DNA of 27,076 nucleotides from Candidatus Micrarchaeia archaeon (lineage in GTDB: Archaea > Micrarchaeota > Micrarchaeia > Anstonellales > J096), in the NCBI GenBank assembly GCA_041500405.1, contig JBGQMB010000012.1, positions 1-27,076 of the forward strand, in the 5' to 3' direction. The notes below the pieces were generated by a model. It searched no databases. It was given only the letters and a program-made list of their open reading frames with translations, and was not told the DNA's origin. Both the position numbers and the translations under genes were made by a program. This document shows positions 1 through 27,076 of the stretch, in pieces. How positions within the stretch are numbered: position 1 is the stretch's first letter; each line of letters starts with the position of its first letter.

Positions 1-41
1 ATTGCCGCAAGCGCCGCTCCGGCAACAAGCATCCTTCCCAT
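1..41 (-). CDS. 5' end of a further paralog of the secreted TPR/transglutaminase-like family (runs off the window start)
   Basis: Nt 1-79 are identical to 1254-1332. The ATG at 41 gives MGRMLVAGAALAA, the same N-terminus as the 74..1294 gene. Confidence 0.75.
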   Translation of the reverse strand, partial: MGRMLVAGAALAA

Positions 42-79
42 GTTTCAGATTATGTACAAATGAGTATAAAAACCTATTC
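1..79. repeat. Leader repeat copy 1 (upstream gene stop + TATA + start of signal peptide)
   Basis: 79/79 identical to 1254-1332; may extend beyond the window edge. Confidence 0.95.
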
Positions 80-1294
80 GGGCTGGGCATCCCCTGCCGT
101 CAGGGCTTTGGCCTTCGCCCTGTCCGCGTCCGCCTCTTTTTCCATATCCAGCAGAAAATAGGCACGGGAGCGGCTAAGATAGTAATCCGGATCCCGAGGC
201 TCGAGTTTTATGGCTTTGCTGAAATCCTTGACTGCCCGCCGCAATTTCCTATAATAGACATCCAGCTGGTTTCCAAGGAGGTCAGAGTAACAACATAGGT
301 TATAGTAGCATTTTCCCCGCAGATAATACAAGTCAGCGGCAAGCGAGTCCATTTTTATGGCCTTGTCATAGTCCCTTAGTGCTAGCCAAGTTTTCCCCAG
401 CTTCTCATAAGCGTCCCCACGACAACAGTAACAAGTCGCGCACGGCAACAGGTCTATAGCTTTGTTGAAGTCCTTGACTGCCCGCCACAATTTCCACCTG
501 TTACAATATGAAGCTCCACGCTTCTCATATGCCATAAATAAAATCTTTTCAGGGTCTGATGTTATGGCTTCGATGATTGGATAATGATCGTGGACCTTTT
601 TCAGTGGGTAATACTCTCCGACTAGTATTTCAAAAAAGAAATTTTGCGTCTTGACAAGCTGATGCATCCAAACAACAACCATCTCCATCTTGATATGGAG
701 TTCTTTTGCCACATCAAAGACGACAAAACTGGAGGTAGTGCATTCAAACTTACCGGTTTTAATTGATTCGGACATGTAGCCAATGTAGTCCTCAATATAG
801 CCATTCGTATCGCAGCCCCAGTGTTTTTTGAAGTGCATGATGCTGTTTATGCCGGTTATGAACTTTTCCTCATCCATCTGGGCTTTTCTCCCCAGCAGGT
901 CCAGAAGACCGTCTAACACATTAGCATCAAGGCGACAAAGGTGTTTCCATAGAAATCCCCTGTACTCATGCCTCAGGATATATGAAACGTCAGAAACAAG
1001 CTCGTTGTATCTCCGTGCATAAGCGGCCGCCTGCTTTGGGGTATTCTCCAATTCAATCATAATCCTTCTGCTTCCTGCGGTTTCCTTGGTAATGTCGGAC
1101 TGTTTTGTGGGAACTTTTGCAAGCAAGGAGTCTATCCAAGGCGCTGTCTTTACTCTGATGCTGTCGGCCGCTGCCTTTTCCATCATCGTTTTCTCTGCCA
1201 GCGGCTGCGCAGTTATCCTTGGTTTTTTGTCGCAAGCCGGACTAATTGCCAGCATTGCCGCAAGCGCCGCTCCGGCAACAAGCATCCTTCCCAT
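74..1294 (-). CDS. Secreted/lipoprotein transglutaminase-like (SirB1/Transglut_core2-type) domain + TPR repeat protein
   Basis: Signal peptide with lipobox-like ISPAC. GKFECTTSS...VWMHQLVK...FFEI gives a Cys/His/Glu arrangement. C-terminal TPRs (AYEKRG..AVKDFNKAI, YYLSRSRAY). Confidence 0.75.
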   Translation of the reverse strand: MGRMLVAGAALAAMLAISPACDKKPRITAQPLAEKTMMEKAAADSIRVKTAPWIDSLLAKVPTKQSDITKETAGSRRIMIELENTPKQAAAYARRYNELVSDVSYILRHEYRGFLWKHLCRLDANVLDGLLDLLGRKAQMDEEKFITGINSIMHFKKHWGCDTNGYIEDYIGYMSESIKTGKFECTTSSFVVFDVAKELHIKMEMVVVWMHQLVKTQNFFFEILVGEYYPLKKVHDHYPIIEAITSDPEKILFMAYEKRGASYCNRWKLWRAVKDFNKAIDLLPCATCYCCRGDAYEKLGKTWLALRDYDKAIKMDSLAADLYYLRGKCYYNLCCYSDLLGNQLDVYYRKLRRAVKDFSKAIKLEPRDPDYYLSRSRAYFLLDMEKEADADRAKAKALTAGDAQPE

Positions 1295-1340
1295 GTTTCA
1301 GATTATGTACAAATGAGTATAAAAACCTATTCAGGCCGAG
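1254..1340. repeat. Leader repeat copy 2
   Basis: 1254-1332 is identical to 1-79. 1279-1340 matches 3458-3519 at 57/62. Contains TTTTTATA on the minus strand about 25 nt upstream of ATG 1294. Confidence 0.95.
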
Positions 1341-2098
1341 GACTCCTTTTGGCCGAGGATGCGCTTCGCCAATTCCTCTATCTCCGTGACGGTCTTGATG
1401 CCGCAGTTGCGGAACCTCCTGAGGCACATCCTGCGTTCCCTTTCGTCAGGGTTCTCCCTATAGAAGCGCCCGAGGTCAAGGATGCCCGGCGCATCGCTGC
1501 CTGTCGCCCAGCGCAGTATGTTGACTGCGCGCACGCTGGCCCCGAAATAGCACAGCGATGGGTTCTCGAATCCGTACTTGTGGCAGAACGACTCTATCTC
1601 GTGCTGGAGCGTCCCCTTTTCGGGGTAAAACCCAAGCCCCTGCATCCCCCTGCGCCATGCCAGCAGATCGTCGGCCGTCGGATACTTCTTTCCAGTGAGT
1701 TCCTGTGCCATCCCAAAAGCCATGGAATTCATGCCAAGCTCCTTGAGGCCGCGCAAGATTCCCATCCCGACTCCGAGCCCGATTACCTCTTTTTTGTGCA
1801 TGCATTTTTTCAGGCGCGCAGCGATCTCCGGGTTTGCCATGCCTTCTTTGAAATCATCAGGAATAGGCACCTTCTTGCCCGTATAGCGGCTGACTGCGCA
1901 GACTGCGCCGTATCCAAGCCCCATGGCGCCGAGCGTGCCGGGCGCGTTCCTTTTTTCGAACAAGTCAAGCGAGTCAAGCGCGAACTTGATGTTCTGGTGG
2001 CTCATGTCGTATTTCCTGGCTATGCCCCTTAGGCTCACGCCTTTTTTCCTCAGGCTGGCTATCTCCCTGTTGCGTTGCAGGCGCTGCTCGAAGTTCAT
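1331..2098 (-). CDS. HTH protein with RNA polymerase alpha-CTD-like (HhH) C-terminal domain
   Basis: N-terminal RNREIASLRKKGVSLRGIARKYDMSHQNI HTH. C-terminal SVRAVNILR...LRRFRNCGIKTVTEIEE resembles alpha-CTD. TATA-like TTTTTAAAT near 2120-2129. Confidence 0.6.
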   Translation of the reverse strand: MNFEQRLQRNREIASLRKKGVSLRGIARKYDMSHQNIKFALDSLDLFEKRNAPGTLGAMGLGYGAVCAVSRYTGKKVPIPDDFKEGMANPEIAARLKKCMHKKEVIGLGVGMGILRGLKELGMNSMAFGMAQELTGKKYPTADDLLAWRRGMQGLGFYPEKGTLQHEIESFCHKYGFENPSLCYFGASVRAVNILRWATGSDAPGILDLGRFYRENPDERERRMCLRRFRNCGIKTVTEIEELAKRILGQKESSA

Positions 2099-2139
2099 GT
2101 TGTAATTAGTGGAAGAAAGTATTTAAAAAGCATGGCTTC

Positions 2140-2225
2140 TTATGCAGAAAGGCCTGCCAGATACTCCATCTCCTCATCCGTCATATTGTAGAATATCTTC
2201 GCCTTCTCCGCATCCGACATCACCA
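2140..2225 (-). pseudogene. Orphan 3' end of the RFC large subunit gene (alternative allele)
   Basis: 70/86 nt identical, ungapped, to 3510-3595. Translates VMSDAEKAKIFYNMTDEEMEYLAGLSA* versus VMSDSEKAKIFYNMTDEEMEYLSGLST*. Confidence 0.92.
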
Positions 2226-3473
2226 CTCATCATTATCGTAGTATTCGTTTACTATGCTGCTGTCTGCCCTGTACTCCTCCATCATGCCCAGCTTTTTGTA
2301 TGCAAGTGCGCGGTTATTGTAGAAGGTTGCATCATCCGTTGAGCCCAGCTCTATCGCCTTGCTGTAATCCATTACCGCCAGCACATATTCCCCAAGATTG
2401 TAGTGCGCAACGCCGCGGCTGTTGAACAAATCGGCGTTCTTCGGTTCCAGTTCCACCTTCATCGCCTCGCCATAATCCCCGATCGCCAGCCTGTAATCGC
2501 CCAATTCGAGAAATTCGCTTCCGCGATTGCAATATGCATCCATGAGGAATCTGTTATCATGCTTGAAGCATGCGTTTGCGTGCTTCGTCATCCCCATTAT
2601 CGACAGGGTATAAAACAGGATTGCCTGATGATGCTGCCCGCATTTGGCAAGCTTCGCCCCCTTGCGCCAATAGATGTTTGCCAGGGCGACCTCAATGTCG
2701 GATGTCACGTCGTAGACAACCGGATACGTGTCATAAACGTAATCCAAGGTGTAATGGCATCCCGTTGTTGTCTCGAAACACAGGTTTCCCACCTTGGCGA
2801 ACTCATGCTCAGGGACCAAGACCAGCTCTGTCCAGATGCCGAGGGAATTTGCCACGTCAAATGCCAGGAATGCCGAACTGGCGCAATTGAACTTTCCGGT
2901 CCTGACGAGCGCGCCCATATCCGCTCCTTTTTCATAGCTCATTTCCAAATCGCGTGACATGATCCTCCATATGCCTTTCATGAATTTTTTTTCGCTTACT
3001 GCGTATGCCTTTTTTCTGTCTCCATACCTTTCCCTGATTGTCCCGGAGATGGCCGCAACAAGCCTGTTATATTCATGCGCATACGCGGCCGCGGTTTCGG
3101 CGGTATCCGCCTCTATCATTATCCTCTTGCTTCCGGCAATCCTAAAAGGGGCGATAGCGTCGCCGAGGCCCGCGGGATGTTCCCTCGAATACCATCTCGC
3201 CAAAAAGGATTTTATGGACGGGGCAACAGCAATGCCGGTTTTATCTGCCGCGGATGAATCTTGCGTATTGATGTTTGAATAATGCCATTTTGCAAAAAAG
3301 GAATCTATCTCGGACTTGGTAAAGGACGTGTCATCTTTCCCCATCGCGGAGTCCAGCATGGTCATTGGCCTTTCTTCCAACGGCTGCGCCCATATCTTGG
3401 GTTTCTTGTCAAAAGCCGGGCCTGCCGCAAGAATGGACGCGGCAAGCACACAGGTCGCAAGCATCCTTCCCAT
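2220..3473 (-). CDS. Secreted transglutaminase-like domain + TPR repeat protein (paralog of 74..1294)
   Basis: Signal peptide MGRMLATCVLAASILAAGPA. GKFNCASS...VPEHEFAK...FETT motif. TPRs (AYCNRG, LFNSRG, FYNNRA). Shares AGS(K/R)RIMIE with the paralog. Confidence 0.78.
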   Translation of the reverse strand: MGRMLATCVLAASILAAGPAFDKKPKIWAQPLEERPMTMLDSAMGKDDTSFTKSEIDSFFAKWHYSNINTQDSSAADKTGIAVAPSIKSFLARWYSREHPAGLGDAIAPFRIAGSKRIMIEADTAETAAAYAHEYNRLVAAISGTIRERYGDRKKAYAVSEKKFMKGIWRIMSRDLEMSYEKGADMGALVRTGKFNCASSAFLAFDVANSLGIWTELVLVPEHEFAKVGNLCFETTTGCHYTLDYVYDTYPVVYDVTSDIEVALANIYWRKGAKLAKCGQHHQAILFYTLSIMGMTKHANACFKHDNRFLMDAYCNRGSEFLELGDYRLAIGDYGEAMKVELEPKNADLFNSRGVAHYNLGEYVLAVMDYSKAIELGSTDDATFYNNRALAYKKLGMMEEYRADSSIVNEYYDNDEW

Positions 3474-3519
3474 GTTTTAGATTATGGACAAATGAGTATA
3501 AAAAGGTATTCAGGTCGAG
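3458..3519. repeat. Leader repeat copy 3, including the rfcL stop codon
   Basis: 57/62 identical to 1279-1340. Confidence 0.92.
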
Positions 3520-4679
3520 AGCCCGGACAGGTATTCCATCTCTTCGTCCGTCATATTGTAGAATATCTTCGCCTTTTCCGAATCAGACATGACCAGCTTC
3601 GCGTAAAGCGGCAGGAACGGAATCACCCTTTTGGAGGACGTGTGGACCCTTTTTCCAATCTTCAACGCAACGGACTTTGCCATCGCCCTTGCCATCATGG
3701 ACCTGCTCATCTCGACAAGGTAAAGCGGGAACTGGTAGTTCTCAACCGGCTTGTTGTACGCCTTTTTCTTGCTCAGGCCAACGCCGGCAGTCATAAGCGT
3801 GACGGAATATCTCATATAGCCGTAATACTGCCTCCTGAAAATCCTTCCGTCGAAAACATCGGCCCTTGAAAGCCAGTTGAACGCCTCCGCGATTTCCTCC
3901 GGCGTCTCGTACTCGCGCGCTATGTTCTCGTCCAGCCATAGCTTGAGCATGTCAGTATCCATATCCATGACTGAAGATGCGTAGCGCGCGCCTGAAAGCG
4001 TTGTGCACCTGAATATTGTCTTGAGAACGCTTTTGTCGTCTATTCTCCTGTCCCTTGGGCTGAACGACGCTGCCTCAAGGTCGTTGAGCGCGGAGCGCAG
4101 GTCCCCGGAACAGCCCTGGGATATCCTCATTATCGCTTCCTCGCCTGCGTCCAGCTTTTCCTTCTGCGACACCTCGCGGAGGAGATTTGCGACGTCGGAC
4201 GGCGCGATTTTCTTCATCTGGATTGCCTTGACGTACATCCTCAGCGGCTTTAGCTTCGGTTCGGACGTGTCGTTCGCGGTTATTATGACAGGCACGCTGG
4301 TTTCCTTTATCAGGTTGACAAGCTCGCCTATGCCGCCCCTGTCGTCCTTTGTCATCGCGTCCGCGTCATCAACAAGTATAATCCTTTTCCTTCCGAAAAC
4401 GGTCCTTGAGAAGAAGGCCGGCCTTATGTTTTTCTCAAGCGTCGCCCTGTCCCTCAGGCTGCTTGAGGATATCTCCAGCATCTCCAAACCAAAGTCCCTT
4501 GCAAGCGCGTACGCAAGGCTTGTCTTTCCCACGCCCGGAGGCCCGCCGACCATCAGGGGCTTTTCCCTTTTGCCGCTTAGGATGGCGCCCAGCCAGGCCT
4601 TGGCCGCTGCCTTGACCTCGTCGTTGCCTATCATCCCTGAAACGGATTTCGGCATGTACTTCCTTGTCAGCGGCACCAT
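3510..4679 (-). CDS. rfcL: Replication factor C large subunit
   Basis: PLTRKYMPKS, Walker A GPPGVGKTS, Walker B IILVDDAD, GDLRSALNDL, and C-terminal WLDENI..WLSRADVFDGRI. ATG at 4679 with TTTTAAAA at 4701-4708. Confidence 0.92.
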   Translation of the reverse strand: MVPLTRKYMPKSVSGMIGNDEVKAAAKAWLGAILSGKREKPLMVGGPPGVGKTSLAYALARDFGLEMLEISSSSLRDRATLEKNIRPAFFSRTVFGRKRIILVDDADAMTKDDRGGIGELVNLIKETSVPVIITANDTSEPKLKPLRMYVKAIQMKKIAPSDVANLLREVSQKEKLDAGEEAIMRISQGCSGDLRSALNDLEAASFSPRDRRIDDKSVLKTIFRCTTLSGARYASSVMDMDTDMLKLWLDENIAREYETPEEIAEAFNWLSRADVFDGRIFRRQYYGYMRYSVTLMTAGVGLSKKKAYNKPVENYQFPLYLVEMSRSMMARAMAKSVALKIGKRVHTSSKRVIPFLPLYAKLVMSDSEKAKIFYNMTDEEMEYLSGLST

Positions 4680-4788
4680 CAAGGCAGTATCAGCGGCATC
4701 TTTTAAAACATTGACGGGCGCGGCAACCCCAGTATCTCAGGCGGAATTTCACACACATTTAAAAACCCTTTTAGACACAAAAAAATCC

Positions 4789-5433
4789 ATGACATTCAAG
4801 GAAAGAAAGTATGCCATGGCAAGCGAACCCGGGTTCAAGAGGCAGGTCGGAGGCAGCAGGCTTAAGGCGGTAAAAAAGCCAAAGCCGGACGATTCAGAAA
4901 GCCCGCTGCAGGCGCAGATAAGGGTGCTGAAGGAAAAGGTCTTGGATTTATCAGGTTCGTCCACAGAAAAGGAGGCAAAGGCGATTTGTGCTGAGCTGGG
5001 CGACTTATATTCATTGGACAGGCGATTCCATCTTGCAGGCGTTTATTACAAAAAAGCCGGTGCGCTTGTCCCCGCAGGCAACGCGTTCATGGCAGCCAAG
5101 GAATATTTCTCCGCGGCAAGGTGCCTTGAAACCGCAGGCGAGAAAAAGCTGGCCAAAAAGGCGTATAAGCTGGCAGCTAGGCAGGAGATGAAGAGCTGCA
5201 ACTACGCTGTCGCGATTTGTGCCTACAGGAAGGCGGGCAAACTGAAAACGGCAAAGGCAATAGAGGATAAGATGCTGGAAAAGGCCGCATTGGCCAAGAA
5301 GCGCTTGGAAACAAAAAGAAAGAACGCGGTGCCGATAAGGCATCCGTCCCAGATGGGCGACCTTGAAAGGTATGAGTATGATAAAGCGATGAAGGGAGCG
5401 GCCAAGAAGGCAGCATCGAGGAAACAAAAATAA
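4789..5433 (+). CDS. Basic alpha-solenoid (TPR/SNAP-like) protein
   Basis: Start reassigned to ATG 4789 (TTTAAAA near 4758). Repeats AGVYYKKAG, AARCLETAG, AICAYRKAG. Confidence 0.65.
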   Translation: MTFKERKYAMASEPGFKRQVGGSRLKAVKKPKPDDSESPLQAQIRVLKEKVLDLSGSSTEKEAKAICAELGDLYSLDRRFHLAGVYYKKAGALVPAGNAFMAAKEYFSAARCLETAGEKKLAKKAYKLAARQEMKSCNYAVAICAYRKAGKLKTAKAIEDKMLEKAALAKKRLETKRKNAVPIRHPSQMGDLERYEYDKAMKGAAKKAASRKQK

Positions 5434-5449
5434 TTGCGGTGAGTATATT

Positions 5450-6841
5450 ATGGCGGAAACCCTTGAAAGGACAATAGGCAAGTGCAAAGGCAAGCCCGGA
5501 TACAGCGGAATGGGCAGGCCAACCAATGCCTTCAGGGAAAAACACAAGGGGACAATAAGAAGATCCATCGCAACGGTTGCGGAAAAATTCAAGGACGCGC
5601 AAGGCGGCGCCCCTGAAACAGGGCCCGGTGCCAAGTACGAGGAGGGCATTCTCATCAGGAACGGCCTGAAGATAAAGCCGCCCGGAGTGAAATGGGGCGT
5701 ATTGATACCAGAATGGGCAGGGCATAGGGGCCCGCCCACGCACGAGCTGCGCATCAAGCACGGGTTTGCTGAGCCAGCCAAAGAATTCAGCTGGAGCGAT
5801 ATCATACCTGAATACAAGGGAGAAGGTATGCCTTCAGATGAAGTGCTTTTGGAGCACAATCTTGCTAGGAAAACAGAATCAGGCGCCATAATAAAGATAA
5901 AGCCAAAAGGCGCAAAATGGGGAGACGTCATAGAGGAGCACCGTGGAAAGAAAGGCCCAGCTCCGCTTGGGCTGCGCATCAAGCACGGCTTTGCAGAGCC
6001 AAGGCCAGAAAAGGAAAAGGCCGAAAAGGAGCCAAAGCCGAAAAAATTCAGCTGGAAAAACATCCCGGAATACACCGGAAGGGGACTGCCGTCAGACCCC
6101 ATACTTGAGAGATATGGGCTCCCGACAAGGAGCCAGCGCGCGGAGATGGCGCAAAAAGCAGATGCGCCAAACAATGATACAAAAGTAATGGCCAGGGCCG
6201 ACGGGCTGAAGATAAAGCCAAAGGGCGTCAAATGGGGAGAGGTCATTTCAGAATGGAAAGGCAGGATGGGCCCGCCAACCAGGGCGCTGCTTGAAAAATA
6301 CGGGTTCGCGCCGCTTTCCACATGGAAGGAGCCAAAGAAGAAAGCGCCAAAGCAGGAAAACGCGTACATGAACAAACAGTTCAGGAAAAATCTGATCGAG
6401 GACGGCCCGGTGGTAGAGCCGCCGGATGAAAATGAGCAGGACGAGATTGAGGCGTTGCTGCCGGAGGAGAAGCCCGTTGAAAAAAGGGCGACCGCACGCA
6501 ATGCGGCTGCCGCGCGCCCGGCAAGGCGCGAAAGGGTAGAGGAAACCCAGGCTTTCATTAGCACAGATTCTGAAAGAAGGGCTTTCGACGCCAAGATGGA
6601 AAGGCTCAGGATAGGGGTCGAAACCCTTGAGGGGACCGGAAGGCCCGAGGAGGCGAAAAAGGCGTGGGCGGAAATAGCGGACATATACCGGTCAAAGGGG
6701 CTGAATCTGCTGGCAGGCGCCTATTTCAAAAAGGCCGGCGAATACAAAAAGGCCGCGCAGGCGTTCAACGCCTGCGGCGAATACGACAAGGCCAAGCTTT
6801 GCCGCGAAAAGGCAAATGAAACGAGGCGCGGGGCAACATGA
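5450..6841 (+). CDS. Protein with five or six novel W..E[WYH]xG..P repeats and a C-terminal TPR/SNAP-like solenoid
   Basis: Three KIKPxGxKWG..HGFAEP-type units alternate with two FSW..IPEYxGxGxPSD units. C-terminal AGAYFKKAGEYKKAAQAF. Confidence 0.7.
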   Translation: MAETLERTIGKCKGKPGYSGMGRPTNAFREKHKGTIRRSIATVAEKFKDAQGGAPETGPGAKYEEGILIRNGLKIKPPGVKWGVLIPEWAGHRGPPTHELRIKHGFAEPAKEFSWSDIIPEYKGEGMPSDEVLLEHNLARKTESGAIIKIKPKGAKWGDVIEEHRGKKGPAPLGLRIKHGFAEPRPEKEKAEKEPKPKKFSWKNIPEYTGRGLPSDPILERYGLPTRSQRAEMAQKADAPNNDTKVMARADGLKIKPKGVKWGEVISEWKGRMGPPTRALLEKYGFAPLSTWKEPKKKAPKQENAYMNKQFRKNLIEDGPVVEPPDENEQDEIEALLPEEKPVEKRATARNAAAARPARRERVEETQAFISTDSERRAFDAKMERLRIGVETLEGTGRPEEAKKAWAEIADIYRSKGLNLLAGAYFKKAGEYKKAAQAFNACGEYDKAKLCREKANETRRGAT

Positions 6842-7491
6842 AAAACAAAACGGCGAAACCAAAACTGCATTCCAGGAAGTTTGCGGTGACTCGCGGCAGG
6901 AAAGCAAAGGATATCATGCCAGACCCTATTCTTGACGAGAATCTTCTTTTAGGGAGCCAGAATCTTGCGAACGGCGAAATCGAAAGCAAAATAAGGAAAA
7001 TCCTCGAGGACGACGAGCCTTCGTTGCCGGACATTCCGAAAATAGCTTCCGCTTCATACAGCGCGTTGCTGATAAAGAAGGCGCTTGACAAGAAGTTCAC
7101 ATCGGAAAGGCAGAGGGGCGAGCTCCGCAAGGCCCTGAAGAAAAATTATGAGCAAGCCAAAAGCCAGAAAGGCATAGAAAACGACGACACGTGGCTGCAG
7201 GTCGCGATTGCGGTGGAGGACTATGCGACCGCGGCGGAGATATGCCTGAAGCTCAACAGGTTCTGTGATGCCGAGCAATACCTTGAAAAGTCCGGCATGG
7301 AGCCAGCAGACGCCTGCCGCATGCTTGGGGAATTCTGCATGTCAAAGGGCTTTTACACGTATGCCGCATCCTTTTTCAGGAAGTCCGGCGACAAGGACAA
7401 GGAAGTCTCTGCCAAGACCATGAAAACCTATTCTCCGGCCATTACAGACATGTTAATGGAAGTCGAACCGTTAAAGGAAGACGAACCCTAA
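6838..7491 (+). CDS. Alpha-solenoid (TPR/SNAP-like) protein
   Basis: ATGA overlap with the upstream gene. Motifs AEQYLEKSG and AASFFRKSG. Confidence 0.65.
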   Translation: MKNKTAKPKLHSRKFAVTRGRKAKDIMPDPILDENLLLGSQNLANGEIESKIRKILEDDEPSLPDIPKIASASYSALLIKKALDKKFTSERQRGELRKALKKNYEQAKSQKGIENDDTWLQVAIAVEDYATAAEICLKLNRFCDAEQYLEKSGMEPADACRMLGEFCMSKGFYTYAASFFRKSGDKDKEVSAKTMKTYSPAITDMLMEVEPLKEDEP

Positions 7492-8093
7492 TTTCTGACC
7501 CTTATTGTCAGGACAAGCGCAAGGACAAGCAGTGCAAGCGCGGCCCTTGCGGAATCCTGGCCAAGCATGCCCAGGACGAACATCGCAGTCGGAACGCAAA
7601 GCAGCACGGTTATGATGTCCCAGGCCGCGTTCTCAGTCTTTATCCTTCCACAGAACCTTTTGCCAAACGGGAAGAGCGGCGCAACCCCGGACGGCGTCAT
7701 CGCGTCCTCAAGCAGATGGAGCATGTAACCAATGAACAGCCATGTTGCATACCAGTAATTGAGATTCGCTATGAAAAGCAGCGCGCCGACCAGCGCGGAC
7801 AGCAATGCGCCTGCGATGACGGTGTGCGCAAAGCCGCGGTGCCCGCCCATGTTTTTCCCTGCAACCAGCGAGAATATCCTTGAAAGCGGCCAGTTGAAGG
7901 CAAGGCCAAGAAACGAAAGCACGCGCGAAACGCCATTCTTCTTCCCTGAGACCGGGTTGCAGTCCGAAATGTCCATATCAGGAAGAATTGAGCCAAGGAC
8001 AGCGAAAAGGACTGCAAGGATCCATCCCTGCGAAGGAAATGCAAAAGGAAAAACTATGGCGAAAGTAGCCATCGCGTGCTGTCTCAGCATCAT
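7488..8093 (-). CDS. Membrane-bound metal-dependent hydrolase (YdjM/DUF457-like)
   Basis: H..GSILPDMD, HRGFAHT, GYMLHLLEDAMTPSGVAPLFPF motifs; multiple TM segments. Confidence 0.88.
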   Translation of the reverse strand: MMLRQHAMATFAIVFPFAFPSQGWILAVLFAVLGSILPDMDISDCNPVSGKKNGVSRVLSFLGLAFNWPLSRIFSLVAGKNMGGHRGFAHTVIAGALLSALVGALLFIANLNYWYATWLFIGYMLHLLEDAMTPSGVAPLFPFGKRFCGRIKTENAAWDIITVLLCVPTAMFVLGMLGQDSARAALALLVLALVLTIRVRN

Positions 8094-8581
8094 AGTATTC
8101 CGGCCTTCTGCAGAATGTCCTTGTTGACCTTCACGTACGGGGAGATGAATTTCAGGAACGCCTTGTCCTTGCCGACAACGACCCCGCCCCTGCCTTCCGA
8201 CGGATGCATGCGGAGGTTTGCAAGCAGCGTCTTGTCAACGACGTCTATGTGCCTCAGCGCCAGCTTCCCTCCGGATATGTCTCCAACGGCGTCGAAAACG
8301 CCTGCCAGGTATGCTGCCGCGTAATCGTTGCCGTACTTGAACCTCTCGGGTCTCTTTCCCCAGACCTGCGCGAAGAACTTCTGCATTGCAGAGTTGTAAA
8401 ACAATGCCTCGTTTTCAGCGTAGATGATTTTCTTGATTTCAGTCAGCTTCAGGGCAAGGCACGACTGTATGAACGCTTCTATCAGTTCGTCGCTTCCCCT
8501 GGTGCCTATCCCCTTCTCTGACTTTGAGTATCCCCAAAGTCCGATAACGTATGAAAGCTCTGGGCTGAGCCTGATTTTCAT
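8090..8581 (-). CDS. Stand-alone LAGLIDADG-like domain protein (probably catalytically degenerate)
   Basis: LSPELSYVIGLW and AYLAGVFDAVG motifs about 90 aa apart. Confidence 0.6.
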   Translation of the reverse strand: MKIRLSPELSYVIGLWGYSKSEKGIGTRGSDELIEAFIQSCLALKLTEIKKIIYAENEALFYNSAMQKFFAQVWGKRPERFKYGNDYAAAYLAGVFDAVGDISGGKLALRHIDVVDKTLLANLRMHPSEGRGGVVVGKDKAFLKFISPYVKVNKDILQKAGIL

Positions 8582-8583
8582 AA

Positions 8584-9099
8584 TCAGACCCTTCTGTCCG
8601 TTTCCCTGCCGCGCTCCTTTTCCTTTTCTGCGGGCATTATCGGCCTTATCGGAACGTCGGCGGAAACCCTGATTTCCTCGGCCCTGCGCTCCACCTTTGT
8701 GAGGTTTTCCTTCAGCACCTCGCCGTGCAGGACGTCGAAATTTGCCATGAACTTGGCCGCAACATGGTCCCCGTTCAGCCCCATCTCGTTGAATATTTCC
8801 ACGAGCTTCTTTCTCTGGTTTTCCGAGAACGGCTGCCTCCCTTCCATGTCATTCCTTATGGCCGCGTCAACCACCGTGTCAAGGACCACAGAAAGCTTTT
8901 TCATCTTGGACTTGTTCAGCTTGTCGCCCTCCTTGGACGACATTATTATCGCGGCAGCAAAGGCCCTTGTCGCGACCTGTATGGCGTTTGCCCTCTTGGT
9001 GAGTACGCTTTCCAGCACCTTGGCCTCCTTTTCGCTGAGCTTCTTGCCGTTCCTGACGGCGTCAAGCGTCTTTTCTATGAATGCCGAGAGTATTCCCAT
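8584..9099 (-). CDS. Hypothetical helical protein
   Basis: 171-aa ORF tightly packed (1-2 nt gaps) in a minus-strand gene run; charged helical composition. Confidence 0.65.
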   Translation of the reverse strand: MGILSAFIEKTLDAVRNGKKLSEKEAKVLESVLTKRANAIQVATRAFAAAIIMSSKEGDKLNKSKMKKLSVVLDTVVDAAIRNDMEGRQPFSENQRKKLVEIFNEMGLNGDHVAAKFMANFDVLHGEVLKENLTKVERRAEEIRVSADVPIRPIMPAEKEKERGRETDRRV

Positions 9100-9100
9100 A

Positions 9101-9511
9101 TTAGCCCTTCAGTATCTTTTTTAGCTTTTCCGGCTCCCTTGACGATCTCACAACTATCTCGGTGTACCCGTTGGCCCTGCCCACAAGGTAAACAGACTCA
9201 AGGTCCAGGCCGTTCTTGTAAATCTTTTCAGTGAGCTTGGCCAGCTCGCCGGGCCTATCCTGCATCTTGACGACATAAGCCCTTGAGACCTCCTTGGACA
9301 CCACCGTTACTCCGGACTTCGTTATTGCCTTGAGCGCAGTCGCGGGGTCCGCGGTAACAAGCCTTACCACCGCAGCCTTGCTGTCCTGCGCATAAGCGTT
9401 TATCGACTCTATGTTAAGGCCTGAAACAGATAGCGCGCTGGACAGCCTATACAGGCTTCCTGGAACATTTTCCAATACAAGAACAATCTCGTTGATTTCA
9501 TAAATGTCCAT
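9101..9511 (-). CDS. ACT domain-containing protein (two ACT repeats)
   Basis: LENVPGSLYRLSSALSVSGLNIESI and MQDRPGELAKLTEKIYKNGLDLESVY. Start placed at ATG 9511 after an AGGTGG SD-like site. Confidence 0.88.
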   Translation of the reverse strand: MDIYEINEIVLVLENVPGSLYRLSSALSVSGLNIESINAYAQDSKAAVVRLVTADPATALKAITKSGVTVVSKEVSRAYVVKMQDRPGELAKLTEKIYKNGLDLESVYLVGRANGYTEIVVRSSREPEKLKKILKG

Positions 9512-9642
9512 CAGCCAACCACCTTGACACATTAAGATGGCGAAGCTTTTAAACCATAGCCCCTTTCATTTGAGCCCAAGGGCCAAAGAAAAGGAAGGCT
9601 GAGCCTTAAGGGAACCTTGGTTCCTTTAGGAAAGAAAAAGGG

Positions 9643-9666
9643 TTGCGGCTGCCGGGATTTGAACCC
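9643..9666 (-). repeat. Orphan copy of the tRNA-Gly 3' end (att-like)
   Basis: TTGCGGCTGCCGGGATTTGAACCC is identical to 9756-9779. Confidence 0.9.
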
Positions 9667-9710
9667 TCCGGGCCCAAACCCCTAGATGCGCCCACAGGCA
9701 CCAAAATGCC

Positions 9711-9754
9711 TTCTTTTTGAACCCAAGGGCCTTTTCTTCGCGAAGAAAAGGGGC
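9711..9754. repeat. Palindromic repeat element or hairpin immediately 3' of tRNA-Gly
   Basis: Perfect 22-bp palindrome CCTTTTCTTCGCGAAGAAAAGG (9730-9751). Related copies at 9888-9930 and 20390-20424, degenerate copy at 9566-9599. Confidence 0.8.
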
Positions 9755-9756
9755 TT

Positions 9757-9827
9757 TGCGGCTGCCGGGATTTGAACCCGGGTCACAAGCTTGGAAGGCT
9801 CGTATCCTACCACTAGACTACAACCGC
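9757..9827 (-). tRNA. tRNA-Gly (anticodon TCC)
   Basis: GCGGTTG..CAGCCGC-A acceptor stem, D-loop TAGTGGTA, anticodon arm CGAGC-CTTCCAA-GCTTG, T-arm CCGGG-TTCAAAT-CCCGG. No intron, no encoded CCA. TATA near 9853-9860. Confidence 0.96.
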
Positions 9828-9887
9828 GCAATTCTGAATTATGCTAGATAAGATTTAAAATAATGGCATATTGCGCTGCCAAAAGGG

Positions 9888-9930
9888 TTCTTTTGAACCC
9901 AGGGGCCTTTTCTTCCCAAGAAAAGAGGCC
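9888..9930. repeat. Second copy of the palindromic repeat element
   Basis: TTCTTTTGAACCCAGGGGCCTTTTCTTCCCAAGAAAAGAGGCC aligns with 9711-9754. Confidence 0.8.
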
Positions 9931-9931
9931 T

Positions 9932-9980
9932 GACTACAGCCGCGCAATCCCTATACTGCCAGGATAGATTTTTTAAAACA
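9932..9980 (-). repeat. Orphan copy of the tRNA-Gly 5' end plus its promoter
   Basis: GACTACAGCCGCGCAAT versus GACTACAACCGCGCAAT at 9816-9832, followed at similar spacing by a TTTAAAA box. Confidence 0.75.
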
Positions 9981-9992
9981 TGGGGAAGGCCG

Positions 9993-10811
9993 CTATTCGC
10001 GGATGAAGTCCCCCTCCCTGTATGCCGGAGAGGATATGCAGAGCAGCTCCAGCTCATCTGTCTCGCTCCCATTCTCCAGCGCATGGACGACGTTCCTTGG
10101 AATGAAGACGACAGAGCCTTTTTTCACGTCGAATTTCCTGCTGCCGGCCATGACCTTGCCCCTTCCCCTCACCACATAATATATCTCCTCGCTTATGCAG
10201 TGGTGGTGGGGCTTGGCCTTCCTTCCCTTTTGCAAAAAGCCGACTGCCAATCCGACGTCCAGCAGGTTCCTTTCGGCCTGCGTGCCGAGTTCGTAGACCA
10301 GCGCGCCATCCAGCGCAGTCACCGGCGGCTTGCCATGCCTGAATCTTTCAGGTCTTGCCTTCGCATTGGCGGAACCCTTCAAACGCTTGATGTCATTCCG
10401 GTCAAAAGGCGGCATCGCAAGCACAAGGTGCTCCAGCTCCGAACGCCCCCTGTTGTCCAGCTTGTGCGGAGCCCAAGGCGGAATCATGACATACGTCCCT
10501 TTTTCCGCAACAGTCGACATGTCCCCATGGTAAAGGATGCCCTTTCCGGAAAGGACAAAATATATCTCGTACATCCTATGGTGCCTGTGCCACAGGGAAT
10601 TGTCTCCGGGGTCCATCGTCACGTGCGCTAGGCTGACCTTCGGCAGGGAGATGACCTCCCTCAGATTTTGGTTGCAGACATTGTAAACGGTCTTCAATTG
10701 ATAAACGTCGATGAATCTTGGCTTTTTGGCGGACGCGTCAGGCGGCAGTATGTCTCCGAAGCCTGCCTGCCCTTTGTCCATGAGGCCCCTTTTTGTCCTC
10801 TGCGCCTGCAT
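9993..10811 (-). CDS. Bicupin (two cupin domain) protein
   Basis: HRHHRMYEIYFVLSGKG..IPPWAPHKLDN and HHHCISEEIYYVVRGRG..IPRNVVHALEN. Start estimated at ATG 10811 from the TATA near 10835-10842. Confidence 0.88.
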   Translation of the reverse strand: MQAQRTKRGLMDKGQAGFGDILPPDASAKKPRFIDVYQLKTVYNVCNQNLREVISLPKVSLAHVTMDPGDNSLWHRHHRMYEIYFVLSGKGILYHGDMSTVAEKGTYVMIPPWAPHKLDNRGRSELEHLVLAMPPFDRNDIKRLKGSANAKARPERFRHGKPPVTALDGALVYELGTQAERNLLDVGLAVGFLQKGRKAKPHHHCISEEIYYVVRGRGKVMAGSRKFDVKKGSVVFIPRNVVHALENGSETDELELLCISSPAYREGDFIRE

Positions 10812-10894
10812 ATCCCCATTTTGGCGCATAGGAGTTAAAAAACGCCAGGGCGCGGAAAACAAGGTATATAAAGAGGCGCGGGCAAAACATTTCC

Positions 10895-11800
10895 ATGCAA
10901 CTTGTAACAGGCGGAGCGGGCTTCATAGGCTCGCACATCGTTGATATCCTCAACCCAAAGGACACTGTAATACTAGATGACTTTTCCAACGGAAAAATGG
11001 AGAATATAAACAGCGCAGTCTCCAACGGCGCAAAGCTCATGGAGATGGACATCGCGGACATAACGCCGGAGACGCTGGAGGATATTGACGTCATTTTCCA
11101 CCAGGCCGCGCTTGTTTCAGTCCCGCTAAGCTTCCAGCAGTTCGAGAAAACGTACAAGGACAACGTCGCGTCATTCCTCAACCTTTTGGAGTGCGCAAGG
11201 CAATCCGACGTCGAAAGAATAGTGTTCGCAAGCTCGGCGGCGGTTTACGGCGAAAGCGGGGAGCCGCTCAGGGAAGATGCCAAGCTGTTCCCGAAAAGCC
11301 CGTATGCGGAAAGCAAGGTCATGGATGAGCTTTATGCAAGGATTTACGCAAAGGAATACGGCATGAAGATAATCCCATTGAGGTATTTCAACGTCTACGG
11401 GCCAAGGCAGGACCCGTCCAGCCCGTATTCGGGCGTCATATCGCTATTCGCATCCAATATGAAAAAGAATGAACCAATAACGGTTTATGGGGACGGAAAC
11501 CAGACAAGGGACTTTGTGTTTGTCAAGGACGTGGCAGAGGCGAACCTGATTGCGTCAAAGATGAAGCGCAACTTCGCAGAGCCGATAAACATAGCGTCCG
11601 GAAAAGGGACCACGATAATGGGGCTTTTCAGGATTTTGTGCGACATAACAGGCTATTTCAAGGAGCCGGAGTTCGCGGCTTCGAGGGAGGGCGACGTGAA
11701 GTTCAGCGTGGCGGACATTGAAAAGGCAAAGGAAATAATGGACTTCTCGGCTGAAAGGACGCTTGAAAGCGGGCTGAAAGAGACGCTGGAATCGGCCTAA
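10895..11800 (+). CDS. NAD-dependent epimerase/dehydratase (UDP-glucose 4-epimerase-like extended SDR)
   Basis: GGAGFIGSH, SSAAVYG, YAESK (YxxxK), LRYFNVYGPRQ, GDGNQTRDFVFV. Confidence 0.93.
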   Translation: MQLVTGGAGFIGSHIVDILNPKDTVILDDFSNGKMENINSAVSNGAKLMEMDIADITPETLEDIDVIFHQAALVSVPLSFQQFEKTYKDNVASFLNLLECARQSDVERIVFASSAAVYGESGEPLREDAKLFPKSPYAESKVMDELYARIYAKEYGMKIIPLRYFNVYGPRQDPSSPYSGVISLFASNMKKNEPITVYGDGNQTRDFVFVKDVAEANLIASKMKRNFAEPINIASGKGTTIMGLFRILCDITGYFKEPEFAASREGDVKFSVADIEKAKEIMDFSAERTLESGLKETLESA

Positions 11801-11837
11801 CGCATCAATATTTAAACCGTTTTTCTCCCAACAAAGC

Positions 11838-12833
11838 ATGGCAAACGGCACCTTGGCTGTGAAAGAGGAAAAGCTCAGGATTTCCAGGAATGAAAGGCGC
11901 GAAATCCTCAAGACAACCGATGCATTGGTTGCGCGGAGCATGAAATCCGCCGTCACCAAGATGAGGTTTGACATTTACAGTTCTTGCTCAACAGTGTCTG
12001 CGCGGACGACAATAGCCAAAGTGTCCCGCATTGCAGAGGACTTTGAAGCCGGCGCGTTCATGGAATTCGGCAAGGCATGGGACAAGTACCAAAATGCGCT
12101 CAGCCTTGCAAAATCCAATCCCTCCGCAGAGACCGGAAGAAGGTATTACAGGGCGCTGGACACGCTTGCAAACGAGTTCAACAGCGCAATAAACGATTAT
12201 GCCGAGAGCAAGTCCAAATTGTGGCTCGGCTGGCCGAACCTTTTCATCAATTCCGCGGACTTGGCGGGATACGCGCTCATCCCGTTCACCATCGGCCTGG
12301 GAGGCATAATGGAAAAAGGGTTCGCAAAGGCCGCGAAGGCGATAACAAAAAAGTATGCCGGGAACCAGCTGGCAAGGCCGCTTGCGCAAGAGCTGATAAA
12401 GAAGGAGATAAAGCACACTGTCAACATGGCGTTCAACACGTTCTTTGCGCTTTCAATATCAGGAAGCCTTGGGTCAACATTGGCAAAGGATCTTATAGGC
12501 AAGCCGTCGGCCGCAAAACAGGCGATAGACATGTCCTCGTTCGCAACCATGGTGCTGAAGGACAGGGATGCGACAAACAGGCTTTGCGAGTCCATGAGGC
12601 AGATAGGCGCGCTTGCCCCGGAAGCCCACACGGTCGCGTTTGAGGACAAGATGATGGAAATAGCAAACCCACCTTTGGACATTGGCAAATATATGAGCTC
12701 GGTTGGCATGCAGGTGGCGCTGCTCGCACTGATAAACAGGAATGCGATGCTGAAAGGCGCGAAAAAAATCCTGCAAAGGTCGGGAACAATGAGCCCGGCG
12801 ACAGTAGCCAAGCTCAGGTATTCAGGGCTTTGA
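11838..12833 (+). CDS. Hypothetical helical protein with hydrophobic segments
   Basis: 331-aa ORF with its own TTTAAA box near 11811. Hydrophobic Gly-rich stretches LAGYALIPFTIGLGG and FFALSISGSLG. Confidence 0.65.
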   Translation: MANGTLAVKEEKLRISRNERREILKTTDALVARSMKSAVTKMRFDIYSSCSTVSARTTIAKVSRIAEDFEAGAFMEFGKAWDKYQNALSLAKSNPSAETGRRYYRALDTLANEFNSAINDYAESKSKLWLGWPNLFINSADLAGYALIPFTIGLGGIMEKGFAKAAKAITKKYAGNQLARPLAQELIKKEIKHTVNMAFNTFFALSISGSLGSTLAKDLIGKPSAAKQAIDMSSFATMVLKDRDATNRLCESMRQIGALAPEAHTVAFEDKMMEIANPPLDIGKYMSSVGMQVALLALINRNAMLKGAKKILQRSGTMSPATVAKLRYSGL

Positions 12834-12882
12834 GTCCGGCGATGCCATAATCTTTTAAACTGTAGCGCAGTTAAGCAAAACC

Positions 12883-13455
12883 ATGTACAAATTAATGCTA
12901 GTTTCAATAATGGCCGCAATGCTGGTGCTCTCGGCAGGGTGCATATCCCAAGGGACAGGAACAGCAAACACAAGCAACGGCACTGCCGCAACCCCAATCA
13001 TTCCAAACAACTCCGGCAATGTTACTCCTTTGCCAAACGCAACGACCAATGACACAACCGAGCCGAACAGCACGGCCGCGCTCAACCAAACGCCAATCGC
13101 ATTCAAATGCGCGGAGATAGCGTCCCCTTCGGCAGAGCAGGAGGCTGCATGCAAGAAGAAAGTCAGCGCCTATGTCGCAATAAAGAACGAGAGCAACTGC
13201 ACCACGGAATACAGGTGCATGACGGCGCTGGAAAGGGTGACGTACGACCTTTCAAAAATCCAAATCCAGGACGAAAGGTGCCCTGAAGCCATAACGGCTG
13301 ATGTCCTGTACCAGGCGGCAAACATCTGCGGGGCAGACTACGAGTCCTTAGAAGTCATAGTCACGTCAAGGTACAACTACGTCGGCCAGTCGTGCGTGAA
13401 GTCCCTGAGCATAAACTGCACGACCTACAGCGCGTTCGTCAGGGCAACGAGCTAA
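12883..13455 (+). CDS. Putative surface lipoprotein/glycoprotein
   Basis: Signal peptide with LSAGC lipobox, Thr/Asn-rich linker, 11 N-x-S/T sequons, 8 further Cys. Confidence 0.75.
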   Translation: MYKLMLVSIMAAMLVLSAGCISQGTGTANTSNGTAATPIIPNNSGNVTPLPNATTNDTTEPNSTAALNQTPIAFKCAEIASPSAEQEAACKKKVSAYVAIKNESNCTTEYRCMTALERVTYDLSKIQIQDERCPEAITADVLYQAANICGADYESLEVIVTSRYNYVGQSCVKSLSINCTTYSAFVRATS

Positions 13456-13492
13456 TCCATACTTTTTTAAACTTCCTTTTTCAAATGCCCAT

Positions 13493-14587
13493 ATGGCAAG
13501 GACAAGGATAGTTTCCGAGTCCGGAAAGGAAGCGGTTCTTTACAAAAAGCTCAAGGGCAAAACAGTCAGGTGCCTTGCGTGCAAGCATTATTGCATCATC
13601 TCTGATGGAAGAGTCGGCATCTGCTCAACAAGGGGAAACGAAAACGGGAAGCTTTATTCCTACGTCTACGGGCATCCTGCTGCAGTGAACATGGACCCCA
13701 TAGAGAAGAAGCCGTTTTTCCACTGCAATCCGGGCACAGAGCTCTTTTCAATAGGCACTTTCGGTTGCAATTTTCGCTGCTCCTTTTGCCAAAATTATGA
13801 GATGAGCCAGTTCCCGAAGCAGGAGGCGCTGAACAAGGCAGCAAACTCAAAAAACCTCATTTGGAAACGGTCCAACGCGCTTCCTCCGGAGATGGCGGTC
13901 AAGCTGGCGCTGCAGTACAAGGCAGACGGCATGGCGTACACGTACAATGAGCCCACAATCTGGGCGGAATACGCGGAGGACATAGCCAAGCTGGCGTCCA
14001 AGAACGGCCTGTTCAACGTTTTCGTGTCTTCGGGCTACGAAACCGAGGAGGCGCTCAAGTTCCTCAAGCACATAGACTATTACAAGATAGACCTGAAGGG
14101 ATTCACCGAGGACTTTTACGCAAGGAACTGCGGAACCAAATTGGCAAACGTCCTTGAAACAATAAAATCCGTTTACAAGATGGGCAAGCACCTTGAAATA
14201 GTCACTTTGGTAATCCCAGGAGAGAATGACAGCGATGAACAGCTAAAGGGCATGGCGGAGTTCATCGCAGGCATAGACAAGAACATACCCTGGCATGTGA
14301 CACAGTTCCATCCTGAATACAAGATGATGGACAGGCCAATAACCCCGAACCAGACGCTGATAAAGGCAAGGGACATAGGCAAGAAGGCCGGCCTGAGATA
14401 TGTCTACATCGGCAACACGTACGTGGAGAATGCCGAGAACACTTACTGCCCTAGGTGCAACGCCCTGCTTGTTGGAAGGAACTTCTTCAGCATCAACTTC
14501 TTTGACATAACCCCGGAAGGAAAATGCCCGAAGTGCGGGGAAAAGATATACGGAGTGTGGAAAAGGGCAAGGGTCCATCCATACTGA
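13493..14587 (+). CDS. amrS: AmmeMemoRadiSam system radical SAM enzyme (PflA-like)
   Basis: CLACKHYC N-terminal cluster, DPIEKKPFFH, GCNFRCSFCQN (CxxxCxxC), YTYNEPT, C-terminal CPRC/CPKC. Confidence 0.9.
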   Translation: MARTRIVSESGKEAVLYKKLKGKTVRCLACKHYCIISDGRVGICSTRGNENGKLYSYVYGHPAAVNMDPIEKKPFFHCNPGTELFSIGTFGCNFRCSFCQNYEMSQFPKQEALNKAANSKNLIWKRSNALPPEMAVKLALQYKADGMAYTYNEPTIWAEYAEDIAKLASKNGLFNVFVSSGYETEEALKFLKHIDYYKIDLKGFTEDFYARNCGTKLANVLETIKSVYKMGKHLEIVTLVIPGENDSDEQLKGMAEFIAGIDKNIPWHVTQFHPEYKMMDRPITPNQTLIKARDIGKKAGLRYVYIGNTYVENAENTYCPRCNALLVGRNFFSINFFDITPEGKCPKCGEKIYGVWKRARVHPY

Positions 14588-14606
14588 AGATTAAAGCGTG
14601 TATAAT

Positions 14607-15137
14607 TTACCGCTCAACGACGCTCTTGCCCCTTTCGTTCGGGGAAATCCTTATCTTTCCGCTTGAGAACTGCTCCTTGTCAAAGGTTTCAGTGAGTTCC
14701 TTCCCGTCCATCATCCTGTCCATGAACAGGGCAAGCGCGGCTATTTCGGAATGCGGCTGGTTCGTTATTGAAACGTTATAATCCGCAAGCTGGTACATCT
14801 CGCCAGGGACCTGCTCGCTCCCGACCACGACAAGAATGTCCTTTCCATCAAGGGGCTTTTTTGGAATGCCCTTTCCATACATCGTAAGATGGACAACAGT
14901 GAATCCTTTCTTCCTGTAGTCGTTTACGGTCTTTTTCCAGTTTTCAGTGTATTCAACGAAAAAGCTCCCGCCCCATTTTTCGCATATCTTTTTCAGGCTT
15001 TTCTCCATTCCGGGGTCGCGCATTCCACAATAGGCCATGCCATTTGCGCCAAAAGCCCTTGCGACAAGCGCAACGTGCGTTGTCGCCCTCTCGTCCCGAG
15101 GCAGCCTGTGGAAAAGCCTCAGGATTGTTATCATCAA
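14607..15137 (-). CDS. trm56: tRNA (cytidine(56)-2'-O)-methyltransferase aTrm56
   Basis: LRLFHR..RDERATTHVALVARAFGA, HLTMYG, VVVGSEQVP, TNQPHSEIAALALF. Confidence 0.93.
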   Translation of the reverse strand: MMITILRLFHRLPRDERATTHVALVARAFGANGMAYCGMRDPGMEKSLKKICEKWGGSFFVEYTENWKKTVNDYRKKGFTVVHLTMYGKGIPKKPLDGKDILVVVGSEQVPGEMYQLADYNVSITNQPHSEIAALALFMDRMMDGKELTETFDKEQFSSGKIRISPNERGKSVVER

Positions 15138-15138
15138 A

Positions 15139-16302
15139 TCACCTTGAGAAAACCATCATGCCAAGGTCGTCGAACATCCTGCTCGACTTTATTTCCCGCA
15201 CAATGGCCTTTCCCACCGATTCAAGGTCAGATTCCCTGAACCTCCTCTTCAGCTCCATGTCCAAAAGCGGTATTGTGGAATTTAGCGCTATGATAATGTC
15301 CCCGCTGACGTGGTTTTCGTCAGGGCCCGGGCTTGCGCCCATGTCCAGGTACATCATCCTTCCCTTGCCCCTGACTATCTGCACGTCCTCGCCGATGTTT
15401 TTGGCGCTTGGCCTGAACACGCTTTCTATCCTTCCGCCGTCTATCCTGTAAAATGACATATCCTTTGTGGCCATGACATGCATTCCCTCGCTGCTCCCTA
15501 TCATGACCCCGAAGCCTACGGTCGAGTTGAACGTTTCCCTTGCCTTCACGTTGTATTCCGTCATGAAGCTGCGCAGCGCGCCGATCATCTCCCCGCCGTT
15601 GGTCCCTATCCTGCAAGTAAGCTGGCTTATGAGCTCGTCCGTTATCCTGTCCGCAGCGTCGCCTTCCATCCTCCTGTTCTCGGAAACGGCCTTTACCATG
15701 ACGCCGACGCTGTATCTCCGCCCTTCCCTGTACATGCGCATGAACGCAGAGGATATTCCTGCGCTTTCCGTCTTTCTCTTTTTGGGCTTCTTTTCCACAT
15801 ACATGTACATGTCCTTGAAGCTGTCGCTCTTTTCCTGGAAACCGAGCGTGTCGCTTGCCTTTATCCTGACCATGTCCAATGATATGGGCTCCGTGCACAC
15901 GGAGAGCACGTCCATATACGGCCTTATGTTGCTGTTAAGGCTCCTTCTGAGCCTTTTTGAGTGCGTGCTGTCCCATTCGTATCCCCTGAGCTCGACCGGG
16001 ATTATCCGCCTTTTCAGTATGGACTCCACGCTTTGCGGCGAGCTTCTTTGCAGCGTCGCCGCCAGGTCAACGTCCTTTTGCGCAACAAGAGGGGTTGGCT
16101 GCCTCCTTGAAAGCAGCGACGTGAGCAGGCTGTATGTTGAGTTGTTTGTTATCCTTGTGATGCCAAGCCCCTGGCTTTCATCAATGAGCGCGCGCCCTGC
16201 CAAATCCGGCCTTTTGGGCATCTGCTCCAATTTCTCCTGCTCTATATGCTCTGTATCTAGTATATCTACTACTCTTGGGGTGGGGCTGGTCATTACTTTC
16301 AC
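15139..16302 (-). CDS. Hypothetical protein with degenerate PP2C/PPM-like C-terminal fold
   Basis: Motif order QEKSDSF / KDMSFYRIDGGRI / GDIIIALNST / DDLGMMVF parallels PPM motifs. Start at GTG 16302 or ATG 16293. Confidence 0.5.
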   Translation of the reverse strand: MKVMTSPTPRVVDILDTEHIEQEKLEQMPKRPDLAGRALIDESQGLGITRITNNSTYSLLTSLLSRRQPTPLVAQKDVDLAATLQRSSPQSVESILKRRIIPVELRGYEWDSTHSKRLRRSLNSNIRPYMDVLSVCTEPISLDMVRIKASDTLGFQEKSDSFKDMYMYVEKKPKKRKTESAGISSAFMRMYREGRRYSVGVMVKAVSENRRMEGDAADRITDELISQLTCRIGTNGGEMIGALRSFMTEYNVKARETFNSTVGFGVMIGSSEGMHVMATKDMSFYRIDGGRIESVFRPSAKNIGEDVQIVRGKGRMMYLDMGASPGPDENHVSGDIIIALNSTIPLLDMELKRRFRESDLESVGKAIVREIKSSRMFDDLGMMVFSR

Positions 16303-16395
16303 TGATTAAGCGGTGCATTCGAAATGTTTAAAAAGGACAAGGCGACAATTCCGCTATTATCTCCTCCTTTTTCTGCTTTTTTCCGCTATTGGACA

Positions 16396-16451
16396 CACTA
16401 TTTCATTGCCTTGCATGCGGCAACGTTTTTAACCTGTCCGCTGAAATAGTG
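16396..16451. promoter_or_regulatory. 10-bp inverted repeat flanking the TATA box of the dehydrogenase gene
   Basis: CACTATTTCA (16396-16405) and TGAAATAGTG (16442-16451), with TTTTTAA between them. Confidence 0.4.
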
Positions 16452-16466
16452 CAAAGGCAGATTGCA

Positions 16467-17555
16467 ATGATACTTGCTGACGAGTTCGGGCCAGAATACG
16501 AGATTGAAGTTCGGGACCACAACGCAGGGCTTGAGGCATACCTTGTGATTGACAACACTGCGCGCGGCGTGGGCAAGGGCGGCATAAGGTTCGTTCCGGA
16601 TGTAACAAAGGAGGAGGTATTCGGCCTTGCAAGGGCAATGACGTGGAAGAACGCGCTTGCGGACCTTCCGTTTGGCGGTGCGAAAGCCGGCATAAGGGAC
16701 ACGGGCAAGGCGAGCAAGGAGTCCCTTGTCAGGGCGTTCGCGAAAAAGATAAAGCCGCTGCTCAACTCCCTTTTCATCGCTGGGCCGGACATGTACACAG
16801 GCGAGCGCGAGATGGGCATAATCGCCGAGGTCGCGGGCCAGGACTCCGCTACAGGAAAGCCGGCAATAATGGGAGGGCTGCCGCATGAGCTGGGCTCAAC
16901 AGGCTACGGCGTCGCGGTGTGCATAAAGGAGGGAATGAAGGCGCTTGGCGAAAGCGTTGAGGGAAAGCGCATCGCGATAGAAGGATTCGGCAATGTCGGA
17001 ACCTTTGCGGCAAAATTCCTTTCAGAGATGGGCGCGAAGATAGTCGCGGTTTCCGACTCAAAAGGCTTCATTTATTCCAAGAACGGATTTGACGTCAGCG
17101 AGCTCATAAAGGCAAAGGCGGAACAGGGCTCCGTCACTGCGCAAAAGGCGGAGATGAACGGACCCCATGAATGGCTTTTCGAGGCCGACGCGGACATCCT
17201 TGTGCCTGGCGCAAGGCCCAACAGCGTGAATGAAACAAATTACGGTAGGATAAAGGCGAAATACATCTTCGAGGCCGCGAACATCCCGATGTCAAATGAC
17301 GTCGAGAAAAAACTGTGCAATGCGGGAAAAACGGTTTTTCCAGACATCCTTGTCAACGCGGGCGGCGTGATAAGCTCGTACGCGGAGCTGATGCACTACG
17401 ACGAAAAGAAGATGTTCCAGCTGGTGCATGAAAAAATCTCTGACAACACGAAGGAGGTTGTCAAGAAGGCAAACGGCGATTGTTTCCTCAGGAAATACGC
17501 AATGGAAATAGCGAAGGCAAGGGTGCTGAAGGCGGATGAAAAAAGAAGGCCCTAA
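16467..17555 (+). CDS. gdhA: Glu/Leu/Phe/Val dehydrogenase (glutamate dehydrogenase-like)
   Basis: GKGGIRF, MTWKNALADLPFGGAKAGI, GPDMYT, TGYGV, EGFGNVG, EAANIP, PDILVNAGGV. Start reassigned to ATG 16467. Substrate specificity not certain. Confidence 0.85.
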   Translation: MILADEFGPEYEIEVRDHNAGLEAYLVIDNTARGVGKGGIRFVPDVTKEEVFGLARAMTWKNALADLPFGGAKAGIRDTGKASKESLVRAFAKKIKPLLNSLFIAGPDMYTGEREMGIIAEVAGQDSATGKPAIMGGLPHELGSTGYGVAVCIKEGMKALGESVEGKRIAIEGFGNVGTFAAKFLSEMGAKIVAVSDSKGFIYSKNGFDVSELIKAKAEQGSVTAQKAEMNGPHEWLFEADADILVPGARPNSVNETNYGRIKAKYIFEAANIPMSNDVEKKLCNAGKTVFPDILVNAGGVISSYAELMHYDEKKMFQLVHEKISDNTKEVVKKANGDCFLRKYAMEIAKARVLKADEKRRP

Positions 17556-18157
17556 TGCACCATTCTCGCGTCTATGACTACGCAATCGTTCTCGTCAACC
17601 TTTATGGGGTTGAGGTCAAGCTCCTTTATCCTTTCCCTTCTTATCATTTTGCTGACCTTCACTATCAGCGAGGCTAGCTTCTTGATGTTGACCGGCTTTC
17701 CCCTGAACCCGAGCATTATTTTCTTTGCTTTGACGTCGTCAATCATGTCGTAGACGTCCTTTTCGGTTATGGGGCAGATCCTTGCGGTTATGTCCTTGAA
17801 CACCTCGACATATATTCCGCCTATTCCGAAAAGCACCATCGGGCCGAAGACCTCGTCGTCCATCGCGCCGACATAAAGCTCCAATCCTTTTTTAATTTGC
17901 TTCTGCACAAGCACGCTTGTCTCCTTTCCGAACCTTGACTTCAAATGGTCGAAGCCTGTTTCAAGCATCTCCTTTGTCCAGTTGTCAAGAACGACGCCGC
18001 CGACGTCGGTCTTGTGGATTATCTTCTTGGTCCAGGCCTTGAGCACAAGCGGATAGCCTATCTTCTCCGCTGCCCTGAAAAGCTGGGCCTTTGTGTCCAC
18101 GATTTCATAAGGGGCGACAGGTATGCCGTTCCTTTCAAGGATTTCAAAAACGTCCAT
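17552..18157 (-). CDS. acdB: ADP-forming acetate/acyl-CoA ligase beta subunit (ATP-grasp)
   Basis: IGYPLVLK..IIHKTDVGGV, FGPMVLFGIGGIYVEVFKD, IKELDLNP, VIDARM. Confidence 0.9.
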   Translation of the reverse strand: MDVFEILERNGIPVAPYEIVDTKAQLFRAAEKIGYPLVLKAWTKKIIHKTDVGGVVLDNWTKEMLETGFDHLKSRFGKETSVLVQKQIKKGLELYVGAMDDEVFGPMVLFGIGGIYVEVFKDITARICPITEKDVYDMIDDVKAKKIMLGFRGKPVNIKKLASLIVKVSKMIRRERIKELDLNPIKVDENDCVVIDARMVH

Positions 18158-18247
18158 AAGGCAGTATCGCAGGCAGGTATTAAAATGATAACGGCATTGT
18201 CCGCCGTGCCAATAGCATTTTTAACCTCTTTTATTCACAATAAGCCC

Positions 18248-18967
18248 ATGCGGCTTATGGAAAGGAAGCCAATAAGGGAAATGCGCATCAGGCTCAAGGC
18301 ATTGTTCAGCCGCAGCAAGGCGCGCTTTGAGAAAAACGGGGCTGCCCAGGGGCATCTTGACCTCAAGCTTTTCAATGAATGCAAGGTCGCGCAGCAGGAG
18401 GACGCCAGGGCCAAGGAGGTCAGGCGACTGCTGAAGCAGGGCGCAAACCCGGACGTATCGCTCAACTGGGACGGCGTTTCTGCGCTTGCGCACGCTGCGC
18501 AGAACGAGTCCTGCAAAATCGCCAAATTATTGCTTAAGGCCGGCGCAAACCCGAACGCAAGGGACAAGAATGGATGCACGCCGCTCATGCATGCAACAAA
18601 ATACGTAAATGAGACTGCGACAGCAAAGATTCTCCTTGAATATGGCGCAGACCCGAACGCAAGGGACAACAACGGATGGACGCCGCTCATGTACGCGGCG
18701 TCCAAGGGCGGCCCGGAACTTGCGAGGCTCCTGCTTGAGCGCGGCGCATTCATGACCGCAACAAGCAGAAAGGGCAACACCGCGCTGATGCACCTTGAGA
18801 AAAGGCACGCGAAATGCACGCTCCCCCTTGGCGGATATGGGGATCAGGAAATCTATGACGGCATAATCAAAGTTTTCAATGAGCACAGGGCAAGGACGCT
18901 GAAACGCATCACTGGCTTTGCCTTCGCGAAATTCAAGTCAAATTTCAGGGAATGCGCGAGCCATTAG
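18248..18967 (+). CDS. Ankyrin repeat protein (Ank1)
   Basis: GANPNARDKNGCTPLMHA and GADPNARDNNGWTPLMYA. Start reassigned to ATG 18248 (or 18257) using the TATA near 18218. Confidence 0.88.
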   Translation: MRLMERKPIREMRIRLKALFSRSKARFEKNGAAQGHLDLKLFNECKVAQQEDARAKEVRRLLKQGANPDVSLNWDGVSALAHAAQNESCKIAKLLLKAGANPNARDKNGCTPLMHATKYVNETATAKILLEYGADPNARDNNGWTPLMYAASKGGPELARLLLERGAFMTATSRKGNTALMHLEKRHAKCTLPLGGYGDQEIYDGIIKVFNEHRARTLKRITGFAFAKFKSNFRECASH

Positions 18968-18999
18968 CATTTTTAAACACTTTTGCGCACAAATCCCCC

Positions 19000-20319
19000 A
19001 TGCAGGAAAAGCCGGTTTTAAGCAATGGCGCGCCCCAGGAGACGAGGAAGCCAGTGCCGGACAAGGAGGCCGCCCAGAGGGAGCTGGACTGCGGGCTTGT
19101 GGATGCAGTGATGGAAGGAAGCCTTGAAAAAACAAAAAGCCTGTTCAGCATGGGCGCAAGCATCGACGCCAAGGACTATTGGGGCAAGACCGCGCTAATG
19201 TGCGCCTGCCTTTATGGCCATGAAAAAGTCGCAGCGTTCCTTGTTGAAAACGGCGCAAGCATAAACGCGAAAGACAAGGGCGGTTGGACGCCGATGATGT
19301 TTGCAGCGCGCAATGGATTCACCAACGTTGTAGGGCTGCTGAGTGACAGGGGCGCGGACGTTGGTTCAAGAGACGAACGCGAGTACACCGCACTCATGCA
19401 CGCGATTGAGGAGGAGCGCATCGACACTGCAAGGCTGATGATCAGAAAGGGCGCCGACCCGAAAACGCAGATAAGGAACATCGGGAGCCTACTGCCCAAT
19501 GCCGCAAAAATGGGCATGTACAAAATCGTGAAGTTCGTTGTAGAGGAAGGCACTGACATCGACTCGCTTGACACTGATACGGTTGACGGCAAAGGCATCA
19601 CCGCGCTGGCCTATGCAATACACAAAAACGATTTTGGCATGGCCAAGTTCCTTTTGAAGCACGGCGCAAACATAGACAAGGCAGACCAGTATGACAGGAC
19701 ACCGCTGATGCGCGCAGTGGAACAAGGCGACGCAAAGGCAGTTTCCTTCATTTTGGAGAACGGCGCCGACCCGGACTTGGAGAGCAACATCGGAAAGACC
19801 GCGCTCATGATGGCGGCAAGGGACGGAAACCTTGAAATGGCCAAGCTGCTTGTGGAAAAAGGCGCATCCATTGAAATTGAATGCAAAAGCGCGCTGATCG
19901 AGGCGCTTGACAACAGGCATGACGACATCGCCAAATTCCTCATAATGAACGGCGCCAATGTAAATGCAAAGGACGGGTACGATGTCACCGCGCTGATGCA
20001 CGCCTTGGCAAACGGGAACATGGCAGAGGACAAATTTGAAATACTCATGCTCCTTGTGGACAAGGGCGCGGACATAGGCGCAAAGAATTCGAGAGGAATG
20101 GATATCATCGACCTGGCCATGAATTACGCCTCGTCCATCCCGCTGCCGTCCTCGGCACATTCCGCTGGTGCCACGATGTGGTTGAATGGCATAAAACAGA
20201 ATGCAATACGGCTTCAGAAGTTTCTTGAGATGGCCGGAGCATTCCAGCCCCTCATAGGCAAGGGGCCGCTGAGCGAGCTTGTGCTCAATTTCGCGGATTG
20301 CACCATGCAAAGAAAATAG
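19000..20319 (+). CDS. Ankyrin repeat protein (Ank2, about 10 repeats)
   Basis: Repeated GAxIxAKDxxGxTALM units. ATG 19000 with TATA near 18970. Confidence 0.9.
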   Translation: MQEKPVLSNGAPQETRKPVPDKEAAQRELDCGLVDAVMEGSLEKTKSLFSMGASIDAKDYWGKTALMCACLYGHEKVAAFLVENGASINAKDKGGWTPMMFAARNGFTNVVGLLSDRGADVGSRDEREYTALMHAIEEERIDTARLMIRKGADPKTQIRNIGSLLPNAAKMGMYKIVKFVVEEGTDIDSLDTDTVDGKGITALAYAIHKNDFGMAKFLLKHGANIDKADQYDRTPLMRAVEQGDAKAVSFILENGADPDLESNIGKTALMMAARDGNLEMAKLLVEKGASIEIECKSALIEALDNRHDDIAKFLIMNGANVNAKDGYDVTALMHALANGNMAEDKFEILMLLVDKGADIGAKNSRGMDIIDLAMNYASSIPLPSSAHSAGATMWLNGIKQNAIRLQKFLEMAGAFQPLIGKGPLSELVLNFADCTMQRK

Positions 20320-20389
20320 CCGTCGGTTTTTCCCTGGGCTTTTTCTAAAATAGTTTTTCTTTCCGCAGGAGCTTTCTAAAGTAGTTTCT

Positions 20390-20424
20390 TTTTCCCCAAG
20401 TGCTTTTTCTTCGCAAAGAAAAAG
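20390..20424. repeat. Palindromic repeat or hairpin immediately 3' of SRP RNA
   Basis: CCCCAAGTGCTTTTTCTTCGCAAAGAAAAGG resembles CCCAAGGGCCTTTTCTTCGCGAAGAAAAGG downstream of tRNA-Gly. Confidence 0.7.
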
Positions 20425-20430
20425 GACTTT

Positions 20431-20685
20431 TGGGCTTCCTGGTTCGCAATACATCGCCAAACAGGGCCTTTTCCGGCGAAGCTCCATCCTGCGGCTCTCC
20501 CAAACAGGAAAATACGCCTTATGGCTGCTCCTTCCGGCCTGACCAGTTTCGTCGCATCTTCGCTATTGGAAGACAGGACTTCGACGCCCCGACGGGAAGG
20601 ATGCCTGGCAAGGCACTACTCCCCAGGCCTTCGGTCCGCCTAAAGGGGATTTGCGGTGCTGGGACCCCTAGCCCCAACCTAGCCC
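20431..20685 (-). ncRNA. ffs: Signal recognition particle (7S) RNA
   Basis: Helix 8 signature UGGUCAGGCCGGAAGGAGCAGCCA (20522-20545). Terminal GGGCU/AGCCC pairing. Alu domain with two hairpins and GGGG/CCCC loop complementarity. TTTAAAAT about 25 nt upstream. Confidence 0.9.
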
Positions 20686-20709
20686 ATTCAATTGAGAGGG
20701 GAAGATATT

Positions 20710-21375
20710 TTAAATCCGCGCCATGCCCCTGAAAACGGACCAGTCGCCCTTCGGAAAGTCGTTGTCCCAAAGACCTGTCAAACAATCCGGCCTTTTTTCC
20801 ACAACATCCGGAATATTGTTCAGGACGCCGAGGCTGGAAATCTGGATATCCGATACGAACATGAGCACAATCTCGCTGCATGCCATGTCCGCAATCTTCA
20901 TTATCGCATCGCTTATCGCATGCGGCGTTATCAGCTTGCCATTGAAGCCGTTGCGCAGCCACGTTGTCATTGTCTTCGGGTAGTCGCTTTCAAAGTTCGA
21001 GAATATCTCTGCTGCCAATGCTGAGAACGGCCCGCTTGCTATGAGCCTGGACACAATCGCGCTGTGCGAACCTCCCCTCTGCGCCATGCTGACCATCTCA
21101 GGGATTATGTATGTTATCTCTCCGCCGCGCCTTCCTGCGCCAAGGACAGAGGCGCGCTCGCCGTATCCCACGAAGAACTCGAATGCCGTTTGTTTGCATC
21201 TTTCAAGCATGCTGGGGATTACCGCAACCTCCTGGTTCTCAAGCACATCCTTCATCCACGTGCCGAACCGCCTTGCGTTTTTCCTGCCATCCATTGTGAT
21301 GCCTGCGTGCATTCCATCCTCAACGCGGGATGCGACTGCCTTTTCGGCGTGCCTTACAACGAATAACTTTGCCAT
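20710..21375 (-). CDS. Histidine phosphatase superfamily protein
   Basis: LFVVRHAEK, GITMDG, SMLERCKQTA. ATG 21375 with an AGGAG SD-like site. Confidence 0.75.
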   Translation of the reverse strand: MAKLFVVRHAEKAVASRVEDGMHAGITMDGRKNARRFGTWMKDVLENQEVAVIPSMLERCKQTAFEFFVGYGERASVLGAGRRGGEITYIIPEMVSMAQRGGSHSAIVSRLIASGPFSALAAEIFSNFESDYPKTMTTWLRNGFNGKLITPHAISDAIMKIADMACSEIVLMFVSDIQISSLGVLNNIPDVVEKRPDCLTGLWDNDFPKGDWSVFRGMARI

Positions 21376-21384
21376 CCTATCTCC

Positions 21385-21418
21385 TGTTTGTTTAAATGTT
21401 CTTAAATGTAAACAAACA
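21385..21418. promoter_or_regulatory. Operator-like inverted repeat in an AT-rich divergent promoter
   Basis: TGTTTGTTTA-N14-TAAACAAACA, perfect 10-bp arms. Confidence 0.55.
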
Positions 21419-21449
21419 TTATAAAAACAATACCGTCCAATAAGGGAGC

Positions 21450-21929
21450 ATGCTCCCAAACGACAGGCTGGAGGCGCTCAGAATCCTGACAAAGAGACTT
21501 TCAGGCAGCGCCATAAACTGGGCCGTTTGCGCGGGCACCGGCATCTGGCTGCAGGGAGTGAAGATAGAGCCGAAAGACATAGACATAATTGTCTGTACGA
21601 AGGACGACACGGAAAGGCTCGCTGAAAGGCTGAAAAAGTTCGAAATAGAGCCAATAAAGCGCGTTGAAAAGGAGAACTACGACGCATACGAGGGAAAATT
21701 CAAGGTCAATGGGATAGACGTCCAGGTAATGGGCGAGCTTGTCAACAAGGTTCCGGGATGCGACCTTTGGAGCGAGACAAAAGGGCTTTCCGCAAAAAGG
21801 ACGCTGATAGTTGACAGCATGAGGATACCCGTCATCTCTCTTGCGCAGGAGTACAATGCATACCTGAAAAGGGGGAAGCTGGAAAAGGCGGAGAAAATTT
21901 TCGAGGCCATGCAGGGAAAAAACCCATAA
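21450..21929 (+). CDS. Pol-beta-type nucleotidyltransferase (LinA/ANT(2'')-like small NTase)
   Basis: WAVCAGTGIWLQGVKIEPKDIDI (DxD), third acidic residue in IDVQVMG, IPVISLAQEY..Y.K.GK.EKA tail. Confidence 0.75.
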   Translation: MLPNDRLEALRILTKRLSGSAINWAVCAGTGIWLQGVKIEPKDIDIIVCTKDDTERLAERLKKFEIEPIKRVEKENYDAYEGKFKVNGIDVQVMGELVNKVPGCDLWSETKGLSAKRTLIVDSMRIPVISLAQEYNAYLKRGKLEKAEKIFEAMQGKNP

Positions 21930-21957
21930 ATTTAAACCTTTCTTTTCAAACCAAGGC

Positions 21958-23574
21958 ATGCGCCTTTCCAAAAGGAAGTATATTGTGATTCTCGGCTCAT
22001 TGATGTCCGGCCTTGGCAAGGGCATACTCTCATCCTCTATAGGAAAAATCCTGCAAAGCAACGGCCTCAAGGTAGTCCCGATAAAGTTTGACGGCTACCT
22101 GAACGTGGACTGCGGGACAATGAATCCGTACAGGCACGGCGAAGTGTTTGTCTTGGACGACGGGACGGAGTGCGACATGGATTTCGGGACCTATGAGCGG
22201 TTCCTCAACTACAACCTGGAAGGCATCAGCAGCATAACAGGCGGAAAAATATTCAAGAGGATAATAGACAAGGAAAGGAAGGGCGACTTCCTTGGCCGCG
22301 ATGTGCAGATAGTCCCGCACCTCACTGACGAGCTCAAGAAATGGGTAAAGGACGTGGGCGAGCATTTTGGCGCCGACGTGGTGCTTGTGGAGGTCGGCGG
22401 AACGGTCGGCGACATCGAGAACAGCTATTTCATAGAGGCGATGAGGCAGATGTCCTTTGAGGAGCACGGCAACATGCTGTTTATACAGCTGACTTACGTG
22501 AACAGCATATCAAAGGGCGAGCAGAAGACGAAACCTACTCAGCACGCCAATAGGCTGCTTGCTTCTCTTGGCATCCATCCGCACATAATAATAACAAGGG
22601 AGGACGAGCCCTTGACAAAGGAGTCAAAGGAGAAGATAAACATATTCTGCAATGTTCCCCCTGAAAACGTGTTCGACGACCCCATGCTGGAGACGGTTTA
22701 CGAGCTTCCGCTTGTGCTTGAGAAGCAGGGCCTGAGCAGTGTGCTTTGCAAGGAGCTTGGCATAGAAACGAGGCGCGACGGGCTGAAGGAATGGTCCGCA
22801 ATAGTGGACAGGATCAAGGAGCCTAAAAAGGAGATAAACGTCGCCATAGTGGGCAAATACATGAGAGTCAGGGATGCCTACGCAAGCATTTATGAGGCGC
22901 TCATCCACGCTGGCGCGGCCACAAATTCCAAGATAATCATGAAGCACGTGGAATCGTCCGAGCTTGACGACGGAAAGATAAAGGCCGCGGACGCGCTCGG
23001 GGGCATTGATGCCGTGATTGTCCCCGGCGGGTTCGGGGCAAGGGGCGTTGAAGGCAAGATAGCCGCAATAAAATATTGCAGGGAAAACAGGGTTCCGTAC
23101 CTTGGGCTCTGCCTTGGCATGCAGCTCATGGCAGTGGAATACGCAAGGAACGTCTGCGGAATGGAAAACGCAAATTCGACGGAGTTTGACGAAAAAACAG
23201 AATACCCGGTCATTTACCTTATGCCGGAGCAGGAGGGCGTGAAGGAGAAAGGCGCAACAATGAGGCTCGGCGCATACGAGTGCGTGCTCAAGGAGGGGAC
23301 AATGGCGCACAAGGCATACGGAACAATAAAAATAAGCGAAAGGCACAGACATAGGTACGAGGCCAACAACGGGCTTGTCAGGCAGATGGAAGACAAGGGA
23401 TTGGTCGTCTCCGGAACATCGCCGGACAAAAGGATAATAGAGGTGGTGGAATGGAAGGACTCCTTCGGCATAGGCACGCAGGCCCATCCTGAGCTCAAAA
23501 GCAGGCTGGAGCGCCCCGCCCCGCTTTTCGTGGCCCTTGTCGAGGCCGCGCTAAGGAAACAAAGAAAGGAATAA
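21958..23574 (+). CDS. pyrG: CTP synthase
   Basis: SGLGKGI, GTMNPYRHGEVFV, EVGGTVGDIE, KTKPTQH, LGLCLGMQL, ERHRHRYE, QAHPE. Confidence 0.97.
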   Translation: MRLSKRKYIVILGSLMSGLGKGILSSSIGKILQSNGLKVVPIKFDGYLNVDCGTMNPYRHGEVFVLDDGTECDMDFGTYERFLNYNLEGISSITGGKIFKRIIDKERKGDFLGRDVQIVPHLTDELKKWVKDVGEHFGADVVLVEVGGTVGDIENSYFIEAMRQMSFEEHGNMLFIQLTYVNSISKGEQKTKPTQHANRLLASLGIHPHIIITREDEPLTKESKEKINIFCNVPPENVFDDPMLETVYELPLVLEKQGLSSVLCKELGIETRRDGLKEWSAIVDRIKEPKKEINVAIVGKYMRVRDAYASIYEALIHAGAATNSKIIMKHVESSELDDGKIKAADALGGIDAVIVPGGFGARGVEGKIAAIKYCRENRVPYLGLCLGMQLMAVEYARNVCGMENANSTEFDEKTEYPVIYLMPEQEGVKEKGATMRLGAYECVLKEGTMAHKAYGTIKISERHRHRYEANNGLVRQMEDKGLVVSGTSPDKRIIEVVEWKDSFGIGTQAHPELKSRLERPAPLFVALVEAALRKQRKE

Positions 23575-23598
23575 AAAGTTATTCGGTGATATGGTGCC

Positions 23599-24186
23599 AT
23601 GGGGTTCCCAAAAGTGAGCGCAATAGGCATAATAGCCGGAATAATCATCTTCTTCGCAGTAATGTCCCTTCTGTTCCTAATCAACCCAAGGGGAGTGCAG
23701 ACGACAGAGACATCATTCAAGGTAACTGAGCAGCAGGCCATACTGGACGATGCGAGGGCAAAATACCCCAACGCCGACATTGTGGACATAATAAACGTGA
23801 CTGAAATAGGCTCGGGAGCATCGAAGTATTTCCAGGTCAAGGTCCGAGTCACTGAAGGATACAATTCCACGTGCCCGAAGAGGTACCACCTTGAGTATTT
23901 TTATCCGAACCAGAGGTTTGAGCCGTCCGAGCCTGAGCTTGTGACAAATGACTGCTCATTCTGCTCCAATGGAAATTGCCTTATCGCGTTTGAGGAAGAG
24001 GCCATAATAGCAAGCGCCAATGCCCCGGGAACAAGGGGCGTGAAGTCGTTCATTGCAAACAACAACGCCACTCCTTTGGTGATGGTCGAGGGCAACGAAT
24101 GGAACGTGCTTTGGCGCGCCGAAAACAGCTCAGTCAAGATATCCATCCTTGGCAACGGCTATGTGGAGAACGTGACGTATTCCTAG
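23599..24186 (+). CDS. Membrane-anchored extracellular hypothetical protein
   Basis: N-terminal TM helix, Cys cluster CSFCSNGNC, several N-x-S/T sequons. Confidence 0.7.
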   Translation: MGFPKVSAIGIIAGIIIFFAVMSLLFLINPRGVQTTETSFKVTEQQAILDDARAKYPNADIVDIINVTEIGSGASKYFQVKVRVTEGYNSTCPKRYHLEYFYPNQRFEPSEPELVTNDCSFCSNGNCLIAFEEEAIIASANAPGTRGVKSFIANNNATPLVMVEGNEWNVLWRAENSSVKISILGNGYVENVTYS

Positions 24187-25934
24187 CCCAAGGAGTAGTA
24201 ATCCCCTTTTTCCCTTTGCTCCCTGTCCAGCACGCTGCCAGGCTTGTTTATCCTAGGGCGGAACGTATCAACGTCCCTTCTTACGGTTATATCCATTGCC
24301 TTGAGGAACAGGTCCATCCCCTCCCTCTTGTGCATGGCCTTGCTTCCATGGCCTTTTTTGGAGCGCTCCCCGGAAAACAGCATTATCCTGTTTGACACCC
24401 TGTCTATCAGGCTTATGTCGTGGTCTATTATGAAGACAGGCTTTTTCCTGTATTCAATGAAATCTGATATCAGATGGCAGAACGCTATCCTTTGCTCCAC
24501 GTCAAGGAACGCGCTCGGCTCGTCCAGGAGATACAAATCGGCTTCAAGCGACAGCGTGTGCGCTATGCTGACCTTTTGCAATTGTCCGCCGCTTAACTGG
24601 CTCAATTTCCGCTCAAGCAGGTTCGCAGGTATGCTCAGCAGCCGCCTTGAAAGCTCGATTATGAAAGGGTCGCCTTTTGCAAAAACGGATGATACTCTGT
24701 CTTCGTTTGCCTCAAGGTACTGCTTCTTGTATGCTATTTTCATCTTGTTGTCAAAGTCGCCTGCATCGGATTTTTCCACCCCGGCAAGCATCCGCATGAA
24801 CGTTGTTTTTCCAAGCGCATTTCCGCCGACTATGCCGACAACCTCCTTTTCCCTGATTTCGCTTGGTTCCACTTCCAGCTTGAACGGGCCGAAGTCCTTT
24901 TTCAATTCCGGATACTTGAAATATACGGCGGCTTTTTCCTCCTGCTGGCTGAATTTCGAGAACTTTATCTCAAAGTCCCTTATTTTCAGGTTCTCCGCCC
25001 TCAAAAATCCCTGCAAATACTCGTTTATGCCGGTCCTTGAGGCCTTGAGGCCGCTCACTGCGCCGTATGCGCCCTCCTCGCCGAAGAAAATATATGCGTA
25101 ATCCACAAGGTAGTCCATAACGGTCAAGTCGTGGTCAACAACTATCAAAGTGTTCTTCTCCCCGAACTCCTTCAGCATCACGGATAATCTTAGCCTTTCG
25201 CCTATGTCAAGGTAGTTTGTAAGTTCGTCTATATAATAGATGTCCGCGTTTTTGCTTATGGTTATTGCAACGCTCAATTTCTGCAGTTCCCCGCCGCTCA
25301 GCTCGTTAACTTTTCTCTCGGCTATGTCTTCAAGCCCGAATTTCTCCAGCATATCCTTTCCAAGGCCAACGGCCTTCAAAAGCTCCTTGACATGGACCTT
25401 TTTCTTCCTTATGTTCTCTATATCCTGCGGCTTTATGGAAACGTTGTGTTCGCCTGCTATGGATGAAAGATAATTCTTAACTTCCATCGAGGACTTTTCA
25501 TATATCTCGTCCCAGGAGAATTCCCTCTCTTCGCCAAAATTGGGCTTGAGCTGCTTTGACAAAAGCCTTATTGCGGTCGTTTTTCCTATGCCGTTCTTGC
25601 CTATCAGGCCTATGACCTCGCCCTTTTTCGGTATTGGCAGTCCGTAAAGCCTGAACATGTTCGGCCCGTACGAGAACATCGGCGCCCCGAGCTCCTTCGA
25701 AAGGTTTATGATGTAGATGGCGCCGTTCGGGCATTTTTTCACGCATATGCCGCAGCCTATGCACCTCTCGTTGTTTATGAGCGGATACTTGCTTTCCTCA
25801 TCTATCTCTATGCACTTGTCCCTTGTCCTGTTGATGGGGCATACCTTGACGCACACGTAGCCGCACTTCTCCTTTGTGCAGGCGTCCCTGTCGATAATAG
25901 CCAGCCGCTTGGCCGCAACGCTAACCTTTGCCAT
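24183..25934 (-). CDS. rli: Ribosome recycling ATPase ABCE1/Rli1
   Basis: Two Fe-S motifs (C..KCGYVCVKVCP, CIGCGICVKKCP), two ABC domains (GKNGIGKTT, LSGGELQ, LSGGQLQ), RPRINKPGS.LDREQ tail. Confidence 0.96.
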   Translation of the reverse strand: MAKVSVAAKRLAIIDRDACTKEKCGYVCVKVCPINRTRDKCIEIDEESKYPLINNERCIGCGICVKKCPNGAIYIINLSKELGAPMFSYGPNMFRLYGLPIPKKGEVIGLIGKNGIGKTTAIRLLSKQLKPNFGEEREFSWDEIYEKSSMEVKNYLSSIAGEHNVSIKPQDIENIRKKKVHVKELLKAVGLGKDMLEKFGLEDIAERKVNELSGGELQKLSVAITISKNADIYYIDELTNYLDIGERLRLSVMLKEFGEKNTLIVVDHDLTVMDYLVDYAYIFFGEEGAYGAVSGLKASRTGINEYLQGFLRAENLKIRDFEIKFSKFSQQEEKAAVYFKYPELKKDFGPFKLEVEPSEIREKEVVGIVGGNALGKTTFMRMLAGVEKSDAGDFDNKMKIAYKKQYLEANEDRVSSVFAKGDPFIIELSRRLLSIPANLLERKLSQLSGGQLQKVSIAHTLSLEADLYLLDEPSAFLDVEQRIAFCHLISDFIEYRKKPVFIIDHDISLIDRVSNRIMLFSGERSKKGHGSKAMHKREGMDLFLKAMDITVRRDVDTFRPRINKPGSVLDREQREKGDYYSLG

Positions 25935-25990
25935 ATGGCACCTTGTTTTCCGGCACAGTTTTTAATTGCTTTGGCGCACAATCCATATTG

Positions 25991-26461
25991 ATGGAAAAGA
26001 GGAAAGGCAGGATACGCGAGGCGCTTGCAAAGGCCAAGGAAAGACTATTCCACAAGCCGAAGCCGGATATGAAAGCGATACTGACAGAAGATCATCAGAA
26101 TTGGCTCAATTATATGCTCTGGAAAGCCGCAGAAACAGGAAACAACTCGGAGATAGTACGGCTTATCAAGACCGGCATTGACATCGCCGTAAAAGACAAT
26201 AATGAGTGGACAGCCCTGCACTTTGCAGCATTATGTGGGCAAACCCAAACCTGCGCTATGCTTATCGTAGAATACGCAAAAACAGGAAGTGACATAAAGG
26301 AATTCATTACTGCAAAGAACAAAAAAGGCTGGAAACCCCTGGACTTTGCCGCAGAGAGAGGGCATCCCAAAGCCGAGCAGTTCCTCGAGTCCATGGAATG
26401 GCTTGCGGACGCGACGGGAAACGCGTTCATGAAGCCCTTCGGCGAATGCATTGCAGGATGA
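25991..26461 (+). CDS. Ankyrin repeat protein (Ank3)
   Basis: KDNNEWTALHFAA and KNKKGWKPLDFAA. Start reassigned to ATG 25991 (TATA near 25959). Confidence 0.85.
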   Translation: MEKRKGRIREALAKAKERLFHKPKPDMKAILTEDHQNWLNYMLWKAAETGNNSEIVRLIKTGIDIAVKDNNEWTALHFAALCGQTQTCAMLIVEYAKTGSDIKEFITAKNKKGWKPLDFAAERGHPKAEQFLESMEWLADATGNAFMKPFGECIAG

Positions 26462-26492
26462 CTTTTTAATCCCTTTGCCGCACAATGTCATT

Positions 26493-27076
26493 ATGGAACA
26501 GCGGCAGGAACAGCAGGCCACCAAGCCCCAAAAACGCTGGGAGCGCACAAAAGAGGCGCTGGCGTCAACAGCAAAATCGCTGAAACGGGTTTTGGCAGGA
26601 AAACGGCTTGACAAGGCACTTGCCAGCGCTGCATTGAATGGCAATAACAAAGAGGTCGTGCGGCTCCTGAAGGCAGGCGCAAACATCGAAGCAAAGAGCA
26701 AAGGCGGTTTGACCGCGCTCATATCCGCCGCAGCACAAGGGGAAACCGAAATAGTCAGACTTCTGTTGGAAAAAGGCGCAAACATCGATGCAACCAATGA
26801 ATTGGGCGAGACCGCGTTCATATGTGCCGCAAGATGGGGGCGCACCGAAACCTGCGCTTTCCTGCTCGATAAGGGCGCAAACATAGAAGCAAAGGACAAC
26901 AACGGCTGGACCCCGCTCATGTTCGCCGCAAACAAACACATTGCAACCTGCACTTTACTGCTTGAAAAGGGCGCAAACATAGAAGCAAAGGACAACAACG
27001 GCAGTACCGCGCTCATACAAGCCGCAGCAGACGGGCGCATCCATATCTGCGAACTCCTTCTCAGTAAGGGCGCAAG
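26493..27076 (+). CDS. Ankyrin repeat protein (Ank4), truncated by the window end and absent from the ORF track
   Basis: Manual translation MEQRQEQQ...LLKAGANIEAKSKGGLTAL...KGANIEAKDNNGWTPLM. Exact 36-bp repeat at 26871-26906 and 26967-27002. Confidence 0.88.
   Translation, partial: MEQRQEQQATKPQKRWERTKEALASTAKSLKRVLAGKRLDKALASAALNGNNKEVVRLLKAGANIEAKSKGGLTALISAAAQGETEIVRLLLEKGANIDATNELGETAFICAARWGRTETCAFLLDKGANIEAKDNNGWTPLMFAANKHIATCTLLLEKGANIEAKDNNGSTALIQAAADGRIHICELLLSKGA

Follow-up and report, generated by a model that had tools for sequence, protein, structure and literature searches.

A displaced rfcL gene end in a small accessory-gene slot of a Candidatus Micrarchaeia archaeon

Homologous recombination with circular intermediates has been proposed for Rhs loci (Jackson et al. 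2009, PMC2935791), while homology-facilitated illegitimate recombination (HFIR), with no integrase involved, has been proposed for sequential displacement at T6SS loci of Vibrio cholerae (Kirchberger et al. 2017, PMC5361080). Experiments have demonstrated HFIR in Acinetobacter, Streptococcus pneumoniae and Pseudomonas stutzeri (as cited in PMC5361080 and PMC2884548). It has been reported that the conserved segment of the Staphylococcus aureus lpl cluster is a site of homologous recombination that shuffles the variable parts (Tsuru and Kobayashi 2008, PMC2568036). A literature search by title or abstract start found no paper on HFIR in archaea. At the locus described here, from a tiny uncultured archaeon, a scar behind an essential replication gene suggests that DNA of a relative was inserted there without the enzyme of a mobile element.

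The rfcL slot

The window, that is, the whole stretch of 27,076 nucleotides that was analysed, is one entire contig of a Candidatus Micrarchaeia (DPANN) MAG that is 86% complete. Its first 66 bases form an exact 66-nt overlap with the end of contig C26, to which the left end of the window is joined, and the resulting order is rfcL, TPR1, orphan rfcL tail, HTH gene, TPR2, TPR3, tRNA-Ser with intron and S13 operon. The features of the region are as follows.

3510..4682, minus strand: rfcL, large subunit of replication factor C, 390 aa (Pfam domains: AAA and RFC1-5-like lid)
3433..3515, minus strand: leader A (repeat family D1, 76% identical to 1-83)
2220..3473, minus strand: TPR1, 417 aa (Pfam TPR_1, E = 1.5e-16)
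2140..2229, minus strand: orphan rfcL 3' end, homology beginning at about 2229 (nucleotide repeat and protein match)
1331..2098, minus strand: HTH orphan gene, 255 aa (weak HTH_38 and HTH_35 matches, E of 2e-4 and 1e-3)
1254..1336, minus strand: leader B, copy 1, putative promoter with the start of the TPR2 coding sequence (copy of repeat D1, 99% identity with 1-83)
74..1294, minus strand: TPR2, 406 aa (Pfam TPR_11 and TPR_1)
1..83, minus strand: leader B, copy 2, putative promoter and start of TPR3 (repeat D1; the gene continues on C26)
C26 12509..11346, running on from leader B, copy 2: TPR3 (70% protein identity to TPR2)

A repeat search of the window returned the repeats at the positions given in an earlier, sequence-only reading, and those downstream of rfcL are real and non-random. 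The slot now holds three tandem, lineage-restricted TPR genes with a signal-like N-terminus and one orphan HTH gene.

The slot is bounded on the left by rfcL, a conserved gene with an AAA+ module (PF00004, E = 7e-14) and an RFC lid (PF21960, E = 3e-8), which is kept as a single orthologue in relatives. It has a counterpart in 41 of 41 related genomes, with a nearly full-length best match, and is 84% identical to that of G001 and 67% identical to that of G002. In both of these relatives rfcL and S13 are neighbours. In G002, about 80 nt separate rfcL from S13, with no cargo; in G001, the order is rfcL, VIT1, two TPR-end relics, tRNA-Ser and S13; and a metagenome contig of a related lineage, L060, carries rfcL, VIT1 and then a leader. 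Beyond TPR3, C26 carries a relic of an older TPR gene end, an intron-containing tRNA-Ser(GGA) gene and the S13-S4-S11-rpoD operon. The cargo next to the anchor thus differs among three genomes of the genus and L060, with four genes in the slot here, VIT1 in one relative and none in another, and the interval from rfcL to tRNA-Ser(GGA)/S13 is best read as a slot that gains and loses accessory genes. The expectation that cargo near rfcL would be variable holds between species of the genus; within the species, the Logan contigs (4 runs from 4 studies) showed neither different cargo nor an empty site nor an excised form, a weak null since such contigs lose rare variants.

The orphan rfcL 3' end

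The 3' end of rfcL at 3517-3595 is repeated at 2147-2225 with 85% identity over 79 nt. When extended by eye, the match has the same base at 70 of 91 aligned positions, including an identical run of 29 nt, and at the protein level it corresponds to rfcL residues 361-389 (E = 1.9e-9). The full-length anchor thus has its 3' part repeated in truncated form downstream of the rfcL-proximal cargo, as the sequence-only reading had claimed, and the orphan of about 83 nt is a true displaced gene end. Its frame of 26 codons (2220..2143) is intact, opening with an ATG of its own that overlaps the stop of TPR1 (TGATG) and closing with TAA (2142-2140); the last codon and stop of TPR1 (2222-2220) lie within the orphan segment. 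The TGA stop of the resident rfcL (3512-3510) lies inside the 5' edge of leader A.

Within these 26 codons, which are the whole extent of the synonymous/non-synonymous test, the orphan and the resident tail differ by 11 synonymous and 3 non-synonymous changes (pS 0.73, pN 0.048, pN/pS 0.065), amounting to 11 of about 15 synonymous and 3 of about 63 non-synonymous sites (Fisher p = 5e-8), with 23 of the 26 residues kept. A null in which the resident changes only synonymously and the orphan decays neutrally gives p = 5e-4, and the inserted end accordingly has a coding history separate from that of the displaced one, as expected of an exogenous sequence. Because synonymous changes outnumber non-synonymous ones in this way, the comparison suggests that the two ends evolved within two functional rfcL genes; selection on the orphan ORF would be the alternative, and continuing selection on a small peptide could be a source of the low pN/pS. 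The almost purely synonymous divergence fits an rfcL-anchored recombination event with a diverged relative, while duplication in situ followed by decay fits it poorly. At outgroup-polarisable sites, read by eye, the orphan retains states shared with G001, L060 or G002, namely the TAA stop, Ala at codon 22 and CTT at codon 24. Over its last 30 codons, the resident rfcL shares 64% identity with G001, compared with about 80% over the remaining gene, and this equals its level with G002 (63%). A candidate match to the rfcL end in L060 was not significant (p of 0.04-0.14).

Several stacked rfcL relics had been proposed, of which one clear orphan tail was found; the second "relic" is a 13-nt stretch at the end of the HTH gene, whose last codons and stop (CTCGGCCTGAATA, 1340..1328) resemble the rfcL end (p_shuffle 0.001, leader edge included). 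The HTH gene has its own TATA-like element at about 2125-2118 and a codon-usage score of 0.41 in frame only, and the structure model of its product shows a confident three-helix N-terminus (residues ~10-40) with a poor remainder. The earlier designation "HTH/alpha-CTD gene" stands for the N-terminal HTH, by weak matches, but not for the alpha-CTD, since no such family is listed at E<=10, where just weak HTH_38, HTH_35, HTH_23, BRK and GerE matches occur. The searches returned no other homologue of the protein and no PDB relative, and neither the HTH gene nor the TPR cargo genes matched a PADLOC family.

A genome scan, a check put forward in the earlier reading, gave a second orphan gene end on C26, where the final 65-68 nt of a gene for an FtsX permease recur 1.8 kb downstream with 98.5% identity, the repeat ending exactly at the stop codon. 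Between the FtsX copies lies a pair matching PADLOC PDC-M19A/B, a candidate defence pair.

Leaders and the TPR family

The leader repeat unit is 83 nt. In leader A, a TATA box about 23 nt upstream of the ATG at 3473, predicted to form a promoter, is followed by the first codons of TPR1, which encode a signal-like N-terminus (MGRMLATC...). TPR1 consists of an N-domain without known family and C-terminal TPR repeats, has a codon-usage score of 0.34 in frame, and is 38% identical to TPR2 and TPR3 and 46% identical to P0002, a fourth member of the family. A search of a library of 5.8 billion proteins (E<=1e-3) for this lineage-restricted family returned 37 proteins, 2 of them full-length, one of which is TPR3. 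The "further TPR gene" noted at the left edge of the window is real, its body lying on C26. As the earlier reading also noted, each cargo stop codon (2222-2220, 1333-1331 and 76-74) falls within a repeated segment, the last being the TAG of TPR2 within the 5' edge of the next leader.

From the 5' end inward, the protein identity of TPR2 and TPR3 falls from 100 to 97, 92, 85 and then about 75%, and that of TPR1 and TPR2 is 92% in the first 60 columns of their alignment and about 50% thereafter. P0002 carries the N-terminal (coding) part of leader A, with 32 of 37 residues identical by manual count on the alignment, on a body just 46% identical to that of TPR1. The leader also follows VIT1 in the related lineage represented by L060. 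Because the N-termini are 92-100% alike compared with about 50-75% for the bodies, and P0002 has the leader-A N-terminus, the three leaders are best read as a module of the lineage-restricted TPR family, comprising a probable promoter and the first ~35 codons, and not as relics of rfcL junctions, as they had been taken to be. Repeated rfcL-anchored capture had likewise been invoked for TPR2 and TPR3; a simpler account is that these genes stem from a tandem duplication at the locus, after which gene conversion made their 5' ends alike again. A tandem array with a common leader (86 nt at 95%) was also observed on contig C16 of the same genome.

Origin of the slot and comparison with known systems

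The explanation that we consider about evenly poised is that the slot arose by growth of the TPR family together with one homology-anchored insertion from a diverged relative into rfcL, and the displacement reading proposed earlier is partly supported. The segment comprising the rfcL 3' end, leader A and TPR1 would have come from the diverged relative and been joined through rfcL homology, either by one-sided homologous recombination with an illegitimate far joint (HFIR) or as a small circle inserted by a single crossover via short rfcL homology. Both routes would displace the earlier rfcL end, leaving the orphan of about 83 nt ahead of the HTH gene. TPR2 and TPR3 would stem from local tandem duplication, their junction being a TPR gene end joined to a leader start, and the leaders would be kept alike by selection and gene conversion. 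A chronology with the newest cargo adjoining rfcL is plausible.

Most of the array can be accounted for by growth within the genome, with no donor, because the three TPR genes belong to one family of which one other full-length member was found. If such growth were the only process, unequal crossing-over or slippage would have multiplied the rfcL end, leader and TPR gene in nested tandem duplications, the HTH gene would have arrived or arisen later, and purifying selection would have preserved the orphan tail, for instance as a peptide of 26 residues whose translation is coupled to that of TPR1. We regard this as rather unlikely. It agrees with the paralogy of the three TPR genes in a family almost private to the lineage, with the TPR2|leader junction, which is the expected trace of a tandem duplication, with the common leaders of the array on C16, with the intact orphan ORF whose ATG overlaps the TPR1 stop, and with the lack of variation seen within the species. 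However, the near-saturated silent divergence (pS 0.73) with 23/26 residues kept requires both an old duplication and a selected peptide without known role; the orphan is no more derived than the rfcL end now in place, which is itself unusually distant from G001, and the HTH gene, which has no relative, is a duplicate of nothing.

A remnant of site-specific integration, in which an element or virus with an att site mimicking the rfcL 3' end would have integrated there, making the two rfcL ends attL and attR, with the integrase lost or acting in trans, appears improbable. Integrative elements that restore their target gene leave repeats of this look, ending exactly at the stop codon, and both the rfcL and the FtsX orphan copies stop there; in addition, the inserted DNA is flanked by direct repeats of a gene 3' end with a 29-nt identical core, and the slot is bordered at its far end by a tRNA gene. 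Against this, the rfcL repeats are just 1.3 kb apart and enclose a single gene of a resident family, no duplicate of a tRNA-Ser fragment was found, the HTH protein has no relative among phage records or viral contigs, and no tyrosine or serine recombinase was detected in the window, C26 or the rest of the MAG. Specifically, none of 42 ORFs (7 + 23 in the window, 12 on C26) belongs to an integrase or transposase family, and PF00589, PF16795 and PF00239 had no match in the whole 86%-complete MAG, while the controls matched 14, 3 and 12 of 14 reference genomes. This bears out the absence of such genes from the window as first read, and extends it leftwards to C26 and to the rest of the MAG; a recombinase could sit in the missing part of the MAG, or an element since lost could have supplied it. 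An integron or another site-specific cassette array was rejected, there being no recombinase family among the 42 ORFs or in the 86%-complete MAG, and none of 9 inverted-repeat pairs (1-6000) at cassette ends.

An assembly artefact, in which strain variants were collapsed or chained via the common leader into a stack absent from any one chromosome, is very hard to credit, although the window contig terminates within a repeat of 66 nt or longer and one X3 contig runs directly from the TPR2 5' end into the TPR3 body, with the TPR2 body on another contig, since independent runs gave contigs that bridge each of the junctions rfcL/TPR1, TPR1/orphan/HTH and HTH/leader/TPR2 without differences. The Logan contigs of other studies (4 runs, 4 studies) that cover these junctions include the following.

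1868-2289: independent Logan contig, X4 record 10
3259-3911: independent Logan contig, X4 record 13
543-4700: independent Logan contig, X3 record 4

X3 record 4 links the flank on the S13 side, together with the TPR3 body, to positions 1121-4700 of the window, the near-equal X3 depth of the TPR2 body (7.7) and TPR3 body (9.1) is that expected for two copies in one genome, and the join of the window to C26 is backed by the rfcL-to-S13 synteny of G001 and G002. TPR2 probably adjoins TPR3.

The preferred explanation, family growth plus one insertion anchored in rfcL, can be set beside the known systems. As in Rhs (PMC2935791), a full-length conserved gene is followed by truncated 3' sequence of its own in direct repeat, new DNA would enter beside the gene while the old end moves downstream, and no dedicated recombinase is involved. 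The displaced pieces of Rhs are alternative, non-homologous toxin tips in long arrays, whereas here there is one clear orphan, belonging to a housekeeping replication gene and encoding nearly the same peptide (23/26 residues identical), and the cargo consists of separate genes, so that the displaced piece is not an alternative functional C-terminal module with a cognate partner. The effector-immunity arrays of the V. cholerae T6SS (PMC5361080) are similarly ordered downstream of a conserved anchor, but that system is bacterial, competence-linked, carries selected immunity genes and is documented in many strains, while the present locus comes from one archaeal MAG, with no variation seen within the species. 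For HFIR, a one-sided anchor with an illegitimate far joint would yield a hybrid anchor gene, the cargo and the tail of the recipient's gene, which is the arrangement here; HFIR was shown by experiment in its hosts, whereas here DNA uptake and the donor are presumed.

The lpl cluster of S. aureus (PMC2568036) resembles the slot in its tandem paralogous surface-protein genes with a highly conserved segment, and the TPR genes form tandem paralogues of this type, with protein identities of 38-70% and leaders 92-100% alike against about 50-75% for the bodies. The conserved segment of lpl is central in the ORF, unlike the promoter and 5' end here, and its rearrangements between strains were not observed at this locus; a mosaic of segment and body is weakly supported by four sequences, in which the leader-A N-terminus occurs on two bodies 46% identical. 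Flexible genomic islands (Lopez-Perez et al. 2014, PMC4033161) also hold variable genes between core flanks, exchanged by recombination in the flanks, in contrast to which the rfcL slot, at 0 to about 5 kb, is very small and bears a visible scar of an illegitimate junction.

Anatomy and assembly of the array

The window is the complete 27,076-bp contig C12 of a metagenome-assembled genome of 916 kb (60 contigs, 86% complete), and the stack that it carries behind the gene for the replication factor C large subunit (rfcL) is real. The repeat layout described in the sequence-only reading was recovered by a repeat search of the window, which located copies of an 83-nt leader at 99% and 76% identity and a copy of the rfcL 3' end at 85% identity across 79 nt. 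Direct comparison of this displaced copy, hereafter the orphan, with the resident rfcL end gave 70 matches in 91 bases, including a 29-nt identical run, and the orphan peptide aligns to rfcL residues 361-389 (E=1.9e-9). The three stop codons that had been placed inside duplicated segments do all lie in repeats.

Features of the array behind rfcL
4682..3510, minus: rfcL, with AAA and RFC lid domains
3515..3433, minus: first 83-nt leader (leader A)
3473..2220, minus: TPR1
2229..2140, minus: orphan, a copy of the final ~80 nt of rfcL
2098..1331, minus: 255-codon ORF with a weak N-terminal helix-turn-helix (HTH)
1336..1254, minus: second leader
1294..74, minus: TPR2
83..1, minus: third leader, where contig C12 ends
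Contig C26, same strand: TPR3, then a remnant of an older TPR gene end, tRNA-Ser(GGA) and the S13-S4-S11-rpoD operon

The final 66 bases of C26, another contig of the same genome, match the first 66 bases of the window exactly, and this leftward extension adds the further TPR gene that had been expected, TPR3, whose protein is 70% identical to that of TPR2. The join of C12 and C26 is supported because S13 and S4 come after rfcL in the two other genomes of the genus (G001 and G002) and because a 7,985-nt contig from the independent sequencing run X3 connects the flank on the S13 side and the TPR3 body with window positions 1121-4700; S13 was absent from beside rfcL in all seven loci examined from other genera of the family. 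The X3 contig omits the TPR2 body, found instead on another contig at a comparable depth (7.7 vs 9.1), as is expected of a k=31 assembler at a tandem loop, and the adjacency of TPR2 and TPR3 is therefore deduced rather than read. A strain chimera is unlikely because the rfcL/TPR1, TPR1/orphan/HTH and HTH/leader/TPR2 junctions are spanned by contigs of runs X4 and X3; those of X4 show zero differences, and X3 record 4 differs almost exclusively in its TPR3-like part, below 1121.

Between the array and the S13 operon, at about 11095-11210 on the minus strand of C26 (L065), lies tRNA-Ser(GGA) with a ~29-nt insert in its T-loop. It was called by ARAGORN only after a T-loop intron of ~29 nt was excised in silico (69 of 1344 excision variants), and the unedited sequence gave no call with plain ARAGORN or Rfam (E<=0.01); the region is conserved in G001 at 93%. 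At about 11346-11300 of C26, TPR3 stops ~13 codons before an older stop, which persists in frame as a remnant with homology to the TPR2 end. Elsewhere in the window, three plus-strand ORFs without Pfam match (4003-5433, 5450-6841 and 6838-7491, together 4003-7491) lie upstream of and divergent from rfcL; their C-terminal helical-repeat motifs look alike to the eye, and within the middle one repeats recur at a spacing of 225 nt (families D4 and D7). Several ankyrin-repeat genes occupy 17945-20319 and 25928-27074, and the right end of the contig falls within one of them.

Leaders, TPR paralogues and the remaining cargo

In each leader a T-rich TATA element lies ~23 nt ahead of the ATG, and the short encoded N-terminus is basic at first and then hydrophobic, features that we read from the sequence as a putative promoter and signal peptide. 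The proposal that the leaders are rfcL junction relics fails, since they belong to the TPR genes: in the related metagenome contig L060, whose rfcL is 83% identical, a leader with an identical 5' edge sits behind the gene VIT1 and not behind rfcL. Over the first 60 columns of their alignment TPR1 and TPR2 share 92% identity, and about 50% thereafter; identity between TPR2 and TPR3 runs along the protein as 100, 97, 92 and 85%, then about 75%. A search of a library of 5.8 billion proteins returned 37 proteins at E<=1e-3, two of them with full-length coverage, namely TPR3 itself and P0002, the only other full-length member of the family found there; P0002 is 46% identical to TPR1 overall and matches it at 32 of 37 N-terminal residues (counted by eye on the alignment). 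This pattern fits a conserved expression and export module, homogenised or exchanged among paralogues. In addition, the TPR2/leader junction is placed one to two codons ahead of the older stop that survives behind TPR3, exactly as a local tandem duplication would leave it.

No TPR-family relatives were found in GTDB genome contigs, and the N-terminal domain was not found in 18 other genomes of the family, where the generic TPR part was the sole match. A search of the family genomes with the leader pattern gave, outside the genome under study, matches with 2 mismatches, which is the level of the reversed control. On contig C16 of the same genome, two plus-strand genes share an 86-nt segment at 95% identity (4649-4734 and 7915-8000), made up of a TATA-like element and first codons, which is another leader-type repeat.

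All three TPR proteins have confident C-terminal TPR repeats, and with their signal-like N-termini they probably take part in cell-surface interactions. Their N-terminal domain has no Pfam match, and PDB sequence matches were confined to the TPR part; the TPR2 model has pLDDT <50 across residues 1-247, too poor for a fold search, and a transglutaminase-like assignment was set aside with an Atlas cluster score of 0.84, below trust level. The HTH ORF shows native-like codon usage (0.41) in no frame but its own, and its model shows a confident three-helix N-terminus with a mean pLDDT of 47.8, too poor for a fold search. No relatives were found in the protein library, phage records or viral contigs, nor in the 18 other family genomes save a weak match in G002 (E 6.8e-6, 80 residues), and the alpha-CTD label first given to this gene found no support in the family search. 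The cargo, TPR proteins and a DNA-binding protein, is otherwise ordinary.

The displaced rfcL end and gene gain

The orphan needs an explanation other than leader homogenisation or local tandem duplication. Over 26 codons it differs from the resident end by 11 synonymous and 3 non-synonymous changes (S4A, S22A, T26A), that is, pS 0.73, pN 0.048 and pN/pS 0.065 (Fisher p=5e-8); against a null in which the resident changes silently only and the orphan decays neutrally, p=5e-4. Because the changes are almost all synonymous, the comparison indicates that almost all divergence between the ends built up while each was part of a functional rfcL. Alternatively, the orphan may persist as a selected 26-residue peptide, its ATG overlapping the TPR1 stop. 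Where polarisable, the orphan shares outgroup states (G001, L060 or G002), as read by eye at the TAA stop, Ala22 and CTT24. Meanwhile, the final 30 codons of the resident rfcL are 64% identical to G001 and 63% to G002, compared with about 80% to G001 for the remainder of the gene; sliding windows gave no clear mosaic breakpoint inside rfcL, with the final 30 codons alone unusually diverged.

Divergence inside two working rfcL genes is most simply accounted for if a segment comprising an rfcL end, leader A and TPR1 arrived from a diverged relative and joined through homology in rfcL, whereby the earlier rfcL end would have been pushed downstream to where it now precedes the HTH gene. Such a segment could have entered by homology-facilitated illegitimate recombination (HFIR), or as a circle inserted by single crossover through short rfcL homology. 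A second, short trace may be seen in the terminal 13 nt of the HTH gene, which match the rfcL end and leader edge (p_shuffle 0.001); a fourth TTTTATAC lies in the window at 2615. A candidate rfcL-end relic before the L060 leader was not significant (p 0.04-0.14).

The absence of an integrase or transposase, first remarked for the window, extends further: none of these families was found in the 42 ORFs of C12 and C26, and tyrosine (PF00589, PF16795), serine (PF00239) and Xer-type recombinases had no match anywhere in the 86%-complete genome, while PF00589, PF16795 and PF00239 were matched in 14, 3 and 12 of 14 archaeal reference genomes, respectively. Contig C2 carries one TnpB-like ORF. A tRNA attachment scar was also considered and rejected, there being no partial or duplicated tRNA-Ser copy in C12 or C26.

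The suggested scan for orphan gene ends, made by comparing the genome with itself and keeping isolated short repeats (35 pairs), yielded one further case like rfcL. On C26, the 3'-terminal 65-68 nt of a gene for an FtsX-type permease are duplicated 1.8 kb downstream (378-444 and 2161-2228, 98.5% identity), and the repeated segment terminates exactly at the stop codon. The two genes between the copies match PDC-M19A (E=3e-69) and PDC-M19B (E=2e-40), a candidate defence pair in PADLOC; downstream of FtsX, G001 and G002 yielded neither these genes nor the one past the orphan copy. A 43-nt repeat on contig C54 (L071; 532-574 and 2191-2233, 97.7%), consisting of a gene end and a TATA-like element, lies on both sides of an ABC-like fragment and NIF3, two genes on the opposite strand; it was not counted as a clean orphan end, given that its cargo includes the housekeeping NIF3 and that the contig is only 3 kb (44% G+C).

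Variation of the slot and comparison with known systems

The slot between rfcL and S13 differs in every lineage sampled. In G002, rfcL is followed by about 80 nt and then S13; in G001, by VIT1, two copies of an 18-nt relic of a TPR gene end, tRNA-Ser and S13; and in L060, by VIT1 and then a leader. The homology between G001 and the present genome on the S13 side begins exactly at the 18-nt relic (248 nt, 93%), and the pairing of relics suggests that TPR genes were deleted in G001. These relics (2118-2135 and 2395-2412 of the G001 contig L037) lie directly behind VIT1, their starts separated by about 280 nt. VIT1 was not found in the present genome (86% complete). The locus is thus a gain-and-loss slot at the genus level. 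The window stretch is present in five runs from five studies, and the contigs of four runs, which drop rare variants, contained no other arrangement and no excised or empty form. The predicted variability of the cargo behind rfcL thus holds between lineages of the genus; the single arrangement in four runs of the species says little, given that contigs lose rare variants.

The stack is best interpreted as paralogues arrayed in a variable slot, with a record of one or more homology-anchored insertions from a relative, rather than as the pure series of rfcL-anchored captures first proposed. A wider reading is tentative and, in our judgement, somewhat improbable: in this archaeon, in which no site-specific recombinase was detected, accessory genes would be repeatedly spliced directly behind the stop codons of conserved genes, anchored by homology through host recombination, each event leaving an in-frame orphan end, with scars at rfcL and at FtsX (candidate defence cargo). 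The same route to new genes would be general among small-genome archaea without mobile-element enzymes. Such splicing could proceed by HFIR or through small circles excised and re-inserted through the duplicated gene end.

Little is known of how DPANN archaea with very small genomes acquire genes. In the present case, silent-site divergence in the displaced end of an essential gene indicates that two rfcL lineages met in one chromosome, an encounter recorded in a genome with no detected integrase or resolvase. If the scar is common, orphan 3' ends and their pN/pS against the resident copy would make it simple to test uncultured archaea for gene gain without recombinases. No paper on such a scar was seen, by title or start of abstract, among the best literature matches for HFIR with archaea or DPANN.

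The scar is of the sequential displacement or HFIR kind, known elsewhere; in this DPANN archaeon the gene that bears it is a housekeeping gene. HFIR has been proposed for T6SS arrays of V. cholerae (PMC5361080), and insertion of a circle by single crossover through short homology for Rhs tips (PMC2935791). For the homogenisation or exchange of the leader among the TPR paralogues, a parallel has been described in the lpl lipoprotein cluster of S. aureus (PMC2568036).

Follow-up and report, generated by a model that had tools for sequence, protein, structure and literature searches.

The gene for the large subunit of replication factor C, rfcL, is found with two ends in a Micrarchaeia archaeon: the resident 3ʹ end that completes the gene, and an orphan copy of that end that lies downstream beyond a leader and a TPR gene. 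The differences between these tails support their identification as diverged functional alleles rather than as a gene end and its decayed duplicate. The orphan tail is most readily understood as a recombination scar that belongs to a known type, in which the anchor gene and the lineage are new. Judging from sequence comparisons, we consider it probable that the scar arose through a homology-anchored gain of a relative's DNA, in which one homologous crossover in rfcL was combined with one joint at a short imperfect match.

Arrangement of the rfcL locus

The window, meaning the whole stretch of 27,076 nucleotides that was analysed, is contig C12 of G000, a metagenome-assembled genome of 0.92 Mb in 60 contigs that is 86% complete. 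On the minus strand, rfcL is followed in turn by a leader, TPR-A, the orphan tail, the HTH-like gene, a leader, TPR-B and a leader (Table 1). Homologs of rfcL are named RFC large subunit and are 66-86% identical to it, and the best PDB match is yeast RFC1. Beyond leader C, contig C26 carries TPR-C, a tRNA-like gene and a gene that we take to be rpS13, recognised from its sequence with no family search.

Table 1. Features of the rfcL locus (window coordinates) and other scars of the same anatomy in the genus (contig or locus coordinates).
Feature	Location	Strand	Basis or remark
Intact rfcL (large subunit of replication factor C, 389 aa)	3510..4679	-	Pfam AAA and RCF1-5 lid
Resident rfcL tail, putative incoming allele; last 10 nt in leader module	3510..3595	-	Alignment
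29-nt identical core, resident copy	3547..3575	-	Alignment
Leader module A: upstream gene end, 36-nt spacer, start of MGRML signal-like N-terminus	3458..3519	-	
Cargo TPR-A, 417 aa, hydrophobic N-terminus, C-terminal TPRs	2220..3473	-	TGA 6 nt inside orphan
Putative inserted unit (one tail copy, leader and TPR-A), 1370 nt	2226..3595	-	Repeat spacing; other genes after rfcL in relatives
Orphan rfcL tail, 27 codons and TAA, putative original end	2140..2225	-	Alignment
Orphan copy of the 29-nt identical core; may mark a crossover or a conversion tract	2177..2205	-	Alignment
HTH-like gene, 255 aa, putative former rfcL neighbour	1331..2098	-	Weak N-terminal HTH match below Pfam cut-off
Leader module B	1279..1340	-	Alignment
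TPR-B, 406 aa	74..1294	-	38% identical to TPR-A; 77% DNA identity to TPR-C
Leader module C	1..83	-	66-nt overlap with end of contig C26
FtsX permease scar, 67 nt, 1 mismatch	G000:C26:378-444 and 2161-2227 (L037)		Flanks DUF488 gene and 259-aa gene
T2SSF scar, 34 nt	G000:C3:21007-21040 and 22149-22182 (L057)		Flanks HEPN and nucleotidyltransferase genes
DUF475 scar, 36 nt	G000:C14:17772-17807 and 18488-18523 (L042)		Flanks phosphoribosyltransferase gene
HMG-CoA synthase scar, 113 + 46 nt	G000:C20:448-588 vs 1538-1583 and 2060-2172 (L041)		Orphan middle deleted
RLI-like ATPase scar (presumed gene identity)	L089:3525-3604 and 5028-5068 (G001)		
Thermosome-like scar (presumed gene identity)	L096:14679-14758 and 16613-16692 (G001)		

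The tRNA-like gene before rpS13 (L037:11115-11210; L031:2490-2590; L038:190-365) has an apparent insertion in the T-arm region and was missed by ARAGORN. In G002 it is seemingly absent or degraded, and the start of rpS13 in that genome also looks cut. Elsewhere in the window, positions 5450-6841 encode a lysine-rich protein of 463 aa with internal repeats and no Pfam match. A scan for sigma-70 promoters and terminators returned promoters at chance level, the sigma-70 model being unsuited to archaea.

The TPR-A protein shares 38% identity with TPR-B and TPR-C, and as a query at E<=1e-8 it has no match in two sister genomes. One homolog, the metagenome protein P0018, is 46% identical with a near-identical N-terminus; no donor locus with TPR-A cargo was found in relatives. 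TPR-A ends at an alignment position that is common to its paralogs B and C, and thus the joint did not visibly cut the gene. Aligned Cys, His and Glu residues lie upstream of the TPRs in all three proteins, where there is no Pfam match; we presume that they resemble a transglutaminase-type site. The three TPR leaders (window 1-83, 1254-1340 and 3433-3519; G000:C26:11346-12534) are 92-99% identical, and the bodies of the genes are far more diverged. Leaders A and B share 92% identity over 62 nt. Among 176 genomes of the order, no close copy of the leader exists outside G000, and four weak AT-rich matches of 35-43 nt are taken as chance.

Two diverged ends of rfcL

The orphan tail encodes VMSDAEKAKIFYNMTDEEMEYLAGLSA-TAA and the resident tail VMSDSEKAKIFYNMTDEEMEYLSGLST-TGA. 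They align without gaps over 86 nt with 16 mismatches, and 3 of the 27 residues differ, which reproduces the alignment, the residue changes and the exchange of stop codons recorded in the initial annotation. By the Nei-Gojobori method, the 27 sense codons contain 12 synonymous differences at 16.0 sites and 3 non-synonymous differences at 65.0 sites. Neutral decay, for which a synonymous to non-synonymous ratio of about 1 to 4 is expected, is rejected (binomial P = 9e-7), and removal of the last three sense codons leaves 9 synonymous versus 2 non-synonymous differences (P = 8e-6). This excess indicates that both tails evolved as working rfcL ends, as had been proposed from the sequence at the outset. 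When the whole of G000 is searched with BLAST, the tail pair has E = 6e-20, and no third copy is among the matches.

Three features of the alignment, absent from the initial annotation, temper this count. A core of 29 nt is identical in both and exceeds the lengths obtained by codon shuffling (P 0.004-0.018); codon preference may explain part of this identity, given that several core codons are common to relatives. The final 10 nt of the resident tail agree with the HTH-gene end (1340-1331) at 9 of 10 positions and with the orphan at 5 of 10, and the same leader follows both the HTH-gene end and the resident rfcL end. Because of this resemblance, five of the 16 mismatches, including the stop codon swap, may not represent allele divergence. 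The first mismatch in the tails is the stop codon of TPR-A itself.

Relatives and the probable polarity of the exchange

The interval between rfcL and the tRNA-rpS13 pair is empty in G002 and at locus L038, and in G001 it contains a gene that we take to be VIT1-like. Since the interval is filled differently or is empty among G000, G001, G002 and L038, rfcL borders a variable spot.

The tails of G001, G002 and L038 match the orphan versus the resident at 56 versus 53, 56 versus 53 and 54 versus 51 of 84 nt, and hence all three relatives are closer to the orphan, by 3 nt each, in the comparison that the initial annotation had suggested. All three rfcL genes end in TAA, as does the orphan. Of the 15 sites in the 84-nt frame at which the tails differ, G001 agrees with the orphan at 7, with the resident at 4 and with neither at 4. 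In P0002, the relative with 86% identity, MSDAEK contains the Ala of the orphan; the second changed site is Ala in three other proteins. Both tails carry derived synonymous states, as is expected of two living alleles. At rfcL itself, these small margins hint at what is most likely the polarity of the exchange, in which the orphan would be the original rfcL end of the recipient.

It had also been proposed that the 3ʹ end of rfcL was swapped with one from another lineage. The presence of diverged alleles fits this proposal, whereas a recombination breakpoint within the gene did not emerge: a sliding-window comparison of dS and dN between rfcL and its G001 counterpart (13 windows) has no step, with synonymous sites near saturation. 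The closest relative's rfcL is 81% identical in DNA. The last window of the gene is the most divergent in protein, and this is the same in all relatives.

As proteins, the two tails resemble each other more than they do any other sequence found, which would place the donor in a closely related sister lineage outside the collections searched. Neither a donor allele nor an empty allele of the same species was present in the protein, metagenome, viral or genome collections searched, alleles above 90% identity being outside the search. A degenerate tail pattern, which demanded M, L or V before the last Glu and hence could not match P0002, identified a single locus among metagenome contigs, a G002-like empty site, and had 0 matches in viral contigs. 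A scan of genome contigs for the tail returned G001 and one distant locus only. No orphan tail occurs at 29 other rfcL loci of the order, within downstream flanks of about 1.2-1.5 kb (5-18 kb for six of them).

Assembly support in public sequencing runs

Five public sediment runs contain the stretch, three of them marked as possible sources and none of them an RNA run, and the contigs of four (X2, X3, X4 and X5) were compared with the window. Public contigs cross both junctions of the interval 2140-3595, the continuity of which the initial annotation had left to spanning reads. In X4, which is not marked as a possible source, contigs cover 1868-2289 with 0 differences and 3259-3911 with 3 differences; X2 covers 1778-3432 and X3 covers 543-6000. 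No joint that skips 2226-3595 is among the joints listed for the four runs, a result that concerns contigs, which drop rare variants. In X5, 45% of the words of the window are present; the gaps are low-depth holes without a joining contig, and they therefore provide no evidence of an empty allele. Contig 9 of X3 passes from the HTH gene into TPR-C-like sequence; it may have been assembled across the leader repeat, or it may represent a strain that lacks TPR-B.

Similar scars elsewhere in the genus

Self-comparison of G000 (1178 ORFs) revealed four more scars composed of a gene, cargo and an orphan end, and a 400-kb sample of G001 (495 ORFs) contains two, in genes that we take to encode an RLI-like ATPase (41 nt) and a thermosome-like protein (80 nt). 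Of the flagged rows, 11 of 15 in G000 and one of three in G001 were removed by eye, those in G000 as shadow frames in genes for repeat proteins or in tandem paralogs; the HMG-CoA synthase scar was found by the self-comparison and missed by the ORF filter. The resulting density is about five per Mb, as measured in genomes of this genus only.

In all of the scars that could be polarised (four of the six, with FtsX permease and HMG-CoA synthase left out), the orphan keeps the outgroup state. For example, the T2SSF site is empty in G001, where the downstream DNA and the codons match the orphan. The DUF475 orphan ends in ..SPA-stop and the G001 gene in ..GPA-stop, and the resident has a new ending of 5 residues. 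The RLI and thermosome orphans retain the stop position or codon of G000. The FtsX permease scar looks recent or derived from the same species. In the HMG-CoA synthase scar, non-synonymous changes are about as many as synonymous ones, and about 500 nt are missing from the middle of the orphan at a 5-nt CCGGA match.

The position of the joint relative to the cargo is also repeated. In four of five co-oriented cases the cargo stop falls within the orphan, at a depth of 6, 9, 9 and 11 nt, whereas the remaining cargo stops 12 nt before the orphan; the median spacer between long co-oriented ORFs is 39 nt. Three of the four stops inside orphans arise through a difference between orphan and resident. 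The closeness of stop and joint in this small set, in which TPR-A is the one cargo shown to be full-length, may need no more than short spacers, subsequent trimming and selection for intact cargo.

Three further repeats were left out of the scar counts. A 43-nt intergenic direct repeat (G000:C54:532-574 and 2191-2233; L043) surrounds a NIF3 gene and a fused binding-protein/ABC-ATPase fragment. Two tRNA-Arg-like copies that differ by one anticodon base (G000:C2:26282-26359 and 28201-28278; L044) have three ankyrin-like genes between them. A DGR-like repeat pair with adenine-biased differences (G000:C18:11706-11792 and 12154-12240) precedes a reverse-transcriptase-like gene.

Recombination functions and a proposed route

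The three genus genomes (G000, G001 and G002; 77-92% complete) were searched for recombination and uptake proteins. Tyrosine recombinases (PF00589) were found in 0 of these incomplete genomes, and with them no XerA-type enzyme; serine recombinases (PF00239, with PF07508 outside the search) were also found in 0 of 3. The same holds for ComEC and DprA (0 of 3 each), archaeal Ced-type uptake being outside the search. RadA (PF08423) is above the cut-off in all three. Control searches matched in 14 of 14 genomes for PF00589 and in 12 of 14 for PF00239, and in 10-14 of 14 for the recombinase and uptake families overall.

From two alleles that lie side by side at a variable locus, and from an anatomy that recurs in the genus, we infer the direction of the exchange (with the orphan as the old end), the donor and the route. 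DNA from a related lineage would have carried its own rfcL end followed by the leader and TPR-A, and would have recombined with rfcL by homology, via RadA. The other end of the donor DNA would then have been joined some 86 nt ahead of the host stop codon, at a short imperfect match, TGGT-G/C-ATG. This putative microhomology contains the cargo stop. As a result, rfcL would remain whole with a new end, whereas the old end, the downstream spacer and the HTH gene would be shifted by 1370 nt, leaving the old end as a dead orphan.

Three routes could produce this outcome. A linear fragment might integrate through homology-facilitated illegitimate recombination. Alternatively, a re-circularised fragment might pop in by one crossover in the 29-nt core, in which case both tails would be mosaics. 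Finally, a longer duplication might be trimmed later by deletion, and the HMG-CoA synthase scar displays such trimming in progress. The circle pop-in is slightly favoured over the other two by the 29-nt core.

Other possible origins

A nested history would have a resident-type rfcL end with leader and TPR gene arrive first, an orphan-type tail with the HTH gene next and TPR-A last. The orphan would then be a displaced end yet itself foreign, and about 10 nt of an older end would persist before leader B. The 9 of 10 match between the end of the HTH gene and the resident rfcL end, each before the same leader, agrees with such a sequence of events, but it would fit equally well with a donor in which a deletion had brought rfcL and the leader together. 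In addition, the orphan has the TAA and Ala states of the relatives, and we regard the nested history as unlikely. Quite improbable is site-specific integration of a cassette mobilised by an integrase and equipped, like e14 at icd, with its own replacement for the 3ʹ end, the 29-nt core serving as the att core. The anatomy does resemble icd/icdC (PMC13626634), and the identical core is longer than expected by chance. However, no tyrosine or serine recombinase was detected in any of the three genus genomes, the cargo is a single gene, and no viral contig has the tail pattern. Moreover, the seven scars affect seven unrelated genes through repeats of 34-113 nt with no common core seen, which argues against a site-specific enzyme.

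Local duplication within the lineage followed by neutral decay of one copy would suit a genome in which tandem paralog arrays are common, as well as the mutual closeness of the tails in protein. Barring selection on the copy, this origin is nevertheless highly improbable, because the 12 to 3 excess of synonymous differences runs opposite to the ratio that decay predicts. An assembly chimera of two co-occurring strains deserves consideration because the genome is metagenome-assembled, its contigs break at the leader repeat and a G001-like organism is present in the same samples, a loose end in X3. Contigs of X4, X2 and X3 nevertheless cross the junctions, which makes the chance of a chimera negligible.

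In a more speculative reading, the genus would gain genes routinely with no integrase, resolvase, ComEC or DprA, through a route in which the non-homologous joint is aimed at the 3ʹ end of the cargo, as the positions of the cargo stops might indicate. Such a route could include a transcript-guided or reverse-transcribed step in place of random microhomology and selection. A DGR-like reverse transcriptase gene is present in G000. We consider such a mechanism distinctly unlikely.

Possible translation of the orphan tail

The stop codon of TPR-A (2222-2220) overlaps the ATG of the orphan as TGATG, an overlap already noted in the initial annotation, which had added that a 26-residue RFC-L tail peptide could be translated by coupling. 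A stronger form of this idea holds that the orphan is kept by selection as such a peptide, made by termination-reinitiation from TPR-A and perhaps modulating RFC. Overlaps of this type are reported to be able to couple translation in archaea (PMC6728339). In G000, 30 of 453 long ORFs end in a TGATG overlap, and the frame and stop codon of the orphan are intact. However, a recently displaced allele would have an intact frame anyway, and the flanks searched at the 29 other rfcL loci have no orphan. The overlap itself follows from the Val-Met codons at the joint (GTG-ATG). An overlapped ATG is missing from all four of the other orphans that lie behind co-oriented cargo, and the coupling proposal is unsupported. 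Some read-through product from the overlap is possible, whereas retention of the orphan as a selected peptide is very unlikely. The RFC-L proteins of several relatives end in what we take to be a PCNA-binding-like motif, which the G000 tail does not have.

Relation to known systems

By itself, the orphan rfcL tail is an ordinary scar. It appears to record that a tiny DPANN archaeon exchanges the terminus of an essential replication gene with that of a relative at which synonymous sites approach saturation, in a genus where gene gain would proceed without the recombinases or uptake proteins that were searched for. Scars of this kind could serve as countable and polarisable markers of recent gene gains, and the placement of the joint near the cargo stop codon is a regularity that can be tested over many genomes. 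The literature covered, in which subscription journals are mostly missing, contains no description of Micrarchaeota islands with direct repeats or of DPANN gene acquisition.

Several known systems share parts of this anatomy. Integrase-free hotspots between core genes are common in bacteria (Oliveira et al. 2017, PMC5635113), and these resemble the rfcL locus in having variable content between fixed core neighbours, here rfcL and tRNA-rpS13, without mobility genes. However, the double homologous crossover invoked for hotspots leaves no orphan, and the model was built for bacteria. Prophage e14 leaves the C-terminal pseudogene icdC upon insertion at icd (PMC13626634). As at rfcL, the element brings a near-synonymous end and the other end is left as a fragment, and a chimeric gene would be restored if the insert were lost. 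The e14 element is 15 kb and is excised by site-specific recombination, whereas the rfcL insert is 1.37 kb with one gene and no recombinase found.

In E. coli conjugation, shortened donor DNA that has re-circularised integrates by a single crossover and creates duplications of 109-950 bp (PMC3240628). There, too, a partial gene duplication flanks foreign DNA and host recombination functions are sufficient. Those events involve laboratory conjugation and identical alleles, in contrast to the repeats of 34-113 nt in this genus, which are partly diverged.

Displacement of 3ʹ ends in T6SS effector and rhs genes also leaves orphan fragments, for which Kirchberger et al. (2017, PMC5361080) proposed homology-facilitated illegitimate recombination. 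The shared elements are an upstream homology anchor, an old 3ʹ end moved downstream, arrays built by successive events and no integrase shown. The rfcL case differs in that the anchor is a conserved replication gene of a DPANN archaeon, the replacement is a near-synonymous end rather than a new toxin domain, and a secreted, unrelated TPR gene forms the cargo.

Follow-up and report, generated by a model that had tools for sequence, protein, structure and literature searches.

How did a second copy of the last 86 nt of rfcL, the gene for the large subunit of replication factor C (RFC-L), come to lie downstream of the gene itself, and which of the two ends is the newcomer? The stretch of DNA analyzed here (27,076 nt in all, referred to as the window) carries rfcL on the minus strand at 3510..4679, where it encodes 389 aa and forms the conserved anchor gene of the locus. 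The product scores 310 bits against NCBIfam NF003229 (cut-off 280), contains the Pfam AAA and lid domains, and has as its best homologs Micrarchaeota proteins named RFC large subunit (the host is Micrarchaeota-like on the same evidence); its predicted model matches RFC1 chains in the PDB. The AlphaFold model has a pLDDT of 80-87 over residues 331-389 and under 50 over residues 207-325, and we therefore used the local tail helices alone. In the model, the C-terminal domain ends in two helices (predicted at residues 367-373 and 378-388), and these make up the tail.

The gene's own 3' end (the resident tail, 3510..3595, minus strand; codons 363-389 plus TGA) and the second copy (the orphan tail, 2140..2225, minus strand; 27 codons plus TAA) are each 86 nt long and align pairwise without gaps, with 16 mismatches. 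Twelve of these are synonymous and three replace a residue, the sixteenth being in the stop codon; by codon position, over the 28 codons including the stop, 12 fall at third, three at first and one (that in the stop) at second positions. The three differing residues among 27 are S367, S385 and T389 in the resident tail, each of them alanine in the orphan. Every figure that an earlier, sequence-only reading of this DNA had given for the alignment (86 nt ungapped, 16 mismatches, 3 of 27 residues, TAA in the orphan as opposed to TGA in the resident) proved exact. Among the 46 ends of long open reading frames (ORFs) in the window, a second copy was found for the rfcL end alone.

That reading had also held that the orphan is not a decayed duplicate and that both ends evolved as functional rfcL, and the evidence bears this out. 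By Nei-Gojobori counting, the two tails have 12 synonymous differences over 16.0 sites (pS 0.75) and three replacement differences over 65.0 sites (pN 0.046), a synonymous excess with a Fisher p of 1e-8. When neutral decay was simulated by mutating a copy to 16 mismatches (50,000 runs at each of five transition biases), none of the 250,000 simulations gave three or fewer residue changes. The orphan is without sign of decay because each of its three odd residues occurs in a real ortholog (A367 in P0002, A385 in P0003-P0005 and A389 in P0148). Both tails evolved under coding constraint within working rfcL genes; the orphan, having neither a frameshift nor a premature stop and carrying residues that are ortholog states, appears to have parted from a working rfcL recently, relative to the pace of neutral decay.

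The orphan had been described as a diverged allele, a description that holds for the synonymous divergence and understates the distance: of the degenerate codons that specify the same residue, 10 of 21 differ between the tails, as compared with 111 of 304 between the window rfcL and that of locus L001 (protein 83% identical), so that the tails would stand roughly at species level, an imprecise estimate from 21 codons only. A tree of the 27 residues places the two tails with P0148 and separates them from P0002 (bootstrap 76). On its left the homology breaks off abruptly, with 27 of 120 nt identical upstream of the orphan (the background level), and the repeat itself starts with four identical nucleotides followed by a mismatch. 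Beginning 20 nt inside the repeat is an identical stretch of 29 nt (2177..2205, minus strand, equivalent to 3547-3575), possibly a crossover or conversion tract, which is borderline by permutation (p 0.009) and by codon-usage simulation (p 0.03, or 0.05 if conditioned on the number of mismatches). The six codons to the left of this stretch are also synonymously diverged (three of four degenerate codons), as expected if the whole orphan was once coding.

Downstream of rfcL, and on the same strand, lie in order TPR1 (2220..3473), the orphan, an HTH gene (1331..2098), TPR2 (74..1294) and the start of a third paralog. TPR1 (417 aa, with a Pfam TPR match) has its last codon and stop inside the orphan, and its product shows a signal-peptide-like N-terminus (by eye), a middle domain and C-terminal TPR repeats; TPR2 (406 aa) is its paralog at 32% protein identity. 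The middle domains (2664-3176 in TPR1 and 513-1060 in TPR2, both minus strand) have a conserved Cys and His motif (by eye) and no Pfam match, and are probably transglutaminase-like, given an Atlas lead to PF13369 (Transglut_core2) with a score of 0.84, under the 0.9 trust level. The two products are possibly secreted cysteine-type enzymes. The protein cluster of TPR1 has a second member, and among 27 matches the sole full-length TPR1 homolog is P0122, whose N-terminus is almost exactly that of TPR1 and whose C-terminus bears a hydrophobic extension of about 45 residues (an anchor) that is absent from TPR1 and TPR2. The 1,370-bp unit between the two tails contains one promoter and one TPR gene; no match to an integrase, transposase or recombinase was found in the unit, the array genes or the scanned neighbors (Pfam, PHROGs and NCBIfam).

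The HTH gene encodes a putative regulator of 255 aa, with a Pfam HTH_38 match below cut-off, a match to the PHROG 769 repressor (E 0.004), Atlas leads to Sigma70_r4 and RNA_pol_A_CTD (under 0.85) and seven homologs besides itself among 1.84 billion representatives. Its repeated helix-hairpin-like segments resemble the C-terminal domain of the RNA polymerase alpha subunit. Between the orphan and this gene is a 41-nt spacer (2099..2139, minus strand) with a TATA-like promoter; we make no claim that it is homologous to the handle described below: 13 of 23 nt match handle copy 1, a level attained by one of 19 unrelated upstream regions too.

Common to the three TPR genes is a handle of 83 nt composed of the end of the preceding gene, a promoter that we take to be TATA-like, and the first codons. 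Copy 1 (3433..3515, minus strand; repeat family D4) runs from the last rfcL codons through the promoter and ATG into the start of TPR1, and is 76% identical to copies 2 and 3, which are themselves identical at 82 of 83 nt. Copy 2 (1254..1345, with the shared 83 nt at 1254-1336, minus strand) spans the end of the HTH gene and the start of TPR2; copy 3 (1..83, minus strand), which includes the first 13 codons of the third TPR paralog, is cut by the window edge. A scan for sigma-70 promoters and terminators, a method unsuited to archaea, returned promoters at the level of shuffled sequence. Each stop codon in the array is supplied by the next module, those of rfcL, HTH and TPR2 by a handle and that of TPR1 by the orphan. 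The presence of a near-identical promoter and N-terminus on TPR paralogs that are about 32% identical suggests that the gene starts have recently undergone conversion or cassette exchange. Directly ahead of the HTH stop, in the region of copy 2, 12 nt agree with the resident rfcL end at eight of 12 positions, all four differences being transitions, and may be an older, shorter relic of an rfcL end; in a control with 71 ORF ends, 16 of 2485 pairs reach 8/12 and three of 2485 preserve the purine/pyrimidine pattern as well; the 12 nt themselves were picked post hoc.

We evaluated the region after rfcL in a genome scan that confirmed 84 rfcL loci, the best 80 of which were analyzed; 78 of these are at most 47% identical to the window gene and two are close (L001, and L002 at 66%). 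In L002 rps13, rps4 and rps11 directly follow rfcL and the upstream gene order of the window is kept (three tblastn matches, 32-57%), in L001 VIT1 and then the rps13 cluster follow, and in the window there are at least four accessory genes. With VIT1 in L001 and rps13 following directly in L002, the slot after rfcL is variable and the window array accessory. In this between-species comparison the slot holds different genes in different relatives (the TPR/HTH array, VIT1 in L001, none in L002), as is characteristic of flexible islands. The additive flexible islands of Alteromonas, as described in the accessible part of PMC4898812, likewise have a fixed slot and strain-variable cassettes, some with a target-gene repeat downstream; their targets are mostly tRNA or tmRNA genes (6/8), whereas here the target is protein-coding and the repeat synonymously diverged. 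A downstream copy of the gene's own rfcL end was found in none of the best 80 of the 84 loci (63 of the 80 have at least 2 kb of downstream sequence and 17 have under 2 kb), and 12 of the 80 contain short or weak extra tail matches (E 4e-5 or worse). Array-gene homologs near rfcL, in the same 80 of 84 loci, amount to generic TPR matches in two Methanothrix-like loci. In L002 the stop and next five bases (3394-3401) match window positions 2135-2142 at seven of eight, a faint hint, and one that could be chance, that the downstream flank of the orphan is the older one.

The explanation that we favor, and to which we assign a little less than an even chance, is an additive, homology-anchored insertion in which the original end of rfcL was displaced and became the orphan. 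A DNA segment with rfcL and the gene next after it, TPR1, would have arrived from a related lineage of Micrarchaeota and recombined by homology within rfcL, and the far end of the donor DNA (the 3' end of TPR1) would have been joined illegitimately to the recipient rfcL, 86 nt before its stop. rfcL would have stayed whole, now with an end of donor sequence, and TPR1 would have been gained; the recipient's old rfcL end and its old first gene (HTH) would have been pushed downstream. What the sequences show directly is the coding constraint on both tails, the abrupt left edge, a unit of one accessory gene with no integrase match and a slot after rfcL that differs among relatives; the mechanism (homology-facilitated illegitimate recombination), the direction and the reuse of the site are inferred. 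An insertion of this kind is favored by the synonymous excess, by the same signature in E. coli icd/icdC (below), by the different genes after rfcL in L001 and L002, by the synonymous divergence of the six codons left of the 29-nt stretch, by the contrast between tail and preceding residues in P0148, by the tree conflict in the last 27-residue window and, slightly, by codon usage. Against it, P0148 shares S367 and S385 with the resident tail, which would equally fit a native resident end, and the model does not account for the identical stretch of 29 nt (p 0.009-0.05). Of the two joints that an anchored insertion implies, the abrupt one was seen (27 of 120 nt identical upstream), and the homologous crossover was not located within rfcL. 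Homology-facilitated illegitimate recombination is rare and has been shown in bacteria (PMC5361080, accessible part); we found no report of it for Micrarchaeota in the literature covered.

A described parallel in layout comes from type VI secretion (T6SS) arrays of V. cholerae, for which an anchor and an illegitimate joint have been proposed, with old gene ends shifted downstream (PMC5361080; background in PMC2884548; accessible parts of both). As far as the former describes them, T6SS effector-immunity arrays and Rhs orphan ends resemble the rfcL array in having an upstream anchor, a module added beside it, older DNA shifted, orphan 3' ends and no dedicated integrase. There, however, the anchor is part of the toxin locus and the orphans are variable toxin tips, whereas in our archaeal host a replication gene that is essential provides the anchor and the orphan is a conserved end, with a polarity that we deduce from one contig. 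As for stacked orphan ends, the window has one clear orphan; the second, the 12-nt candidate relic, is suggestive only.

Which tail is the newcomer depends in large part on P0148, a protein of 152 aa (95% identical) that was the sole match in a search for short RFC-L fragments and is the closest relative found. Its tail is one residue from the resident and two from the orphan, combining both resident serines (S367 and S385) with the final alanine of the orphan. The four next relatives, by comparison, are each one residue nearer to the orphan than to the resident. The sequence-only reading had proposed that the 3' end of the gene was swapped with one from another lineage and had looked to related rfcL genes to tell the tails apart; the two ends do appear to be those of two related lineages, but the relatives divide, the next four lying nearer to the orphan and the closest nearer to the resident; the resident end is at most a candidate for the incoming one. 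Polarity at the DNA level favors the orphan as native by seven sites to four with each of the outgroups L001 and L002, and codon usage of core genes fits the orphan slightly better (lnL -23.8, as compared with -26.3 for the resident); neither result is significant. No gene of the orphan's own lineage, or of a donor, was found in protein searches or in the best 80 of the 84 loci.

P0148 differs from the window protein at six of the 125 residues preceding the tail and at one of the 27 tail residues, and P0002 at five of 125 and nine of 27 (Fisher p 0.06). For P0148 and for P0122 alike the longest contig on record measures 2,285 nt, and 1,812 nt would hold both. If the two are adjacent, a sister lineage would have a resident-type tail followed by a different TPR paralog, and resident tail and TPR start may travel as a unit. 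This pairing fits two histories, one in which the resident end is native and one in which the resident end and the TPR handle moved together; the second is the one favored by the counts above, in which P0148 departs from the window protein about as much as P0002 does before the tail and far less within it.

The first of these histories underlies an alternative that we judge unlikely, although it survives best among those considered, in which the direction is reversed: the resident rfcL and TPR1 would be native, and a donor HTH segment, anchored on its right by the TPR handle, would have carried along, as a passenger, 86 nt of the donor's rfcL that became fused to the TPR1 end, with no swap of the working end. 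The two derived serines that P0148 shares with the resident require three steps by parsimony under such a history, handles 2 and 3 (99% identical) could have served as anchors, and TPR1 ends inside the orphan, lacking the C-terminal extension of about 45 residues seen in P0122; this last point is countered by TPR2, from which a P0122-type extension is missing as well. A conserved unit reaching from the end of one gene across the spacer into the start of the next is known from the lpl paralog cluster of S. aureus (PMC2568036, accessible part), where, unlike in the rfcL array, recombination proceeds via a conserved central region of each paralog and no essential gene end is involved. The reversed direction would need further events to account for the 12-nt rfcL-like relic at the HTH end and for the conflict of tail trees described below, and codon usage and outgroup polarity lean, short of significance, toward a native orphan. 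Both the favored insertion and its reverse amount to integrase-free recombination between related lineages.

The sequence-only reading had suggested a sliding-window phylogeny as a way to find a recombination breakpoint along rfcL. Over 27-residue windows in 12 orthologs, the last of 14 windows (equal to the orphan span) is alone in rejecting the whole-protein tree (AU 0.019), and a breakpoint inside rfcL was not located. The conflict is weak: the alternative tree was drawn from the tail itself, the SH p is 0.051, 14 windows were tested, and the discordance concerns P0005 and not the window gene. P0004 and P0005 differ at 17 of the 125 preceding residues and three of the 27 in the tail, and P0001 and P0004 at seven and 13, respectively; the divergence between tail types (P0001-P0007, residues 363-389) begins at the residue where the orphan begins. 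A tail-to-body rate ratio was considered as proof of swapping and set aside as not decisive, as it varies widely (15 against one for P0006-P0007 and seven against 13 for P0001-P0004).

The 12-nt relic and the discordant tail tree are weak signs that the site after rfcL may have been reused. A broader possibility, which we regard as doubtful, is that in this Micrarchaeota lineage the rfcL 3' end serves repeatedly, and without an integrase, as a dock at which secreted transglutaminase-like TPR genes would be added singly, each with a new rfcL end, so that the last 27 residues of an essential clamp loader would be swapped repeatedly between species and the array would record the order of acquisition. 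The products of genes docked in this manner would plausibly be host-contact proteins.

A second alternative, which we consider quite improbable, is that the two tails are the attL and attR sites of an integrase-driven element targeting rfcL, the 1,370-bp unit being a non-autonomous cassette or remnant and the crossover having occurred in the 29-nt identical stretch, which contains a 5-bp inverted repeat (by eye). The overall anatomy is that of icd and icdC in E. coli (prophage e14; PMC13626634, accessible part): a working 3' end and an orphan 3' end flank inserted DNA, align ungapped and keep the stop, with the frame restored. In NC_000913.3 icd and icdC align over 165 nt with 12 mismatches, 11 of them at third positions, two residue changes and an abrupt left edge. 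The two systems differ in that e14 is 15.2 kb long and carries genes for IntE and XisE, its repeat opens with an identical core of 11 nt and the divergence is 7%, whereas the rfcL unit comprises 1.37 kb and one TPR gene, with no integrase match, no core at the edge and 19% divergence. Archaeal 3'-end insertion with the frame restored is also described for integrated elements of Thaumarchaeota, 14 of 68 of which sit in the 3' ends of protein-coding genes; in contrast to the rfcL unit these elements carry several genes, their att or target-site repeats are short (median 17 bp), and rfcL is not among the targets named in the accessible part of that account (PMC6563490). Our locus shares with the integrase class the duplicated, frame-restoring 3' end, and shows neither its integrase nor its edge core. 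No integrase or transposase match was obtained for the three array genes or the scanned neighbors, the identity at the repeat edge is 4 nt as opposed to 11 nt in icdC, and the left arm has diverged as coding sequence does (three of four degenerate codons). Provided that P0148 has not itself undergone a swap, an att origin would also need four steps, as opposed to three, to account for the three variable residues. Searches of 2090-2240 returned no phage or plasmid DNA match, and neither the two tails with their flanks nor handle copy 1 forms a hairpin or attC structure stable beyond shuffles (z -1.3 to 0.0). The same lack of attC-like folding (both tails with flanks, and handle copy 1) and of an integrase match led us to reject an integron cassette array. 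No Rfam family overlaps the orphan; the Rfam matches elsewhere in the window are one tRNA (tRNA-Gly, 9757-9827, minus strand) and one large SRP RNA (20430-20687, minus strand).

Chimeric assembly of two co-occurring relatives in the metagenome is a very unlikely source of the arrangement. The structure is read from the assembled contig, and both the 29-nt identical stretch and the near-identical 83-nt handles are places where short k-mers could produce a false join. A false join within the 29-nt stretch, however, would leave 20 nt of diverged rfcL fused to the end of TPR1, which an assembler would not make; moreover, the array genes are all intact, and P0122 and P0148, if adjacent, point to a similar layout elsewhere.

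It is less probable still that the orphan is an old duplicate maintained by selection as a translationally coupled peptide of 26 residues. The sequence-only reading had pointed out that the TGA of TPR1 overlaps an ATG of the orphan (TGATG) and could permit coupled translation. The overlap is present, but it derives from inherited RFC-L codons, Val (GTG) followed by Met. This Met is found also in P0148 and P0002, and GTG accounts for 79 of the 270 Val codons in core genes. Without TGATG, the TPR frame would end 12 codons further on at an ATGA overlap, which both tails contain; with this second overlap available, some overlap was likely by chance. The peptide would amount to a pair of short helices detached from a larger helical domain (in the model), has no Pfam match, and is found as a conserved separate ORF in none of the best 80 of the 84 loci, two of which are close. 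In archaea translation is coupled by such overlaps, and reinitiation in H. volcanii does not require a Shine-Dalgarno motif (PMC6728339, accessible part); incidental translation of the orphan is possible by analogy, and a selected peptide is unsupported. Local duplication followed by neutral decay, which would explain a direct repeat 1,370 nt apart, is eliminated for practical purposes by the 250,000 simulations described above.

The duplicated rfcL end is real, statistically solid and the product of a known kind of event. Its novelty lies in the target, a DPANN replication gene that is essential, in a unit that is small and integrase-free, and in the hint that the spot has been used more than once; no prior report of rfcL as an insertion site was found in the literature covered, outside which fall supplements and most subscription journals. 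For an uncultured DPANN archaeon, the scar documents DNA exchange among species-level relatives directly in the sequence; it also marks an entry point of accessory secreted genes into the genome. Should the site be reused, the array would give a dated order of gene gain and a hotspot testable by PCR, and RFC-L C-termini in the group would depart from the species tree; if the event was single, the locus would be a clean archaeal counterpart of icdC, of modest interest.

Several further features of the region were observed. Upstream of rfcL, three lineage-specific genes (4789-7491, plus strand), none with a Pfam, NCBIfam or PHROG match, separate it from a YdjM gene on the opposite strand, and one of them (463 aa) has three internal repeats (D10 and D12); L002 has one different gene between rfcL and YdjM, so that the upstream side of rfcL is variable too. 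A conserved 163-aa gene at 8090-8581 (minus strand; L002 405-893, 57% identical) has no Pfam match and contains what looks by eye like a LAGLIDADG-like motif. The promoters upstream of 4679 and 18157 (both minus strand) have an 11-nt stretch in common just 5' of the start codon; the promoters of 13493 and 21958 look alike as well, and these similarities are possible shared regulatory elements. Ankyrin-repeat-like paralogs at 18235-20319 and 25928-27076 have similar basic N-termini (repeats D1-D3 and D5), and a similar N-terminus seems, by eye, to begin just upstream of rfcL in L001. In L001, a tRNA-like gene at 2491-2610 (plus strand; Rfam E 0.046, with an irregular 3' half) was missed by ARAGORN and may be a tRNA-Ser with a T-arm insertion; ARAGORN finds none at the equivalent place in L002. 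Finally, L002 encodes a repeat-rich surface protein of 2,387 aa (6025-13188, plus strand) directly after a tRNA-Leu.
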